DNA of 64,000 bases. Origin: Patescibacteria group bacterium (lineage in GTDB: Bacteria > Patescibacteriota > Minisyncoccia > Phycocordibacterales > UBA9973). The translations under genes and the position numbers were made by a program. The stretch lies in assembly GCA_028868715.1 (NCBI GenBank), contig JAGWUB010000002.1, positions 145,716 to 209,715 of the forward strand, given 5' to 3'. Under the pieces are notes generated by a model. The model saw only the letters and a list, made by a program, of their open reading frames with translations. It searched no databases and had not been told where the DNA came from. Below are positions 1 through 64,000 of the stretch, piece after piece; position 1 is the first letter of the stretch; every line of letters begins with the position of its first letter.

Positions 1-440
1 TGGATCTAATTGTAGTGGACTATCTACAGCTTATGACTACCTCCAAGAACTATGATTCTATGGTCAACCAAGTTACTGAAATCAGTAGATCCTTGAAAGG
101 GCTCGCTAAGGAACTAGATGTGCCGGTACTGGCTTTGTCCCAGCTTTCTCGAGCGGTAGAATCAAGAGGTGGCAAACCAAGACTTTCCGATCTTCGTGAT
201 TCTGGATCTATTGAACAAGACGCCGACGTCGTTATGTTTATCCATCGCGATGACAAGGGCAAGGAACAAATGGATAAGACAAACATCGCTGAAATTTTAA
301 TCGAAAAACACAGAAATGGACCGACTGGCAAAGTGGAGCTCTACTTTGATGAGAAAACCACAACTTTCCTAAATCTTGAAAAAAGTAATATAAGTGAATT
401 TTCTGCATCAAAAATAAGCGGAGATTTAGATGAATTTTAG
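1..440 (+). CDS. dnaB: Replicative DNA helicase DnaB, C-terminal fragment (5' end lies outside the window)
   Basis: Frame is open from the window edge. Contains DnaB C-terminal motifs [10 protein letters not shown], [23 protein letters not shown], [16 protein letters not shown] and [10 protein letters not shown]. Confidence 0.85.
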
Positions 441-442
441 AG

Positions 443-1054
443 ATGGATATCATAGAAAAATTAACTGAAATTTTTAAAGAATTTCCCGGTATTGGAGAGC
501 GTCAAGCTAGGCGTTTTGTATATTTTTTAATGTCTCGAAACGGAAGTTATGCTGAAAATTTATCCAGTTTGATTTTAGATTTAAAAAAGGAAGTAGCGCA
601 GTGTAGAGACTGTTTTAGATTTTTTATTTTGGGTAAAAACAAAGAAAAATTGTGTGAAATATGCGCAAGTCCAAACATAGAAAACTCGGTTTTGATGATA
701 GTGGAAAAAGATTCTGATTTAGAGAGTGTCAACAAAAGTAGAGTCTATGGTGGTAAGTATTTTATTTTAGGCGGACTGGTACCTATCGTTGAAAAAAATA
801 CAAAGAGTCGAGTACGAATTGAAGAATTAAAGAAAAAAATCCCCAACCAAAAGGAATTGAAGGAAATAATTTTGGCGTTTTCTCTGAGCCCTCAGGGCGA
901 TCATACTGATCAATATGTACGCGAACAATTAAAAGAAGTTACAGAAAAGTTAAACATAAAAATTTCTTCCCTTGGCAAAGGACTCTCCACCGGCACTGAG
1001 CTCGAATATTCAGACAACGACACTCTGAAAAATGCCTTAAAAAATAGACAATAA
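443..1054 (+). CDS. recR: Recombination protein RecR
   Basis: N-terminal HhH (LPGIGERQARRFVYFL), a C4 zinc finger (CRDC...CEIC) and a Toprim region; about 200 aa, typical for RecR. Confidence 0.85.
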   Translation: MDIIEKLTEIFKEFPGIGERQARRFVYFLMSRNGSYAENLSSLILDLKKEVAQCRDCFRFFILGKNKEKLCEICASPNIENSVLMIVEKDSDLESVNKSRVYGGKYFILGGLVPIVEKNTKSRVRIEELKKKIPNQKELKEIILAFSLSPQGDHTDQYVREQLKEVTEKLNIKISSLGKGLSTGTELEYSDNDTLKNALKNRQ

Positions 1055-1084
1055 AAAAATCCTCATTTACGAGGATTTTTTTAT
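1055..1084. terminator. Bidirectional rho-independent terminator between recR (+) and rplU (-)
   Basis: Hairpin ATCCTC-ATTTAC-GAGGAT flanked by an A-run and a T-run. Confidence 0.6.
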
Positions 1085-1422
1085 TATTTTATAGAAGTAA
1101 CTTTAATTTTGAAAAATGGCTGACGGTGACCATTGCGGCGTAGGTAACGAGACTTTTGTTTATATTTTACAACCAAAATTTTTCTAGCTCGTCCGATTTC
1201 TAAAATTTCAGCATCTACTTTAGCGCCAGTAATATATGGCGTACCGATAGTCACATCTTTACCACTATCTACCAATAAGACTTTATCAAAGGAAAGCTTA
1301 TCCCCTTTTTTGTATTCGGTCTTTTTGGTGCTTTTTATTTTTTCAATAGAAACTACACTGCCTTTTGAGACTTTGTATTGTTTCCCGCCTGTTTGTATAA
1401 CTGCAAATTCCTCTTGTTTCAT
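1084..1422 (-). CDS. rplU: 50S ribosomal protein L21
   Basis: AVIQTGGKQYKV...GHRQPF motif. Start is placed at the internal Met (MKQEEF...), giving about 112 aa; the longer ORF-track start at 1485 would overlap the neighbouring gene. Confidence 0.85.
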   Translation of the reverse strand: MKQEEFAVIQTGGKQYKVSKGSVVSIEKIKSTKKTEYKKGDKLSFDKVLLVDSGKDVTIGTPYITGAKVDAEILEIGRARKILVVKYKQKSRYLRRNGHRQPFFKIKVTSIK

Positions 1423-1444
1423 ATGGCCCCATATTACACGATAT

Positions 1445-1473
1445 TTCACAAAAAGGCAAATTTTTGCTATAAT
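1445..1473 (+). promoter_or_regulatory. Sigma70-like promoter (TTCACA-17-TATAAT) predicting a leaderless AI-2E transcript
   Basis: -35 TTCACA at 1445-1450 and -10 TATAAT at 1468-1473. The predicted start site is 7 nt downstream and coincides with the ATG at 1480. Confidence 0.4.
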
Positions 1474-1479
1474 TTTCCT

Positions 1480-2511
1480 ATGCAAACAAAACCAATCGGT
1501 AAGTACTTTTTCTTCGGATTACTGCTAGCCACTCTAATTTTTACCTTTTTAATTTTTCTACCTTTTTGGGTGGTAATAGTGCTTGGAATATCTTTTTCCA
1601 TAGTTTTGTATCCAGTTTATGAGTGGTTAACTAAAAAGAAAATTCCGGCAACTTTAGCCTCACTAATAACTGTGATCCTGTTTGCTATATTATTATGTGG
1701 CCCAGTCTTGGGTGTCGGCGCTTTAGTATTTAATCAAAGTCAGGATGTGTATCAGAAAGTTCTAAATAGTAATTTAAGCACCGTACCATTTTTAGACAAG
1801 GTTAACACTAAAATAAATGATGTACTGCCTACTGGAGTAACTTTTAACATGAATCAAAAAGCAACGGATTTTATTTCTTATGTTTATAACCACATAGCCA
1901 ATATATTCAGCACCGCGATTTCTGCCTTCTTTTCATTTATATTAATGCTCTTAATCATTTTTTATCTATTAAAGGACGGCACAAAATGGAAAGAATCCAT
2001 CATGCAAATTAGCCCGCTCGGCGAGAAAAATAATGAAAAAATAATTTCTCGGCTGATTCTGTCGGTAAATGGGGTAATAAATGGGTCGCTTTTTATGGCA
2101 GTGGTGCAAGGTTTAATTCTAGGTATAGGACTTTGGATTTTCGGTATTCCAAATAGTGCCCTCTGGGGTGTGCTGGCGGCTGTTTTTTCTTTTATTCCAA
2201 TGCTTGGAGCTGTGGTCATCTCTGCTCCGGCTATTATTTTTCTTTTTATAAAAGGTGACACTGCTTCTGCTCTGGGCCTCACAGTTTGGGCATTTGTGGT
2301 AGTGGGATTGGTTGATAATTTCTTACGTCCGATTGTGGTGGGTAAAAAAATAGACGTACCACCTGTTTTGATTCTTTTGTCGGTATTGGGTGGAATATCT
2401 TTTCTGGGCCCAGTCGGTATTTTAGTGGGGCCACTAACCTTGAGCTTGTTGTACGCTCTTATTTCTATTTATAAAGATGAATTTGGTGAAGCTCCAGTAA
2501 TCGTAAAATAA
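1480..2511 (+). CDS. AI-2E family (PerM/YhhT-like) transporter
   Basis: Polytopic membrane protein with the conserved AI-2E C-terminal core (NGxxxGxLFMAVVQGLILGIGLWIFGIP...FSFIPMLGAVV). Start is set at the internal Met so the gene does not overlap rplU. Confidence 0.75.
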   Translation: MQTKPIGKYFFFGLLLATLIFTFLIFLPFWVVIVLGISFSIVLYPVYEWLTKKKIPATLASLITVILFAILLCGPVLGVGALVFNQSQDVYQKVLNSNLSTVPFLDKVNTKINDVLPTGVTFNMNQKATDFISYVYNHIANIFSTAISAFFSFILMLLIIFYLLKDGTKWKESIMQISPLGEKNNEKIISRLILSVNGVINGSLFMAVVQGLILGIGLWIFGIPNSALWGVLAAVFSFIPMLGAVVISAPAIIFLFIKGDTASALGLTVWAFVVVGLVDNFLRPIVVGKKIDVPPVLILLSVLGGISFLGPVGILVGPLTLSLLYALISIYKDEFGEAPVIVK

Positions 2512-2513
2512 AA

Positions 2514-3869
2514 ATGGCCTTAAAATTTTACAATACTCTTGGCAAAAAAATAGAAGATTTCGTTCCTATCAACAAGGATGAAGTTTCATTTTATAGTTGT
2601 GGACCGACGGTCTATAATTATCCGCATATTGGAAACTACCGAGCTTATATTTTTGCAGATACTCTAAAGAGGGTTTTGTCTTACAGCGGATATAAGGTCA
2701 AACATATAATGAATTTGACTGATATTGATGACAAGACTATTCGCGATTCACAAATAGCTGGAAAGTCCTTAAAAGAATTTACCGAATTTTATGCGGAAGA
2801 ATTTTTTAAGGATATAAAGTCTCTTAATATTTTACCTCCAATTAAATTTACCAAAGCTACCGACTACATCAATGAAATGGTGAGTATTACCGAAAAACTT
2901 TTAGAAAAAGGTTTGGCGTATAAAAGTGAAGATGGTTCGGTTTATTTTAATATAAAAAAATTCAAAGATTACGGCAAGCTCTCTGGACTCGTGTTGGCTG
3001 AGCAAAAAGAAAATGCTTCTGGACGAATAAAGTCCGATGAATATGAAAAAGAAAATGCGCAGGACTTTGCGCTTTGGAAAGCTTGGGATAGCCAAGATGG
3101 AGAAGTTTTCTGGGAGACCAGCCTCGGTAAGGGGCGCCCTGGTTGGCACATAGAGTGCTCGGCAATGTCTATCGCCAATCTAGGAGAACAGCTGGATCTC
3201 CACACTGGTGGAGTAGACAACATATTCCCCCATCATGAAAATGAAATAGCACAGTCGGAAGGAGCAACCAGTAAACATTTTGTAAATTACTGGATGCACA
3301 ATGAGTGGGTACTGGTAGACACAAAAAAAATGGCGAAGTCAGAGAAGAATTTCTACACTCTCCGAGATGTAATTGAAAAAGGTATTGACCCTATTGCCTA
3401 TCGATTTTGGCTTTTAATGGCCAGTTATCGTACAAAGGTAAACTTCACCTGGGAAGCCTTGGAGGGGGCGGAAATAGCCTTAAAACGCCTTTATAACCTA
3501 TATTTGGAGCTCGATACCGAAGTCGGACAGGTCAATCAGGAATACCAGCAAAAATTCAAAAATTTCGTCGAAAATGACTTGGATACTCCGCGGGCGTTAG
3601 TGGTCCTTTGGGATGTATTGAAAGATAAAAATTTATCTCCAGCCAATAAAAAAGCCACAGTACTGGATTTTGATAAAGTGCTCGGGCTTGGATTTGAAAA
3701 TTTGAAAGAAGATATAATTCCAGAAGAAGTTATGAAATTAGTTCACGAACGTGAACAAGCACGCAAAAATAAAGACTACACAAAATCAGACGAGCTTAGA
3801 GGTGAAATTAATTCTCTAGGTTATGAAGTAAAAGACTCTACTCTGGGCCAACAGGTTTATAAAATTTAA
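2514..3869 (+). CDS. cysS: Cysteinyl-tRNA synthetase
   Basis: HIGN (HIGH-type) motif, KMAKSEKN (KMSKS) motif and HIECSAM zinc site. Confidence 0.9.
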   Translation: MALKFYNTLGKKIEDFVPINKDEVSFYSCGPTVYNYPHIGNYRAYIFADTLKRVLSYSGYKVKHIMNLTDIDDKTIRDSQIAGKSLKEFTEFYAEEFFKDIKSLNILPPIKFTKATDYINEMVSITEKLLEKGLAYKSEDGSVYFNIKKFKDYGKLSGLVLAEQKENASGRIKSDEYEKENAQDFALWKAWDSQDGEVFWETSLGKGRPGWHIECSAMSIANLGEQLDLHTGGVDNIFPHHENEIAQSEGATSKHFVNYWMHNEWVLVDTKKMAKSEKNFYTLRDVIEKGIDPIAYRFWLLMASYRTKVNFTWEALEGAEIALKRLYNLYLELDTEVGQVNQEYQQKFKNFVENDLDTPRALVVLWDVLKDKNLSPANKKATVLDFDKVLGLGFENLKEDIIPEEVMKLVHEREQARKNKDYTKSDELRGEINSLGYEVKDSTLGQQVYKI

Positions 3870-3871
3870 TT

Positions 3872-4729
3872 TTATTTTCTAAATTTATACCCGATGAGTT
3901 TGAAGGCTAGTTTAGCTACAAGAAAATCATAACCATGAAAGCCAGGGGTTGGTATCGGCGCACATTCAGCGATATCGGCGCCAACGACATTTTTCTCTCT
4001 CGTGACTGCTTCAAATATTTCCATCGCTTGATACCAAGAAATTCCTCCGGGTTCAGGGGTGCCAGTCGCCGGCATGGTAGACACATCAAAACAATCCACA
4101 TCAAAAGAAATGTAAACGTTGTCGGAAAGCTGACTCAAGATTTTTTTAAGATCATAAGTGTTGCCATAATTTACTTGATCTGTATTTATATACTGTTGTT
4201 CACCAAGTGATGTATTCCTAGTCCCCACCCAGACAATATTTTTTATGCCATGATCATCCTGACAACGTCGGGCTGCGCAAGCATGAGACCATTTAGTTCC
4301 ATCCCACTCCTCACGCATATCGGTATGGGCGTCAAAATATAAAATGGACAAATCGGGATATTTTTTTTGATACTCACCCACCAAGGCCGGAGTTATGGAA
4401 TGTTCTCCACCCAGACTTAAAATGAATTTATCTGTAAAAGGCAAAGCAGTTTTAGCAATTATGGCCTGAGCTTTTTCTGCATCTTGCTCCGTAAACTCAA
4501 TTGCAGGCAAAGTGGCTATTTTGACTTTGTCATTTACTTCGTAGCTAAGCTCATGATCATATAGCTCCACTTGTTGTGAAGCTTTGATGATTGCAGCTGG
4601 TCCCTTACCGGTGCCACGTCCGTAGCTGACAGTAGCCTCTAGCGGTATGGGTAATATAAAAACTTCGGCATCTTCATATCCCACTTCATCTATTCCTAAA
4701 AAATTATTTGGTGTATCCTTTTCTTGCAT
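3872..4729 (-). CDS. Arginase/agmatinase family ureohydrolase
   Basis: LSLGGEHSIT, DAHTDMREEW and SFDVDCFDVS motifs typical of the arginase fold. Confidence 0.75.
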   Translation of the reverse strand: MQEKDTPNNFLGIDEVGYEDAEVFILPIPLEATVSYGRGTGKGPAAIIKASQQVELYDHELSYEVNDKVKIATLPAIEFTEQDAEKAQAIIAKTALPFTDKFILSLGGEHSITPALVGEYQKKYPDLSILYFDAHTDMREEWDGTKWSHACAARRCQDDHGIKNIVWVGTRNTSLGEQQYINTDQVNYGNTYDLKKILSQLSDNVYISFDVDCFDVSTMPATGTPEPGGISWYQAMEIFEAVTREKNVVGADIAECAPIPTPGFHGYDFLVAKLAFKLIGYKFRK

Positions 4730-4730
4730 A

Positions 4731-5321
4731 TTACTTAGTATACCAAAATATAATCTTTTTGCGATAAATAAAAATTATCAAAATCAGGTTTAATATTATG
4801 AAATAAAAACCCGAGAAATAGATTGGGAATGACCATATTTTTATAATTGCTAATCCTAAGGCGTTGGCGATAATTCCTCCTAAGTAAGCAGAAGCGGTTT
4901 CAGTTTCTGGATACTTCCAAGACTTTATAATAGTTGGTATTGCGGCTAAGGCATCACTCAATATTGCAAAAAATATAGAGATTGAAAAACTATGCGTGAT
5001 AATCCATAAAAACATAGATACTAATGCAAAAAAACCACAAACGATGTCTAGTTTAGTAATTTTCCAATAACCATTTTTTATCAAAAAAGAGGCGATAAGT
5101 ACTAAAACAGGATTGAATCCGGCCATAAATACTGGAAGTATAGAAAGTCCAGCACCAGCTTTCAGCGCCAACCATGTCGCGATAAGTGGAGCCAACGCCC
5201 AGATAAACCACGTAACTCTATTTGGCCTCGTGGTTCCAAAAACCATAGCTCGAATATAAAAAAATACTCCAATGAGTTGGATAAAAACAATCGCAACTGC
5301 AATTATTTGTTCTATCGTCAT
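4731..5321 (-). CDS. Hypothetical polytopic membrane protein
   Basis: Long ORF tightly packed after the agmatinase gene, with about six hydrophobic helices; no recognisable family. Confidence 0.4.
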   Translation of the reverse strand: MTIEQIIAVAIVFIQLIGVFFYIRAMVFGTTRPNRVTWFIWALAPLIATWLALKAGAGLSILPVFMAGFNPVLVLIASFLIKNGYWKITKLDIVCGFFALVSMFLWIITHSFSISIFFAILSDALAAIPTIIKSWKYPETETASAYLGGIIANALGLAIIKIWSFPIYFSGFYFIILNLILIIFIYRKKIIFWYTK

Positions 5322-5322
5322 T

Positions 5323-6414
5323 TTATATTCCCTCTTTTTTGAGTTCTTCTATGAGTTCGCGAGATTTGCGAGAAATTTTTGAAGGAAGTTTTATATTTAA
5401 TTTAATTAACAAATCTCCCCTTTTGTTTTTTCCAGCCGGAACACCTTTGCCTCGCACTCGCAGAATTTCATTTATGGAAACACCTTCAGGTATAGTAACT
5501 TCTATTTTCCCATCAAGGGTCTCTATGGGATATTTCATTCCAAGTAAAGCGTCTGAGAGTTTTAAATTTAAATCCATCACTAAATCATTGCCCTCGCGCT
5601 TAAACATCGCGTGAGGCGCTACATTTATTTTAATATAAAGATCTCCCGAAGTTCCTTTAGACATAGCTTCCCCCATTCCGGTCATCCTGATCATCTCCCC
5701 GTCACGTATACCTGCTGGGATAACGATTGAGATTTCTTCTTCACGGCGCAGTACGCCTTTCCCTTTACAGGTTTCGCATCTTTCTTTTGGAACCTCTCCC
5801 GAGCCATAACAAGTCTCACATACTTTTGTACTAGAAATAGTGCCGAGGAATGATCTCTTGGTCTCATGAATTTTTCCTTGACCGTTGCAAGTCTTACAAG
5901 TTTCCATTTTCGTACCAGCTTTGGCGCCAGAACCCTTACAGACGAGGCAACTAGAAGTTTTCGTAATTAAAATTTTTCTATTTGTCCCAAAAACAGAATC
6001 AGAAAAAGAAATTTGAATTTCGGTTGAAATATCTCTTCCTCGTCGCGCTTGCGCTCTGCCACCGCCACCAAAGAAATCACTAAAGATATCATTTAAATTT
6101 CCAAAATCAAAATCTGCAGAACCACCTTGAAAACCACCTGCGAAATTTGAGAAATCAAAGCCCTCAAAGCCTCCAGCACCCTGCCCGTGGGCCTGACTCA
6201 TATTTTCATATTGTGAGCCAAATTGGTCATATTTAGAGCGTTTAGTGTCATCTGACAGCACTTGATAGGCCTCATTTACTTGCTTAAATTTAGCTTCGTT
6301 TCCCTCTTTTTTATCAGGGTGATATTTGTGCGCCAACTTGTAAAAAGCCTTCTTGATTTCTTCCTTGGAAGCGTTCTTTTTTACTCCTAATGTTTCGTAA
6401 TAATCTTTACTCAT
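5323..6414 (-). CDS. dnaJ: Chaperone DnaJ
   Basis: J-domain (YYETLGV...HPDK), Gly/Phe-rich linker and four CxxCxGxG zinc repeats. Confidence 0.9.
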
Positions 6415-6462
6415 GGTTGTATTATACTTATAAGTCTGAGGTGGTCAAGAAAAATTAATTTT

Positions 6463-7899
6463 CTAGATCATGGGTTCTGGTTCTTGCGAGTTTGTTGCCT
6501 TACCTTCGATTATTTTCTTTTCTTCAACGCTGCGAATAATCGTCGCTTCTTCTTCGGCAATGAGTTTGGCCGCATCATCTTTTGATATTGCATATTTTCT
6601 GCGAGAGGCCGCGATTATTTCATCCCTATATGAAGGATGTGTTGCTGGAAGAACTCGAAGGGTTTCGGCAGAAAATGGGTCGTAGGATTCTCCATCAATG
6701 GTCATTTTTATATAAAACTCTCCAATGGCTAAATTGATCATATCTTTCACGTCAAAGATTGGTGCAAACTCTGGTTTGAGCTTAACTGCGTCCTCCCCGC
6801 CGACGCGAAAGCAAATCAAGGCTCCAGTATTTCCCAGTACTGCCTGCTGAACCTTGGGCATAAGCTGACCGACGTATTGATGAGCGATAGTTAAATTGAG
6901 TCCGTATTTTCGAGCCTCAGATAAAATATTTTCGAAGGTTTGAGTTACGATATTCTGAAACTCATCTATATATAAGTAAAAATCTACTCTATCTTTTTCA
7001 GGAATACTAGCGCGCTCCATTCCAGCTTGTTTTATTTTGGTCAAAAACATTGAACCTAAAAAACTAGAATTTTCTTCGCCAAGGCGACCCTTGGAAAGAT
7101 TAATTAAAATAATTTTTCCCTCATTCATTAGTTTACTGATATCTATTTTGTTTTGTTTTTGGCCGAAAATATTACGCAGCGATGGATCCGAAAGAAATTG
7201 TCCGAGTTTATTCACTAGTGGAATGATAGCGTCAGTATCAAATTTTTCAGACCAGTCAGCAAATTCAATTGCAAAGAATCTTTTCACCATATCGTCGGTA
7301 ATATACTCTACGACTTTCTGGCGATAATTTCTGTCAGTCAACATTGAAATCATTCCGCGCATAGTAGCGTGAGGATAATCGAGCAATGCTAAACAGGTAA
7401 AGCGAAAGACGTGCTCAAGTCTTGGAGTCCAGTTGGCTCCAAACTGTTTCTGGAAAACTTCAATGAGTCCTTGAGTCAATTGAAACTTAAACAATGGATC
7501 AACGTTTGCCAGCGGATTAAAGGATGCGGGAAAGTCGACATCTGTAGGGTCTATGATACAAACATCTTCAATTCGCTCGCGAGGTATATAGTCGAGCATG
7601 GCATCAATCACATCTCCGTGCGGGTCAATCAAACATAGTCCGTGATTGTAAGACACATCTTGTCTTAAAAACAATTCCATCAGCTTTGTCTTGCCGACAC
7701 CTGACTTCCCAACTATATAAAGATGGCGTCTTCTATCTACCCTCTTGATACCAAAAACGAACTTCTTTTCTTCCAGCGAAGCCACATAATTTGTGCGTCC
7801 AATAAAAGAAACCTCTTCGGGATTAACTTTTCCAAAGACTGGTAATTCTGGTGGAGGCGGAGCATATTTAATTATTTGTACTCGATTTCCCTTAGGCAT
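6463..7899 (-). CDS. VirD4/TrwB-like (T4SS coupling-protein family, AAA_10/TraG-D_C type) cytoplasmic ATPase, paralog 1
   Basis: RRRHLYIVGKSGVGKT Walker A, LYIDEFQN Walker B, SEARKYGLNLTIAHQ motif; no transmembrane segments. Confidence 0.65.
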   Translation of the reverse strand: MPKGNRVQIIKYAPPPPELPVFGKVNPEEVSFIGRTNYVASLEEKKFVFGIKRVDRRRHLYIVGKSGVGKTKLMELFLRQDVSYNHGLCLIDPHGDVIDAMLDYIPRERIEDVCIIDPTDVDFPASFNPLANVDPLFKFQLTQGLIEVFQKQFGANWTPRLEHVFRFTCLALLDYPHATMRGMISMLTDRNYRQKVVEYITDDMVKRFFAIEFADWSEKFDTDAIIPLVNKLGQFLSDPSLRNIFGQKQNKIDISKLMNEGKIILINLSKGRLGEENSSFLGSMFLTKIKQAGMERASIPEKDRVDFYLYIDEFQNIVTQTFENILSEARKYGLNLTIAHQYVGQLMPKVQQAVLGNTGALICFRVGGEDAVKLKPEFAPIFDVKDMINLAIGEFYIKMTIDGESYDPFSAETLRVLPATHPSYRDEIIAASRRKYAISKDDAAKLIAEEEATIIRSVEEKKIIEGKATNSQEPEPMI

Positions 7900-7905
7900 A
7901 ATATT

Positions 7906-9846
7906 TTATTCTTCTAAAATTTTCCGTAACACGTCTTCGGGAACTTCTTTGATGTTGCCTTTTGTTAATGGTGGTTCAGCAACTTTTTTATCTATTAAAT
8001 TTTTTAATTTATCCATATCTTCAGCACTCGCAGCCTTATCTTTCTTTGGAGTAATATCCTTCATTTTGTTTTTTAGTGAGTCGAGTGATACAGGGGCTGG
8101 CGCTTTTTCAGGCATTTTGTGCTGTAATACAGTTTCCTTAACCTCTGGTGCTGAAAATACTTTTTTTAACGCCTCCTTCAATCCAAAATTTTCTTTACTA
8201 ACAGGTTTAGGCACATTAGAGTTATGCATAGGTCTTTCAGGGTATGTATCAGCTTCCTCTGGTCCTCCATTTTTTTGTTTAAATTCTATACCTAGATCAG
8301 CTAATGGTTTAAAAAATTTTGTCTCATCTTGTTTAATTTGGTTGATTGATCCTTTGATTGGTTTTATTTCTCCGGATTTTATTTTCGCTATACAGTCTTT
8401 GCAATAAACTGGCCTTCCGGGTTCGGGTTTGAAAGGCACTGTGGTTTCTTTTTTACAAGAAGAACAAACTGCAGGAAATTTTCCCACACTGCCACCGCCG
8501 GTATCGGCATCACCAAGCGACATCCCGCTCCAATTATTTATTTCTCGTTCTACATCTTCCTTGGAGCGACAGTATAATTCACGTGAAGACTTTATGACAG
8601 CATCTTCAATTTCTTTATTTCCAGACTTTACCATCTGTGGTAGGGTTTTGGCTGAAAAAGGACGTGAAGTGACACCATCAATCATTAATTTTAAATAAAT
8701 TTTATAGTTTGGTAAATTGACTATATCCTGCGGGGTAAATTCTGGGTCAAATTCTTTTTCCAAAAATTCTGCATCATCCGAACCTACGCGAAAAATTATC
8801 ATTGTACCGACGTTGCCAAAGACTGCATCCCTCACCGCTGTACTTTTTTCAGAAACAAGCTGAGCGGTATATTGATGAGCAACGGTAAGGTTGAGTCTAT
8901 ACTTTCTAGCTTCCGACAAGATACCAGCGAAAGCGTCTGTCACAAAGTTTTGAAACTCATCAACATATAAGTAGAAATCTTTACGGTCATCTTCGGGTAT
9001 ACGAACACGTTCCATGGCAGCTAGCTGAATCTTTGTAATTATCATGCCACCCAAGAGTGCGGAGTTGTCTTCACCAATGCGTCCTTTGGAAACATTCACT
9101 AGGAAAATTTTTCCTTCGTTCATCATATTAAAAATGTTTATGGTGCTTTTCTGCTGACCGACAACATTTCTGATAATTGAAGTGGAGAGAAATTGTCCGA
9201 CTTTATTTTGAATCGGAGCAATAGCTTCATTTCTAAATTTATCTTGCCAAGCTTCATATTCGTGTACCCAAAAAGCCTTGATAACGGGATCCTTTAAGTT
9301 TGCAATTATTTTCTGGCGATAATCTTTGTCCACCAACATTCTAGGAATTCCAAGCATGGTGGAGCCCGGAGTATCAAGGAGCGCCAAAATCGTATTGTTT
9401 AAAATATATTCCATTCGGGCACTCCAAGCATTCGCCCAAATTTTGGTAAAAATTCCCATGAGTCCAGAAGCCACCAAATGTTTATATTGCGGATCCACGA
9501 GCTCAAGTACGTTAAATCCTATGTGATGATCGGCGTCGGCAGGATTAAAATAAATTACATCTTTTACTCGATGTGGTGGAATAGCTGACAAAACTGCTTC
9601 GACATTTTCTCCATGAGGATCAACCATACATACTCCGTCACCGTTCTGGATATTTTGGATAATCATATTAAACATCAGCACCGATTTACCAGTACCAGAC
9701 TTTCCGAGAATATAAACATGCTGACGCCTGTCTTTGCGCTTGATGCCAAAGAGCTGATTTTTGTCTCGATAAGTAGTGATTCCGAGATAAGTGAGCTCTC
9801 TATTAAAGGGTATTTCTGAAATTTCCATATGCCTCAATTGTAGCAA
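7906..9846 (-). CDS. VirD4/TrwB-like ATPase, paralog 2, with a C-terminal CxxC-x17-CxxC zinc ribbon and a long disordered Lys/Pro/Glu-rich tail
   Basis: RRQHVYILGKSGTGKS, LYVDEFQNF, SEARKYRLNLTVAHQ; C-terminal CSSCKKETTVPFKPEPGRPVYCKDC. Lies immediately next to paralog 1 on the same strand. Confidence 0.65.
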   Translation of the reverse strand: MLQLRHMEISEIPFNRELTYLGITTYRDKNQLFGIKRKDRRQHVYILGKSGTGKSVLMFNMIIQNIQNGDGVCMVDPHGENVEAVLSAIPPHRVKDVIYFNPADADHHIGFNVLELVDPQYKHLVASGLMGIFTKIWANAWSARMEYILNNTILALLDTPGSTMLGIPRMLVDKDYRQKIIANLKDPVIKAFWVHEYEAWQDKFRNEAIAPIQNKVGQFLSTSIIRNVVGQQKSTINIFNMMNEGKIFLVNVSKGRIGEDNSALLGGMIITKIQLAAMERVRIPEDDRKDFYLYVDEFQNFVTDAFAGILSEARKYRLNLTVAHQYTAQLVSEKSTAVRDAVFGNVGTMIIFRVGSDDAEFLEKEFDPEFTPQDIVNLPNYKIYLKLMIDGVTSRPFSAKTLPQMVKSGNKEIEDAVIKSSRELYCRSKEDVEREINNWSGMSLGDADTGGGSVGKFPAVCSSCKKETTVPFKPEPGRPVYCKDCIAKIKSGEIKPIKGSINQIKQDETKFFKPLADLGIEFKQKNGGPEEADTYPERPMHNSNVPKPVSKENFGLKEALKKVFSAPEVKETVLQHKMPEKAPAPVSLDSLKNKMKDITPKKDKAASAEDMDKLKNLIDKKVAEPPLTKGNIKEVPEDVLRKILEE

Positions 9847-9899
9847 AAAAGAACCAAACTAAAAAGCCCCCAATCTGATAATAGAGGGCTTTTTAGAGA

Positions 9900-11816
9900 T
9901 TATGCTTTAGGAGTTTCTCCTTCTGGTGGAGTTTCTTTGAAGTCAGCGTCTTTGACTTCAGAAGGCTGTTCTTCGGGAGTCGAAGATTCTGAGCCTGCTG
10001 AGGGATTATCACCTCCTGCTTTGGCCATAGCTTCGCCTATCTTAGACATTTCAGTAGAAAGTTCTTCGGTCGCTTTTTTAATTGCTTCCGCGTCAGTGCC
10101 ATCTTTCAATCCTCTTAGTGCTGTAATCTTAGTATTTACCTCATCTTTTAATTCTGTTGGAATTTTTTCTTCATTGTCTTTTAATGCTTTTTCAGCAGTA
10201 TAGATAATCATTTCCGCGGTATTTTTAATCTCTACCACTTCTTTTTTCTTATTATCTTCTTCCGCATGAAGCTCAGCGTCGGCTTGCATTTTCTTAATAT
10301 CTTCATCTTTTAGTCCAGAGCTGGCTTCTATTTTAATTGATTGTGATTTTCCAGAAGCCTTGTCTTTTGCCGTGACATTCAAGATTCCGTTGGCGTCCAC
10401 ATCAAACATCACTTCAATCTGCGGAATACCCCTAGGTGCAGGTGGAACTCCATCTAATATAAATCTACCCAAGGACTTGTTGTCGCTCGCCATTGGGCGC
10501 TCACCTTGCACTATATGTATTTCCACGGAGGTTTGGTTGTCAGCAGCAGTAGAGAATGTCTGTGATTTACTAGAAGGAATAGTTGTATTGCGTTCTACTA
10601 GCTTCGTAGCCACTCCACCGAGAGTTTCAATGCCGAGTGAAAGTGGAATCACATCCAGCAAAAGCACATCGCGCACATCTCCTTGTAGCACACCAGCTTG
10701 TACAGCAGCACCGAGTGCTACGACTTCATCCGGATTGATAGAAAGGTTTGGAGTTTTGCCGAAAACTTTTTTCACTTCTTCTACTATTTTTGGCATTCTG
10801 GTTTGTCCTCCAACCATGATAATCTCATTCATGTCTTCCATCTTGAATCCACTTGCTGTCATCGCGCGCTTGGTTATTTCTATGGAGCGAGTTATGTATT
10901 CATCGGCAATAGCTTCGAGTTGAGCGCGAGTCATTTTCAAGAGTAAGTGCTGTGGACCTTCTGCAGTAGAAGTGATGAATGGAATATTTATTTCAGTTTC
11001 AATAGAGGTTGAAAGTTCTATTTTTGCTTTCTCCGCCGCCTCATCTAGGCGTTGCAATGCAAGCTTGTCTTTACGCACATCTATGCCCGAAGTCTTTTTA
11101 TATTCTTCAGCGATCCAACCTATAATCTTGTGATCAATATCACGACCCCCAAGATGACTATCTCCATCTGTAGATTTCACTTCAATGACATCATCGCCAA
11201 TCTCAAGAACCGAAACATCGAAAGTTCCGCCACCGAAGTCGTACACAACTATTTTTTCATTTTTCTTTTTATTAAATCCGTAAGCAAGTGCCGCCGCTGT
11301 CGGTTCATTGATTATACGTTTTACATCAAGTCCGGCGATAGCTCCAGCATCTTTGGTTGCTTTTCTTTGCGCATCGTTAAAATATGCTGGCACAGTGATG
11401 ACGGCTTCAGTTACTTTTTCCCCAAGCTTCGCTTCGGCGTCAGATTTCATTTTTCCTAAAATCATCGCCGAGATTTCTTCCGGTCGCATCCACTTATCTC
11501 CAATCTTTACCTCAACGCCTCCATTGGTGGATTTTTGAATTTTAAAAGATGCATTTTTTAAATCTTTCTGAACTTCTGGATCGTCAAAATTGTGACCCAT
11601 AAAGCGCTTGATACCATAAACAGTATTTTCTGGGTTTGTAACTGCTTGTCTTTTAGCTAAGAGTCCTACGAGCCTATCGCCATTTTTAGCGATAGAAACG
11701 ATGGATGGCGTCGTACGAGCACCTTCTATATTTTCTATAATCTTTGGCACACCGCCCTCAATGACAGCTACTGCCGAATTTGTTGTACCTAAGTCTATTC
11801 CTATTATTTTTGACAT
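9900..11816 (-). CDS. dnaK: Chaperone DnaK (Hsp70)
   Basis: [24 protein letters not shown] and the other canonical Hsp70 motifs; acidic C-terminal tail. Confidence 0.95.
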
Positions 11817-11883
11817 ATATTTTTTTGATTAATACCACGCTTTTGGCGAGGCATACTTATAATTAAATAATTTATTTGATTTG

Positions 11884-11913
11884 ACAAGTATTTAGTGGTC
11901 ACGAAATACTTGT
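11884..11913. promoter_or_regulatory. Perfect 10-N10-10 palindrome (ACAAGTATTT-N10-AAATACTTGT) in the divergent dnaK / PaaX-like promoter region; candidate operator
   Basis: Seen directly in the sequence. It overlaps TTGACA/TTGTCA -35-like hexamers that can serve both strands. Confidence 0.4.
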
Positions 11914-11943
11914 ATAAATAAGTATATATGATATGCTATATGC

Positions 11944-12459
11944 ATGTCAAGCAAAAAAGACTATTCTAAGAAAATATTAAAGATTTTAGGAAAAAAATCA
12001 GCCGTTTCCCTGCCAGATTTGGAGATATTGGGAGCTAGTAACAAGTATGCGATTACTCGCTCTTTGAAGGGCCTGCGGGAAGCTGGATTAATAGAAAATA
12101 TTTCCTCTCCGCAAAATGAATATGCCCGCCTCACAAAGGAGGGAAAGAAAAAAGTACATAGCCTAGAACTAGAAAATGACACGACGTTGGTAAATACATC
12201 TTGGGATGGATTTTGGAGAATTATTTTGCTTGATTTGCCTGAGTCAAGAAAAAGTGAACGCGAAAGTCTACGCTACCTTTTGAAAAAAGCTGGTTTCGTT
12301 TGCTTAAAAAATTCGGCTTGGATTTCTCCTTATCCATATGAACATCTTTTTATGAATATCAAAAAAGATCTCGGGCTTACGTCAGAGATGATGATCATCG
12401 TCACTCAATTTGTGGATGAAGAAACAAAAAAAGTCCTCTTTAGCTCTTTCGGTAAATAA
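11944..12459 (+). CDS. PaaX-family winged-helix transcriptional regulator
   Basis: WDGFWRIILLDLPESRKSERESLRYLLKKAGFVCLKNSAWISPYP matches the PaaX C-terminal signature (WDGxW..L..D.PE...R..LR..L...GF..LQ.SVWISP). N-terminal wHTH. Confidence 0.55.
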   Translation: MSSKKDYSKKILKILGKKSAVSLPDLEILGASNKYAITRSLKGLREAGLIENISSPQNEYARLTKEGKKKVHSLELENDTTLVNTSWDGFWRIILLDLPESRKSERESLRYLLKKAGFVCLKNSAWISPYPYEHLFMNIKKDLGLTSEMMIIVTQFVDEETKKVLFSSFGK

Positions 12460-12492
12460 TCCTATTTCAGCCATGGCTGAAATAGGACTTTA
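12459..12492. terminator. Perfect 26-nt palindrome between the convergent PaaX-like gene and grpE (bidirectional terminator)
   Basis: CCTATTTCAGCC-AT-GGCTGAAATAGG. Confidence 0.5.
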
Positions 12493-13080
12493 GTTTCCTG
12501 CCTTGTATTCATATACATTTACGCGAGCGGGACGGATTACCCTGTCGCCGAGCTTATAGCCCTTTTGGGTGACTTTTGCAATTTTATGATTTGCTTCTTT
12601 GTCATCGGTTGGCACTGTTTCAATTGACTCGTGCATATTTGGATCAAAGCTCTCACCAACACTGCCGATCTCCTTGACTCCATATTCTTCAAAAATATTA
12701 ATTAGCTGTGAATAAATATGCTGAATTCCTATCCGCCAATTCAAATCTACTTTCTCCCATAGTTCTTTATTTGAAAAAGCCATATTAAAACTATCGATTA
12801 CTGAAAGAAAACGAGTTAAGATGTGCTCACGCAAACTTTCGCTATAATTTGCCTTTCTCTCATCTTCTTGTTTTCTATAATTAGCAAAATCAGCTCGCTC
12901 TTTCTGCCAACCATTTAAGTACTCTGCTTTTTCAGCCTTAGCAACTTTTAAATCTGCCCGGAGTTTCTTTAAAGTCTTTTTTAAATCCTCTTCGCCGTCA
13001 TCGTTGAATTCAAATTCAACTATTTCATCCTCGGGTTCGTCTGGATTTTTTTTCTCTTCTTCGTCTTTCATAGTGAGCAT
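12490..13080 (-). CDS. grpE: Nucleotide exchange factor GrpE
   Basis: GrpE coiled-coil and beta domain (ESFDPNMHESIET, RPARV). Start is set at MLTMKDEE (13080); MKDEE at 13071 is equally possible. The longer ORF-track start would run through the upstream terminator hairpin. Confidence 0.85.
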   Translation of the reverse strand: MLTMKDEEEKKNPDEPEDEIVEFEFNDDGEEDLKKTLKKLRADLKVAKAEKAEYLNGWQKERADFANYRKQEDERKANYSESLREHILTRFLSVIDSFNMAFSNKELWEKVDLNWRIGIQHIYSQLINIFEEYGVKEIGSVGESFDPNMHESIETVPTDDKEANHKIAKVTQKGYKLGDRVIRPARVNVYEYKAGN

Positions 13081-13085
13081 TTTAA

Positions 13086-13118
13086 CACAAAAAAGCCCCT
13101 TCGAAAAGGGGCTTTTTA
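13086..13118 (-). terminator. Rho-independent terminator after rpsI (also usable on the + strand)
   Basis: AGCCCCTT-CGAA-AAGGGGCT flanked by A- and T-runs. Confidence 0.55.
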
Positions 13119-13222
13119 AAAATTTAGAATCGTGGTCAATACCCGTATCCCCTCCTATTTCCTGCTCGCAAGCTCGCATCGGAAATTTCCTCTTGCACGG
13201 AATCGGAGTAACAGATAAGCAG

Positions 13223-13663
13223 TTATCTTTTACTCCACTTAGGTGCTTTACGAGCCTTTTTGAGACCGAATTTGCGACGTTCCTTGGCTCTAGGGTCACG
13301 CTTTAAGAATCCAAGTGTTTTTAAACCACTGTGTAGTTCTTCATCAGATTTTACGAGAGCGCGAGAAAGTCCATGGCGAACAGCTTCAGCTTGGCTGTGA
13401 ATTCCCCCACCAGAAACTTTTGCTTCAACGCTCCACTTAATAGTCTTATCTGGCGCTTCTGCCAATCCTTTGACTATTGGATCTAAGATCAAACCACGTT
13501 GTTCATCTGTTTGAAAATATTCCTTAGAGTCTTTTGAGTTAACAATAAAGCTAGCCTTACTAGATGCTGTGATACGCACTCTAGCAGTCGAAGTTTTTCT
13601 TCTTCCTACGGCTTCAATATATTTTTCTTTTTTAGTTTCTGTTGCCATATTTTTATTCTTCAA
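13223..13663 (-). CDS. rpsI: 30S ribosomal protein S9
   Basis: GRRKTSTARVRI...GGGIHSQAEAVRHGLSRAL...KKARKAPKWSKR. Start may instead be the MATETKK Met at 13648. Confidence 0.9.
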   Translation of the reverse strand: MKNKNMATETKKEKYIEAVGRRKTSTARVRITASSKASFIVNSKDSKEYFQTDEQRGLILDPIVKGLAEAPDKTIKWSVEAKVSGGGIHSQAEAVRHGLSRALVKSDEELHSGLKTLGFLKRDPRAKERRKFGLKKARKAPKWSKR

Positions 13664-14033
13664 CTGTTAAATTTTTCATCATTGTTCGGCGAAGTTTGTT
13701 TCCCGGCAACATGTGGTAAGTTGCTAGTCTTACTAATTCCCTCATTCCCTTTTTTTCTTTTGTTTCTGTACCTTTTAAAATACGAAGCCCACCTGGAATT
13801 CCTGAATATCTAGCGTGATAAATACTTTCTAATTTTTTTGGAGTGATACGAATTTTTGAGGCATTGATAACTTTTACAGGTACACCAGAGTAAACATTGC
13901 GTTCAAAAGTCGCTTTTGTTTTACCTAGTAGGTTTATAGCTACCTCTGACGCCACTCGGCCAAGCGTTCTACCACTTGCATCTATGGTCTTTATCTCTTT
14001 TGTATTTTTCTGTATTTTGGTTGTTGTTTTCAT
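13653..14033 (-). CDS. rplM: 50S ribosomal protein L13
   Basis: GRVASEVA..LLGK motif; standard S9/L13 pairing. Confidence 0.9.
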   Translation of the reverse strand: MKTTTKIQKNTKEIKTIDASGRTLGRVASEVAINLLGKTKATFERNVYSGVPVKVINASKIRITPKKLESIYHARYSGIPGGLRILKGTETKEKKGMRELVRLATYHMLPGNKLRRTMMKNLTVEE

Positions 14034-14049
14034 GTGATTTTAATTTATA

Positions 14050-14406
14050 TTATACAAATTCAATAATCGCCATTGGGGCTCCGTCAGATTTTCGTACTCC
14101 AAGTTTTAAAACTCTGGTATATCCACCTTTTTTATCGGCATATTTTGGAGCAATCACTTCAAAAAGTTTTTTTACTTCGCGAGTATGACTACCGCCCAAT
14201 TTAGAAATTATCAGTCTGCGACCAGCTGGAGTTCCAACCTTAGCACGAGTTACTAGCTTCTCAACGAATGGTCGTACTTCTTTTGCTTTTGCTAGTGTTG
14301 TTTTTATTTTTCCGCGAGTAATCAAATTAAATGCCAAAGAATTTAGAAGTGCTCTCCTTTGGGTCTTGCTTCGGCCAAATTTTCGGTTGCTGTTGTGATG
14401 TCTCAT
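14050..14406 (-). CDS. rplQ: 50S ribosomal protein L17
   Basis: MRHHNSNRKFGRSKTQRRALL...TTLAKAKE, with rpoA directly upstream. Confidence 0.9.
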   Translation of the reverse strand: MRHHNSNRKFGRSKTQRRALLNSLAFNLITRGKIKTTLAKAKEVRPFVEKLVTRAKVGTPAGRRLIISKLGGSHTREVKKLFEVIAPKYADKKGGYTRVLKLGVRKSDGAPMAIIEFV

Positions 14407-14407
14407 A

Positions 14408-15388
14408 TTACTCTTTTAAATTAAGGCCAAATTTACCCAAAACTTTTTTAATTTCAGTAATTCCTTTTTCTCCGATACCTTCAACCTCTAATAAATCTTC
14501 TCTCTTTTTACGTGCCAAACCTCCGAGTGTTCGAATGTTTGCATTGGTCAACGCATTTAATGTCCTGGTAGAAAGATCTAGACTGTCGGTTCTAGTTTTT
14601 AAAACATCAGCAAAGTCTGGTTCCTTTTCTGACTCATCTTTTTCTTTGCCAGCACTTTTAGTAAGTACTTCCGCTTCTTCTGATATAGGAATTTCTATTT
14701 CTTTGAAATCAACGATCGCCTTTAGTTGCTTGATCATAATCTCAATTGATTGAGTAAGTGCTTCACGTGGAGTGAGGGTGCCATTAGTTTCGATTGAAAT
14801 TCGTAGTCGATTAAAGTTTGTCTTATCGCCAACACGCATATTTTCAACCTCGTAAGCTACGCGACGAATCGGAGTAAATATAGCATCCACAGTAATCGTA
14901 CCAACATCAACTTTTTCCTTATGAAAAACCTCTTTGGATATAAAGCCTAGACCTTTTTCAACTTTCATTTCAATATTTAAATTTATTTTGCCGGTCACTT
15001 CAGCTATATGCTGTTCTGGATTTAAAATTTCAACTTGTCCGCTAGTTTTTATGTCAGCAGCAGTCACTGTCTTAGGACTCTTTACAGAAAGCGTAACTGT
15101 CTGCGGTTCATCAGAAAGCATTTTAAAACGAGTCTTTTTTAGATTCAAAATCATTACAATTACATCCTCTTTGATTCCATCTATTGTTTGAAATTCATGA
15201 GAAACGCCATCAATCTTGATAGAGGTGATGCTCGCGCCAGGCAAAGAAGAAAGAATAATCCTTCTCAAGCTATTACCTAAGGTATGTCCATAACCGGGAT
15301 ATAAACCATCGATTTCAAACACTCCTTTATTTTCATCTTCTAAGACTACACGAGGTTTGGATGGTATAATTATTTTATATTCTGGCAT
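14408..15388 (-). CDS. rpoA: DNA-directed RNA polymerase alpha subunit
   Basis: [23 protein letters not shown] N-terminal domain, a linker, and the C-terminal (alpha-CTD) HhH domain. Confidence 0.9.
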   Translation of the reverse strand: [326 protein letters not shown]

Positions 15389-15414
15389 AATAATTTTTTA
15401 TTAAAAATGATAAA

Positions 15415-16017
15415 TTAACGACTATAGAATTCAAGCACCGCATTTAAGTTTAAAAAAGTTTCCACGTTCTTAGGTTTAGCTAAAATATTTCCTTCCATCT
15501 TACCCAAGTCAAAGGAAACCCAAGGAGGGGTAGTATAGTCTTTCAGCTTAGCTGCCAACTCTTGAAAAATTTTCTTGCTTTTTGATCCTTCCCTAATTTT
15601 TATTATATCTCCAGGCTTTAATTCATATGAAGGTATAGTGACCTTGTGACCATCTACTATGAAGTGTCCGTGAGAAACCATCTGCCTAGCTGCACGCCTA
15701 CTTGGCGCTAGACCCATTCTATAAATTACGTTATCCAAACGAAGCTCAAGGCCTTCGTAAAATTTCTCTACTGTACCGGCACCCTTGATGTTTGAGGCTT
15801 TTTTGACATAGTTAGAAAGTTGGTGTTCGGTGACTCCATAAGAAAATCTAACTTTTTGTTTTTCAATAAACTGAATTCCGTATTCAGAAAGGGCCTTTGG
15901 GCGCTTGCCACCAAACGCACCTCGAGTAGTCGCAACAGAAAACTTTGCAGTCTGACATTTGTCATATACTCCTGGGCCAAGTCTTCTACAAATTTTAAAT
16001 TTTGGTTTGGATATCAT
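15415..16017 (-). CDS. rpsD: 30S ribosomal protein S4
   Basis: S4 N-terminal region and S4 RNA-binding domain; falls at the expected position in the S13-S11-S4-rpoA-L17 gene order. Confidence 0.9.
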   Translation of the reverse strand: MISKPKFKICRRLGPGVYDKCQTAKFSVATTRGAFGGKRPKALSEYGIQFIEKQKVRFSYGVTEHQLSNYVKKASNIKGAGTVEKFYEGLELRLDNVIYRMGLAPSRRAARQMVSHGHFIVDGHKVTIPSYELKPGDIIKIREGSKSKKIFQELAAKLKDYTTPPWVSFDLGKMEGNILAKPKNVETFLNLNAVLEFYSR

Positions 16018-16060
16018 ATAAAATTATTTTAAAGTTGTTAGATTCATAAAGTTTCAAAAA

Positions 16061-16486
16061 TTATACTCGTCTTGGCTTTTTAGCTTTTGGTCCATTGTGA
16101 GGCACAGGAGTTCTGTCTACAATAGAAGTAATCTGAATTCCATGAGCCATAAATGCTCTGATTGCCGATTCACGCCCAGACCCAACACCTAAGACCACAA
16201 CATCTGCATCTTTGACTCCGAGAGCAGTAGCTTTACCACCAATCAAATCACCTACTTTGGAAGCCACAAAAGGTGTTCCTTTTTTTGCTCCTCGAAAACC
16301 CAAACTTCCAGCGCTTGACCAAAACAATGTGTTGCCAGCTTTATCAGAAAAAAGAACTTTTGTGTTGTTGAAGGTAGCCTCAATGTGCAAAACTCCAGAA
16401 GTAATTTTCTTCTTTGAAGATTTTGGAGAAACTTTCTCCTCTACCTTTTCCTCGGTTGGTTCTGTTGTGTCTTTGGTCTTTGTCAT
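16061..16486 (-). CDS. rpsK: 30S ribosomal protein S11
   Basis: HIEATFNNTKV...WSSAGSLGFRGAKKGTPF. Confidence 0.9.
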   Translation of the reverse strand: MTKTKDTTEPTEEKVEEKVSPKSSKKKITSGVLHIEATFNNTKVLFSDKAGNTLFWSSAGSLGFRGAKKGTPFVASKVGDLIGGKATALGVKDADVVVLGVGSGRESAIRAFMAHGIQITSIVDRTPVPHNGPKAKKPRRV

Positions 16487-16489
16487 AAA

Positions 16490-16870
16490 TTATGTTTTAC
16501 TTTCCTTTCTCTTTCCTGATGCCATGGTTCTACGTACGTTACCTCTGATAGTCCTAGAATTGGTTTTGGTACGTTGACCTCGCACTGGTAATCTTTTTAT
16601 ATGTCTAATTCCTCTGTAACTTTTTACATCCTTAAGTCTTTTGATGTTGCCTGATATTTCTCTTTTCAAATTCCCTTCTATGGTCATACTTTCGATAACT
16701 GCGCGGATTTTATTTTCTTCTACGGGTGTTAAGCTCTTAGCATGACGACCTCTCTCAATACCGACTTTATCTAAAATTTTACGAGACGTTGATAACCCGA
16801 TACCGTAAAGGACTGTCAGCCCAAATTCTAATCGTTTTTCATCTGGTATTGTAATTCCAAGAATTCTCAT
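16490..16870 (-). CDS. rpsM: 30S ribosomal protein S13
   Basis: MRILGITIPDEKRLEFGLTVLYGIGLSTSRKIL. Confidence 0.9.
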   Translation of the reverse strand: MRILGITIPDEKRLEFGLTVLYGIGLSTSRKILDKVGIERGRHAKSLTPVEENKIRAVIESMTIEGNLKREISGNIKRLKDVKSYRGIRHIKRLPVRGQRTKTNSRTIRGNVRRTMASGKRKESKT

Positions 16871-16872
16871 AA

Positions 16873-16983
16873 TTATTGTTTTTGTTTATGTTTAGGGTTG
16901 GTGCAAATAATCCTTAAATGCCTGGCTCTTTTAACCATTTTGCAGTTATTACATATTTTTTTTACTGCTGATTTGATTTTCAT
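16873..16983 (-). CDS. rpmJ: 50S ribosomal protein L36 (36 aa; too short for the ORF track)
   Basis: Translates to MKIKSAVKKICNNCKMVKRARHLRIICTNPKHKQKQ (L36 C-x2-C-x12-C-x4-H motif). Sits at the canonical position between infA and rpsM. Confidence 0.8.
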   Translation of the reverse strand: MKIKSAVKKICNNCKMVKRARHLRIICTNPKHKQKQ

Positions 16984-17007
16984 AAAATATTTTACCCATT
17001 AACCAAA

Positions 17008-17042
17008 ATGACACAAAAAAAGGGAAAAACCCTTATTTTTCA
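17008..17042 (-). terminator. Rho-independent terminator between infA and rpmJ
   Basis: AAGGG-TTTTT-CCCTT followed by TTTTTTTG on the minus strand. Confidence 0.55.
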
Positions 17043-17096
17043 ATGCTATCTCTTTTTAAAAACTATGTTTAATATAATACACTACTATTAAAAAAA

Positions 17097-17327
17097 TTAC
17101 AACCTCTTGACTATCCTCCCTTTTCCACCATAGGAATCAAGGACAACTTCGACTGAATCTCCAATTAAAACTTTAATTCTATGCATACGCATCTTACCTG
17201 ACAAATATGCCAAAATTTCTTTCTCTTCTTCCTTGTCTTCTATTTTGACTCTAAACAAAGTAGAGGGCAATGCTTCTGTGACAACCCCCCTTGCCGTTGC
17301 TGGTTTTTGATTTTTAGAATCGCTCAT
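17097..17327 (-). CDS. infA: Translation initiation factor IF-1
   Basis: FRVKIEDKEE...YLSGKMRMHRIKVLIGDSVEVVL S1-like fold. Confidence 0.9.
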   Translation of the reverse strand: MSDSKNQKPATARGVVTEALPSTLFRVKIEDKEEEKEILAYLSGKMRMHRIKVLIGDSVEVVLDSYGGKGRIVKRL

Positions 17328-17373
17328 TTATATTTTTATATTCTAGCAGAATTAGAGATTAAGGTCAACCTTT

Positions 17374-18669
17374 TTACTTTGGATAATTCACAAGGACTTT
17401 TATGTCTTTGAGCTTACTTGGTAAGGATCTTATCCAAAATGGACTAAGTACTAGCTGGGCAGAATCAACGTTTGGATATTGTGATAATATTTGATTGAAA
17501 TCACTTTTTGATTTACCGAGCAAGTCTTCTCCGAATTTAGCATCATCAAATTTCCAGACAATTTTTGCGCTACCTGACAAATTGAAGTTTATGTTTTGGA
17601 TATCGCTGAAGGAAGTTCCTTGGTCAACAGGACTTGTCTGTCCTGCTGGTAAAGAAAAGACTAGGTCTTTGATGTTGGGTATATAAACTTCACTGCCATC
17701 ATAGTTTGAGATAACATCTTTAGCAATTTTTTGGGTTAGACTTTTTTCATTAAATAGAAAACCGTACAGGGTACCTTTGACAGTTACAGGTAAGGTACCA
17801 CCACCTGGGGCAAATTCTACATTTTCTGAATCTATGTTTAGAAAGGCTGCATTTTTGAATAAGACAAATCCATTCGGAATCTGGTCGATTGCCTTTTGGA
17901 AAAGTTTGGTTTGTAAAACTGTTTGAAGCTGTGCAAAAGCGTTCTCCTTATCAACATCGGAAATAACTGGCGACTTGCCTTTAAATCCTCCGTTAATGGA
18001 TCCGTTACTTCTTCCGTAAAATTTATCATATTTAGCGGTTCCTTTGAATCCTAATATTTTAAAATCGATTGGATCGCTATTGTATTCTGCACCAGCTTGA
18101 GCCCCTTGGATATCTACTGCAACTTTTCCAGGAGTGCCGTCTGTATTTACCCCTGGCACAATTGCACTAGCTGTAGTTTCATAAATTTTTCCGTTTGAAC
18201 CTTCCAGTTTTGTATTTATAGAAAGTTTCTGAGGAACAGAACTAAATGTATTATAAATAAAAACAGATCCTTTAGCGTTTATGGAAACATCCTGCTCTGC
18301 TCCTGCTGGCACTTGCTCAGTTTCATCACCAGAAATAATAACCAGATCAAAAGCTAGACCATCAGGATTTATATCTTTAATCGCAGATAAATTTTCATTC
18401 AAAGGAAAATCTTGTATTTTTGGGTTTACGGTAACTTGTGCCTTAGCAAAAAAGAAAGAGAGTGCAAAAACAAAAAATGCTATGGAGATGAGGGCTATAA
18501 ACCAAAGGCCAGAGTGAGAATTTTTTCTATCTTGTTGTCTAAATTCTTGTACATTGGGATATGTTGGAATCTCTTTTCTAGAAATTTCTTTTTTGAGAAT
18601 CTCTTTTTGGGGAATTTCTCGCTGAGTTCTCTTTGCTTTTACCATATCTTGAAACAAATTTTTGGCCAT
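17374..18669 (-). CDS. Bitopic membrane protein of unknown function (cytoplasmic N-terminus, one TM helix, ~360-aa extracytoplasmic domain)
   Basis: Hydrophobic segment LWFIALISIAFFVFALSFFFA. Directly downstream of the PilM/FtsA-like gene; possibly PilN/PilO- or FtsQ/DivIB-like. Confidence 0.4.
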   Translation of the reverse strand: MAKNLFQDMVKAKRTQREIPQKEILKKEISRKEIPTYPNVQEFRQQDRKNSHSGLWFIALISIAFFVFALSFFFAKAQVTVNPKIQDFPLNENLSAIKDINPDGLAFDLVIISGDETEQVPAGAEQDVSINAKGSVFIYNTFSSVPQKLSINTKLEGSNGKIYETTASAIVPGVNTDGTPGKVAVDIQGAQAGAEYNSDPIDFKILGFKGTAKYDKFYGRSNGSINGGFKGKSPVISDVDKENAFAQLQTVLQTKLFQKAIDQIPNGFVLFKNAAFLNIDSENVEFAPGGGTLPVTVKGTLYGFLFNEKSLTQKIAKDVISNYDGSEVYIPNIKDLVFSLPAGQTSPVDQGTSFSDIQNINFNLSGSAKIVWKFDDAKFGEDLLGKSKSDFNQILSQYPNVDSAQLVLSPFWIRSLPSKLKDIKVLVNYPK

Positions 18670-18671
18670 AA

Positions 18672-19853
18672 TTACATTTTATTTAAAAAACGATTAATGT
18701 AAACAGAATCAATAGTGAGAAAAGCATTAAAGATAGCGTCTTTGTCAAAAACTGCAATGTTGTGCAAATTTTGAACATTGAGAAAAATGATCTGAAATTT
18801 AGATTCAGTCAGGGTATATTGATTAAATTGTTCTGTCTTGATTACTTCTCCAAAAAATTCTGCCAAATCTTTATCTACGGTAATATACACAAATGCAGGA
18901 ATGGAAATATCATTGGAAAGATTTGCTAAAGACTCCTGGAATTTACCCAACCACTCTGATTTTAGTTTTATTATGGCTGGCTCTAGTACGTTTGCAGTTG
19001 AGGTAGCCGCATGCCCATCCTTGAAAAGTGAGATAAGCGACTTGGCCTCACCGAGAGAAGAATTCATTGTAGCTGCGATTGTACGTATCATGAAATTAAT
19101 ACCGAGCGGAAAAGACGTTGACTCACGTAAAGTATTATTTTTTACCATGGAAATATCTGTAATTTCTCCACCGATATTAATCAGGAGAAAATTTTCTTGA
19201 TGGGTAAATAAATCGCGTACTACTGTAAAAGCAGCCACTGTAAACGGAGCGAATTTTATTTCTCTAAAAGAAAAGTGCTTTTCCACTATTTCTTCAATTT
19301 TTTTACAGACTTGTTCTTCACTCATTGATACATGAATAGTCATCTCGAGTTCAGTTGTTTTTTTATTCAATGGCTCGGCGGTTTCATAGCCATTCAAGGT
19401 TATTTTAATATTCTTTAATTCAATTAGTCGCAAAGAATTACCAACATGGGCATATTTCTTCAAATACTCTTCCTTTAAAAGTACTATTTCTTTTTGTATC
19501 AAGCTGTCTGCGAGTTTGGAGGTAAACACAAATGGTGTGTTTTTTTGCATACTAATAACCCGAGTTTGGGAAACATGCCAAGGTGATGAAAAAATACAAA
19601 AAATCTTACTTGGTGCGCCTAAATGTTTTGCATAAATTTTATCAGAAACAATTTCTAGGGCTTTTAGGGTTAAAAATAAAAATCTGTCTATCTCGATTTT
19701 ATCTTCAAGAATTATGGGTTCACGAACAGATGTAATTATTTTAGGAACTCCAGATTTTTGCATATAAAAAAGTGCCGCCTTCACAGAAGAAGAGCCTATG
19801 TCAAAAACTAGTGCCAGTTCATCTTTCTTTTTTGGTAAAGAGAAAATACCCAT
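18672..19853 (-). CDS. Actin-fold ATPase, PilM-like (or FtsA-like)
   Basis: N-terminal ALVFDIGSSSVKAALF phosphate-1 motif and a second INIGGEITDISMV motif. Confidence 0.5.
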   Translation of the reverse strand: MGIFSLPKKKDELALVFDIGSSSVKAALFYMQKSGVPKIITSVREPIILEDKIEIDRFLFLTLKALEIVSDKIYAKHLGAPSKIFCIFSSPWHVSQTRVISMQKNTPFVFTSKLADSLIQKEIVLLKEEYLKKYAHVGNSLRLIELKNIKITLNGYETAEPLNKKTTELEMTIHVSMSEEQVCKKIEEIVEKHFSFREIKFAPFTVAAFTVVRDLFTHQENFLLINIGGEITDISMVKNNTLRESTSFPLGINFMIRTIAATMNSSLGEAKSLISLFKDGHAATSTANVLEPAIIKLKSEWLGKFQESLANLSNDISIPAFVYITVDKDLAEFFGEVIKTEQFNQYTLTESKFQIIFLNVQNLHNIAVFDKDAIFNAFLTIDSVYINRFLNKM

Positions 19854-19860
19854 ACTACGA

Positions 19861-21627
19861 TTATACCATAAGTATAGCTTTTATGCGTCTAATTCCTCGT
19901 GCTACTGCCTCCTCTTTTTGAATTTTAAATTTACCCAACAGATTAGTATTCGTTACATGGGGACCACCGCAAAATTCTTTTGATATTACATTGCCATCTT
20001 TATCCTCAATAAAATATACGGATACTATATCTGCATATTTCGCCCCAAATTCCATTTCTGCACCTATTTTATGGGCTTCACTTATGGGCATTTCTCGACG
20101 GACGACGTTTAGACCCATTGCAATCTTATCATTTACCCAATCTTCTACTTTTTTCTTTTCCTCGTCAGTCAGCTTATGGTCGCAAAGAAAGTCTATCCTC
20201 AAGCGCTCCTCGGTTATGTTACTCCCTCGTTGTTTTATGTTTTTATCAACAACTGCCTGAAGCCCAGCTAAAAGTAAGTGGTGAGCTGTATGTAGCTTGA
20301 TTGTCTTTTCATTATGATTGGCGAGTCCTCCTTTGAACATGCCGGCAGACGAGGTTTGCGAAAGTTTTTGATGCTCCGCCATTTTTTTATTGAAATCTTC
20401 TCTATCTATTGCTCTACCTTTTTCTTTGGCAAGTTCTTCTGTGAGTTCAACTGGAAATCCATATGTAGTCGCGAGGAGAAATGGATCAACACCTTTTTCA
20501 AATTCTTTTAAACCATTATGTAACGTATTAAGAAATTTTTGCACCTCATCTCCAATAACAATAAAATGCTGTTCTTGGATTTTTAAAATTTCAGGATAGG
20601 TGTCTTTATATTTTTGAACATAATCTGAAAGTATATCCTTGATTAAGCCATGCGGATCTTTGGTATAGAGCTTCTGAAGATGCACAACTGCCCTTCTTAT
20701 TAAACGCCTAAGAACATATCCTTGGTCTTTGTTGCCAGGGATAACTCCATCACTAGCTAAAAACAATGCTGTGCGCATGTGATCAAAAAAAACTCGTGAA
20801 GATTTTACATACTCGATGCTGTCTGTACTGGAAACGTAACCTTGAAAGGTATCGACAACTTTTGAAAAAATATCTGTATCGTATGCTGTCTTTTTACCTT
20901 GCATTACTGCTGTGATGCGTTCAAGTCCTGCACCAGTATCTACATTTTTTTGCTTTAGCTTGCCAACAACTTTTCCTCCGGATTTTTCATATTCCATGAA
21001 AACATCATTCCAAATTTCTATCACTTCTTCTTTGTTGACTGCATTTATAAATTCTTCTTTTGAAAGATCTCCCACATTACCAGACATATCATAAAACATC
21101 TCACTGCATGGACCACAAGGGCCATTGTCGCCTGGACTCCACCAATTATCATCTGCTGGTAAAGCGTAAATACGATGTTCTGGGATTCCTAAACTTATCC
21201 AAATCTTTTTTGACTCTTCGTCAAATGGTGCATTTTCATCACCTTCAAAAATTGTAAAATAAAGACGATTTACGTCTAAGCCGAGACCTTCTTCTTTTGA
21301 AGTTAAAAACTCATAGCTCCACCCTATAGCCTCTTTTTTAAAATAATCACCCAAAGACCAATTACCCATCATTTCAAAAAATGAAAAATGTCGATTGTCT
21401 CCTATATCTTCCAAGTCCCCTGTTCTTACGCACTTCTGAACATCAGCTATTCTTTTACCCATCGGATGTGCTTCCCCTAATAAATAGGGTACAAGTGGTT
21501 GCATTCCTGCTGTATTAAACAAAACGGAGGGATCGTTTTCTGGAACTAAAGAAGCGGAAGGAATTATTTTGTGTCCCCTTTTTTCAAAAAATTTTAAAAA
21601 CCTTTGTCTGATTTCATTTGAATCCAT
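19861..21627 (-). CDS. alaS: Alanyl-tRNA synthetase, short form (catalytic, tRNA-recognition and editing domains; no C-Ala domain)
   Basis: N-terminal class II core (FNTAGMQP), HTAHHLL editing motif, CGGPHV motif; 588 aa. Confidence 0.85.
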   Translation of the reverse strand: MDSNEIRQRFLKFFEKRGHKIIPSASLVPENDPSVLFNTAGMQPLVPYLLGEAHPMGKRIADVQKCVRTGDLEDIGDNRHFSFFEMMGNWSLGDYFKKEAIGWSYEFLTSKEEGLGLDVNRLYFTIFEGDENAPFDEESKKIWISLGIPEHRIYALPADDNWWSPGDNGPCGPCSEMFYDMSGNVGDLSKEEFINAVNKEEVIEIWNDVFMEYEKSGGKVVGKLKQKNVDTGAGLERITAVMQGKKTAYDTDIFSKVVDTFQGYVSSTDSIEYVKSSRVFFDHMRTALFLASDGVIPGNKDQGYVLRRLIRRAVVHLQKLYTKDPHGLIKDILSDYVQKYKDTYPEILKIQEQHFIVIGDEVQKFLNTLHNGLKEFEKGVDPFLLATTYGFPVELTEELAKEKGRAIDREDFNKKMAEHQKLSQTSSAGMFKGGLANHNEKTIKLHTAHHLLLAGLQAVVDKNIKQRGSNITEERLRIDFLCDHKLTDEEKKKVEDWVNDKIAMGLNVVRREMPISEAHKIGAEMEFGAKYADIVSVYFIEDKDGNVISKEFCGGPHVTNTNLLGKFKIQKEEAVARGIRRIKAILMV

Positions 21628-21628
21628 T

Positions 21629-22090
21629 TTACTTATCTACTTCTCCAGTCATTTTTCTAATAGGCCTCTCAAGAATATTTACTAGAGTAAGAACAAGAAG
21701 CACTAAAATAGTAACAATAAAAGCTAGATTATAGGATCCGAATCCAGCGGCCATACCGATACCTGCAGTAACCCAAAGTCCACCAGCAGTGGTAAGGCCA
21801 CGAAGCTGAGAACCATATAGCATTATTGATCCAGCGCCTAGAAATCCAATACCGACAATTATTTGCGCAGGAATCATAGTTGGATTAAGACCCGGAAGAC
21901 TAATATATTTGACCACCATAACTTCTGAAATTAAAACAAAGACTGCTGAACCTAAAGACACAAGGGCATGAGTCTTCATGCCGGCATCTTTATGTACCAA
22001 AAGTCTCTCCGCACCCACCAACATGCCGAGCACCACCGCTACAACTAACCTTAAAATAATTTCATTGTTTTGTACTACGAATTGAGACAT
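21629..22090 (-). CDS. MgtC/SapB family membrane protein
   Basis: LGMLVGAERLLVHKDAGMKTHALVSLGSAVF signature. Confidence 0.75.
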   Translation of the reverse strand: MSQFVVQNNEIILRLVVAVVLGMLVGAERLLVHKDAGMKTHALVSLGSAVFVLISEVMVVKYISLPGLNPTMIPAQIIVGIGFLGAGSIMLYGSQLRGLTTAGGLWVTAGIGMAAGFGSYNLAFIVTILVLLVLTLVNILERPIRKMTGEVDK

Positions 22091-22128
22091 GGATATATTG
22101 TATAATAATAACTACTAAAAGAAAAGGT

Positions 22129-23298
22129 TTATATCACAACTCCACCACCTAGGCAAATATCTTTATCGTAGATGACACACGATTGACCAGAAGCAACTAA
22201 TGTCGGTTTTTTAAATATTACTTCAGCCTTAGCTTTTGATTTAATTTTAATTTCGCAGGGCAAAAATTCTCCGTGGTAACGAATTTGGGCGGTATACACT
22301 TTTTCTGGTTTTGGTATTTCCGAAATCCAGTTTGTATTATGTATATTTATAGAAAAATGAGAAATGTGCTTTTTTGAAGGAGTGGTTGAGCTTTGCTCAT
22401 CCCCGAGCGACTGAGAAAAAGTATATTTCTTATTTTTCTGAGAGACTATTAAAATATTTTTCTTGATATCTTTACCTATCACATAATAGGCTCCATCGTT
22501 TGGATTTTTTTTGGTAATTACAAAACCATGTCGCTCTCCTAGGGTATGAAAAACGACACCATTATGAAAACCTATTTCTTCACCCTTTTCATTTAAAACT
22601 TTTCCTTTCTTTTCCTTAATATAATGTTTCAAAAATTCTTTCAAATCTACTGCGCCCAAAAAACAAATACCTTGGCTATCATGCTTTTCGGCGACAGGAA
22701 GCTTAAACTTTTTTGCCAATTTGCGAACTTCAGTTTTCTTTAAACGCCCGACTGGAAAAATTATTTTGGAAAGTTGTTTTTGATTCAGCGTCCACAAAAA
22801 ATAACTTTGATCTTTCGCTGGGTCTATTCCGCGAAGCAGAAAATGCTTTTTAGAAGGAGTGGTTGAGCTTTGCTCATCCCCGAGCGACTGAGAAAAAGCG
22901 CTTTCTGTGCAGCTCGCATAATGACCCGTCGCTACAAAGTTAGCCCCCATACTAAGTGCTTTTTTGAGGAAAGCGCCAAACTTTACTTCTTTGTTACACA
23001 TCACATCTGGATTGGGAGTCCGACCAGCTTTGTATTCGCGAATCATATAATCAGCTACTTCTTTTTTATATACATTCTCTAAATCAAAAGTAAGGAATGG
23101 AATTTTGAGATATGCTGCCACTCGCATCGCATCCCGACGCTCTTCTTCTTCGTTGCATTCTAAAAAATCTGGATGCCAAGTTTTTATAAAAACTCCGACG
23201 ACATCATACCCAGCTTTTAAAAGAAGAGTGGCCGAAACAGCGCTATCAACGCCTCCAGATAAACCAACAAAAACAAGTTGCTTTTTTTTCTTTTGCAT
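22129..23298 (-). CDS. mnmA: tRNA-specific 2-thiouridylase MnmA, carrying two copies of a 17-aa in-frame insertion
   Basis: PP-loop VGLSGGVDSAVSA, NPDVMCNKEVKFGAF, ATGHY and CLGGGVV motifs. The peptide FSQSLGDEQSSTTPSKK is inserted twice at non-homologous positions. Confidence 0.9.
   Translation of the reverse strand: MQKKKKQLVFVGLSGGVDSAVSATLLLKAGYDVVGVFIKTWHPDFLECNEEEERRDAMRVAAYLKIPFLTFDLENVYKKEVADYMIREYKAGRTPNPDVMCNKEVKFGAFLKKALSMGANFVATGHYASCTESAFSQSLGDEQSSTTPSKKHFLLRGIDPAKDQSYFLWTLNQKQLSKIIFPVGRLKKTEVRKLAKKFKLPVAEKHDSQGICFLGAVDLKEFLKHYIKEKKGKVLNEKGEEIGFHNGVVFHTLGERHGFVITKKNPNDGAYYVIGKDIKKNILIVSQKNKKYTFSQSLGDEQSSTTPSKKHISHFSINIHNTNWISEIPKPEKVYTAQIRYHGEFLPCEIKIKSKAKAEVIFKKPTLVASGQSCVIYDKDICLGGGVVI
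22377..22431. repeat. Copy 1 of a ~54-nt direct repeat inside mnmA
   Basis: tgcttttttgaaggagtggttgagctttgctcatccccgagcgactgagaaaaag; differs from copy 2 by one base. Confidence 0.8.
22855..22908. repeat. Copy 2 of the ~54-nt direct repeat inside mnmA
   Basis: tgctttttagaaggagtggttgagctttgctcatccccgagcgactgagaaaaag. Confidence 0.8.
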
Positions 23299-23302
23299 AA
23301 CT

Positions 23303-24178
23303 TTATTTATTTAAATATTTTGCTTTATTTGCCTTATGTTCTGCAAAAGTTTTTGCGTAATAAGTATTTCCTTCCTTGTCGTGCAAATAATAAAGATAAG
23401 GTGAACTTTGTGGATAGATGGCTGCATGAATTGCTTCTAGGCCAGGGTTGCTGATAGGGTTTTCTGGTAAACCTTTAGTTTTATAAGTTTCAGGCGCAGC
23501 GTCTACTTGAAGAGGCATACCTTGATTAATCCTCTTCCATAAAATTCCAGAAATTATTCCCCTATCTGATGCACCCTTGGCTTCTTTTTCAATAATCGAA
23601 GCCATGGTTATGATTTCTTTTTCAGTCCTACCTGATGCAAGAATTTCTGGACGAATAGGAGTAATTTTTTTCTCATAATTTTTACTCATATGTTCCATAA
23701 CTTTTATTTCATTGTCTGTCGTAAAGAAATAATAAGTATCTGGGAAAAGATACCCTTCTTTGGCTTTTAATAAAAAATTATTTTTATTAAAGTTTGCCAA
23801 TTTGGAAATGTAAACATCGGCAATTTCGTTTTTATTAAAACCTTCTGGAATTGTAGCTACTACGGGGGGCAAATGGTGGTCGCCCCTTACTATTCGTTTA
23901 GCCACCTGCCAAACTGACGTCTTGTTATCAAATAAATAGCCGGCAGAAATTATATGCTTTTCTCCACCAAAGAGTATCGCAAAAAATTCGAAAGCAAGCC
24001 TAGAGCGTATTATATTTTCATTTTTTAATTCCAGAGAAATATTGCGCAAGCCCATTCCTGGTTGGATCTGCACAATTGTTCCGGGTTTAAAATTTGATGG
24101 TGGATTTAAAAACAAAGAATAAAAAAACACTAAAAATAGAATTATGCCCAAGGTATAAAAAATATTTTTGTTTTGCAT
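23303..24178 (-). CDS. mltG: Endolytic murein transglycosylase MltG (YceG-like)
   Basis: N-terminal TM helix, ATIPEGF motif, C-terminal GLPENPISNPGLEAIHAA. Confidence 0.8.
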   Translation of the reverse strand: MQNKNIFYTLGIILFLVFFYSLFLNPPSNFKPGTIVQIQPGMGLRNISLELKNENIIRSRLAFEFFAILFGGEKHIISAGYLFDNKTSVWQVAKRIVRGDHHLPPVVATIPEGFNKNEIADVYISKLANFNKNNFLLKAKEGYLFPDTYYFFTTDNEIKVMEHMSKNYEKKITPIRPEILASGRTEKEIITMASIIEKEAKGASDRGIISGILWKRINQGMPLQVDAAPETYKTKGLPENPISNPGLEAIHAAIYPQSSPYLYYLHDKEGNTYYAKTFAEHKANKAKYLNK

Positions 24179-24180
24179 GA

Positions 24181-25575
24181 CTATATTGGCAAATTAGTAG
24201 GTGGAGAAGCCTCTTTAGATTCAATACGTTCAAGCGTAGGAACTTTCAATATCTGACCAGGGAAATGCCAAATTGTGGCAATCTCTTCTGTATTTAGAAC
24301 AAAGGTTTTATGGTGAACATAGGCTTTTAGGAAACCTGAAAAGGGCCAAGGGATTGTCTTTTGATTAAACAAATGATGTCGAAGAGGGACATGAAAAAAT
24401 GCTCTTTCACGATATTCGTTTAACATTCTATTGGCAAGCAACATCACAGTTTCCTTTGAGGCTGGAAATATACCACTATAGCGGTCTGCCTGAGCAGAAT
24501 TAATACGATCAAAGGCATTCACATCTGGAGATGCATATTGTCTAAAAATAAGACGAATATCCCGAGAAGCATTGGTTCTAGTGCCAGGTGGGTATATTTC
24601 TTTTTTGGCAACATACATAACTCTAATCCCAGTATCAAAACCGAGCTTAGTAACTTTTAAACCCAATTTCTCTACTGGTCGCTTCATGTAATCTGGGACA
24701 CGAATTTCTTTTCTACTTCGTTTTAGTCCAATGCCTTCAAGTTCTTCTACGTCTTTATAACTTGTAAACGGTGCTAGTAATTTTTCTGTTTCTAATTTGA
24801 CCTCTGCTACCCAATCATGCTTTCCAAACCAAGTTCCTTTTGTGTGGTAAGTTTTTTTAGAAGGCGTAATGATAATTTGTATCCAAGCCTGTTCTCCTTT
24901 TTGTAGTGAGCCGAGAAATTCTATAACTGGAGAAATAGGGTCAACTTTATATTCCTCTTTTGGGTCTTTGTCTAAAGCAAAATCAATGTAAGTTTTTATA
25001 GGGTATGCCTCTGGTTTTTCTAAGGCAAATTCACAACCCCAACCATTCCAAGCACTTCTAGGACTTATTTCATCCACTGCTAAGGTATAGTCTTCTGCCT
25101 CCTTCACTTGCGCTTGAGGGTACTGAGCATACATTTGCGTCTCAATTAAATTTCTTAAACGAGTTGGTGTGCGTATATAAAAATGAACTTGGCCATCAAT
25201 GGAAGCTAATTCCAAAGAAAACCAAAACCAAACTGCTCCTTGCCAATATTCCTCCTTTCCACCTTTCATGGAAAATTGATAGAGAGCATTAGTTATAAAA
25301 AGTTCCATAGCTTTAGGGCTACGTAAAACTTCACGTGGAGGAATAATTTCAAGCAATACAAAATCTATGCCGGAAATAAAATCCTGCTGAATATAGTGAA
25401 TCCATAAAATCCAAGCAAGGCGACCAAGTATGATTACTCCGACTAGGGGCAAAAGAAAGGAGACGAAGACGTATAGTAAATTAAATTCCCAAAGTAAAAA
25501 ACCAACAACAGCGACCAAAAGCCAAGGCCAGTAGCCTGTTATTGCATTCTCAATACCGTCCATAATACTATCCAT
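24181..25575 (-). CDS. Hypothetical membrane protein (two N-terminal TM helices plus a ~380-aa soluble domain)
   Basis: Intact ORF in a tight co-directional gene run; no recognisable family. Confidence 0.4.
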   Translation of the reverse strand: MDSIMDGIENAITGYWPWLLVAVVGFLLWEFNLLYVFVSFLLPLVGVIILGRLAWILWIHYIQQDFISGIDFVLLEIIPPREVLRSPKAMELFITNALYQFSMKGGKEEYWQGAVWFWFSLELASIDGQVHFYIRTPTRLRNLIETQMYAQYPQAQVKEAEDYTLAVDEISPRSAWNGWGCEFALEKPEAYPIKTYIDFALDKDPKEEYKVDPISPVIEFLGSLQKGEQAWIQIIITPSKKTYHTKGTWFGKHDWVAEVKLETEKLLAPFTSYKDVEELEGIGLKRSRKEIRVPDYMKRPVEKLGLKVTKLGFDTGIRVMYVAKKEIYPPGTRTNASRDIRLIFRQYASPDVNAFDRINSAQADRYSGIFPASKETVMLLANRMLNEYRERAFFHVPLRHHLFNQKTIPWPFSGFLKAYVHHKTFVLNTEEIATIWHFPGQILKVPTLERIESKEASPPTNLPI

Positions 25576-25612
25576 GTTTATAGTTTAGTATAGAAACTAA
25601 AAAAAACAAAGC

Positions 25613-26641
25613 TTAGATTGCAGAGTAAAGTCCGTTTTTGTCACTCTTGAAATATTTTGGATTTGCAAGATTTACCAAAATTGTATTTTTCTTGAAGTAC
25701 CTTTCTTTGTTTACTTTGGTGATAACGTCATTTTTGGAAAGAGGTCCCTCTCTTTTTAGAATGTCTCTGATTACTTCGCGAGCAATACCAGCCTTATAAC
25801 CCCATTCTGCAAGAGCATACATTCCCCTACCAACCAAAACGAATCTAGAATCTTTGATAAGCTCATTGTGGCAAGTCGCGTAATGAACTTTTTTATTAAA
25901 TGTTTTTGAGATAGAATTGGCCACTTCTTTAAAGTGCATAGGGGAACCGTGACGTCTCATGACTAGGAAAGCATAATCCTTTACCCCGCGAGTGCGGACG
26001 TTTGGTGAGGAAGCCTTTCCCCATTCACCAAATGGGTTTTTAGCGATGTCCTTAGACATAGAGAGCCATCTTTTAGCAATCTCTTCATCTCTATATTGTT
26101 CAGAAATATCCTTCATGTGATCAAAGAATCGTTTAATCATTTCGGTTTCAGGAATAAGATCTTCGTCGTCTAGGCTAGCGTAAAGTTTCTTGAGGGTCTG
26201 GTGTACTTTTTCTCCAACCTCATCGTCCACACTAAAACGCGCATGAAAATGTTCATCCTCACGATGTTTTTTAAATGATTCGCCTAGGGTTAAAAAAAAG
26301 TGGATATGGTTTTGAGTTGATTTGTCTTTGGAAATGTATGGTAAAAGATCATGCTCCGCAACTATAGCGCCGAGTTTTTTCATTAATTGTTTCAATTCCT
26401 CAAAAGCTGCTTGCTCTGCTTTGTAGGCATCTGACTTTTTTATAGCCGCTAGAGCCACGTCTTCGATCTGACGAACGCGCTCTCTGGTGATCTTATATTT
26501 CTTACCAATTTCTTCTAGAGTTTTCCTTTTACCGTCAGGTGTTAAGCCAAAACGATTCATAATAACATCAAAAGATCGATCGGTGAGGTGAGAAATTATT
26601 TTTTTAGTGACTTTTTTAGGTTTAAAAGATATTGTTTGCAT
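25613..26641 (-). CDS. Protein with an N-terminal sigma-70 region-4-like HTH and a C-terminal HARE-HTH domain
   Basis: LTDRSFDVIMNRFGLTPDGKRKTLEEIGKKYKITRERVRQIE resembles sigma region 4.2; DSRFVLVGRGMYALAEW matches the HARE-HTH signature known from the RNAP delta subunit. Confidence 0.55.
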   Translation of the reverse strand: MQTISFKPKKVTKKIISHLTDRSFDVIMNRFGLTPDGKRKTLEEIGKKYKITRERVRQIEDVALAAIKKSDAYKAEQAAFEELKQLMKKLGAIVAEHDLLPYISKDKSTQNHIHFFLTLGESFKKHREDEHFHARFSVDDEVGEKVHQTLKKLYASLDDEDLIPETEMIKRFFDHMKDISEQYRDEEIAKRWLSMSKDIAKNPFGEWGKASSPNVRTRGVKDYAFLVMRRHGSPMHFKEVANSISKTFNKKVHYATCHNELIKDSRFVLVGRGMYALAEWGYKAGIAREVIRDILKREGPLSKNDVITKVNKERYFKKNTILVNLANPKYFKSDKNGLYSAI

Positions 26642-26678
26642 AAATTTATATTCTCTTAAGTATTCTCGGCTTATATTT

Positions 26679-28496
26679 TTACACTCTGTTTTTCTTTACT
26701 CTTTCTAGGTCAGTTAGGTATTTTTTGCGAAGCCTCACGGATTTTGGGGTAACTTCCAGATATTCGTCATTGTTCATAACCTCTAGACCTCGCTCTATAT
26801 TTAAAGTAAAAACCGGATTTAAGGTTATGGCTTCATCGGTGCCCGAAGCTCGCATGTTGGTAAGCTGTTTCCCTTTAGTGGGGTTAACCGACATGTCTTC
26901 TCCTTTCAAAACATTACCGACAACCATTCCTTCATAAACATTACTACCATGTTCGATGTACAGTATACCACGTTCTTGTAAATTTGCCAAGGAAAAGGCA
27001 ACCGCCTTGCCTGCAACCATAGAAGTCATGGAGCCGTATGAACGCTTTTTGATTTCTCCTGCGTATTCTTTGAATCCCGTGACTCTAGAACTCATAATAC
27101 CTTCACCTTTGGTGTCAATAATAAATTCACCTCGGTACCCCAAAAGTCCACGAGTGGGTATATCAAAAATAACTCTGGCGATACCATTTTTTTCAACCAT
27201 ATCTTTCATAATACCGCGTCGTTTCCCGAGCTTCTCAATGACAGTTCCAGAAAATTCCATAGGCACATCAACCACTAGCTCTTCGTAAGGTTCTGTTTTC
27301 AATCCATCTTTCTCCTTGATTATCACCTCTGGTTGAGATACTTGCATTTCAAATCCTTCACGGCGCATATTTTCCAAAAGAATAGCGATGTGAAGTTCTC
27401 CTCGGCCGTATACTTTGAAAAAACTTGGACCTGAAGTTTTGTCTCCTTGGTCCGGAGAAAAATCAACCTTGAGTCCGACGTTTATTTCAAGTTCTTTTTC
27501 TAGTCTTTCCTTAATTTGTCTTGAGGTTACAAACTTCCCTTCTTTACCGGCAAATGGAGAATCATTAACTAAAAAATTTAAGGATAGAGTCGGTTCATCA
27601 ATGGCGATATGTGGTAATGGCTCCACGGACTCGTCTTCACATAACGTCTCTCCAATGTATATGTCCGGAATACCAGAGATTAAAACAATGTCGCCAGAGG
27701 TGGCTGTTTCTACTTCTTTTCGGTTGATACCTTCGAATGAAAAAAGTTTAATGATTTTTCCTTTACGTGTTCCAGCTTGACCATCGATGTCACCTTTGAT
27801 AAAAACTTGGCTACCCGAAATAACTTTTCCAGAATAGATTCGAGCGACAGCCATTCTACCTAGAAAATTATCATAACCTAGATTAAAAACCTGAGCAGAC
27901 ATTTTGCCAGTTTCATCCAGAGAGGCTGGTTTAACTTTTTCCAAAATGAGATCGAGCAGTGGTGATAAATCCTTAGAATCGTCTCCTAAATTCTTGAATG
28001 CCTTACCTTCACGTGAGATAGAATAAATAGTTTCAAAATTTGCTTGTTCTTCCGAAGCACCTAACTCAAAAAACAGATCTAGGATTTCGTCATGAGCTCT
28101 GTGTGGGTCAGCAGCCGGTTTATCTATTTTATTTATTACTACTATTGGTTTAAGACCCAACTCTAAAGACTTTTTTAAAACAAATCTAGTCTGAGGCATT
28201 GGTCCTTCGGCCGCGTCTACCAATAAAAGCACGCAATCAATAGCTCGTAAAACGCGTTCAACTTCGGATCCAAAGTCGGCATGGCCAGGAGTGTCTACAA
28301 TATTTATCTTTGTACCCTTATAATTTATAGAAGTATTTTTTGAGTAAATCGTGATACCGCGTTCCTTTTCTAAATCATTCGAGTCCATTGAAACATTCTC
28401 GTCTGTAAGTCCACCATTTTGCTTCATCAAAGCATCGGTAAGAGTAGTCTTGCCGTGGTCCACGTGAGCTATTATTGCTATGTTTCGTATTTCCAT
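26679..28496 (-). CDS. typA: Translational GTPase TypA/BipA
   Basis: [18 protein letters not shown]-domain and EF-G-like domains. Start is placed at MEIRN. Confidence 0.9.
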
Positions 28497-28574
28497 AAAA
28501 AAAGGCCCGAAAAAATCTGAGCTTTGTTTGATAATAACATACTTTTTAAAAAACAGCAAATATTAATTTCACCC

Positions 28575-28612
28575 ATAAATTAAAAACAGCGAGCCGATCG
28601 GTTCGCTGTCTA
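28575..28612 (-). terminator. Rho-independent terminator (minus strand) closing an intergenic transcript upstream of typA
   Basis: Minus-strand reading CAGCGAACCGATCGGCTCGCTG followed by TTTTTAATTT. Confidence 0.45.
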
Positions 28613-28624
28613 ATTAGGCCAAAA

Positions 28625-28800
28625 ACCTAATTAAAATTTGGTGGATTGGCTACATTTCGAGAGAGGGTTTGAACATAAGAGCCGCATAACCCGTTATTCT
28701 TAACCCAATTCAGTCAAATGTAGCCAATCCATGATAGTCAGACATTTCCAGACTCTTCAAAGCAGGAACCCAAGTTATCCCCTAAATGGGTTTATGCCTG
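28625..28800 (-). ncRNA. Candidate structured ncRNA or leader (unclassified)
   Basis: A 15-bp perfect inverted repeat (GGATTGGCTACATTT ... AAATGTAGCCAATCC) closes a ~58-nt internal region. Lies in a 288-bp non-coding gap and is followed on the minus strand by the terminator above. Confidence 0.3.
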
Positions 28801-28847
28801 ACTTATTATTGATATTACGCATATAAATATTTTCGTCAATAGTATAA

Positions 28848-29558
28848 TTATTTACCGTGTCTGCGTTGGCGCAAGCCATACTCGGTAAGTACATTAAAAA
28901 ATTCTTCCTTGCTAAGAGCTGGCCAATAGGTTTTTAAAAAGAAAAGTTCACTGTAGACTCCCTGCCAAGGCAAAAATCCAGACAAACGCATCTCTCCACT
29001 GGTGCGAATTATAATGTCTGGGTCTGGGATACCTTTAGTATAGAGATAGTTTGAAAAATCTTCTTCAGTCATTTGTGCGATCTCCTCTTTGGTTTTATTG
29101 GCGGACAATTTTTTAACTGCGCTTAAAATCTCCGACCTTCCTCCATAAGACATCGCCAGCACCATAGTTTTTTCAAAGTGAGCCGTATCCCTTTCTGCCT
29201 TTTTCATTAACTCTTGAATATCTGCTGAAAAACTAGATCGATCACCGATAACTATTATCCTGACTTGGTTTCGCAGTAGTGACTCATATCCATTTGAAAA
29301 AGCAAAATGAAATAACTCCATGAGGTAATTTACTTCTTCCTGAGCGCGATTCCAGTTCTCGGTTGAGAAAGCATAAAAAATAGCACATTGAATTCCGGCC
29401 TCGTTTGCCCATCGCAAAAATTCTTTCATTTTTTCGTAACCTTTTTTGTGGCCCTCGTAGGTTTGCAATCCTTGTTCTTTGGCCCAGCGTCTGTTGCCAT
29501 CCATAATTACGCCGATGCATTTAGGTATAACTTTTTTTGTATTTTCTTTTTCGTTCAT
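28848..29558 (-). CDS. uppS: Undecaprenyl-diphosphate synthase
   Basis: HIGVIMDGNRRWA motif of cis-prenyltransferases. Confidence 0.9.
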   Translation of the reverse strand: MNEKENTKKVIPKCIGVIMDGNRRWAKEQGLQTYEGHKKGYEKMKEFLRWANEAGIQCAIFYAFSTENWNRAQEEVNYLMELFHFAFSNGYESLLRNQVRIIVIGDRSSFSADIQELMKKAERDTAHFEKTMVLAMSYGGRSEILSAVKKLSANKTKEEIAQMTEEDFSNYLYTKGIPDPDIIIRTSGEMRLSGFLPWQGVYSELFFLKTYWPALSKEEFFNVLTEYGLRQRRHGK

Positions 29559-29572
29559 ATTTTTTTGTTATT

Positions 29573-29869
29573 TTAAAAGTGATCTAAAATTCCGTGATAA
29601 ATAATTTTAAAATCTATGTATCCCCCAGTAGCATTCTGCCATTCTGTTTTTACATCTGTAACGTGAGAAAAAAGTGGACCTTTTTTTAATTTCAATAAAA
29701 ACTCATTAAGTTTTACTTCATCGCCTTCGGCGACTACCCTCACCGTGCCATCAGAAAGATTTTCAACTGTACCATTGAGTGAAAATTTTTTAGCTAGCCT
29801 AGAAGTAAAATCACGAAACAGAACTCCTTGAACTCTTCCAGAAATAATACAAATACATTGTTTGGTCAT
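29573..29869 (-). CDS. acyP: Acylphosphatase
   Basis: GRVQGVLFR signature; about 95 aa. Confidence 0.8.
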   Translation of the reverse strand: MTKQCICIISGRVQGVLFRDFTSRLAKKFSLNGTVENLSDGTVRVVAEGDEVKLNEFLLKLKKGPLFSHVTDVKTEWQNATGGYIDFKIIYHGILDHF

Positions 29870-29874
29870 ATTTG

Positions 29875-29956
29875 TGCGTCGGGAAGGATTCGAACCTTCG
29901 TAGCCCGGAGGCGACAGATTTACAGTCTGTTGTAATTGACCACTCTACCACCGACG
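29875..29956 (-). tRNA. tRNA-Tyr (GTA), long variable arm
   Basis: Acceptor stem GCGTCGG/CCGACGC, anticodon stem-loop ACAGA-CTGTAAA-TCTGT, T-arm GGTTCGAATCC. Confidence 0.85.
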
Positions 29957-30016
29957 CATGCACTCAAAATAACACAAAAAAATCTTTTTTGCATCTTTCA
30001 GTAAAGAAATATTAAC

Positions 30017-32743
30017 CTAAACCTCCGAGCGAGGACGTACTTGTATGGGACTTTTTATTTTACCCGATCTTCCTCCAGCGTTACCTTTTTTACTTTCTAT
30101 TACTAGTTCATCATTTTTGACACTGACAATTACTTTGTCGCCTTTTTTAATCTTGTTGGAAATTATATGCGAAGCGACTGGATTTAAAATTTTATTTTGA
30201 ATCAGACGGTTGAGTGGTCTCGCGCCATAATGTGGATCATAGCCCTCTTTCGCTAAGTAAGAGAAGGCATCATTGGAAATTTCAAACCCAATACCTTTGG
30301 CCGTTAGGCGATCTTGCACCACTTTTACTCGTAATTTTACTATTTCAGCAATTGCCTCGTGTGACAAGACATCAAAAACAATAATCTCATCGAGTCTGTT
30401 TAAGAATTCCGGACGGAAATTGTCTTTCAAGGATTCCATAATTTTTTCCTTCATATTGGTATAATTTTGTTTATCGGAATTATTAGAAAAACCAATGGAT
30501 TCCATTTTCTCCACAAACTGCGAACCGATATTACTAGTCAAGATAATGATAGTATTTTTAAAATTAACTACTCTGCCTTTTCCATCCGTAAGTCGTCCCT
30601 CATCTATGACCTGTAGAAGCATGTTAAAAACCTCGGGATGAGCTTTCTCAATCTCATCGAAAAGTACTACCGCATAAGGTCGGTGACGAACGGCTTCGGT
30701 AAGTTGCCCAGCTTCATCGTAGCCGACATATCCTGGTGGAGAACCAATAAGTTTGGATATTGAGTGTCGTTCCATGTATTCAGACATATCCACGCGGATA
30801 ATTGCCTTATCGTCATTAAACATAAATTGTCCCAAGGTTTTAGTTAGTTCTGTTTTACCTACTCCAGTTGGACCCAAGAAGATAAAGGAGCCGATAGGTC
30901 TATTCGGATCTCCGATACCTGCACGAGAACGTCGTATCACGTCTGCCACACGCTTTATAGCCTCGTCTTGACCGATAACTCTCTTCTTTAATTCTGCCTC
31001 CATCTTTTCAAGCTTGGCGCGTTCCTCTTCTAACATCTTGGTGAGTGGTATACCCGTCCAGCGAGCGACTACTTCGGCAATATCTTCAGCAGTAATTTCT
31101 TCCTTGAGTATTCGACGTGATTTCTGTAATTTTTTTAGTCGTGCAAGTTTTACTTCCAGATCTTTTTTTAGCGCTGGAATCTTGCCATAACGGATTTCGG
31201 CAACCCGAGAAAGGTCGGACTTCATTTCTGCATCTTCGGCCTCGAGACGAATTGTCTCGAGTTCTTTTTTGATTCCTCGAATTTCAACCACAATTGATTT
31301 TTCGTTATTCCATTTTAACTCTAGCTCTTTGGTTTTTTCGTATAGGTTTGCAATTTCTTTATCGACTTCTTTTAGTCTGCCTTTTATTTCTTTTTCCTTT
31401 ACTTTTAGATCTTTATTTTTAGTTCCACTCAAAACCGAGGCTTCTTTTTTGAGAGCTTCTTTTTCAATTTCTAAACGTCGAATTTTCCTATGCGCATCTT
31501 CTAAAACTGGTGGCTTGTTTTCCAGCATTATTTTAAGAGAAGAAGAAGCTTCATCTATCAAGTCCACCGCCTTGTCCGGCAAAAATCTATTAGTGATATA
31601 TCTAGCAGAGAGATTGACCGCGGAGATTATGGCATCGTCGGTAATACGAACACCATGAAAGAGTTCATATCTTTCTTTTAATCCCCGAAGTATAGTAATG
31701 GCATCTTCTACAGAAGGTTCATCTATATACACTGGTTGAAAACGTCGAGCTAAGGCCGGATCTTTTTCAATGTGTTTTTGATACTCACGAAGAGTCGTCG
31801 CACCGATGGCTCGTAATTCTCCACGCGACAGTACTGGCTTTAGCATATTAGAAGCATCCATCGTGCCTTCTGCTCCACCTGCACCGACGATAGTGTGGAT
31901 CTCATCAATAAAAAGAATTACTTTTCCATCAGAGCGTTCTATCTCCTTCATAATACCTTTTAACCGCTCTTCAAACTCTCCGCGATATTTTGTACCAGCA
32001 ACCAATAAGCCTAAATCGAGCGAGACTAGTTCTTTATCTTTGAGTGATTCTGGAACATTTCCTTTTACGATGCGTTCTGCTAGCCCTTCCACTACAGCTG
32101 TCTTTCCGGTGCCAGCCTCACCGATTAATATCGGATTGTTTTTTGTTCTCCTTGAGAGTATCTGCATAATGCGCAATATTTCATTGTCTCGACCAATAAC
32201 AGGATCGAGCTTGTCTTCTTTGGCTAGTTTGGTTAAATTGCGAGTATATTTTAAAATTAATTTAAATTTCCTTGGCTCCCCTACGTCGGTGATATTTTGT
32301 CTACGAAGTTCTTCTAAAACTTTTAGAACAGAATCTTTGTGAATTCTAAATCGAGCCAATGTCTCTCGTGCCTCACTGGCAACTTCGAGAATAGCTATAA
32401 AAAGATGCTCAGTAGAGACAAAGTCATCCTTCATGTATTCGGCCAGCTTGGCTGATTGCTCTATCACCTGAGCTAGGTCTGGATTGAGGTAAATCTGATA
32501 GGCCGGTGAAATAGTGCTGTGAGATTCTGGTAATTCAATCAATTCTAAAACGGAATCAGTCAAAAGCATTGTATCTATCTCCAATTTATCTAAAATAGAA
32601 TTCACCATACTCTCCTCGGCAAGCAGTAGCGCTGCGAGTAGGTGCAGTGAAGAAACGTGGTTAACTCCACGCTCGATTGCCAGCTCGTGAGCTTTCTTTA
32701 TGGCATCCTTGGCTTTAGTTGTAAATTTATTTAATGGTGGCAT
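30017..32743 (-). CDS. clpB: Chaperone ClpB (AAA+ disaggregase)
   Basis: Clp N-domain, two AAA+ modules ([16 protein letters not shown]), a long coiled-coil M-domain, and an extra C-terminal tail. Confidence 0.9.
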
Positions 32744-32791
32744 ATATTTATTTTTGTTCTATCTCTCCTATTATACACTAGCTGTCAAGGC

Positions 32792-33325
32792 TTACTGTGT
32801 TACAGGAGTAGTTCCTGTTGGTGGAACAGTAGTGCCAGTCGTAGGAGCAACTGGTGGTATGTCAGTTTTAACAAGTTCAATGATGGTGAAATCTTTTTCT
32901 TGTGTGACTTTTGAAACTTTCTGTTCGCCTAAAACAGATTTTACTACATATGTTTCGCCAGCCTGTGGTGCTGGTATCAGAGACGCTATTACTACCTTAT
33001 TGTCTCCAAGGAAAAGCCCAGTGCCGAGAGTTTTATCCTGATCCGCTGTAGCTCCTTTTAAAATCAAAGTTACCTGTAGAGGTTTGATTGCTTTTAGATC
33101 TTCAAGCAATTTGGTCTGGTCAGCAGACAGAGCCGGAGTGTTTACTTGGGTTGGTGCAATTTGACCTACAGTCTCGCGAACAATGCGAGTAATGGGCACC
33201 GTAACAGATGACGGTGCTTGCTGCATTAATGTTACAGTAGTTATCCCAGTAGCAATAGACGTCACGAAACTCAAAAGTACCGCCAGTAATATAAGCTGTG
33301 ATTTATTTAATTCTTTTAGATCCAT
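32792..33325 (-). CDS. Hypothetical membrane-anchored secreted protein with a Thr/Pro-rich C-terminus
   Basis: N-terminal TM helix; no recognisable family. Confidence 0.4.
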   Translation of the reverse strand: MDLKELNKSQLILLAVLLSFVTSIATGITTVTLMQQAPSSVTVPITRIVRETVGQIAPTQVNTPALSADQTKLLEDLKAIKPLQVTLILKGATADQDKTLGTGLFLGDNKVVIASLIPAPQAGETYVVKSVLGEQKVSKVTQEKDFTIIELVKTDIPPVAPTTGTTVPPTGTTPVTQ

Positions 33326-33328
33326 AGG

Positions 33329-34462
33329 TCAATTATACCACTTTTTTAATTTAAACAAAATTTGAGAAAAAGCTTTTAAAGTATAGTCGATGTCAGCCTT
33401 GGTTGTATCTCTGCCTAGAGAAAAACGTAATGATCCATCTGTTTCCTTGATATCTTTGTTTATAGCTTTTATGACGTGGGAGGCTTTACCATCCCCACTC
33501 TTGCAGGCACTTTTCGCTGAAGCCATTATACCCAGTGCTGACAATTCAATCACCAAAAGGTCACTCGGTATGTTTGGAATAGTTATATTAATGTTATTTG
33601 GCAATCTGTGGTTCAAATCGCCATTCCTCACAATTTTAAATGGAATCTTTGATAATTTTGTAAAAAAATAATCTCGCAGTTTTTTCAAACGTAAGACTTC
33701 TTTGTCTTTTATTTTTTGTGTCAATTTCAAAGCTTTAGAAAATTTAACTATCGCTTCTAGGTTTTCTGTCCCTGGACGCAAGCCCATTTCTTGATCCCCG
33801 CCATAAAACAAGCTTACGAGTGGTACAGACTTTTTTTTATAAAGTACCCCTACCCTGCCAGCGCCCAAAATCTTTGAACCAGAAATTGTCAGCATATCTA
33901 CTCCAAGCTTTTCGACATTGAGATCTAAATAATTCACTGCCTGTACGGCATCAGTGTGAAAAAAAATATTATTGATTTTGTTTTGCTTTTTGTAGTGTCG
34001 AATCTCTTTTGCAATTTCTTTTATCGGCTGAATTGTGCCAATTTCATTATTTGCATACATGACTGAAATTAGTACCGTATTTTTCTTTATGGCTTTTTTT
34101 ATTTTTTTAGGATCAACTATCCCTGTGGCTTCTACTTCTACTATTGATATTTGAGCAAGTTTTCTTTTTTCTAGCATCTGGAAAGTTTCTATAACCGAGG
34201 CATGTTCAATATTAGTGGTGATGATATGTGGCAACCCTTTTTCCTTGGAGGACAAAACCACACCTTGAATTGCAAGATTATTACTTTCTGTGCCACCACT
34301 GGTAAAAATTATTTCACTTGCTCGAGCACCTAAAATATTTGCGGTTTCAACCCGTGCCTTTTCCAGTTTTTTCTTGGCCTCTACCCCAAATTCATGAATA
34401 GAGCTTGGGTTTGGAGAAACGCTAGCAGCGTAATCTAGATATATTTTATTTGATTTGGGCAT
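33329..34462 (-). CDS. Cysteine desulfurase (NifS/IscS family)
   Basis: Class V aminotransferase fold with YLDYAAS...TSGGTESNN...SGSKILG (PLP-binding lysine). Confidence 0.85.
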   Translation of the reverse strand: MPKSNKIYLDYAASVSPNPSSIHEFGVEAKKKLEKARVETANILGARASEIIFTSGGTESNNLAIQGVVLSSKEKGLPHIITTNIEHASVIETFQMLEKRKLAQISIVEVEATGIVDPKKIKKAIKKNTVLISVMYANNEIGTIQPIKEIAKEIRHYKKQNKINNIFFHTDAVQAVNYLDLNVEKLGVDMLTISGSKILGAGRVGVLYKKKSVPLVSLFYGGDQEMGLRPGTENLEAIVKFSKALKLTQKIKDKEVLRLKKLRDYFFTKLSKIPFKIVRNGDLNHRLPNNINITIPNIPSDLLVIELSALGIMASAKSACKSGDGKASHVIKAINKDIKETDGSLRFSLGRDTTKADIDYTLKAFSQILFKLKKWYN

Positions 34463-34486
34463 AAAAATAGTATATATTGAAAAGAT

Positions 34487-34942
34487 ATGAATATAAAGCT
34501 CGAGATCGCTTTTTTTGTTTTAATTGGAATTGTCATTGTCTTGGCAGCTATTTGGATTTTTGTTACTGAAAAACGTTTGAAACGATTTTTTATCGGCAAA
34601 AAAGCAAAAGATTTGGAAGACACCATCATTTCCCTAGAAAATGATATCGTTCAATTAAAAAAAGCAAAAGAAAATGCCGAAAAAGATATTGCCACAATAA
34701 ATTCAAAACTCAGAAAAAGTATTCGCGGACTTGAGACAGTGCGCTTCAATCCTTTTCGAGATCAAGGTAGCAACCAAAGCTTTGCTATCGGTATGCTAAA
34801 CGAAGAAGGAGACGGTGTGGTATTTTCAAGCCTATACTCTCGTGAGCGAATGAGTATCTTTGCCAAGCCGATAAAAAATAATAAATCAGAATACGAACTC
34901 ACTGCAGAAGAGAAAGAAGTGCTCCAAAAAGCTAAAGTCTAA
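34487..34942 (+). CDS. DUF4446-family protein
   Basis: N-terminal TM helix, coiled coil, and conserved VRFNPFRDQGSNQSFAIGMLNEEGDGVVFSSLYSRER block. Confidence 0.6.
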   Translation: MNIKLEIAFFVLIGIVIVLAAIWIFVTEKRLKRFFIGKKAKDLEDTIISLENDIVQLKKAKENAEKDIATINSKLRKSIRGLETVRFNPFRDQGSNQSFAIGMLNEEGDGVVFSSLYSRERMSIFAKPIKNNKSEYELTAEEKEVLQKAKV

Positions 34943-34949
34943 ATTTAAT

Positions 34950-36482
34950 ATGGAAGAAAAAAATCAAAAACAAAATAGTGTAGTGCGTGCGCCTGTGGTA
35001 GTAATTATGGGTCATATTGACCATGGTAAATCTACCTTGCTGGACTACATTAGAAAAACAAACGTTGTCGATGGTGAGACTGGCGGTATAACTCAAAGAA
35101 TTTCTGCTTATGAAGTTTTGCACAAAGATGAAGCGGGTGTAGAGAAAAAAATTACTTTTCTAGACACACCGGGACATGAAGCTTTTTCAAAAATGCGAGA
35201 ACGGGGCGCCCAGATTGCTGATATTGCTATTTTAGTGGTTTCAGCTGAGGATGGAGTAAAACCACAAACAATTGAGGCTTGGAAAACAATAAATGAAAGC
35301 GGGCTACCATGCATCGTCGCCATAAATAAAATAGATAAACCTGGAGCTAATATTGAAAAAACAAAAACAGAACTAGCCGAAAATGAAATTTACCTTGAAA
35401 ACTATGGAGGCAAAATTCCATATGCAGAAATTTCAGCGAAGGCTGGTACTGGCGTAGACTCTCTATTGTCACTTATTTTGATTCTAGCTGAAATGGAAAA
35501 CTTTACCGGAGTGATGGCTGAAAATGCTTCTGGTTTTGTCCTTGAAGCAAATTTGGATTCAAAACGTGGAATAGAAGCGACTCTGCTTATAAAAAATGGT
35601 TGTCTGAAAAGTGGGATGACAGTGGTGGTGGAAGATTCTATTTGCTCCACGCGAATCATGGAGAATTTTAAGGGCGCAATGATCAAGGAAGCTACTATTT
35701 CTTCCCCTGTCCGTATTGTGGGTTTTGATAAAATGCCGAGAGTAGGAGCCGAGTTCAAAACCTTTGATAAAAAATCAGATGCGGAAAAATTTGCCAAGGA
35801 ATGGAAATTAAAAAATGTAGAAAAAAGCCAAGAAAAAAGCCAAAGCTCAGCTGAAAATCTAGATAAGAAAATAATTCCTATAATGCTAAAAGCTGACGTT
35901 GCTGGATCTTTGGAAGCTATTGAAAAGGAAATAGCAAAAATAAAATGTAAGGAAGAAATACAAAATGCAGAATTTAAAATAATCAGTAAGGGTGTAGGCG
36001 CTATTACCCTATCTGATATAAAAAGTTTATCTACTAATGGAGATATACTTATTGTTGGATTTAATGTTAAGGCAGATAAAAGCGCTATAGAAGAAGCAGA
36101 GAGAAGGGGTGTAGTAATTTCTCAATTTGAAATAATTTATAAGCTGACAGAATGGCTCGAAGAACAAATGGAGATTTTAAGACCAAAGATTGAGACAGTT
36201 GAAACTACTGGCCGAGCCAAAATAATCCGGGCTTTCAGTCGCACCAAGGAAAGACAAATTGTAGGTGGTAAAGTTACGACCGGGCAAATCAACTTGAATA
36301 GTACGGTCAAAATAATGCGTCGCGAATTTGAAATTGGAAAAGGTAAAATCGTAAACTTAGAAAAGGGTAAAGTAAAGACAAGTACTGCTTTGGAAGGAGA
36401 GGAATTTGGTATGATGATAGAATCAAAAATAGAAATTGCGGCTGGAGATGTATTGGAATCTTTTTCAATTATAAAAAAGTAA
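34950..36482 (+). CDS. infB: Translation initiation factor IF-2 (short form lacking the N-terminal region)
   Basis: G-domain GHIDHGKSTLLD, DTPGHEAF, NKID; C-terminal beta-barrel domains. Confidence 0.9.
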   Translation: MEEKNQKQNSVVRAPVVVIMGHIDHGKSTLLDYIRKTNVVDGETGGITQRISAYEVLHKDEAGVEKKITFLDTPGHEAFSKMRERGAQIADIAILVVSAEDGVKPQTIEAWKTINESGLPCIVAINKIDKPGANIEKTKTELAENEIYLENYGGKIPYAEISAKAGTGVDSLLSLILILAEMENFTGVMAENASGFVLEANLDSKRGIEATLLIKNGCLKSGMTVVVEDSICSTRIMENFKGAMIKEATISSPVRIVGFDKMPRVGAEFKTFDKKSDAEKFAKEWKLKNVEKSQEKSQSSAENLDKKIIPIMLKADVAGSLEAIEKEIAKIKCKEEIQNAEFKIISKGVGAITLSDIKSLSTNGDILIVGFNVKADKSAIEEAERRGVVISQFEIIYKLTEWLEEQMEILRPKIETVETTGRAKIIRAFSRTKERQIVGGKVTTGQINLNSTVKIMRREFEIGKGKIVNLEKGKVKTSTALEGEEFGMMIESKIEIAAGDVLESFSIIKK

Positions 36483-36802
36483 TGGAAAGGAACGAAAAGA
36501 TAGCAAATAGAATAAAGGAACTGGCTGCAGAGTTTTTGGTACGTGAAGGTAACAGAACTTCATTAATCAATGTCATCTCTGCCACTTGCTCCCCTGATAT
36601 GAAACGCGCAACTATCTATATCACAGTACTTCCAATAGACAAGGAAAAAACCGCGCTAGAGTTTGCCAAGAGAAAAAGAGCAGAGCTCCGTCAATTTTTA
36701 AAAAAAAATATGCCAATAAAAATTATTCCTTTTATTGATATTGCCATAGACCTCGGAGAAAAAAACCGCCAAAAAATTGACGAATTGTTACGAAATGGTT
36801 AG
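36482..36802 (+). CDS. rbfA: Ribosome-binding factor A
   Basis: RbfA KH-like signature; located directly after infB. Confidence 0.8.
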   Translation: MERNEKIANRIKELAAEFLVREGNRTSLINVISATCSPDMKRATIYITVLPIDKEKTALEFAKRKRAELRQFLKKNMPIKIIPFIDIAIDLGEKNRQKIDELLRNG

Positions 36803-36814
36803 ACTGCTTCGAAA

Positions 36815-36886
36815 GGCCTGGTAGCCAAGTAGTAAGGCATTCCTCTGCAAAAGGAATATACGTGGGTGCGATTCCCACCCAGGCCT
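36815..36886 (+). tRNA. tRNA-Cys (GCA)
   Basis: Acceptor stem GGCCTGG/CCAGGCC, anticodon loop CTGCAAA. Confidence 0.8.
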
Positions 36887-36923
36887 CACTAAAATATGTT
36901 AGAATATTTTAGAATAAATAATT

Positions 36924-37005
36924 GCCCGAGTGGCGGAACTGGTATACGCGCACGACTTAAAATCGTGTCTCGCAAGGGATGTGGGTTCGATTCCCACCTC
37001 GGGCA
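36924..37005 (+). tRNA. tRNA-Leu (TAA)
   Basis: Acceptor stem GCCCGAG/CTCGGGC, anticodon loop CTTAAAA, long variable arm, T-arm GGTTCGATTCC. Confidence 0.85.
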
Positions 37006-37032
37006 CAGGGGTTAATTGAAATTTTTATATAT

Positions 37033-37105
37033 GCGCCCATAACTCAGCTGGTAGAGTAGCTCCCTCTTAAGGAGAATGTCCCAGGTTCGATCCCTGGTGG
37101 GCGCA
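37033..37105 (+). tRNA. tRNA-Lys (CTT)
   Basis: Acceptor stem GCGCCCA/TGGGCGC, anticodon loop CTCTTAA, T-arm GGTTCGATCC. Confidence 0.75.
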
Positions 37106-37134
37106 CACAATATGCTAAAGCATATTTTATGTTT

Positions 37135-37216
37135 GCCGGGATGGCGGAATTGGTATACGCGCTAGTCTTAGGAACTAGTGGGGCAACCCTTGGGAGTTCG
37201 AGTCTCCCTCCCGGCA
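37135..37216 (+). tRNA. tRNA-Leu (TAG)
   Basis: Acceptor stem GCCGGGA/TCCCGGC, anticodon stem-loop CTAGT-CTTAGGA-ACTAG, long variable arm. Confidence 0.85.
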
Positions 37217-37254
37217 CACTTGACTTTTGCTTATAGATATGCTATGCTATAAGC

Positions 37255-37926
37255 ATGTTTAAAACAAATAATAAAAGAATAATATCGGGTATAATTTTTG
37301 GCTTAGGAATATTGGCTGTTTTAGCTTTTGCGCCAATCAAAGTAGATGCTCAATACTATTACAATGATGGATATGCTCATTTGGATCAACTAGCAAACCC
37401 AACTCCATTTATTTCTTCAGCGACTCAGACTTCAAGCAATAACGGAACTGTAATTATAAAAGGGTATGGCTTCATTCCAAGCTCAAGAGCAAAGTTAAAT
37501 GGTGTTGACTCCCCTACTACTTTCATAGACTCTTCTCATCTTTTAGTGAGATTAAATACTGGCAACTTATCTGGCAATGATCCTATGTATATTTCTGTCA
37601 TGAACGGAGAGCCAGGTGGAGGATATTCTAATGCGATTTTACTTAATAATCCTACTATGGTTACTAACACAAACACCTACAATAGCAACAGTACTTCTAC
37701 TACAAATAACTCTGCGAACAATTCTTATTCAGGAAACACAAACAACACCACCGGAAGCGTTAGTGCTCTCGCATCCAATGCCATCTTCGGAGGAAATAGC
37801 TTGGTGCCTTCAGGATTAATAGAGTGGGTCCTATTCGGAATAGTAATTTTGCTTATAATAATAATTGTTAGAAAATTCACCGGAGCTAGTGATCGCTATC
37901 ACAATTCCCCATTAAAACATTCTTAA
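37255..37926 (+). CDS. Secreted surface protein with an Asn/Ser/Thr-rich region and a C-terminal TM anchor
   Basis: Signal peptide, low-complexity N/S/T tract, C-terminal hydrophobic anchor. Confidence 0.45.
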   Translation: MFKTNNKRIISGIIFGLGILAVLAFAPIKVDAQYYYNDGYAHLDQLANPTPFISSATQTSSNNGTVIIKGYGFIPSSRAKLNGVDSPTTFIDSSHLLVRLNTGNLSGNDPMYISVMNGEPGGGYSNAILLNNPTMVTNTNTYNSNSTSTTNNSANNSYSGNTNNTTGSVSALASNAIFGGNSLVPSGLIEWVLFGIVILLIIIIVRKFTGASDRYHNSPLKHS

Positions 37927-37960
37927 ATAAAAAAATCCCCAACGCTGGGGATTTTTTTAT
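37927..37960. terminator. Bidirectional rho-independent terminator
   Basis: ATCCCCA-ACGC-TGGGGAT flanked by A8 and T7. Confidence 0.55.
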
Positions 37961-38868
37961 TTAAGCAAAACCATCTTTGATTTCCAGAAAAAGAAACCAA
38001 TTATTATAAGCGTCATCAGCGGAGATATGTATTCAGGTATATTAAAGCTAAAGCTGTGCAAGATCATAATAACACCAAGCACTAGAATAGAATACATCGC
38101 TCCATTTTTTAAATAAACATATTTTTTAATTCTCTCTATGTTGCTGATTGTGAGCTGTCGCACCAACAAAGCTCCAAGTCCGTTTCCGATTAAAATGAGG
38201 GGCACAGACAAAGTAAACGCAAAAGCTCCGAGCACACCATCGAGGGAAAATGTAGAATCAATTATTTCCAAAAATAAAAGTTTGCTCAAGTCTGAGTGAG
38301 CGGAACCAAGTAATTTCTTTTCTTGTTCTTCGGCATTTTGTTTGAAACCATGAGTAATAAAAAACAAGCTTGACCCGACTACTGCCCCGAGAGCCATCAA
38401 ATTATTTTGTTTAAGCGCAAACCAAGTAATCACAGCTAGGATTATAGAAACGATGGCATAAAACCAAACTCCCTGCTTCATAAAGAATTTCTCTGATCTT
38501 GGTAGACCAAGTTTTTTGTCTTCCAAGAAAAGCCAGTGTAAAAATAAAAATAAGAGAAAGACTCCACCAGCAATCAACAGTATTGGAGCTGATTTTTCTA
38601 TAGATTGGTGAACTAATGGATCGGAAGACCAAGCAGCAGATAAAACCTGCATTGCTGTAAGTTTGATATTAAAAGCCCAGATTATTCCGAAGGGCAAAGC
38701 TCCACGAATGAGAAATACAGCAATAAGCATTCCCCATGTCAGAAACCACCGTTTGGCACGTTTACTCATCGTGGACAGCACTTCAGCGTTGATAATAGCG
38801 TTATCAACTGAAGAAACAGTCTCAAAAAGCGAAAGGCCAATGATGATAAATATGGCAGAAAATGACAT
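37957..38868 (-). CDS. TerC/DUF475-like integral membrane protein
   Basis: ETVSSVDNAII motif near the N-terminus; polytopic. Confidence 0.5.
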   Translation of the reverse strand: MSFSAIFIIIGLSLFETVSSVDNAIINAEVLSTMSKRAKRWFLTWGMLIAVFLIRGALPFGIIWAFNIKLTAMQVLSAAWSSDPLVHQSIEKSAPILLIAGGVFLLFLFLHWLFLEDKKLGLPRSEKFFMKQGVWFYAIVSIILAVITWFALKQNNLMALGAVVGSSLFFITHGFKQNAEEQEKKLLGSAHSDLSKLLFLEIIDSTFSLDGVLGAFAFTLSVPLILIGNGLGALLVRQLTISNIERIKKYVYLKNGAMYSILVLGVIMILHSFSFNIPEYISPLMTLIIIGFFFWKSKMVLLK

Positions 38869-38957
38869 ACTTTAATTTTACCTTATGGTTATATTTTTGG
38901 CAAAATAAAATACAAAATTACCCTTATTTTATAATAATAAATGGCCCTGGTTCGGGG

Positions 38958-38986
38958 TTGACTTTTTAGTGTTTCTATGATACAAT
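38958..38986 (+). promoter_or_regulatory. Sigma70 promoter TTGACT-17-TACAAT for the SPFH operon
   Basis: Consensus-like hexamers. The ~105-nt leader holds several short hairpins and ends with a GAGGAG Shine-Dalgarno 5 nt before the ATG. Confidence 0.45.
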
Positions 38987-39095
38987 ACTTGCAAATAGGG
39001 TAACGCTACCCTTTCTTTGAAAAAAGAATAGAATCCGCCCCGCGCCTAGCGGGCGCTAAACAAAATAGCGCTCATAGGTAGCGCGAGGAGAAATT

Positions 39096-39962
39096 ATGCG
39101 AGTAGAGATAGATAGAATTTTGGGAGCAATTTTTACTTTGTTGGCACTTACAAGCATCTACATGACACTTACGAGCTTCTGGTACTCATCTTGGTTTTTA
39201 TGGACACTATTGACCGTCTGGACTTTGGCACTCAGTGTCTGGGTTTGGGACGGTTGGAGTAAGCATAAGCTGGAAGTCGGACACAAGGGACAACTTCTAT
39301 TTCTGGGCAGTAGACTTATGTACTTTTTCCAAGAAGGAAGACGTTTTGCGCCTAAACCTTTCGGTATAAAAACAACCGATTGCCGGAAACAGATAATGCC
39401 ACTGGATAAGTTGGAAGTGATAACCAAAGACAATGTGAAGGTGTTGGTTGGTGGGACGGTTGTATACCACGTTGAAAATTTAGACACTTTTTTTAGTATT
39501 GCTGAATCAGGGTTAAGAAAAGGTATCGATGATACTCGAGACCAAGCTATACGAGGAAAAGTTCGAGGTATGGACCTAGAGAAAGTTCTTGATTCTCACC
39601 AAGAACTTGGAGGAGATGTAAGCATTGCTCTTCAAAGTGGAAGCGCTCAATGGGGAGTACATATTGATCAGGTCATCGTGCCTGAAATAGCTCCTGATCC
39701 AAAAGTTGTGGAAGATCTCGAGCTCAAAGAGCGGGAAAATTTGCAACGAGATGGTCAAATAGTGGAATTAGAGCATTTCTCAAATAGAGTGAAAGAGCTT
39801 ATGCTTAAATCACCTGATGGCCCTGGACTCAGTCGAGAGCAAGCGATTGAACAAGTTCAACTGACCCTAGGTCAAACTACAAAGGCAACTGATGCTAAAA
39901 ACATCACCCTAGACTCAGCAACGGCACAGATGCTTGCAACAATTTTGGGAGGGAAAAAATGA
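39096..39962 (+). CDS. SPFH/band-7 (stomatin/prohibitin-like) domain membrane protein
   Basis: Trp-rich N-terminal TM hairpin, SPFH core (VITKDNVKVLVGGTVVYHV), C-terminal coiled coil. GC content is clearly higher than the flanking sequence. Confidence 0.75.
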   Translation: MRVEIDRILGAIFTLLALTSIYMTLTSFWYSSWFLWTLLTVWTLALSVWVWDGWSKHKLEVGHKGQLLFLGSRLMYFFQEGRRFAPKPFGIKTTDCRKQIMPLDKLEVITKDNVKVLVGGTVVYHVENLDTFFSIAESGLRKGIDDTRDQAIRGKVRGMDLEKVLDSHQELGGDVSIALQSGSAQWGVHIDQVIVPEIAPDPKVVEDLELKERENLQRDGQIVELEHFSNRVKELMLKSPDGPGLSREQAIEQVQLTLGQTTKATDAKNITLDSATAQMLATILGGKK

Positions 39963-40366
39963 TAATAAAAACTTTATTTATTGTTTTCATGGTGATAGCA
40001 ATAGTGCTGGGAATTACCGTTGGACTTGTTTACCTTACAAAGTCCTCTGTGGAGATCTCAAAAAATACATCAGTAAACAATACAACATCGACCCCAAACC
40101 TGGCTCCAATCGTGGTGCAGGAGAAAAGATTCGTTGTCGTACGAGAGTGCGACACTCCCTGCCAGATGGAGGTAGGGACGGACGAATTTATCGACACAGG
40201 CCTCAAACCTGCGTTGGTAAAGTTTAATGGGCGAAGTGAGTGGTTCACTTTGTCAGGTCGGAGGGATGATCCAATCCCTGCCGATAAATTTAATTCGGGG
40301 CAAGCACAGTTTGCTTCGTTGAAGAATGCACCTTCCATCCGGGTGCAGGTAAAGGAATTAAGGTAA
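39959..40366 (+). CDS. Small membrane-anchored protein coupled to the SPFH gene (NfeD-like partner?)
   Basis: 4-nt overlap with the SPFH stop, GGGAGGG Shine-Dalgarno, N-terminal TM helix plus a ~100-aa domain. Confidence 0.4.
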   Translation: MIIKTLFIVFMVIAIVLGITVGLVYLTKSSVEISKNTSVNNTTSTPNLAPIVVQEKRFVVVRECDTPCQMEVGTDEFIDTGLKPALVKFNGRSEWFTLSGRRDDPIPADKFNSGQAQFASLKNAPSIRVQVKELR

Positions 40367-40429
40367 CCTCAAGTCCACGGAATTTTAGCCAACTTCCGTT
40401 AACATATCGCGTTTGGCCAGCGCAAAACC

Positions 40430-40468
40430 AAAAGGACGGATCATCATAGATGAACCGTCCTTTTTTAA
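40430..40468 (+). terminator. Rho-independent terminator after the SPFH operon
   Basis: AGGACGG...CCGTCCT stem followed by TTTTTT. Confidence 0.45.
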
Positions 40469-40482
40469 TTTATTTAATACTT

Positions 40483-40812
40483 TTACTTTATCGATTGGCT
40501 ATCTACTGTTCCCTGCTGAGGATGTATATAATTTATGCCCAAGGTATTTAAAATCAGACCCATAATCGCCCAAACTCCGAGCATTATAGTGATACCGATA
40601 ATGCCCCAAACCATATGACTCTTGCCAGTCGTTTTTTTTTCTTCATTTTCTTGATTGAGAAGAAATTCAAGAACACCGTACAGAAAAAATAATATAGCTA
40701 AGGCAAAAAGCAGATATATGAGTGGGTTTATGATGGAAGCATCAACTTTATGGATGAAATCATCCACGCTGGTACCTGCAGCATAAGCTATTTTAGTAGA
40801 AAATAAATCCAT
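40483..40812 (-). CDS. VirB2/TrbC-like T4SS-pilin-like small membrane protein, paralog A
   Basis: Two hydrophobic helices separated by an EEKK..GKS loop (PLIYLLFALAILFFLYGVLEF ... MVWGIIGITIMLGVWAIMGLIL). Confidence 0.55.
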   Translation of the reverse strand: MDLFSTKIAYAAGTSVDDFIHKVDASIINPLIYLLFALAILFFLYGVLEFLLNQENEEKKTTGKSHMVWGIIGITIMLGVWAIMGLILNTLGINYIHPQQGTVDSQSIK

Positions 40813-40817
40813 TCCTG

Positions 40818-41216
40818 TTATTGACCAATTGTTGGAAGAGTAATCGTTGATTGATTTCCTTGTGGCACAAAAGTTCTTACTACAATGTTTACAAGTCCCC
40901 AGACAGCCACAATGACCGCCAAACCAATAATACCGTAGATTATTCTGTTGCGGCCAGTCTTCTTTGCTTCCTCATCACTAGCAATAACATAAGTAATAAC
41001 TCCCCAAACAAAGTAAACTACTCCAAGCGCTATCAACACTGGAACAATTGCATTAAGAATTTGACCTATCTTACACAACATACCTGGTATGTCAGTTACC
41101 GCAGCACCAGGAGTACATACAGTGACGGCACCGATACCAGTAGTTATTTGTGCCAATGCCACCATTGGCGCAAAGCCTAAAACAAAACCCGACAATACAA
41201 TTAATTTCTTTTTCAT
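40818..41216 (-). CDS. T4SS-pilin-like protein, paralog B
   Basis: Signal peptide, a Cys pair, and the same two-helix motif (IVPVLIALGVVYFVWGV...EEAKKTGRNRIIYGIIGLAVIVAVWGLVN). Confidence 0.55.
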   Translation of the reverse strand: MKKKLIVLSGFVLGFAPMVALAQITTGIGAVTVCTPGAAVTDIPGMLCKIGQILNAIVPVLIALGVVYFVWGVITYVIASDEEAKKTGRNRIIYGIIGLAVIVAVWGLVNIVVRTFVPQGNQSTITLPTIGQ

Positions 41217-41360
41217 AATGATTTATAAAACCTTTAATAATAATTTCGCGACCCTTTTAATAATGATTTAATGACCATATTTTACCACAAAGAACAAACG
41301 TAATAAAGCTATATACTGTGTATTATCCTACATACCAAAGGCTAAGGCAAATTTTCTTTA

Positions 41361-41807
41361 TTAATGACAATATCCATCGCTACCGCAATATTGACCATAT
41401 ATTGGGCATTCACTGTCGGTACTACATGATGTCGGAATACCTCCTCCGCCACCGCCTGTGGATCCTCCTCCACTACCACTTCCTCCTCCACCTGGTGTTG
41501 TTGTAGATGGATTTATGAATAGAGTATGCGAAGGCACTATTCCTGGAAGGACCCTGGTGTTGATGCGAAGAGTTCCACCCAAAATGGCTACTAGAGCCCA
41601 AACAGAACTAATGACCACAAAAGCTACAATGCCCCAGATCATAAATTGCTTACCTTGGGTTCTCTTGGCTTCTTCGTCAGCATTTATTATGAAAAACTTT
41701 ACTACACCCCAAACGAATAAAACAGCGGCCAAAGTAAAAATGAGTGGAATGATAGATCCACTAATAAGTTTAGTTCCATAATTAAATACATCTCCTATAT
41801 TTCCCAT
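41361..41807 (-). CDS. T4SS-pilin-like protein, paralog C, with a Gly-rich linker and a Cys-rich C-terminal knot
   Basis: IIPLIFTLAAVLFVWGVVKFF..EEAKRTQGKQFMIWGIVAFVV..; C-terminal GGGGSGSGGGSTGGGGGG...CSTDSECPIYGQYCGSDGYCH. Confidence 0.55.
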   Translation of the reverse strand: MGNIGDVFNYGTKLISGSIIPLIFTLAAVLFVWGVVKFFIINADEEAKRTQGKQFMIWGIVAFVVISSVWALVAILGGTLRINTRVLPGIVPSHTLFINPSTTTPGGGGSGSGGGSTGGGGGGIPTSCSTDSECPIYGQYCGSDGYCH

Positions 41808-41832
41808 AAATAATCTATCTTATTTATAACTA

Positions 41833-42411
41833 TCATTGCGCTGTCTGTGGAGGAACTTCTGATCTTATATCAATATTAAAAGTACTTCCCAAAATAGCTA
41901 CCAATCCCCACACACATAGCATCACCGTCATTGCAATTAGTCCCCAGACCATAAACTGCTTGCCTTGGCTGCGCTTGGCTTCTTCGTCAGCATTTATTAT
42001 GAAAAACTTTACTACACCCCAAACGAAAGCAGCCAAAGCTACCGCAAATATAAATGGAATGATGGAGTCTTTTATGGTGCAATCTATGTATCCTACTAAA
42101 TTTCTAAATGTTGTACCTACTCCCCCAGCGGTGTTGCATCCTGCTGTGGTTGTGGGATATGTAGGCGCAGTTCCTGCAAGATGAAAAGTGTTAACGACTA
42201 AATTAACGAGCCCCCACAAGCTAGTGATGACAGCTAGTCCAATGATTCCATAAATTATTCTATCTCTTCCTCTTTTTTTAGCCTCTTCTCCACCAGCGAT
42301 AACATATTGCACTACACCCCAAATAAAAAAAACAAGCCCAAGGGATACTAAAATCGGAATTATAGAATTGAGAATATTTTGCGCTGTACTAAATAGGTTG
42401 GATAAATTCAT
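41833..42411 (-). CDS. T4SS-pilin-like protein, paralog D (tandem two-domain fusion: N-terminal half resembles B, C-terminal half resembles C)
   Basis: Two complete copies of the helix-EEAK-helix module. A 51-nt stretch at 41967-42017 is identical to 41667-41717 in paralog C. Confidence 0.55.
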   Translation of the reverse strand: MNLSNLFSTAQNILNSIIPILVSLGLVFFIWGVVQYVIAGGEEAKKRGRDRIIYGIIGLAVITSLWGLVNLVVNTFHLAGTAPTYPTTTAGCNTAGGVGTTFRNLVGYIDCTIKDSIIPFIFAVALAAFVWGVVKFFIINADEEAKRSQGKQFMVWGLIAMTVMLCVWGLVAILGSTFNIDIRSEVPPQTAQ

Positions 42412-42418
42412 AATTTAA

Positions 42419-42871
42419 TTAACCAAGTCCAGAAACAGTGGTGACAATAAGGTTTGCAATGGCCCAAGCTCCGAGAAGTATCGCTGCTCCTATAAGTGTA
42501 TAAAACAGAGCGTCTTTGGCTTCTGTGAGTTTTGCTTCTTTTCCTCTAGCAGACACAAAAAGAAAACCGCAGTAAATGATGGCCAGAGCTACTATTGGTA
42601 TACCTATCTTGAGCGCACCTATCAAAGCATTATGAATAAATGTAGGTATATCTGTGGGACCATTTGGACCAAGTGGATTGTGGATTTTACCATCGTTGAC
42701 GGTATCGTTGGTTGGGGTAGGTTGCCCTCCATTAGAGCTGGGAGTGGGTTGTTGCGCAAAAGAAAGTATTGGTAAAACAAAAATGGAAAAAATAAAGACT
42801 GTTATAGTTACAAATAATATATTTTTCTTAATAAATTTCATAGTTTTAATTATAACATAGCTAAAAACCAA
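42419..42871 (-). CDS. T4SS-pilin-like protein, paralog E
   Basis: Signal peptide, Pro/Thr-rich region, then IGIPIVALAIIYCGFLFVS..GKEAKLTEAKDALFYTLIGAAILLGAWAIANLIV. Confidence 0.5.
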   Translation of the reverse strand: MVFSYVIIKTMKFIKKNILFVTITVFIFSIFVLPILSFAQQPTPSSNGGQPTPTNDTVNDGKIHNPLGPNGPTDIPTFIHNALIGALKIGIPIVALAIIYCGFLFVSARGKEAKLTEAKDALFYTLIGAAILLGAWAIANLIVTTVSGLG

Positions 42872-43427
42872 TCCAAGTACCAGTATAACCTAAGGTTTTT
42901 AATAAAAGCATGATGATAAGGTAAGCGCAAAATGCGATTATCAGACCGATGGCAGCGTTGAGAAAGATTTCTTTTGCTTTTGTCCTTGCACTAGTATCAC
43001 CAGCCGAAGTTAAAAGTAAAAAACCGGCATATGCAAACATAATAGCAGCAATCGGTAAAGCCAAACCAACTAGAATGAATTTAATGATGTTATTTACAAG
43101 AGCCATGACGCTGTTGAAATTACAAGCATCAGCTGGATCCGCTACTCTTATGATTAAATTTTTATTTACGGAATATGTACCGTCTTTATTTTGATTTACT
43201 TGATATTCGCAAATTATTTTTCTACCACACTGAACTATGCCTATACCTGTATTTTGGTTCTTTTGGTTCTCGGAACATATGCTCGGATCAACGGGGTTAG
43301 CTTTCTGTGCTGCATCAAAGCTACAATAATTTGTACTTGAGCCTGTACACTGCGCAAAAGAAATAGCTGGCACAATAAACATCAAAAACATTGAAGTGGC
43401 TATCAGAAATTTTGTTTTATTTTTCAT
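42861..43427 (-). CDS. T4SS-pilin-like protein, paralog F, with a 7-Cys N-terminal extracellular domain
   Basis: Signal peptide, Cys-rich ~90-aa domain, then LALPIAAIMFAYAGFLLLTSAGD..AKEIFLNAAIGLIIAFCAYLIIMLL. Confidence 0.5.
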   Translation of the reverse strand: MKNKTKFLIATSMFLMFIVPAISFAQCTGSSTNYCSFDAAQKANPVDPSICSENQKNQNTGIGIVQCGRKIICEYQVNQNKDGTYSVNKNLIIRVADPADACNFNSVMALVNNIIKFILVGLALPIAAIMFAYAGFLLLTSAGDTSARTKAKEIFLNAAIGLIIAFCAYLIIMLLLKTLGYTGTWIGF

Positions 43428-43431
43428 AAAT

Positions 43432-44721
43432 TTATTTTATTAATAGAAGATCCAACTTGGAGCTACTGTCACTGATGGCATCTCGCGCAGTCATATTGTT
43501 TGAAATGACTGATTCAACCATCGTACGAAAAATATTATTGGTTCCACTTGGGGATGGGTCTAGCCAGCTCTTACTATATAAAGCGGAATCGTAAAAAATT
43601 GGAGAGTAGGCATCGGCTGGTTTTATGGCTAGCAGATCTCGACGTGCGGGTGGTATGGCTAAAGCGTTGGCAAACTTAGAAGCAAAATCACTAGTAGCGA
43701 TTAGGCTCGCCGCAGTAAAAGCTGTCGTTAAATTTTTAGAAGCAGATGAAATGGCAAGACCAGTGACTCGAGCACTAGTTATCTTTGTAGATGCATCTGC
43801 GAGCTGAGGTATCGGCGCAACTCCTAAGTTTTGATTTGGATTTCTGTTTACCAAAGATTGAAATTCAGAAGCAAATCCAAAATAAAAAGCTAAGTCTTCA
43901 GAGCTAAAAGCATCCGTAGAATTTGAAAAAGATTTATTCCACGAATATATACTTTGGGCTGGGTCGGTAAAATTTGTGTAATATTGCAAGATTGTGCTAA
44001 GGTCGTGTTTCTCATTAAAAACGTTCAAAAAAGATCCGAGAGATCCATTTTTTTGAGCAATGATAGGATTTCCAGTCTGCATAAACATAGCTACCAAGAT
44101 GTCTTTCGCGTGAGCAATATTAGAAAAATCTCCTAGCGCCACTGCGCTTTTTAATATTTTATTTGAAGTGTCTTTCTTGGTAATGAGTGGAGCTTGGGTG
44201 GATAATTCGTCCCAAGTTTTTGGCGGATAAACAATTGCATTTGAATCAAGCATACTTCGGTTGTAATACAGCATTAGTGGATCAATCGTCATTGGGAAGG
44301 CCAATATTCCATTAGAAGTCAGAAACACGCTCCCTGCCCCCGCAAAAGTGTTGTTAAAAGTAACTAACGGATAACTGGTGTATGGAATAGGAAAAATTTT
44401 ATTGGAATAATGAACAGCTAAATTATCCGGCAAGAAAAACATGTCAGGTCCAGTACCAGAAGCGAGCGCCTCCAGCAAGCTTTGGTCAAAAGTATCTGCG
44501 GACTTCTCTATATAGTTCACGGAAAAAGTTTGATTGGCCGTATTAAAATCATTAATAAGCGGAAGCATTGTTGCCGCCGGTACTGTACCCCACAATACAA
44601 CTGTACCCGTGGCTTTGTTGCTACTGTTGCCAAGTGGTATTGCGCCAGAAAAAACCAAAACACCAAAAACAGCTCCAGCTATGAATATGATTATAATTAT
44701 AGTTTGAAAAGTCCCTTTCAT
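43432..44721 (-). CDS. Membrane-anchored family-1 extracellular solute-binding-protein-like protein (orphan, no ABC permease or ATPase nearby)
   Basis: VVLWGT, PDMFFLPDN and YNRSMLD...PPKTWDEL motifs of SBP_bac_1/8; N-terminal TM anchor. Confidence 0.7.
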   Translation of the reverse strand: MKGTFQTIIIIIFIAGAVFGVLVFSGAIPLGNSSNKATGTVVLWGTVPAATMLPLINDFNTANQTFSVNYIEKSADTFDQSLLEALASGTGPDMFFLPDNLAVHYSNKIFPIPYTSYPLVTFNNTFAGAGSVFLTSNGILAFPMTIDPLMLYYNRSMLDSNAIVYPPKTWDELSTQAPLITKKDTSNKILKSAVALGDFSNIAHAKDILVAMFMQTGNPIIAQKNGSLGSFLNVFNEKHDLSTILQYYTNFTDPAQSIYSWNKSFSNSTDAFSSEDLAFYFGFASEFQSLVNRNPNQNLGVAPIPQLADASTKITSARVTGLAISSASKNLTTAFTAASLIATSDFASKFANALAIPPARRDLLAIKPADAYSPIFYDSALYSKSWLDPSPSGTNNIFRTMVESVISNNMTARDAISDSSSKLDLLLIK

Positions 44722-44722
44722 G

Positions 44723-45253
44723 TTATTGCTTTACTAATATCATACCATAATGATGAGCGCCTGCATCAATATTACGCTCTAAAACAAAACCTTTTTGCTC
44801 AAACATTTCGAGAGCTCTTGTTTTTGGAAAAGCTGAGTTTAATTTGATAGCCACAGGTTCACCTTCAGACTCTACCAACCAGTCGATCACGAGTACTCTG
44901 CCGCCAGGCTTCAAAATCCTTCTGATCTCTTCGATAAATTTATTTTTGTCTTCAATTTGAAAAAGGATGTTGGAAGCGATAACCGCATCCACAATATTAT
45001 TTCCTATTCTTGTTCCACCGACAGTCTCAACGTCGCCCCAAAGTATTTCTACGTTATTTAAATGGGCTTCTTGTACCTTGTTTTTAATTGTAGTTAAAAA
45101 ATCTTTTGTAATTTCAACAGCGTAAACTTTTCCACGAGAAACGATGGCACCAGCAGGCAAAGTATAGTAGCCAGTTCCCGCCCCTAAATCAGCCACAATA
45201 TTGTCTTCTCTTAAACTGAAGGCTTTTAAGTTTTTTACCGGATCGGTAAACAT
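44723..45253 (-). CDS. Class I SAM-dependent methyltransferase
   Basis: VADLGAGTGYYTL motif I and following methyltransferase motifs. Confidence 0.75.
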   Translation of the reverse strand: MFTDPVKNLKAFSLREDNIVADLGAGTGYYTLPAGAIVSRGKVYAVEITKDFLTTIKNKVQEAHLNNVEILWGDVETVGGTRIGNNIVDAVIASNILFQIEDKNKFIEEIRRILKPGGRVLVIDWLVESEGEPVAIKLNSAFPKTRALEMFEQKGFVLERNIDAGAHHYGMILVKQ

Positions 45254-45269
45254 ATTTTATATTGTAACA

Positions 45270-47741
45270 CTAAATGCAAGCTAAAGAAGCAATCCCGTCG
45301 CCTCCACGCAGACGCATTACGGTCACGCCTTGAGTTTGGCGACCTAGGTTTGGAATATCTTTGAGCGCAGTGCGAATGACTTGTCCTTTTTTAGACATAG
45401 CTATTAATTCTTCTTCCTCGCCACCCAAAACTTTGGCTACTATCAGTTTACCCGTTTTAGGAGTCACTTTGGCAGTTTTGATTCCTGAACCTCCCCGTTT
45501 TTGAACTTTATATTCTTTCAAGGCAGTCTTTTTACCAAAACCGTTGGCGCTCATTGTCAGAAACGCACCTTTTTCAATAGTTTTTTTAATAACATCTACC
45601 CCGATAACTTCGTCACCTTTTTTCAGTTTTATGCCCGTCACTCCTCCAGCAGTTCTACCCATTTCGCGCACGTCAGATTCTTTAAATCTTATCGACTGCC
45701 CATCACCAGTGGCAATCATGACTTCATCACCTTTGTTTGTAGCCAGGGCCGAGATAAGTTGATCTCCCTTATCTAGGCGGATAGCAATAATTCCACTTTG
45801 GCGAACATCCTGGAAAGAAGCTGCTGCCATTTTTTTAGCAGTACCATCTTTGGTGACTAGCATCAGCGAAGAAGCGGCCTCTTCTTTTTTCTTGGGCATT
45901 GCTAAAATTGAAGTAACTTTTTCATCTCCAGAGAGTGAAAGGAAATTCATAATTGACTTACCTCGAGTAGCGCGACGGCCTTCGGGGATGTCATACATTT
46001 TCATTTGATAAACTTTTCCTAGGTTGGTAAAGAATAGTAGGTTGCTATGAGTCGAACCTGATACCAACATGGTGACAAAATCTTCTTCTTTGGTTTCTAG
46101 GTCAATCACTCCGACTCCACCACGTTTTTGGGCTTTGTATTCTTTGGGATCAGTGCACTTCACATATCCACCAGCTGTTAATACTAGCATCGTTTCTTTT
46201 TCAGGTATTAAATCTTCATCTGAAATTTCTTTGACTCCGCCTTTGACTATCTTGGTACGACGCTCATCGGCATACTTTGCGCGAATTTCTTTTATCTCGT
46301 CACTGATAATTTTAAGTATCTTTTTAGAGCTTGCTAAAAGATCTTTCATGTCGGCGATGAATTTCTGCTTTTCTTTTAGTTCGTCTTCCACCAATTTTCT
46401 CTCCAGACCAGCAAGTTTGGATAATTTCATCTCCAAAATAGCTGTCGCTTGTAGATCTGAAAACTTAAATTCCTTAATCAAATTTACTTTTGCAATTTGA
46501 GAATTTTTTGAAGCTCGGATAATGCTGATAACTTTATCTATTTTATCCAGCGCTTTTTTGAGACCGAGTAATATGTGTTCACGTTCCTCAGCTTTTCTCA
46601 AATCAAAAGCACTTCTTCTCTTGACTACTTCTTTTCTATGTAAAATAAATTGCTCTAATATGGACTTCAAGGAAAGAGTCTGCGGTACGCCATCTACCAA
46701 CGCCACCATATTAAAATTAAAATTTTGTTCTAGTTGGGTATTTTTATAGATATAATTTAAAACTTTTTCTGGATGGGCACTACCCTTCAAGTCAATCACA
46801 ATACGAATATCTTTGGTAGATTCATCGCGAAGTCCCTTGATTCCATCAAGTTTTTTTTCTTGTACCAATTCGGCAATGGCCATTATTAAATTAGCCTTGT
46901 TGACTCTGAAAGGAATAGAAGTAATGATAATCTGTGGATTGCCATTTTTGTCTTCGGTTATTTCTGCCTCTCCTCGGCACACCACCCCACCTCGGCCTGA
47001 CGAATAAGCATGAAGCATATCTTTAGAGCCATAAGCAATGCCACCGGTTGGAAAGTCTGGTCCCTTAATAAATTGCATCAAGTCTTCGGTCGTAGCGTCT
47101 GTGTTTTCTATTAAATGAATCGTGGCGTCCAAAACTTCACCAAGGTTGTGTGACGGAATATTTGTCGCCATACCGACAGCGATACCAAGTGTGCCGTTTA
47201 AAAGTAGCGCTGGCACCGCAGCTGGCAAGACTATTGGTTCTTTGCGAGTCTGGTCATAGTTTGGGCGAAAATCCACAGTTTCTTTTTCTAAATCACGTAA
47301 AAGTTCGTTTGAAACTTTGGTCATCTTTGCTTCGGTATAACGCATAGCCGCCGGATTGTCTCCATCGATAGAACCAAAGTTCCCCTGACCCCAGATCAAC
47401 GGATAACGATAAGAAAATTCTTGCGCCATTCCAACCATAGAATCATAAACAGCTGTATCACCATGTGGATGATATTTTCCCAATACATCTCCGACAATTG
47501 CAGCTGATTTACGAAAACGCGCAGTAGAAGTTAAACCCATTTCATTCATTCCAAATAAAATTCGGCGATGCACCGGCTTGAGTCCGTCTCGCACATCGGG
47601 AAGTGCTCGTGAAGTAATCACGGTCATAGCATAGGCTATGTATGATTCCTTCATTTCCGCCACGATGTCTACTCCGACAACTACGTTACCGGCTTTTTTT
47701 TCATTTGGATCACTTGCAGGTTCTTTTATTTTTTTTACCAT
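45270..47741 (-). CDS. gyrA: DNA gyrase subunit A
   Basis: [25 protein letters not shown], an active-site tyrosine region, and a C-terminal beta-pinwheel. Confidence 0.95.
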
Positions 47742-47947
47742 AATGACGAAACGTTATCTTTTAATACGGAAAATGGTTGTACATCTTGTTTCATTTGCGT
47801 TTGAGTATCAGAATTACTTAAATTTGTTCCTAGTGAATAAATCCATAGAGCTATCAGAACAACCGCTATAATCAAAGTAAGAAGATGTAAGATATGTCTT
47901 CTTGTTTCCTCGGGCTGACGTCTTATAAAATGTATCGCTTTTTTCAT
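47735..47947 (-). CDS. Small single-TM protein upstream of gyrA, overlapping its start
   Basis: ORF with one hydrophobic helix; support is weak. Confidence 0.3.
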
Positions 47948-47964
47948 ACAATCATTAACTTGAA

Positions 47965-48600
47965 TTAAGCTTCTTTTAAAACTACTACTTCCCCCTCCTT
48001 GCCATCTAAATCTTTTAATTTAAGGGTCAATTTATCTACCACTTCTGCTTTTTCTTCGCCGGACTCTTTCAAAAAAGCTTTGAGGGATGCCGAATCATAG
48101 TCCATCGGTATTATCATTTTTGGTTCTAAGGATGAAGCAAGTTTTGCGGCCCCCTTAGCGTCGAGCATGCCTTTGTCACCCACAGGAACAAAAAGTATAT
48201 CTGGGTTATTTATCGCTTCACGAGCTTCTTTTGAAATTTCTCCATCTGACAATGCTCCCAAAAATACTACCTTTATGTTATCTATGGAAAATATATAAAT
48301 GGTATTGATGTAACTTTTACCAGCTATCAGTGCGTTTGACAAGACTCCTTTAATAAAAATTTCTTTTACTTCATAGTCTCCCGGACCAGTTATTTCAAAG
48401 GGGGAGCGCTCTCCATGGGAGAGTTGTTCTAGGCCATTGTAATCGGGGTGATTGGTGGTAACTAGGGCAATGTCAGCACCAAAGTGTGTATTTATGCCTG
48501 TTTTCGAGCTTTTACTGACCGGATTAAAGGCGGTGACTAGTTTCCCCTGCTCAATCTTAAAAAATTGTTTTCCGAAATATGTGATTATCATTATTTGCAT
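47965..48600 (-). CDS. MBL-fold metallo-hydrolase
   Basis: Beta-lactamase-like fold with metal-binding His/Asp (HPDYNG..., VPVGDKG, PMDYD). Confidence 0.6.
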   Translation of the reverse strand: MQIMIITYFGKQFFKIEQGKLVTAFNPVSKSSKTGINTHFGADIALVTTNHPDYNGLEQLSHGERSPFEITGPGDYEVKEIFIKGVLSNALIAGKSYINTIYIFSIDNIKVVFLGALSDGEISKEAREAINNPDILFVPVGDKGMLDAKGAAKLASSLEPKMIIPMDYDSASLKAFLKESGEEKAEVVDKLTLKLKDLDGKEGEVVVLKEA

Positions 48601-48689
48601 TCTAGCATATTTTTTGCTAGACTAAAAGTAATTAATAGCAGGATTTAGGGTAACCCTAATAAGGCACGAGCCAAATTAGAACCTAAGCC

Positions 48690-48720
48690 TTATATCCGCT
48701 TCATGCGGATTTTTTAATTT
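48690..48720 (+). promoter_or_regulatory. Terminator-like hairpin plus T-tract ending immediately before the rpsA ATG (candidate leader or attenuator)
   Basis: ATCCGC-TTCA-TGCGGAT + TTTTTTAATTT, preceded by a second hairpin TAAGGC...GCCTTA. Confidence 0.35.
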
Positions 48721-49803
48721 ATGAGTAAAGAAGAAATAGTAGAAGAAAATCCAGTTTTAAAATCTATCGTCAATAGAAGCCTAAATAAGCCTCAAGTTGA
48801 CTCTATTGTAGAGGGTATGGTTATCCTCGTCCAAAAGTCCTCAGTCTTTATAGACTTAGCACCTTTTGGCACGGGTATCATTTACGGCCGTGAATTTATC
48901 AATGCCAAGGACATAATCAAAAAGATACGCTTGGGAGATGTCATCAAAGCAAAGGTTGTCGATGTAGAAAATACTGATGGATACACCGAGCTTTCACTAA
49001 AAGAAGCCAAACAAGCAGTCACTTGGAATGAAGCGGAAAAAGCCATCAAAGCCAAGACTGTAATGAATTTAGAAATTAAAGACGCCAACAAGGGCGGATT
49101 GATCTTGGAGTGGCAAGGCATTCAAGGTTTCTTGCCTGCTTCTCAGCTCAAGTCCGAACATTACCCTAGAGTACTTGATTCAGACAAAGACAAGATCTTA
49201 AAAGAATTGAAAAAACTAGTCGGACAAACTATTCCAGTAATGATCATCTCTACCCTTCCAGCCGAAAGTAAATTGATCTTCTCTGAGAAAGATAATGACC
49301 CAGAAGACAAGAAGGAAATCTTGAGCAAGTATAGTGTCGGGGACAATTTAAACTGTACTGTGGCTGGGATCGTCGATTTCGGAGTATTCCTAAAATTAGA
49401 AGACGGACTTGAAGGCTTGGTTCATATCTCTGAACTTGATTGGGGTCTAGTAGAAGATCCTAGGACTATGTTTAAGATGGGTGATCAAGTACAAGCTAAG
49501 GTGATAGAAATAAAAGATGGTAAAATATCATTGTCTATCAAGGCTTTAAAGGAAAATCCTTGGAAGGAATTTGAGAAGAAATTGAAAAAAGGAGACATAA
49601 TTAAGGGAGTGGTTATAAAGTACAACAGACATGGCGCGCTTATTTCGATCAAGGAAGGTGTCGCTGGACTTGTTCACAACTCAACCTTTGCCTCTGAAGC
49701 AGAACTACATCAAAAACTAGAACTTGGAAAAACTTATAATTTCCAAATCACTCTCTTTGAACCAAAAGATCAAAAAATGACTCTAATATATTTAGAATCA
49801 TAA
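48721..49803 (+). CDS. rpsA: 30S ribosomal protein S1 (short form with four S1 domains)
   Basis: Repeated S1 OB-fold motifs (GxVxxIxxFGxFVxL, GLVHISE). Confidence 0.85.
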   Translation: MSKEEIVEENPVLKSIVNRSLNKPQVDSIVEGMVILVQKSSVFIDLAPFGTGIIYGREFINAKDIIKKIRLGDVIKAKVVDVENTDGYTELSLKEAKQAVTWNEAEKAIKAKTVMNLEIKDANKGGLILEWQGIQGFLPASQLKSEHYPRVLDSDKDKILKELKKLVGQTIPVMIISTLPAESKLIFSEKDNDPEDKKEILSKYSVGDNLNCTVAGIVDFGVFLKLEDGLEGLVHISELDWGLVEDPRTMFKMGDQVQAKVIEIKDGKISLSIKALKENPWKEFEKKLKKGDIIKGVVIKYNRHGALISIKEGVAGLVHNSTFASEAELHQKLELGKTYNFQITLFEPKDQKMTLIYLES

Positions 49804-49821
49804 GAGAGAAAATGTTAACAA

Positions 49822-49855
49822 TAAAAAAAATCCCCGTGCAGGGGATTTTTTTTAT
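49822..49855. terminator. Bidirectional rho-independent terminator
   Basis: ATCCCCGTGCAGGGGAT flanked by A8 and T8. Confidence 0.6.
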
Positions 49856-50568
49856 GAATTAGCAGTAGTTCCTGTTGTCGTCGTTCCTAAGTCCTTGTCT
49901 CCGATAGCATCCATGATACCCATCACTTCCGCAGCGTAATTACGGACAATAGAAGGAGGGTTATATTTTTGAAGTATTTGTTTAGTTGTTTTACTACCAC
50001 CATAGTGCTTGGCAGTATTAGGATTGTTACCACTCAAGTTTCGGGCCAAAACTTCTACAGCCTCATCTTTGGACTTAAAGGTAGTTTTACAAGAGTCCCA
50101 GCCAAACGGATTGTTGCCGCAAGCATGCTTACCACCGGTTGATTCCCTGACTGCAATTGCTGGGATCAGACGATAGTCGAGATTGTTCTTGTCTGCCTCT
50201 TCCGCCATTTTGTTACCCATACCCTTTAAAGGCATACTGTGTGCTGCGAAATAGCTATCTATAGCTTTAGCCTCCTCTTTTAAGAGTTTAGCCTTGTTGT
50301 CAGCAGCCTGCTTAAAAACTGGCATATCTGTATCGATAGCGTGCTGTTGCGACAATATTATTTGGGGAGAAATGTTGGCATCGGTCTTGGCTACGCCCAT
50401 AGAAACCCCAAAAGGCATAGATACTGCTAGTACCGGTAAAATAACAAATGACTCCAAAAGTCGTATTAAATTTTTATTTCGACGAGTAGCAGTCTCATGG
50501 GTTACCTGAGGGTGACACAAACATGTTACTTTTACTGAAGTCGAAACAAACCGAGTTTTATTTTTCAT
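49852..50568 (-). CDS. Secreted protein with a lysozyme-like / SLT-like segment (putative cell-wall hydrolase)
   Basis: Signal-like N-terminus; LIPAIAVRESTGG..NPFGW resembles the SLT catalytic E-S region. Confidence 0.4.
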   Translation of the reverse strand: MKNKTRFVSTSVKVTCLCHPQVTHETATRRNKNLIRLLESFVILPVLAVSMPFGVSMGVAKTDANISPQIILSQQHAIDTDMPVFKQAADNKAKLLKEEAKAIDSYFAAHSMPLKGMGNKMAEEADKNNLDYRLIPAIAVRESTGGKHACGNNPFGWDSCKTTFKSKDEAVEVLARNLSGNNPNTAKHYGGSKTTKQILQKYNPPSIVRNYAAEVMGIMDAIGDKDLGTTTTGTTANS

Positions 50569-50684
50569 ATCATGGCGGTTGTGCTCCGCTAAACTCCGTG
50601 CTTTCAGGGTAGGTCTAAAACAAATATCTTTGCTCTATAGGCTTAACGAATTTAATCAATGCCTATAAAATAAAGACTTTACGT

Positions 50685-50713
50685 ATATTATCATTCTGGG
50701 GGCTAAAAGTCAA
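50685..50713 (-). promoter_or_regulatory. Sigma70 promoter TTGACT-17-TAATAT (minus strand) upstream of the hydrolase gene, leaving a ~115-nt leader
   Basis: Consensus-like hexamers. A second TTGACA-18-TAACTA pair lies directly upstream. Confidence 0.35.
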
Positions 50714-50836
50714 TAGTTATGCAATAAATTTGGGGGGTGTCAAATCAAAAATACCTTGATAAATAAGGATATTTTGTCCTTCTATAGTTGACTAAATAGT
50801 CTAAAAATGGTGCAATTGGATGCCTGTGGAAAAGTT

Positions 50837-52162
50837 TTAGACAATTTCGAAAACTTTCTTGGTAACCTTGTTGGCTTCCCCTGCCCCCATGGTCACAAAG
50901 ACGTCTTTGGGTCCTAGGTTTAGGCCTTTTGTTGCCTTTTCTGCCAATTCAAAGGTAGAAAAAGCTTGAGCTTCCTCACCTGCCAGCCGAATAGCTTCAG
51001 CTAATTTTTCACTAGAGATACTATCGTCCTTCTCTTCTCGGGCAAAGTATATGGGCAAGATGAATACCCTATCTGCTCCCTTGAAACTTTTGGCAAAATC
51101 ATTGAACAAAGCTTTGGTCCGACTGTAGAGGTGGGGCTGAAAAAGCACGGTGATGTTTTTGGCGCTATATGGATAAATTTCACGTAAGGCTTGCAAACTA
51201 GCTTTTATCTCTGTGGGGTGGTGAGCATAATCATCGTATATAATCACACCTTCCTTTGTTTGACCCTTTTCTTCCAATCGTCGCCAAGTACCCTTGAAAT
51301 TACCGAGAGCGCGTTGGGCGACTTCTTCTGGTATTTTTAATATTTCGGCTACGGCCAAGGCGCAAGCAGCATTCATCCTGTTGTGGTCTCCGGGTACGGA
51401 TAATTTTGGAACTTTATCCAAATATGTTAAATAATTTATAACTTTTGCTTTATATTTCAAACTAGACTCATTTTGGAGAACATTTTTAATAGCAGGATCA
51501 TCTGTATTACAAATTATAAAATTCTCCGTTTGCATTACTAGCTCCGAAAAAGCGGACTCTATGTCTGCTATGTCTTTATAGTAATCTAGATGATCGGGTT
51601 CTATGTTTGTAATAACCAAAATTTTTGGTTTCAAATTCAAAAATGATCTCTCGTATTCGCAGGCTTCAACGACAAAAATGTCACTTTTGCCTACTATTAA
51701 ATTGGAGTTACTTTCTTTTAAAAAGGAGCCAATGATGACCGATGGATCTTTGTCAGTATCAATTAAAATTTGAGCAATCATGGCCGTGGTCGTCGTCTTG
51801 CCGTGGGTGCCGGAAACGGCGACAGTATTTTTATTTCTGGTTACTATACCTAGCATTTGTGGATAGCTCAGTACTGGCACATTAAAGGTATCGTTTACTT
51901 CCTTAAAAAGCTTTGGGTCGTATCTTGGAACGGCGATAGTGTAGACTATCAAATCTACATCTTGTGGAATAAGTGTCAGATCTTGTCCGGTAGCTATTAG
52001 AGCTCCAAATTTTTCAAGCTCGGCAGTAATTTCATTCTCGCCAATATCTGAACCGAGAACAGTTTTACCCTCCAAGAGCATCATGCGGGCGATAGCTGAA
52101 ATACCGATTCCGCCTATGCCGAGAAAAAATATTTTATTAATTTTTGATAAATCCAGCTCCAT
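50837..52162 (-). CDS. murC: UDP-N-acetylmuramate--L-alanine ligase
   Basis: FLGIGGIGISAIAR N-terminus, Mur ligase central domain GTHGKTTTT. Confidence 0.9.
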   Translation of the reverse strand: MELDLSKINKIFFLGIGGIGISAIARMMLLEGKTVLGSDIGENEITAELEKFGALIATGQDLTLIPQDVDLIVYTIAVPRYDPKLFKEVNDTFNVPVLSYPQMLGIVTRNKNTVAVSGTHGKTTTTAMIAQILIDTDKDPSVIIGSFLKESNSNLIVGKSDIFVVEACEYERSFLNLKPKILVITNIEPDHLDYYKDIADIESAFSELVMQTENFIICNTDDPAIKNVLQNESSLKYKAKVINYLTYLDKVPKLSVPGDHNRMNAACALAVAEILKIPEEVAQRALGNFKGTWRRLEEKGQTKEGVIIYDDYAHHPTEIKASLQALREIYPYSAKNITVLFQPHLYSRTKALFNDFAKSFKGADRVFILPIYFAREEKDDSISSEKLAEAIRLAGEEAQAFSTFELAEKATKGLNLGPKDVFVTMGAGEANKVTKKVFEIV

Positions 52163-53508
52163 TATTTTAAATTTTTTACTATTTGGATAAATTGATCTCC
52201 CCTATCATACTCATTTTTGAAATATTTACCAAACGAAGAGAAAGCTGGACTGTATAAAATGGTTTCTCCTTTTTTAGCTACAGAAAATGCGCGGTGTACT
52301 GTATCCTTTAAACCCTCTTCTAGATAAACTTCAATTCCTTTCTTTTTTAAAGCATAAATTTTATCTATGATTAAATCTGTGCCCTTCTCTTTAAATAAAA
52401 TTACTTTCGAGCAAAATTTTGGTATTTCTTTTATTAAAGCTGACATATCGAGAAATTTATTATCTCCACCTAAAATCAAAACTATTTTCCGCCTCGAAGT
52501 ATCACCAACGGCTTGTAATGCTGCTATTGTGGCTTCGGGCGTCGTAGAATTATTGTCGTTATATATTTTTATACCTTTTACTGAGCGTAAAAATTCAAGC
52601 CGTCCTGAAACTGGCGCAAAAGTCTTAAGTGCTTTTTTTATTTGAAGATCTGAAATACCCAAGGTGCGTGCTACCTCGACTGCTAACATGGCATTATATT
52701 CATTGTGAGCCCCTGGGAGATTTATCTTCCAACCTTTTGGTAATGTGGTTTTGGGAATAATAATATTATTTTTAATTTTTCCAGCAAATTTTTTAATAGA
52801 TGGTAATGCTTGTTCTCCAATTATCAATAAATCATCTTCTGTTTGATGTTTAAAAACATGAGCTTTGTCCGAAAAATAATTTTTTATATCACCCTTATAA
52901 TATCCCATATGATCATCGTAGAATGTAGTTAATACTGCAATATTTGGTGATACTAAACTATCCCCGAAACCTTGTAGTTGCCAAGAATCTAGTTCAAGCA
53001 CTATGATATCACTCTTACTTACTTGTTTTAAAAGTTGTAAATTTGAGACACCTCTTACGTTTCCACCTAGAATAACTTTTTTATGAGCAGATGTAAGGAT
53101 GTGATTAATCAAGTACACTACCGTAGATTTGCCACGTGTGCCTGTGACTCCAACAACGGGCAAACAAGCAAGCTTGACCAATAATGCTGCACTCATCTCG
53201 ATAGGCACTCCATGTTTTTCTGCTTCTTTGATATATATAGAATCAAGTGGCACTCCGGCGGCTTTTAAAATAAAGTCAGCGTTTCGAAAATCTTCAAGTT
53301 TATGTTCGCCTAGAGTATATTTTATTCCTTTAAACTTTTTTAATTTATCTAGTGAGGCCTTAAGCTGTTCTTTTGTCTTTAAATCAGTGATCACAAGCTT
53401 GGCGCCGCACTCGGCTAAAAAAACAGCATCCCCGACTCCACGCCCAAGCAAGCCCAAGCCCATGACTGTTATTTTTTTATCTTTAAATTCTTTTTGAAAA
53501 TTATGCAT
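52162..53508 (-). CDS. murD: UDP-N-acetylmuramoylalanine--D-glutamate ligase
   Basis: KITVMGLGLLGRG Rossmann N-terminus, GTRGKST. Start is placed at MHNFQ so the overlap with the murE end is only 8 nt. Confidence 0.9.
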   Translation of the reverse strand: MHNFQKEFKDKKITVMGLGLLGRGVGDAVFLAECGAKLVITDLKTKEQLKASLDKLKKFKGIKYTLGEHKLEDFRNADFILKAAGVPLDSIYIKEAEKHGVPIEMSAALLVKLACLPVVGVTGTRGKSTVVYLINHILTSAHKKVILGGNVRGVSNLQLLKQVSKSDIIVLELDSWQLQGFGDSLVSPNIAVLTTFYDDHMGYYKGDIKNYFSDKAHVFKHQTEDDLLIIGEQALPSIKKFAGKIKNNIIIPKTTLPKGWKINLPGAHNEYNAMLAVEVARTLGISDLQIKKALKTFAPVSGRLEFLRSVKGIKIYNDNNSTTPEATIAALQAVGDTSRRKIVLILGGDNKFLDMSALIKEIPKFCSKVILFKEKGTDLIIDKIYALKKKGIEVYLEEGLKDTVHRAFSVAKKGETILYSPAFSSFGKYFKNEYDRGDQFIQIVKNLK

Positions 53509-54679
53509 AGGCTTTTTTATATTCTTCCATGTCGTTAAAATGGTTTTTGACTCCCTTGATGTCTTGATACTCCTCATGACCCTTACCGGCGCAGAGAATG
53601 ATGTCGCCACTTTGTGCCAACTTCACGGATTCTAAAATTGCTTCGCGTCTGTTTGGAATGGTTTTTATTTTTTTAAAGTCGTCTGGAGATAAATCTGCTT
53701 TCATTTCTTCAATAATTTTTTCTGGATCTTCATTCCTTGGATTATCTGAAGTAAAAATAGCAATATCAGAAAACAACACACCGATCTTGCCCATTATTTT
53801 GCGCTTAGCTGGATCACGATCGCCCCCACAACCAAACACCGAAATTATTTTACTGCCATCCTTTCTTATGCCTTGTGCGGTTTTTAAAACATTTTCAAGC
53901 GCATCAGGAGTATGGGCATAATCTATTATGACCAGCACACCACTTTTTGAAGTAAAATGTTCAAATCTACCCCTCGGTGGAGTCACCTTTTTGAGAACTT
54001 CTACAACTTTTCCTTTATCGAAACCGAGAAGGATTGAAGCCGCATACACAGCTAGGGCATTGTACGCATTGAAATCTCCGATCAATCCAGTTTGCAATTT
54101 CTCGCTAAAATCTGCTTTATTTTTTAAACCATAAGTGTATTTTTTTGCTTGAATGTGTTCTAACATCCGAAGTCCGTACTCGTCATCTATATTGGATAGA
54201 GCAAAGGCATCTTTAGGCAACATCTTGAAAAATTTTTTCTTGGCGCCGAAATAATTATCTATGCTTTTATGATAGTCTAGATGGTCGTGAGTCAAATTTG
54301 TAAAGATTCCACCAACAAAATTTATCCCCGCCACGCGGTTTTGGTCGAGCGCATGCGAGCTGACTTCCATAAACACATACTCGCAACCACGGTCGGCCAT
54401 TTCATTTAAAAGTTTGTATAAATTTATGGGGCTCGGGGTGGTGATCAAGGCTGGCCGTCTCTCATTTACAATTATATTTTCCACGGTACCGATAAGGCCC
54501 GCTTTGTAGCCGAGCTCTGTCGTAATTTTATATAAAAGTGTGGCCGTGGTCGTCTTGCCATTTGTGCCCGTCACCCCCACGACTTTCAGCTTTGCCGAAG
54601 GATTGCCAAAAAAATGCATTCCTGCCAAAACCGTAATTCCCCGCCTCTTGAGTTTTAATTTTTTAAGAGGATTTTTCAT
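53501..54679 (-). CDS. murE: UDP-N-acetylmuramoyl-tripeptide synthetase MurE (short, lacking the N-terminal domain)
   Basis: VGVTGTNGKTTTA, DYAHTPDALENVL. Confidence 0.85.
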   Translation of the reverse strand: MKNPLKKLKLKRRGITVLAGMHFFGNPSAKLKVVGVTGTNGKTTTATLLYKITTELGYKAGLIGTVENIIVNERRPALITTPSPINLYKLLNEMADRGCEYVFMEVSSHALDQNRVAGINFVGGIFTNLTHDHLDYHKSIDNYFGAKKKFFKMLPKDAFALSNIDDEYGLRMLEHIQAKKYTYGLKNKADFSEKLQTGLIGDFNAYNALAVYAASILLGFDKGKVVEVLKKVTPPRGRFEHFTSKSGVLVIIDYAHTPDALENVLKTAQGIRKDGSKIISVFGCGGDRDPAKRKIMGKIGVLFSDIAIFTSDNPRNEDPEKIIEEMKADLSPDDFKKIKTIPNRREAILESVKLAQSGDIILCAGKGHEEYQDIKGVKNHFNDMEEYKKAYA

Positions 54680-54685
54680 AATAAT

Positions 54686-55009
54686 TTATGTAATTACACT
54701 GCCGAGTGGAACTTCGATTTCTGGATGAAGTAATATAGCTCGATCGCCAGCGTCCACCGCCAGCAACATACCTTGGCTTTCATATCCCCGAAGTTTACGG
54801 GGCTCGAGATTCATGAGAACTGGCATCTGCTTCCCGACGAGCACCGATGGATCTGGAAAAAATTCGGCTATGCCAGACATTATCTGTCTTTGTTCGCTAC
54901 CAAAATCAAAAACTAGTTTTAAAAGTTTGTCAGCTTCAGGTACCATTTCCGCAGAAATAACCTTGCCCATTTTTATCTCTAATTTTTTAAAATCATCTAT
55001 GGTAATCAT
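54686..55009 (-). CDS. tRNA-binding protein (CsaA / Trbp111 / EMAP-like OB fold)
   Basis: GKVISAEMVPEADKLLKLVFDFGSEQRQIMSGIAEFF. Confidence 0.75.
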   Translation of the reverse strand: MITIDDFKKLEIKMGKVISAEMVPEADKLLKLVFDFGSEQRQIMSGIAEFFPDPSVLVGKQMPVLMNLEPRKLRGYESQGMLLAVDAGDRAILLHPEIEVPLGSVIT

Positions 55010-55013
55010 AGTT

Positions 55014-57551
55014 TTAATTAATTAAAGATTTTCTGTGTTGAGGTGCGTTGATGAGGCCACATTTTTTATATTTATACACTTCACCAGTCGCTGGGTTTAT
55101 AGCTCCACAAGGACATGGATCATTTCTGCCCACTTCTTTTACTCCAGCCACCTGAGCCATCACATCTTTTGGTTCTTCGGGCTCGGTCGATTCCAGTTGC
55201 CTTGTAATTAAAGTCTGTTTTGGTTCATTTATATCTGCTTTTGCGGGTTCAGTAATAGTACTAATCAAAGAGAAAACCTGCTCTTTAAAAGCTTCTTCCA
55301 TTTCTTTAAACATTGCTAGTCCATCTTTTTTATATTCCACTATCGGCTCTCGCTGTCCGTAAGCTCGCAAGTTTACTGATGAACGTAGATAATCCATTGA
55401 TTCCAAATGTTCCATCCAAAGCGCGTCAGTAGTATAAAGTGCAATTCGGCGTACAGTTTCATAAAATGCATCTTCGCCCAATTTTGCTTTTTTCTCTTCG
55501 ATTATCTTTGGAAATTCTTCATGTTCAAGGCTGACGCTAGTAAGCAAAGCCTCTATGCCTTCCTTGTCAGCCCGTAGCATTTTTTGACGTCGTTCATAAA
55601 TAATTTTACGCTGGTGGTTCATCACGTCATCGTATTCCAAAGTATTTTTACGAGCATCAAAATGAAAGCCTTCTATCTTGGCCTGTGCACTTTCAAGAGT
55701 ACGTCCGATAAACCGATTTTCAATCGGCTGGTCTTCGGGGATGCCAAAACGCCCCATCATATTTTTAATTTTATCCGAACCGAATACTCGCATCAGATCA
55801 TCTTCGAGCGAAACATAAAATTGCGTGGCCCCTGGGTCACCCTGTCTACCAGAACGTCCGCGAAGCTGATTGTCGATTCTCCTGGCTTCATGTCTTTCTG
55901 TTCCTAAAACAAAAAGTCCACCGGCGCTTTTCACAAATTCATATTCTTCTTTTACGATGGGGTTGCCTCCGAGCTTGATATCTATTCCACGCCCAGCCAT
56001 GTTAGTAGCTATAGTCACGGCTCCCCGTCTACCTGCCTGCGCAATTATTTCTCCTTCCCTCTCGTGGTTTTTCGCATTCAATATGGTATGTGGCACGCCG
56101 ACTTCTTTGAGGTATGCAGAGAGCAGTTCGTTTTTTTCAATGGAAATAGTACCAATCAAAACTGGTTGACCTTTTTCATTTAATTCTTTAATTCTTTTGG
56201 CGATTGCCTGAAATTTTCCTTTCTCGTTTTGAAAAATAAGATCGGGGTAGTCGGTACGGACGACGGGTTGGTTGGTTGGAACTACTACTACGTCCAATCC
56301 ATACACTTTCAAAAACTCTTCTGCTGAAGTCAGCGCTGTACCGGTCATACCAGAGAGCTTTTTGTAAAATCTAAAGTAATTCTGGAACGTAATGGAGCCG
56401 GAGGATCGGGTTTCTTGTTCAATTTTCACACCCTCTTTTGCTTCAATGGCCTGATGAATACCTTCACTCCAGCGTCTACCAGGCTGGAGACGTCCAGTAA
56501 AAGGATCTACGATTATCACCTCACCGTTTTTTACTACATAATCTTTATCCTTTTCAAAAATAGCTTGTGCTTTAACGGCCGTTTCCAGATGATGCACGTA
56601 TTTTATGCCTTTTTCGGTATAGATATTATCCACCCCGAGCAATTCTTCTGCTTTAGTGATAGCAAGATCTGTCAGAGTAATCGCTTTAAACTTTTCATCG
56701 ACTTCATAATCAGCATCTCGCTTTAATTGTCTGGCAATTTTATAAAATTTAACATAAAAATCTTCAGAGTCGCCTGCCGAAGAAGAGATAATGAGTGGTG
56801 TACGTGCTTCATCAATTAAAATAGAGTCCACCTCGTCAACAATTGCAAAATTGTGACCTCTTTGCACAAGGTCATTTATAGATATTGCCAAGTTGTCTCG
56901 CAAATAATCAAAACCATACTCATGGTTCGTTCCATAAGTAATATCTGTAGCATAGGATTCTTTTCTAGAAGATGGCTTTAAGAAATCATAAACGATTTTA
57001 AATTCGCCGACGCGATCTCGTTCTGCGTCTTCTTCCTTGTGAGTGGCATCATAAACATAAGAAACATTATTGGAATTGATGACCCCGACAGAAAGTCCTA
57101 AAAAATTATATACTTGGCCCATCAAAACTGCATCGCGTCTGGCAAGATAATCGTTGACGGTAACAATATGAACTCCCTCACCAGAAAGTGCATTCAAGTA
57201 AGCTGGCAGAGTTGCCACGAGTGTCTTTCCTTCACCAGTTTTCATTTCAACAATTCTACCGTCATTTAGTGCTAGTCCTCCGATAAGTTGAACATCGTAA
57301 TGTCTTTCACCTAAATTTCTTTTCGCCGCCTCTCGCACCAAAGCAAAAGCTTCGGGTAAAATTGTCTCTAGAGCTTCACCCTTGGATAATCTATCTTTGA
57401 ATTCTTGTGTCTTTAAAGGAAAGTCCCCATCTACCAACTGTGAAATACTCGCCTCAAAAGCGTTGATCTTGGGTACGATATTCTTTGTATTTCCAACAAA
57501 TTTGGAGCTTTCGTCTCCAAATACTTTACTAAATAGACTCATATGTCCCAT
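55014..57551 (-). CDS. secA: Preprotein translocase ATPase SecA
   Basis: DEAD-like motor domains and C-terminal zinc finger CPCG...C. Confidence 0.95.
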   Translation of the reverse strand: MGHMSLFSKVFGDESSKFVGNTKNIVPKINAFEASISQLVDGDFPLKTQEFKDRLSKGEALETILPEAFALVREAAKRNLGERHYDVQLIGGLALNDGRIVEMKTGEGKTLVATLPAYLNALSGEGVHIVTVNDYLARRDAVLMGQVYNFLGLSVGVINSNNVSYVYDATHKEEDAERDRVGEFKIVYDFLKPSSRKESYATDITYGTNHEYGFDYLRDNLAISINDLVQRGHNFAIVDEVDSILIDEARTPLIISSSAGDSEDFYVKFYKIARQLKRDADYEVDEKFKAITLTDLAITKAEELLGVDNIYTEKGIKYVHHLETAVKAQAIFEKDKDYVVKNGEVIIVDPFTGRLQPGRRWSEGIHQAIEAKEGVKIEQETRSSGSITFQNYFRFYKKLSGMTGTALTSAEEFLKVYGLDVVVVPTNQPVVRTDYPDLIFQNEKGKFQAIAKRIKELNEKGQPVLIGTISIEKNELLSAYLKEVGVPHTILNAKNHEREGEIIAQAGRRGAVTIATNMAGRGIDIKLGGNPIVKEEYEFVKSAGGLFVLGTERHEARRIDNQLRGRSGRQGDPGATQFYVSLEDDLMRVFGSDKIKNMMGRFGIPEDQPIENRFIGRTLESAQAKIEGFHFDARKNTLEYDDVMNHQRKIIYERRQKMLRADKEGIEALLTSVSLEHEEFPKIIEEKKAKLGEDAFYETVRRIALYTTDALWMEHLESMDYLRSSVNLRAYGQREPIVEYKKDGLAMFKEMEEAFKEQVFSLISTITEPAKADINEPKQTLITRQLESTEPEEPKDVMAQVAGVKEVGRNDPCPCGAINPATGEVYKYKKCGLINAPQHRKSLIN

Positions 57552-57585
57552 TCTAGCATAAATTTCGCTTTATTAAAAACAAAAA

Positions 57586-57612
57586 ACCCCTCGCAGTGCG
57601 GGGAGTTTTTTG
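57586..57612. terminator. Rho-independent terminator-like hairpin 35 nt upstream of the secA start codon (leader or attenuator candidate)
   Basis: CCCC(T)CGC-AGT-GCGGGGG with T-runs on both strands. Confidence 0.5.
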
Positions 57613-57631
57613 TAAGTAAGAACAAGTGAGA

Positions 57632-57703
57632 CTAAGCTCGCTTCTTTGTAGCTTTCTTCTTCTTTGGAGCTGCTTTCTTCTTTGCTTTCTTTTTTGCTGC
57701 CAT
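57632..57703 (-). CDS. Tiny Lys-rich ORF (23 aa, MAAKKKAKKKAAPKKKKATKKRA) in the secA leader
   Basis: ATG...TAG in a purine-rich tract directly followed by the hairpin above; may be a coincidental ORF. Confidence 0.2.
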   Translation of the reverse strand: MAAKKKAKKKAAPKKKKATKKRA

Positions 57704-58037
57704 AATATTTGTCGCGCGCGCGAAATTAAATTTTTAATTTAGTTTGCAGTAAACGACCTAAAATATTTTCTAAAAATAAAAAAAATAATTTAAAAATTAC
57801 TGCAAAGAACTATATTAATTATCTCGCATATCAAAACATAATACAATGCTTTTTCGACAAAACTGTGGATAACTTTGTAAAACCGAAAATCAATTTTTAT
57901 AAAGCAGTCTATCTGGCGAAGTTTCGCCAGCGAACTGCTCGTCGATCAAGAAAATAATAAGTGTAGTAACCCTTTTATTTTCTAATCTCCTGCGCAAGGC
58001 TTTAAAAAAATTATTTTGGGTTTTTAAAAAAACAAAA

Positions 58038-58061
58038 CCCCGCCGAAAATTTTCGGCGGGG
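58038..58061 (-). terminator. Perfect 24-nt palindrome, terminator after ddl
   Basis: CCCCGCCGAAAATTTTCGGCGGGG followed on the minus strand by TTTTGTTTTTTT. Confidence 0.45.
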
Positions 58062-58193
58062 TAAAATTATTTGCATTTGAAGCGGGTGATGGCGAAACTC
58101 CAACATATGTGCCTATGTGAGTGCGACCACCCGCTACAGATAAAAACAATTCTCTATATAAATTGTATCACAAAATTTATTAAATTATCAAAA

Positions 58194-59114
58194 CTAGTGA
58201 ACTCGTTCTAAAATATGGTCCAAGACATGGTGCGTCTCTACACCAACCAAGCTACATACTTGCGAAAAATGTGAGTCTGCTCTCAAGTCTGGATGGAGCT
58301 CAATATTGAGTAAATAAACCCTGCCCCTAGGAGTCAACACAAAGTCAGACTTTAGATAGTGGCTCGCGCCGATATGATTATATAGATCTCTGGCTTGGGA
58401 ATTTAGTTTATCTTTTTCGAGAGAGGTTAAATTTCCAAAAGTATTACCTAATGGAAAATTATATATATCTTCTCCTCGAAAACCAGAGAGGGAGTGAAAG
58501 GAAGCGATCTTGCCAGAAATAAATTCTTCTACCAAAATACTTTTCTCATGTCTGACTCCATCTTCTATCGCTCCGACTAATTCGTTAAAAGTTTTTGCTA
58601 AGTGGATACCCATGCTCGTGTCGGGGGTAAAAGATTTTACAATCCAAGGAGCGCCAAACTTTTCATGAACTTCCTTTGCTTTTTTTATCGCAAACCTTTC
58701 TCGGGGACCATCAAAATCTTTTTGATATAGAGGAATGACAATTGCTCTCGGCATCTCTACATTAATTTTTTTCATATGCTCTCGTAAAAATTCTCTGCTG
58801 TTTTGTAGGGTTGAAGAAAATCCTCCGGTATTAATATTTGGAATTGATAAATTTTCTAGTGTGTTTGAAAAACTTTGGTGTGTTGTGTTCCAAGCCAGAT
58901 CAATTTTGTTTTGTAGGTCACCGGGATTGATCGGCACACCACCTAGGTGCCAGACACCATCCTTGTCAATTAAAATATCAAAAGTTTTATATTTATCTCC
59001 GAGTTTTTCTTGGATGTGAAAAATAATATCCCCGCCCTTCTGTAGCGAAGAGGTATAGTGCTTACCATCTCCACCACGCAAAACCCCAACTCTTTTTTTA
59101 GCTATAGTGCTCAT
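58194..59114 (-). CDS. ddl: D-alanine--D-alanine ligase
   Basis: ATP-grasp fold; N-terminal VGVLRGG, C-terminal YLLNIE...D motif. Confidence 0.9.
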   Translation of the reverse strand: MSTIAKKRVGVLRGGDGKHYTSSLQKGGDIIFHIQEKLGDKYKTFDILIDKDGVWHLGGVPINPGDLQNKIDLAWNTTHQSFSNTLENLSIPNINTGGFSSTLQNSREFLREHMKKINVEMPRAIVIPLYQKDFDGPRERFAIKKAKEVHEKFGAPWIVKSFTPDTSMGIHLAKTFNELVGAIEDGVRHEKSILVEEFISGKIASFHSLSGFRGEDIYNFPLGNTFGNLTSLEKDKLNSQARDLYNHIGASHYLKSDFVLTPRGRVYLLNIELHPDLRADSHFSQVCSLVGVETHHVLDHILERVH

Positions 59115-59172
59115 ATTTAAATTGTAACATAAAATGCGAAAGCCACCGGGCTGCTTTCGGCGAACCAGATGG

Positions 59173-59400
59173 CTATTTTATGAACCTTACTATTGGCACC
59201 AACAAGAAGTTCACAAAAAGATGGATGGCCACCGTGGTGTACAAAGACACCGTAAACACAAAAAACATTATTTTCCATGTAAGTTTTCCATCCAACCAGT
59301 CTTTTTTGACCATCTTGTAAGCAAAGTGAATGATAGTAAGTCCTACTGGCCCCAGCCATACTATAGCTAGAACCAATATCACTATTGAACTATTTTTCAT
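59173..59400 (-). CDS. Small two-TM membrane protein (75 aa)
   Basis: Hydrophobic ORF; preferred over the overlapping 59117..59359 frame. Confidence 0.35.
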   Translation of the reverse strand: MKNSSIVILVLAIVWLGPVGLTIIHFAYKMVKKDWLDGKLTWKIMFFVFTVSLYTTVAIHLFVNFLLVPIVRFIK

Positions 59401-59482
59401 ATTTTTTACCTCAAAGAACAGATTTTAGCACAAAACATAAAGCCGCAGGCACCTTATGTTTGGCGGGGTGCCGGCGGCGGGG

Positions 59483-59575
59483 TCAATTGTGGTTAACTAC
59501 GTAGATAACGAAACCGGCGAAGATAGCCGAACCTATGACTAACGTCGCCAAAACCAGAACTAGTATTCTTTTCAT
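59483..59575 (-). CDS. 30-aa single-TM micro-protein (MKRILVLVLATLVIGSAIFAGFVIYVVNHN)
   Basis: ATG preceded by GGAGGT at -6; a GC-rich hairpin follows directly downstream. Confidence 0.35.
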   Translation of the reverse strand: MKRILVLVLATLVIGSAIFAGFVIYVVNHN

Positions 59576-59610
59576 AACTACCTCCAAATTCATTAATACC
59601 ACAAATTTAA

Positions 59611-59650
59611 AATTTTGCAAGTAAAAAACACCACGCTTGCGCGTGGTGTT
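59611..59650 (-). terminator. Rho-independent terminator ending the 16S transcription unit
   Basis: ACACCACGC-TTGC-GCGTGGTGT followed by T7 on the minus strand. Confidence 0.55.
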
Positions 59651-59844
59651 TTTTTTGCTGTTGTTTGTTTTGTTTCGTTCTATAACTTAGAAGTCTTTCC
59701 TTCCGGCCAAATAGTTTTTAGGAAGTTCTATTATTTTCCATTGTGTAGTCAATTGAGCTACACAATACCGACTCAATAAGTCTGATCAGAATGGGTCTGA
59801 TACACAATTCTAATAAATTAAAATTGAGACATTTTTCAAATTGA

Positions 59845-61375
<1,531 letters not shown>

Positions 61376-61575
61376 GTTAGTCCCCATTGAAGGGGTTAGA
61401 ACGAAACAAAACAAAAAACAGCAATGATCTTTGTTTTTAAATATCTGCTCGTCCTAGCTCGTAAATTATTACTCAAAAAAACAGAACAGACTTGCACCTG
61501 TTCTTCTCACCTTTTCAATTGTCAAAGAATGTAATTAAAAACGCATATCCCATACGGATAAGCGCTTGGACAAGT

Positions 61576-61603
61576 ATATATGAAAGCACATATCATTGTC
61601 AAG
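61576..61603 (-). promoter_or_regulatory. Sigma70 promoter TTGACA-16-TATATA for the 16S rRNA
   Basis: Minus-strand hexamers about 200 nt upstream of the mature 5' end. Confidence 0.5.
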
Positions 61604-61640
61604 CACACAAAAGCCCCTATTGAGGGGCTTTTGTGTGCTT
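61602..61640. terminator. 17-bp-stem perfect hairpin immediately upstream of the rRNA promoter (insulating terminator)
   Basis: AAGCACACAAAAGCCCC-TATTGA-GGGGCTTTTGTGTGCTT. Confidence 0.5.
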
Positions 61641-61657
61641 ATTTTTGGTCTATCTAT

Positions 61658-61783
61658 CTACCATCCAGCTTGTACAAGCATTTCCACCACTTTTGGCACC
61701 CAGATCTTTTGTGTAGCTAAAAGTCCTATCCCGATAACAATTAATATTAAAAGAAAAATTCTTACAAATTTTATAAAATTCAT
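61658..61783 (-). CDS. 41-aa single-TM micro-protein (MNFIKFVRIFLLILIVIGIGLLATQKIWVPKVVEMLVQAGW)
   Basis: ORF bounded by two terminators; the opposite-strand ORF 61596..61790 is rejected. Confidence 0.3.
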   Translation of the reverse strand: MNFIKFVRIFLLILIVIGIGLLATQKIWVPKVVEMLVQAGW

Positions 61784-61811
61784 ATACTAAAACCATACCA
61801 TATAAGATATA

Positions 61812-61845
61812 AAATCAAAATGCCCCATGTGGGGCATTTTTGGTA
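61812..61845. terminator. Bidirectional rho-independent terminator
   Basis: ATGCCCCA-TG-TGGGGCAT followed by TTTTTGG; A/T-rich flank on the minus strand. Confidence 0.5.
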
Positions 61846-61852
61846 TCTTCTA

Positions 61853-61909
61853 TTTCTTTACTTTCTTTGGTTTCTTTTTTTCTTTTCGGTGTCCGTCTCC
61901 TTTAGCCAT
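61853..61909 (-). CDS. Tiny Lys-rich ORF (19 aa, MAKGDGHRKEKKKPKKVKK)
   Basis: Lies between the zinc-ribbon gene and the terminator; may be coincidental. Confidence 0.15.
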
Positions 61910-61932
61910 AAAATATATAAGTTAATTTATAA

Positions 61933-62109
61933 TTACTTCATCATTGCCTCACCATCTGCTGCTGACATGAACTTAAACATGTTTCCTCCACACACTACAC
62001 AAGTGCCCTTGGCAGAATATCTACCCTTCTCGTTCTTGGTAACTACTGGATCCTTCATCTCTCGCATTGTAGGTTTGTTGTTAGTCCTACATTTCATACA
62101 CAAAGCCAT
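61933..62109 (-). CDS. Small CxxC-x26-CxxC zinc-ribbon protein (~58 aa)
   Basis: MALCMKCRTNNKPTMREMKDPVVTKNEKGRYSAKGTCVVCGGNMFKF matches a widespread ~50-aa zinc-ribbon family (C.KC...KNGR..KG.C..CG.KMFK). Alternative starts at 62121 and 62142. Confidence 0.55.
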   Translation of the reverse strand: MALCMKCRTNNKPTMREMKDPVVTKNEKGRYSAKGTCVVCGGNMFKFMSAADGEAMMK

Positions 62110-62204
62110 AAGTGTTGCCATATTGTTATTGATTAAACCCACGCCTCTGGCGGGGCAAGTTATTAATATATCAAAAGTATAGCATTTATAGTAAAATAGT
62201 ACAT

Positions 62205-62846
62205 ATGGCTACAAAGTTAATATATTTCGTAAGACATGGAGAAACATTGCTCAACGCCCAAAACATTCGCCAAGGCGCCGAGGGATCTTTGAGCGAGCTC
62301 GGTCGGGAGCAAGCATTGGAAACTGCAAAAAGATTTCCAAAGCATAAGGGGCGCCCAGAAGTCATCATTTCTAGCCCGTACCAGCGTACCAGAGAGACCG
62401 CCGAAATTATCGCCAAGGAATTAAAAATGCCCATAGAGTATTCAGACCTCTTGGTAGAGCGAAGGAATCCATCCGAGATAATCGGTCAATGGGGCGAAGA
62501 CGCCAAAGTAAAGCTGATCATAGATCAGATGGATAAAAGTTTTCACGAGGACAACCTGAGAATTTCGGATGAAGAAAATTTTGTGGATTTAAAAAAAAGG
62601 GCAAAAAAATTATTAGAGTATATAGCCAAAAGAAAAGAAAAAAGGATCGTCATGATTACTCATGGAATTTTTTTGAAAATGGTGGCGTCCTACATGCTGA
62701 TGGGAGATAAGCTCACCGCTTCTGAATATAATAAATTGAGTTATTTTAATCCAGTCAACAATGCGAGCATGGCCATCGTGCTTTATAAGAGCCACTGGCT
62801 CAATGAAGACGAGTGGAAAATTTTAGAGTGGAACGATCTAGCTTAG
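62205..62846 (+). CDS. Histidine phosphatase family protein (phosphoglycerate-mutase-like)
   Basis: YFVRHGET catalytic motif and a downstream His. Confidence 0.8.
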   Translation: MATKLIYFVRHGETLLNAQNIRQGAEGSLSELGREQALETAKRFPKHKGRPEVIISSPYQRTRETAEIIAKELKMPIEYSDLLVERRNPSEIIGQWGEDAKVKLIIDQMDKSFHEDNLRISDEENFVDLKKRAKKLLEYIAKRKEKRIVMITHGIFLKMVASYMLMGDKLTASEYNKLSYFNPVNNASMAIVLYKSHWLNEDEWKILEWNDLA

Positions 62847-63565
62847 ATTCCAGCGATCCCAAAGAGTTTTCCAATTCCAAAAGTTATTATCATCGCCATT
62901 ATTCCCCCGATCACCACTCGTAGCGTAGCTCGAGTTTTTTTTGCTCCGCCGACGTAGGCGCTCAGCATACCGGTGATTATGAGCGCAATAATTACTGAGA
63001 TAAAAGTTATTGTCAGCCGTAGTGATGCCGAAGCAAAGATGACGGCGACGACAGGGATGATAGCCCCACAACAAAAAGCTATGCCAGAGGCATAGGCAGC
63101 ATGAAAGGGATTGGCTAAATCATCTGGATTGATATTTAGCTCCGCATCTACGTGCGCGGCAAAAGCATCCCGAGCGGTTAATTCTTTACCGACTATTTCA
63201 GCCGTAGCTCGAGACAAACCTTTCTTTTCATAAATTTGAATCAGCTCTTCGAGCTCTTCGTCTGGCACTGTATCTAGCTCCATTTGTTCTTTTATCAGCA
63301 ACGCTTTTTCTGTATCACGCTGGGAACTAACCGAGACATATTCGCCGACAGCCATAGACAGGGCTCCCGCCACCATCGCCGCCACTCCGGCCGTCAAAAT
63401 AAAAGTCCTCGAGCTAGAGGCAGCGGCGACGCCGACAATAACTGAAGAAATAGACACGATGCCATCGTTGGCACCGAGCACAGCGGCCCGCAGCCAATTT
63501 AATTTAGAATTGGTTGAGAAAGTATTAAATTCAGCATGCACTATTGGGTCACGTACAGCAGCCAT
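62843..63565 (-). CDS. VIT1/CCC1-family Fe/Mn transporter
   Basis: LRAAVLGANDGIVSISSVIVGVAAA signature and five TM helices. Confidence 0.8.
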   Translation of the reverse strand: MAAVRDPIVHAEFNTFSTNSKLNWLRAAVLGANDGIVSISSVIVGVAAASSSRTFILTAGVAAMVAGALSMAVGEYVSVSSQRDTEKALLIKEQMELDTVPDEELEELIQIYEKKGLSRATAEIVGKELTARDAFAAHVDAELNINPDDLANPFHAAYASGIAFCCGAIIPVVAVIFASASLRLTITFISVIIALIITGMLSAYVGGAKKTRATLRVVIGGIMAMIITFGIGKLFGIAGI

Positions 63566-63639
63566 GAGTATATTATACCATATTTTATGTTATAATAAAT
63601 TTTGAGTCGTGGTAAATTATTCGTTTAAATAATAAAAAT

Positions 63640-64000
63640 ATGTCGTCTAAAAATTCTATTATCATTTTGCGCCTTGGCCTAGGTTTAGTTTTTTTATCAC
63701 AGGCCTTGATGTCTTGGTTTTATCCACAAGAGTTTAAGGATTTAATTGGATCTTCTTTTATGTTTAGTTTTTTCCATGCAATTCCGAGCTCGGTTTTTCT
63801 ACTATTGATATTTATCAATGATTCGCTTTTAGCTCTGATAATTTTATTCAATTATCAAAAACTAATAAAAGCCGCTCTGCTTTGGGCGTCAATTTATCTG
63901 GTTTTGGTAATGCTGGTGATCTGGCAGCCGATAGATATTTTGGAACATTTTGGTTTCCTTTCTCTGGCTGTAGTTTTATATCTTGAATATAAAAATAGAG
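63640..64000 (+). CDS. DoxX-like small membrane protein (3' end outside the window)
   Basis: ILRLGLGLVFLSQAL N-terminus typical of DoxX; open to the window end. Confidence 0.4.
   Translation, partial: MSSKNSIIILRLGLGLVFLSQALMSWFYPQEFKDLIGSSFMFSFFHAIPSSVFLLLIFINDSLLALIILFNYQKLIKAALLWASIYLVLVMLVIWQPIDILEHFGFLSLAVVLYLEYKNR

Follow-up and report, generated by a model that had tools for sequence, protein, structure and literature searches.

The short list of bacterial chaperone repressors comprises HrcA, HspR, CtsR and RheA. HrcA is a dedicated heat-shock repressor acting on the dnaK and groE operons; its long inverted-repeat operator, CIRCE (TTAGCACTC-N9-GAGTGCTAA), is found at or just downstream of the sigma70/sigmaA-type promoter of dnaK; its gene stands first in an operon, is linked to grpE and dnaK, and is autoregulated. 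HspR, the MerR-family regulator of the HspR/HAIR system of Actinobacteria, Helicobacter and Campylobacter, has a small, dnaK-focused regulon, is encoded beside dnaK at the end of the dnaK operon and regulates its own gene. It has a MerR-type helix-turn-helix, binds CTTGAGT-N7-ACTCAAG and receives feedback through DnaK as co-repressor. CtsR and RheA are intrinsic thermosensors, that is, small, dedicated and autoregulated repressors of chaperone or protease genes (clp genes and hsp18) that work without a separate sensor protein; CtsR recognises a direct heptad repeat. Outside this list stands PaaX, which responds to phenylacetyl-CoA and represses the paa operons. It also represses its own gene, working at divergent promoters in competition with RNA polymerase, and its operator is TGATTC-N27-GAATCA (PMC9493321). 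[quoted passage not shown]

Much of bacterial diversity belongs to the Patescibacteria, whose genomes encode hardly any regulators, and we know of no transcription factor among them whose regulon has been worked out. Here we analyse a 64-kb stretch of Patescibacteria DNA (the window), in which a gene for a short PaaX-like protein lies divergent from dnaK with a 30-bp dyad between them. The locus would resemble the HrcA/CIRCE system in several respects: its repressor would be a dedicated one, its operator would be a long inverted repeat lying at a sigma70-type dnaK promoter or just past it, and its regulator gene is linked to grpE and dnaK and predicted to be autoregulated. It differs in that the regulator has no HrcA domain and belongs to an unrelated family, its gene is divergent instead of first in an operon, the 30-bp dyad has neither the 9-N9-9 layout nor the sequence of CIRCE, and the regulon is apparently dnaK only, with no sign of GroEL dependence. 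With HspR it would share the focus on dnaK, the gene position beside dnaK, autoregulation and the small regulon, and for signal sensing here the most plausible model to draw on is the HspR feedback loop in which DnaK is the co-repressor. Unlike HspR, the window regulator combines a wHTH with a Cas2-like domain, has no MerR domain according to Pfam, is encoded divergently and is paired with a different dyad. CtsR and RheA are likewise small and dedicated, but their folds, operators and targets are others. With PaaX, finally, the window protein shares the wHTH and PaaX_M domains, but it is only 171 residues long, lacks the C-terminal ligand-binding domain and lies beside a contiguous 30-bp dyad instead of two half-sites 27 nt apart; no paa catabolic genes were found near it. 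What appears to be new here is the protein family and the operator, while the kind of system, a dedicated chaperone-gene repressor with a palindromic operator, is known. A full-text literature search of incomplete coverage returned no description of a PaaX-like dnaK regulator or of such an operator in Patescibacteria, and an earlier description may exist.

The dnaK-regulator locus

The genes and terminators that matter for the argument are the following.

5323-6414, minus strand: dnaJ, with its own promoter, 3.5 kb downstream of dnaK
9861-9894, minus strand: predicted terminator-like hairpin past dnaK, AAAAAGCCC...GGGCTTTTT, with a long loop, read from the sequence
9900-11816, minus strand: dnaK (Hsp70), the conserved divergent partner and presumed target (Pfam HSP70, E 1e-244)
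11944-12459, plus strand: short PaaX-like regulator gene, 171 aa (Pfam PaaX_M, E 5e-20)
12460-12487, no strand assigned: bidirectional terminator hairpin common to the regulator gene and grpE, 12-bp stem with 5 GC pairs
12490-13071, minus strand: grpE, convergent to the regulator gene (Pfam GrpE, E 6.5e-40)
30017-32743: clpB, with its own promoter

The regulator thus has dnaK, grpE, dnaJ, ribosomal protein genes and genes for TraD-like ATPases as neighbours. The preliminary description had called dnaK, dnaJ and grpE dispersed. This is wrong for grpE, which adjoins the regulator gene: it lies 31 bp past the regulator stop codon in convergent arrangement, and the two genes have one terminator in common. 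grpE also has an extended -10 promoter of its own, TGtTAAAAT-N7-ATG, located after the rpsI terminator. The hairpin at 9861-9894, which our scan did not flag with its loop of more than 8 nt, suggests that dnaK would be monocistronic in this genome.

The same description had reported no CIRCE upstream of dnaK or grpE, and we can confirm and extend this. Allowing up to 3 mismatches, CIRCE gave no match in the 64-kb window, nor in 1.42 Mb made up of the window and 200 loci that include the sequence upstream of dnaK and of grpE. A crude motif scan for HrcA-like open reading frames in these loci gave spurious matches only.

The regulator protein

The gene divergent from dnaK had been described as encoding a PaaX-like wHTH protein, and both the family match and the structural model bear this out. 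Pfam PF20803 (PaaX_M, Cas2-like) matched residues 85-162 with an E-value of 5.1e-20 and was the sole Pfam match of the protein; the C-terminal helical, phenylacetyl-CoA-sensing domain PaaX_C was not found at E-values up to 0.1. The NCBIfam equivalog model for PaaX (TIGR02277) scored 30.7 bits against a cutoff of 264.55. Overall, the protein is laid out as an N-terminal wHTH (about residues 1-78) followed by a Cas2-like PaaX_M domain (about residues 85-168), and it ends at residue 171, immediately past the latter.

We modelled the structure with AF2 from a 92-sequence alignment that included distant representatives, which gave a pLDDT of 91.5; a shallow alignment of close orthologues had given a pLDDT of 51, and that model was discarded as unusable. 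In the model, the wHTH consists of helices 4-17, 23-28 and 34-46, wing strands 50-54 and 59-63, and a further helix 65-78, and the PaaX_M region has the beta-alpha-beta-beta-alpha-beta-alpha order of a ferredoxin-like, Cas2-like fold. The top PDB structures in Foldseek were PaaX of E. coli W (8A39; E 8e-7 over 170 aligned columns) and Jannaschia 3L09, followed by MarR-family proteins that matched the wHTH only. Because the regulator stops where PaaX_C would begin, it is PaaX-like in fold and no PaaX orthologue.

PaaX was recovered by this fold comparison only: when the PDB was searched by sequence and by profile, nothing significant came up, and the profile search did not list PaaX at E-values up to 1.

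Judged by its sequence relatives, the regulator belongs to a tight orthogroup within a large family of short PaaX_M proteins. The family, of about 170-200 residues, comprises 2654 representatives when clustered at 50%, and no more than 13 of them have E-values below 1e-30. Our search returned 2113 homologues; the best 120 of these are 75-100% identical to the regulator and all come from Patescibacteria, Paceibacterota or Nomurabacteria. Mean identity across species is 76% for the regulator, compared with 84% for DnaK and 64% for GrpE, a level seldom seen in transcription factors. The recognition-helix residues Y35, A36, T38, R39, S40 and K42 are invariant. The single cysteine, Cys120, is kept in 115 of the 120 orthologues, whereas most paralogues have R, K or Q at this position.

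A conserved dyad in the intergenic spacer

dnaK and the regulator gene are separated by a 127-bp spacer (11817-11943). As the preliminary description had stated, this common promoter region holds a perfect 10-N10-10 inverted repeat, ACAAGTATTT-AGTGGTCACG-AAATACTTGT, at 11884-11913. We treat the whole as one element:

11884-11913, no strand assigned: 30-bp dyad-symmetric candidate operator, in the window ACAAGTATTTAGTG-GT-CACGAAATACTTGT, with the family consensus RCAAGTATTTCGYG-RY-CRCGAAATACTTGT

The PaaX box reportedly reads WWTRTGATTCGYGWT, and its TTCGYG core also occurs in the half-site here.

With up to 3 mismatches allowed, ACAAGTATTT-N10-AAATACTTGT has a single match in the 64-kb window, where shuffled sequences lead one to expect 0.01, and no further site across the 64 kb reaches 8 bits with a position weight matrix derived from 65 sites of orthologous loci. 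The perfection of the palindrome in itself proves little, because perfect inverted repeats with 10-bp arms are not rare in the window, terminators supplying many of them. Its significance lies instead in conservation across species.

We examined this conservation in two sets of loci. A scan of species-representative genomes returned 80 loci, in 70 of which dnaK lies divergent and directly upstream of the regulator gene; most of the others end at contig ends. The dyad was present in 70 of 70 intergenic regions analysed, and a matrix search at 10 bits or more found exactly one site per locus in 78 of the 80 loci (582 kb). We also scanned metagenomes at the DNA level only, using a 23-nt core pattern, and obtained 120 stretches. 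In 95 of them the site has the regulator gene no more than 400 bp away, and 8 further stretches are of the same locus type but are cut by a contig end or carry an inserted IS200-like gene, the insertions sitting between the site and the regulator gene. In total, 103 metagenome loci of this type carry the dyad, most of them with dnaK in the divergent position, and no second site per locus was found across 771 kb. The gene pair and the dyad recur in about 180 related Patescibacteria loci. The remaining metagenome stretches were set aside as chance matches in high-GC or cyanobacterial HIP1-like sequence, or as palindromes that precede paralogues of the regulator gene.

The position of the site is fixed on one side and free on the other. 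From its end to the regulator ATG there are 30-31 nt in 68 of 79 loci, whereas the dnaK ATG may be as near as 27 nt or as far as about 1700 nt. The long gaps between site and dnaK hold one to four small open reading frames, all in the direction of dnaK, an arrangement suggestive of an operon with the control region at its head.

Further copies upstream of grpE, dnaJ and clpB, which the preliminary description had envisaged, were not found: neither the window nor the related loci searched hold an operator at these genes or elsewhere, grpE lacks the site in every locus scanned, and the dyad is strictly single-copy, with one per locus in the 582 kb and the 771 kb and one in the 64-kb window. Since grpE, dnaJ and clpB have no site, this is not a general heat-shock regulon. 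The proposal of an alternative heat-shock operator-repressor pair thus stands as far as a conserved operator-like dyad and its dnaK partner are concerned, but not for a wider heat-shock regulon that includes the other chaperone genes.

Paralogous regulator genes offered a further comparison. Within about 110 nt upstream of 7 of 7 paralogous short PaaX-like genes examined, we found a related palindrome with a CGGCCG-type centre flanked by TTT and AAA (for example TTTCATAGTTTTTCGCGGCCGCGAAAAACTATGAAA). In the contexts checked, we found no conserved partner gene for a paralogue subfamily. It is chiefly because such palindromes precede paralogues in unrelated gene contexts that we regard the dyad as the probable binding site of the protein encoded next to it.

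Predicted promoters overlapping the dyad

Three conserved sigma70-like promoters are predicted to overlap the dyad, two toward dnaK and one toward the regulator gene:

11921-11950, minus strand: predicted distal dnaK promoter (P-dnaK-distal), -35 TTGACA at 11950-11945, 18-nt spacer, -10 TATACT at 11926-11921
11859-11887, minus strand: predicted proximal dnaK promoter (P-dnaK-proximal), -35 TTGTCA at 11887-11882, 17-nt spacer, -10 AATTAT at 11864-11859, 9 of 12 matches
11910-11944, plus strand: predicted regulator promoter, -35 TTGTAT at 11910-11915, 16-nt spacer, -10 TATGCT at 11932-11937

Promoter-like hexamers are easy to find here because the region is AT-rich and palindromic; we counted 8 promoter-like sites against 8.1 in shuffled sequences, and what speaks for the three promoters is only their conservation across species.

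The distal dnaK promoter is the best promoter-like match of the region (11 of 12). Its predicted start lies near 11913-11914, at the right edge of the dyad, which would place the operator at about +1 to +30, and the pattern TTGACA-N18-TATAYT recurs in 71 of 72 loci. Its -35 hexamer overlaps codons 1-3 of the regulator gene, where TGTCAA is kept in 76 of 79 loci even though TCA makes up only 22% of serine codons and dnaK shows variation in its second codon. The proximal dnaK promoter takes the outer end of the left operator arm as its -35 hexamer. Elsewhere its counterpart reads TTGCWA-N17-TATAAT, and 52 of 79 loci passed the consensus test.

The regulator promoter, which is interleaved with the distal dnaK promoter on the opposite strand, uses the outer end of the right operator arm as its -35 hexamer, and its -10 hexamer is followed by 6 nt to the A of the ATG (11944). 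The regulator mRNA would accordingly be leaderless. The arrangement TTGTMW-N16/17-TAnnnT-N6-ATG was found in 42 of 79 loci by a strict test, with a fixed distance from the -10 hexamer to the ATG. Leaderless starts predominate in this genome: for at least 19 of 57 genes, 6-8 nt separate the end of a TAnnnT hexamer from the ATG, and few genes have a Shine-Dalgarno motif.

At the left end of the dyad, the preliminary description had pointed out dual-use hexamers, and both TTGACA (plus strand, 11881-11886) and TTGTCA (minus strand, 11887-11882) are present. The former, however, is specific to the window as a -35 hexamer of the regulator gene and is not part of any of the three conserved promoters. 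We down-weighted it for two reasons: most other loci have, by eye, a weaker hexamer at this place (for example TTAGCA), and the promoter in the right arm keeps the fixed leaderless geometry.

Proposed circuit and alternative readings

Taken as a whole, the locus probably encodes an autoregulated repressor, the 171-aa protein, which is dedicated to dnaK and acts through the 30-bp dyad. The sequences show that the elements are present and conserved, that the site is symmetric, single-copy and linked to the regulator gene, and that the protein has the fold described; binding of the protein to the dyad, repression, activity of the promoters and proteotoxic stress as the trigger are what we infer. 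The protein would be a dimeric wHTH repressor with its Cas2-like domain as the dimerisation module, and it would bind the dyad at 11884-11913 inside a compact bidirectional control region. As the dyad covers parts of all three predicted promoters, the bound protein would block dnaK and the regulator gene alike; a bound dimer, or a pair of dimers, may thus shut off both together, which would amount to negative autoregulation. Release of the repressor would then induce both genes. The regulon would be essentially dnaK, together with the small genes that are co-transcribed with it in some species. Candidate triggers are, by analogy, titration by or with DnaK or an intrinsic thermolability and, as a lead from the sequence, the orthogroup-specific Cys120. 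It is from the identity of the target gene alone that we infer a response of the circuit to heat or stress.

The nature of the element bears on all of this. If a transcript started at the distal promoter, the palindrome would form the 5'-terminal hairpin of the dnaK mRNA and might serve as a thermometer, stabiliser or attenuator; CIRCE is known to work through the mRNA in addition to its role on DNA. The aligned sites argue strongly against such a role. The arms pair in 80.9% of cells, compared with 82.3% after shuffling, and the covariation score is 0.159, compared with 0.168, both at or below the shuffled values. The pair 13-18 occurs as CG, TA, CA and TG at the frequencies expected under independence, and the pair 7-24 is unpaired in 40 of 65 sites. 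The symmetry extends to the 2-nt centre and so leaves no room for a hairpin loop; moreover, no T-run follows the element, and its distance to the dnaK start varies. Because the arms vary independently, without covariation, we take the dyad to be a DNA operator and not an RNA hairpin; an action as RNA is the least probable of the readings considered here, and the pattern is the signature of a dimeric DNA-binding protein. It is also very improbable that the dyad merely places the -35 and UP elements of divergent promoters back to back, or that a different, unlinked factor binds it. The TTG motifs of the outer arms do serve as predicted -35 hexamers, and the inner arms resemble UP elements in their richness in A and T, but the most invariant positions lie in the GC-rich centre (G12/C19 and G14/C17) and are strictly symmetric, as are the invariant C2/G29 and T9/A22; a symmetric, invariant GC-rich centre is not explained by promoter elements. 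Against an unlinked factor stand the related palindromes upstream of paralogous regulator genes and the fact that the site adjoins the regulator gene in all loci except the few with an IS200-like insertion.

If the encoded protein is indeed the one that binds, its action might still be confined to its own gene, with dnaK adjacent by synteny and without regulatory coupling. Consistent with this, the spacing is fixed toward the regulator and variable toward dnaK, and the paralogues have palindromes upstream in unrelated gene contexts; since the link of the site to the regulator gene is closer than that to dnaK, we keep pure autoregulation among the possibilities, although we consider it unlikely. 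Against it, the best-conserved predicted promoter points to dnaK, with its start at the margin of the dyad, another one directed to dnaK takes the left arm as its -35 hexamer, all genes inserted between the site and dnaK run toward dnaK, and the divergent pairing has been kept in the roughly 180 loci. The TGTCAA constraint on the first regulator codons would also be hard to explain without a leftward promoter. Granting an effect on dnaK, the protein could be an activator or a dual regulator, as the dyad lies at about -33 to -62 of the proximal dnaK promoter, a position taken by some class II activators. To our knowledge, however, all dedicated dnaK regulators of such architecture are repressors. 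Two promoters have their -35 hexamers within the dyad and a third has its start region there, which is the typical geometry of steric repression, and the characterised PaaX is itself a repressor that competes with RNA polymerase (PMC9493321). We therefore regard activation as quite unlikely and retain the dedicated, autoregulated dnaK repressor as the preferred reading.

Implications for Patescibacteria

A complete candidate circuit, with regulator, operator, three promoters and target, can be read here from sequence alone. It has been kept across many uncultivated species, and a synthetic gene together with a 30-bp oligonucleotide would suffice to test it, with no need for culturing. If the preferred reading is true, a new family joins HrcA, HspR, CtsR and RheA, and the promoter and leaderless-mRNA architecture outlined above would be real for these genomes. 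More tentatively, it is possible that a short factor of the PaaX/Cas2 fold took over the role of HrcA or HspR throughout a broad patescibacterial clade (the Paceibacteria, with Nomurabacteria among them) and founds a new class of chaperone regulators, its activity perhaps being set by DnaK or, as a thiol switch, by Cys120. The short PaaX-like proteins might then represent a major family of autoregulated transcription factors of the candidate phyla radiation, with operators of a common TTT-CGG/CCG-AAA type.

A confirmed circuit would also provide a function for a large family that is now annotated as 'hypothetical', 'PaaX' or 'Cas2'. The last of these names is carried by many paralogues in the source annotation. 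The Cas2 family model PF09827 gave no match in the regulator at E-values up to 0.1, and no cas genes occur among the annotated neighbour genes. One paralogue reached 23.1 bits with this model, below the cutoff of 23.8, and the Cas2 naming of the paralogues looks like a misannotation.

A conserved cysteine in the regulator, and the paralogues that mostly lack it

The short PaaX-like regulator encoded divergently from dnaK (gene at 11944-12459) has a single cysteine, Cys120 (in GFVCLK; codon 12301-12303), which is kept in 115 of the 120 orthologues and could act as a thiol switch. Most paralogues, that is, short PaaX_M proteins outside the dnaK-linked orthogroup, carry R, K or Q at this position. 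Each of the paralogous loci compared here has an upstream palindrome of its own:

L195, 4601-6761: LemA, an M48 (HtpX-like) peptidase gene and then the short PaaX_M paralogue
L167, 225-800: short PaaX_M paralogue
L203-L207: short PaaX_M paralogues

Many members of the paralogue subfamily are annotated at source as 'CRISPR-associated endonuclease Cas2', a label that is probably wrong.

Genes and elements around the operator

The operator is the dyad upstream of dnaK. In several metagenome loci, a gene for an IS200/Y1-transposase-like protein (Pfam Y1_Tnp) separates it from the regulator gene. The L082 copy is inserted directly past the first codons of the regulator gene and is flanked by a hairpin. 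In some species the gap between operator and dnaK holds a conserved ORF, roughly 90 aa long (MIDPTKIDFNQLPKKF...), that has no Pfam match; other species have different small ORFs at this position, often membrane-like.

L082, 10130-10782: Y1_Tnp-type gene
L095 and L184: Y1_Tnp-type gene
L107, 1157-1867: Y1_Tnp-type gene
L123, 575-1288: Y1_Tnp-type gene
L052, 86-370: ~90-aa ORF, same direction as dnaK
L072, 3606-3869: ~90-aa ORF, same direction as dnaK
L078, 3602-3868: ~90-aa ORF, same direction as dnaK

Between the predicted proximal promoter and the dnaK ATG, a subset of species shares a conserved GC-rich hairpin-like element, which reads AACCCCGATTATCGGATCGGGATTT or AAACCCGACG...GTCGGGTCCC...CGTCGGGATT; an RNA thermometer and a REP-like element are two possible readings of it. 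It occurs in the dnaK leaders of L008, L009, L016, L038, L041, L043 and L046, and also in L024, L047 and L055; the window lacks it.

Gene starts and neighboring genes in the window

The majority of genes in the window look leaderless. Across the whole window, at least 19 of 57 genes have a TATAAT-like hexamer, frequently carrying an extended TG, that stops 6-8 nt short of the ATG, and Shine-Dalgarno-like motifs precede only about six of the 57.

6415-6450: start-proximal hexamer, upstream of dnaJ
13072-13090: start-proximal hexamer, upstream of grpE
18670-18690, 33326-33345 and 63566-63585: further examples of start-proximal hexamers

Because a terminator hairpin intervenes between rpsI and grpE, grpE lies outside the upstream ribosomal-protein/rpoA operon. 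The interval between dnaK and dnaJ holds two mutually paralogous genes for TraD/TrwB-like (type IV coupling protein/HerA-type) ATPases, the larger with a treble-clef zinc finger. Elsewhere, a 342-aa protein combines sigma-70 region 4 and HARE-HTH domains, an unusual architecture.

6463-9828, minus strand: two TraD/TrwB-like ATPase genes
13096-13111: rpsI-grpE terminator hairpin, formable on both strands
25613-26641, minus strand: 342-aa protein, N-terminal sigma-70 region 4 domain plus HARE-HTH domain

Follow-up and report, generated by a model that had tools for sequence, protein, structure and literature searches.

The locus lies in a 64-kb window, which is the whole stretch of DNA that was analysed, from an ultra-small Patescibacteria group bacterium of the class Paceibacteria. 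It is an operon, entirely on the minus strand, comprising a methyltransferase gene, a gene for an SBP_bac_1 protein and, at 40483-43427, six small pilin genes. The positions and strand of all of these genes agree with an initial annotation that had been made from the sequence alone. The features are as follows.

45270-47741, minus strand: gyrA, the upstream neighbour outside the unit, given for context only (ORF translation)
44723-45253, minus strand: class I SAM-dependent methyltransferase, 176 aa, cytoplasmic (Pfam Methyltransf_31/11/25)
43432-44721, minus strand: SBP_bac_1 protein, MalE-type, 429 aa (PF01547)
42861-43427, minus strand: pilin A, 188 aa (PF18895, 35.2 bits)
42419-42841, minus strand: pilin B, 140 aa from the ATG at 42841 (PF18895, 30.4 bits)
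41833-42411, minus strand: fused double pilin C-D, 192 aa (PF18895, 62.6 bits, two stretches)
41361-41807, minus strand: extra pilin D', 148 aa (PF18895, 32.7 bits)
41217-41360, minus strand: conserved 144-nt intergenic region with a putative internal promoter and a leader motif (sequence, conserved gap)
40818-41216, minus strand: pilin E, 132 aa (PF18895, 43.0 bits)
40483-40812, minus strand: pilin F, 109 aa (PF18895, 33.1 bits)

The methyltransferase is the first gene of the conserved unit, and 1 nt separates its stop from the start of the binding-protein gene. Its Pfam matches bear out the SAM methyltransferase that had been placed beside the binding protein, and its relatives in the PDB are uncharacterised structural-genomics methyltransferases only. 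From the binding protein to the last pilin, the intergenic gaps measure 4, 19, 7, 25, 144 and 5 nt. The pilin B ORF reaches a TTG at 42871 (42419-42871, 150 aa), and the 19-nt gap becomes an 11-nt overlap if translation begins there; in an identical public contig the gene call begins at the ATG at 42841, which yields the 140-aa protein. Orthologous contexts of gyrA match DNA_topoisoIV and DNA_gyraseA_C.

Family assignment and architecture of the pilins

The initial annotation had proposed that the six small proteins be searched against the profiles of T4SS_pilin (PF18895, gathering cut-off 26.6 bits) and TrbC (PF04956, cut-off 27.9 bits). All six score above the PF18895 cut-off, which confirms their membership in the T4SS_pilin family, but none reaches the TrbC cut-off: the best TrbC scores are 24.9 bits and, for pilin A, 22.2 bits, and the other four genes give a marginal match or none. 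Holin and immunity families were matched by none of the six proteins in the Pfam search, and the closest NCBIfam model is that of a pilin-like conjugal transfer protein. A search with a pilin profile matched no solved pilin structure by sequence. The label "pilin" denotes remote homology, because no PF18895 pilus has ever been seen in any organism.

Pfam matches and hydropathy together place seven pilin domains in the six genes, since the 192-aa gene encodes two pilin hairpins fused together. As judged from hydropathy and a seven-domain alignment, every domain consists of two hydrophobic helices flanking a short basic or charged loop. The EEAK loop described earlier for all of the genes is exact in four of the seven domains, while the others carry the variants NEEKK, GKEAK and GDTSARTKAK. 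The paralogues are 10-59% identical to one another. Three of the six pilins have predicted cleavable signal peptides that would leave an N-terminal Gln, as does signal-peptide cleavage of Agrobacterium VirB2.

Each pilin has features of its own. In pilin A, a signal peptide (..SFA|QC) is followed by an extracellular N-terminal domain with six cysteines and then by a VirB2-like hairpin; its orthologues range from 85 to 399 aa and have variable Ig/Fn3-like ectodomains, yet clustering at 50% identity groups 56 of the 59 first-pilin cores together. Pilin B, which is orthologous to array position two in 57 + 19 of 82 loci, has a signal peptide (..SFA|QQ), a Pro/Thr-rich linker and a hairpin. The double pilin C-D has four hydrophobic, predicted transmembrane segments that form two hairpins with an extracellular linker between them, and a two-domain gene is present at this position in most related arrays. 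Its first domain is 56% identical to pilin E and its second is 59% identical to the next gene, pilin D'. Pilin D' is a lineage-specific copy of that second domain, with a Gly-rich linker and a C-terminal tail with four cysteines; in 54 of 80 loci from other species, the protein most similar to it is again the second domain of the double pilin. Pilin E (signal peptide ..ALA|QI, then a hairpin) is the first of the promoter-proximal pair and a candidate for the major subunit; in 65 of 81 loci its orthologue occupies the last position but one, with a median identity of 69%. Pilin F, the last gene of the array, lacks a classical signal peptide and is the most position-stable paralogue, occupying the last position in 80 of 82 loci (median identity 66%).

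Conservation of the operon and its internal intergenic region

The 144-nt gap that precedes pilins E and F contains, on the minus strand, a promoter candidate TTGCCT-17-GATAAT at 41350-41322, a candidate extended -10 element TGGTAAAAT at 41287-41279, and a leader motif TTATTAAAAGGGTCGCGAAATTATTA at 41263-41238 of the form TTATTA..GGTCG. Nearly all related loci have a gap of 80-245 nt at the equivalent array position. Among 75 such gaps, TTGnnn-N16-18-TAwAAT occurs in 26, compared with 2.8 expected from shuffles, and GGTCG occurs in 62, compared with 3.1 in shuffles. The leader motif is found once in the window, and 48 of its 58 matches across 1.5 Mb fall in this leader. The 144-nt region matches no Rfam family. 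These counts establish, at the level of sequence, a conserved putative promoter and leader ahead of the last two pilin genes, and a separate promoter at this point would give the operon a two-tier expression design.

We compared the locus across the 75 related species genomes that offer sufficient flank. In all 75, a pilin gene starts less than 200 nt after the binding-protein gene, and the gap from methyltransferase to binding protein ranges from -4 to 77 nt across the related species loci. The order methyltransferase, binding protein, pilin is kept even where binding-protein identity falls to 35-47%, in genomes named Wolfebacteria, Pacebacteria and Parcubacteria. Judging from these sequence comparisons, the operon is conserved class-wide in Paceibacteria. 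In 22 of 74 related species, gyrA and the methyltransferase are separated by an insertion of 0.7-2 kb, while in the same 74 species no insertion splits the methyltransferase, binding protein and pilins from one another. The 65 complete arrays contain five genes (48 loci) or six (17 loci), and the pilin positions are orthologous one by one across species, with median core identities of 55-63% against 64% for the binding protein.

The surrounding genes, among them those for an S1 protein, a metallo-beta-lactamase-fold protein and gyrA, are also syntenic class-wide, so adjacency alone says little about shared function. In a mirror-tree test, the binding-protein/pilin signal did not exceed that of control genes. 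In a published Yanofskyibacterium MAG, the methyltransferase lies directly beside four pilin genes and the binding protein is absent, which indicates that the pilins do not strictly require it.

The binding protein and its surroundings

The solute-binding-protein-like identity proposed at the outset is well supported. The protein scores 56.9 bits against PF01547 SBP_bac_1 (cut-off 26), its AlphaFold2 model has a pLDDT of 92.4, and a Foldseek search of the PDB ranks oligosaccharide-binding proteins first, with identities of 16-21% (E = 1e-21 to 1e-22); by sequence, the closest PDB entry is 4r9f (E = 1.6e-24). We are therefore confident that it is a genuine MalE-type, family-1 solute-binding protein with a predicted two-lobe fold. 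At E < 1e-30, its family comprises 1075 clusters (50% identity). Many aromatic and acidic residues are invariant and would be compatible with a sugar pocket.

The earlier description as a membrane-anchored lipoprotein holds for the membrane anchor only. A single N-terminal hydrophobic helix, predicted to span the membrane (residues 8-26), is conserved to the same degree as the globular part, but the protein contains no cysteine and a lipobox was found in none of 486 homologues, which rules out a lipoprotein. The type IV pilin signal motif is likewise not conserved in the binding protein (Gly and Glu5).

No VirB4, VirB6 or VirB8-11 gene had been seen next to the array, and none was found among the Pfam-scanned ORFs of the window, a scan that covered most ORFs of at least 100 aa and in which the remainder were mostly nested in larger genes. 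No VirB4-like gene was found on either side of the array, over about 40 kb in one direction and about 19-20 kb in the other, and virB3, virB4 and virB6 cluster genes are absent from 13 annotated contexts. Two VirD4/TrwB-like ATPases are encoded at 6463-9846, about 31 kb from the array. The lack of a nearby ABC permease or ATPase partner was likewise upheld, both in the window and in 13 Pfam-annotated contexts of ±10 kb; moreover, in 86 loci with ±10 kb flanks from about 80 related species, Walker A and LSGGQ motifs never occur together in one ORF.

Relation to known systems and interpretation

Patescibacterial arrays of VirB2-like pilins have been published (Wang 2023; Quiñonero-Coronel 2025, 441 arrays). 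They are defined as 2-11 pilin genes in tandem or split by one non-pilin gene (PMC12102498) and were scored near virB4, within 20 coding sequences (PMC12102498; Fig. S9 legend). The present array falls within this size range, and proximity to virB4 is not seen within the window. Like the published arrays, it consists of tandem PF18895 genes, is chromosomal, lies in a monoderm and has no relaxase context; Southlakia epibionticum also has six such pilins (SEML1_0014-0019), which are essential and lie inside a T4SS cluster (PMC10633639). Its paralogues are divergent yet structurally alike, at 10-59% identity compared with a published mean of 25% and maximum of 54%. Unlike the published arrays, which lie by virB4 and have neither a binding protein nor a methyltransferase, the present one has both of these and no virB4 beside it, and it also has a fused double pilin and a predicted internal promoter before its last two genes. 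The arrangement had been thought undescribed. This does not apply to the array, since arrays of 2-11 genes are known, but we found no description in the literature of a pilin array with which a binding protein is associated.

In their small size, two hydrophobic helices and short basic loop, the proteins resemble VirB2/TrbC pilins (PF04956). They differ from the Gram-negative members in their sub-cut-off PF04956 scores, in not lying beside virB3/virB4, and in forming several non-redundant paralogues where VirB2/TrbC systems have one major pilin. The binding protein shares its two-lobe fold, length and Pfam family with CUT1 binding proteins (MalE, GacH, Lmo0181, CpMnBP1), from which it differs in its identity of 16-21%, in the lack of an adjacent permease or ATPase in about 90 contexts, in its conserved transmembrane helix in place of a lipid anchor, and in its constant position upstream of pilin genes. 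There are precedents for binding folds that serve a T4SS or a pilus-like assembly and not a transporter of their own: PrgZ (plasmid pCF10), ChvE-VirA (Agrobacterium) and the bindosome of Sulfolobus. PrgZ and ChvE act in signal capture, PrgZ still relying on a host permease, while the bindosome proteins are assembled into a surface structure. All belong to other binding-protein families (Opp-type family 5, ribose-type), and type IV pilin signal peptides are present on the bindosome proteins but lacking from the protein described here.

The comparisons establish the family assignments, the tight gene order, the positional orthology and the fused double pilin; the operon is chromosomal and probably vertically inherited, and consists of a methyltransferase, a binding-fold protein and five or six non-redundant pilins. 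We put at about 50% the probability that the locus is the form which the patescibacterial VirB2-like pilin array takes in Paceibacteria, encoding a heteromeric, T4SS-linked assembly with a surface binding protein. The pilins would assemble into a heteromeric filament or stalk on a T4SS-like machine (VirB4, VirB6 and others) encoded elsewhere in these bacteria. Pilin A, with its variable extracellular domain, could be a scarce subunit that serves in adhesion or sits at the tip; this domain lends some indirect support to the possible adhesin or receptor module that the initial annotation had suggested. The fused C-D pilin would set different paralogues side by side, and pilins E and F, behind what may be a strong promoter of their own, would be the abundant subunits. 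Anchored in the membrane by its helix and made together with the minor pilins, the binding-fold protein would most likely work at the cell surface with the pilin apparatus, and less likely as the receptor of a neighbouring ABC importer. It may recognise a conserved carbohydrate-like ligand, in host contact or in capture of host-derived material, and some component of the system may be a substrate of the methyltransferase.

A further step, which we consider unlikely, would make the binding protein an integral accessory of the T4SS pilus that captures a host carbohydrate or glycolipid and feeds or gates the conduit, with the methyltransferase modifying the pilins or the bound lipid. Somewhat more probable, although still a minority possibility, is that the binding protein is the receptor of a CUT1 ABC importer encoded elsewhere and adjoins the pilins through inherited gene order, with no shared function. 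Its normal MalE-type fold, its closest matches to the oligosaccharide-binding proteins of importers and its invariant aromatic and acidic residues all suit such a receptor, and the equal synteny of the housekeeping neighbours, the lack of a specific co-evolution signal with the pilins and the lineage that has pilins without a binding protein point the same way. This explanation is harder to reconcile with the actual or near translational coupling to both neighbouring genes (gaps of -4 to 77 nt upstream, less than 200 nt downstream in 75/75 loci), the integrity of the unit where insertions break the gyrA link, the lack of ABC ATPase motifs within ±10 kb in about 80 species, and a transmembrane helix that equals the globular domain in conservation, an unusual property if it were a simple anchor.

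The PF18895 proteins might instead form a membrane-embedded complex, a channel or platform that holds the binding protein in a pilus-independent uptake or sensing device and builds no filament. A pilus has never been demonstrated for the family, the fused four-helix gene and fixed paralogue set would suit a defined complex, and the conserved helix of the binding protein could dock onto it. We nevertheless regard this as quite improbable given the Pfam homology to VirB2/TrbC pilins, the NCBIfam model, the homologous six-gene Saccharibacteria array inside a T4SS cluster, and the variable extracellular domains of the first pilin, which fit a surface-exposed structure. The initial annotation also raised a pilin-diversification locus, in the manner of the antigenic-variation loci of Bartonella or Anaplasma with fast turnover of copy number and sequence. 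Paralogue identities of only 10-59% and the variable length of the first pilin (85-399 aa) would agree with this, but the cross-genome comparison it had called for gave five or six genes in all 65 complete arrays, an orthologue of its own for each position, cores about as conserved as the binding protein, with 56/59 first-pilin cores in one 50%-identity cluster, and pilin D' as the sole lineage-specific duplication seen in the window. Diversification is thus largely refuted for the pilin cores and is a very remote prospect for the array.

Pilin arrays are already known, and it is the association with a binding protein that is not previously described in the literature we found. If that link reflects inherited gene order only, the locus is one more example of a known array. 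If the binding protein is an accessory receptor, it would offer a first molecular handle on the T4SS as a device for nutrient uptake or host recognition. Reviews call the function of the Patescibacteria T4SS completely unknown, and it is essential for on-host growth in the single species tested (PMC11665869, PMC12857230). The fixed operon provides two tractable proteins, the methyltransferase and the binding-fold protein, which is soluble and easy to express; the substrate of the former and the ligand of the latter could show what the apparatus acts on. The operon also has a stable, non-redundant set of pilin paralogues in which one gene fuses two different members. Surveys of virB4 neighbourhoods overlook this locus; VirB4 is found in 2417 of 3035 Patescibacteria assemblies, and Paceibacteria are the best-represented class in that survey (PMC12102498). 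In metatranscriptomes, T4SS pilins are among the top five expressed signal-peptide genes of Paceibacteria, and these highly expressed pilins include one adjacent pair (PMC10936435).

Gene order at the locus and across Paceibacteria

The genes of the locus, in window positions, are as follows.

45270-47741, minus strand: gyrA, first of the co-directional run
44723-45253, minus strand: SAM methyltransferase, between gyrA and the binding protein gene
43432-44721, minus strand: SBP_bac_1 binding protein (429 aa), ahead of the six small pilin genes
42861-43427, minus strand: pilin A
42419-42841, minus strand: pilin B
41833-42411, minus strand: fused double pilin C-D
41361-41807, minus strand: pilin D'
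40818-41216, minus strand: pilin E
40483-40812, minus strand: pilin F, the end of the array
39096-40366, plus strand: Band_7/SPFH gene, overlapped by a gene for a 135-aa membrane protein with a single TM segment, both convergent on the array end

GC content ranges from 0.34 to 0.44 along the window, and the locus shows no compositional break. The rest of the window is devoted to housekeeping functions (the dnaK operon, ribosomal proteins, rpoA, alaS, clpB, secA and mur ligases) and also encodes one 16S rRNA and five tRNAs. Given this context, the uniform GC content, and the occupation of the same chromosomal site throughout the class, a mobile element or conjugative remnant is excluded as the origin of the locus. 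The initial annotation had also reported no ABC partner or VirB genes next to the array. This holds: no ABC transporter, VirB4 or VirB6 gene was found in the 64-kb window, no permease or ABC ATPase gene in 13 Pfam-annotated contexts, and no ORF combining Walker A and LSGGQ motifs in 86 loci.

More than 1400 close homologues share 64-79% identity with the binding protein, and a search with it of a library clustered at 50% identity returned 1075 clusters at E<1e-30, all matched at full length (~430 aa) with the N-terminal helix included. All named homologues belong to Paceibacterota, Parcubacteria or Minisyncoccia. We compared gene order in 80 species-representative loci from GTDB genomes, mapping the genes with HMMs of our own making. 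A pilin gene starts less than 200 nt past the binding-protein stop codon in all 75 loci whose downstream flank extends for 600 nt or more, and the gap between the methyltransferase and binding protein genes is -4 to 77 nt in related loci. Complete arrays comprise five genes in 48 loci and six genes in 17, with five to seven domains, and an insertion of 0.7-2 kb separates gyrA from the methyltransferase gene in 22 of 74 loci. Seven further contexts, picked for low binding-protein identity (35-47%), have the identical gene order, one of them with two additional genes between gyrA and the methyltransferase gene. The genes for methyltransferase, binding protein and pilins thus constitute a compact and ancient unit, which occurs throughout the class and is not peculiar to the source genome.

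Several features of the flanks were also observed. The junction between gyrA and the methyltransferase gene is an insertion hot spot (for example, 8784-9410, 4779-5405 and 7841-9436 in the related-species loci L003, L005 and L093, respectively); in annotated examples, the insert is often a Y1 transposase of the IS200/IS605 type, and in one case it includes a gene for a PAP2 phosphatase. The Band_7/SPFH gene and its 135-aa partner keep this position in many other loci, distant as well as related ones. Approximately 2.5 kb past the array lies a gene for a 223-aa protein (37255-37926, plus strand) that combines a signal peptide with a region rich in Asn, Ser and Thr and a TM anchor at the C-terminus, and a gene at a similar position in related loci (16413-17099 in L003) matches a TIG/IPT (Ig-like) domain. 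The 223-aa protein may be another surface protein retained in the neighbourhood of the pilin array.

The pilin set and its internal leader

All six small genes score above the Pfam gathering cut-off for T4SS_pilin (PF18895). The TrbC/VirB2 Pfam model was matched only below its cut-off, as was the closest NCBIfam model, 'pilin-like conjugal transfer protein', and the HMM search matched none of the six to a holin or immunity family. Thus, the proposal of six tandem T4SS-pilin genes at this position has HMM support. The 192-aa gene encodes two hairpins with four hydrophobic helices, which brings the six genes to seven domains. Paralogues within the array share 10-37% identity, with the exception of two related pairs (56% and 59%). 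When a profile built from all seven domains was searched against PDB sequences, only chance matches to GPCR helices emerged, so that no solved pilin is linked to the set by sequence. Neither the binding protein nor the pilins match PHROGs, in which the methyltransferase matches generic methyltransferase families only; likewise, a plasmid search returned no pilin match and, for the binding protein, only distant generic binding proteins.

The hydropathy profile and the positive-inside rule suggest that the basic loop (EEAKKRGR and variants) faces the cytoplasm and that both termini point outward. In this orientation, three elements would lie outside the cell: the pilin A ectodomain, the linker between the two hairpins of the double pilin, and the Cys-rich tail of pilin D'. 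The N-terminal region of pilin A is the variable part of the set; the orthologues are 85-399 aa, and their N-terminal regions give weak Ig/Fn3-like matches (InlB B-repeat, DUF5018 and purple acid phosphatase N-terminal domain). The C-terminal part of pilin D' (41361-41480) consists of a Gly-rich linker, GGGGSGSGGGSTGGGGGG, followed by a short four-Cys tail, CSTDSECPIYGQYCGSDGYCH, and this predicted extracellular tail resembles a small disulfide-knotted appendage.

In a best-hit analysis, each array position (first, second, both halves of the double pilin, penultimate and last) has its own orthologue, with a median domain identity of 58-69%, and the last position, pilin F, is orthologous in 80 of 82 loci. 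The fourth pilin gene of this array, D', represents an additional copy of the double pilin's second half. Across 59 species, the median pairwise identities are 86% for GyrA, 85% for the S1 protein and 76% for a metallo-beta-lactamase-fold neighbour, versus 64% for the methyltransferase, 64% for the binding protein and 55-63% for the pilin cores. These values indicate that the binding protein, methyltransferase and pilins evolve at a similar pace, faster than housekeeping genes, and each under purifying selection. Positional orthology and purifying selection argue against the earlier suggestion that the array is a pilin-diversification locus. With copy number confined to five or six genes and the cores conserved in the cross-genome comparison, that suggestion is largely refuted, and we consider it very improbable.

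The array contains one long gap, a 144-nt region (41217-41360) at a conserved position ahead of the last two genes; the equivalent gap is 80-245 nt in nearly all related loci. A near-consensus promoter, TTGnnn-N16-18-TAwAAT (typically TTGCTT-N17-TATAAT), is present in the gap in 26 of 75 loci versus 2.8 in shuffles, and the pentamer GGTCG in 62 of 75 versus 3.1. In the leader alignment, TTATTA repeats flank GGTCG(C) downstream of the internal promoter. The motif TTAT[TA]A-N0-6-GGTCG has 58 matches in 1.5 Mb of loci, of which 48 lie within the penultimate-pilin leader; most of the other 10 fall in the pilin arrays of loci that are partial or distant. The copy at 41238-41263 is the only one in the window, and the motif has the same position in the related-species loci L007-L090. 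Distant loci retain a TATAAT-like -10 element even where the GGTCG motif is missing. No Rfam family matches in the locus, leader motif included, and the motif shows no obvious base-pairing. Scanned on its own for generic promoters and terminators, the locus was no richer in them than shuffled sequence, so it is only the comparison across 75 loci that makes the internal promoter convincing. Pilins E and F would be the more strongly transcribed and abundant subunits. This would fit the metatranscriptome of cultured Paceibacteria, in which T4SS pilins, including the adjacent pair PMX.50_00607/00608, are among the top five expressed signal-peptide genes (PMC10936435).

The membrane-anchored binding protein

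The protein ahead of the array had been described as a solute-binding-protein-like lipoprotein. The lipoprotein part of this description is incorrect, since the protein contains no cysteine, a lipobox is absent from all 486 homologues, and a single N-terminal TM helix is present instead. Its likeness to solute-binding proteins was confirmed by structure prediction. AlphaFold2 with 17 close homologues gave an unusable model (pLDDT 55), and the final run used 72 more diverse sequences (pLDDT 92.4, pTM 0.86). In the model, an N-terminal helix of 23 residues is joined to a two-lobe domain by a linker predicted with low confidence. In a Foldseek comparison with the PDB, the model comes closest to oligosaccharide-binding proteins that serve ABC importers, at 16-21% identity (Lmo0181 with cycloalternan, Atu4361, cyclo/maltodextrin-binding protein, MalE2, GacH and CpMnBP1), and TM-scores are highest against open, ligand-free forms. 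Among solved structures, 4r9f is the closest relative by sequence (E=1.6e-24, full length). The 72 sequences, which reach down to 36% identity, share 33 invariant columns, including W44, W170, W261, Y70, Y152, Y259, Y280, D93, D147, E286 and Q306; by its composition, this set would suit a conserved pocket for a carbohydrate. In conservation, the membrane helix equals a typical stretch of the globular domain, and it contains a conserved Phe-Gln pair; these features may point to a specific contact inside the membrane.

Binding proteins of the Sulfolobus bindosome carry class III signal peptides, like those of type IV pilins. We rejected such a signal for the present protein, in which Gly(-1) and Glu(+5) are not conserved.

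Published arrays and the proposed function of the operon

Patescibacterial arrays of VirB2-like pilins are highlighted in a recent review (PMC12857230). Southlakia epibionticum has six PF18895 genes, SEML1_0014-0019, all essential and inside a T4SS cluster (PMC10633639), and a survey counted 441 Patescibacteria arrays of 2-11 genes, with a mean identity of 25% and a maximum of 54%, most abundant in Microgenomatia and Saccharimonadia (PMC12102498). As far as Fig. S9 of that survey goes, arrays are mapped as 'near virB4' (PMC12102498). The present Paceibacteria array, in contrast, is virB4-distal, and a 'near virB4' criterion would overlook it. VirB4 was found in 2417 of 3035 Patescibacteria assemblies, in Paceibacteria usually near dnaA (PMC12102498), and given this wide occurrence a T4SS machine is likely encoded elsewhere in the source genome.

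Full-text literature searches found no paper linking a solute-binding protein to a pilin array. By these searches, the link is undescribed, as had been claimed; the array itself is real, correctly located and of an already known kind (PMC12102498). Four aspects are new: an operon, present throughout the class, that unites the pilins with a methyltransferase and a MalE-type binding protein; the distance of this operon from virB4; a fixed set of orthologous paralogues that includes a fused double pilin; and the conserved internal promoter and leader motif. With a function that is putative, the locus is less a surprise than a lead, both useful and testable, to an open question.

We put at roughly one half the probability that the operon encodes a heteromeric pilin set for a patescibacterial T4SS-like apparatus, with the binding protein acting with it at the surface. 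Pilin A would be a variable adhesive subunit, the fused C-D pilin would set different paralogues side by side in the assembly, pilins E and F would be the bulk subunits, and the membrane-anchored binding protein would cooperate with the apparatus at the surface.

The main rival, which we regard as possible but rather unlikely, is that the binding protein works for an ordinary importer whose other genes lie elsewhere and that the gene order is inherited. The whole neighbourhood is indeed syntenic, and a mirror-tree test using partial correlations controlled for GyrA gave 0.38 between the binding protein and pilin F and 0.36 between the binding protein and LacB, an unrelated neighbour. These similar values amount to no specific co-evolution signal between binding protein and pilin, as the importer explanation would have it. 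(A correlation of 0.79 between pilins A and B was dropped because it was produced by two or three loci with miscalled genes.) The same explanation draws on Yanofskyibacterium parasiticum, a parasite of the archaeon Methanothrix, whose MAG gene table lists a gyrA fragment, the methyltransferase, four PF18895 genes and a tRNA, with the binding protein absent (PMC10936435, Supplementary Table S2, PMX_810_sub_00750-00755); these genes are transcribed in culture (PMC10936435). By this gene table, at least one lineage can do without the binding protein, and the link between methyltransferase and pilins is more general than that between binding protein and pilins. However, the binding protein gene is tightly coupled on both sides, the unit persists where neighbouring links break, no transporter gene lies nearby in ~90 contexts, and the anchor helix is conserved, all of which argue against an ordinary importer. 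It is less probable still, and in our estimate improbable, that the 'pilins' build a membrane complex instead of a filament.

Elsewhere in the window, two tandem VirD4/TrwB-like ATPase genes (coupling-protein type, HerA/DUF87; 6463-9846, minus strand) lie within the chaperone operon between dnaJ (5323-6414) and dnaK (9900-11816), and the larger ATPase has a C-terminal treble-clef zinc finger. A survey of Patescibacteria reports thousands of VirD4-like genes far from virB4 (PMC12102498). The full-length 16S rRNA gene (59839-61374, minus strand) has protein-coding genes on both sides and no 23S rRNA gene directly downstream or in the 2.6 kb left upstream, which looks like an unlinked rRNA arrangement.
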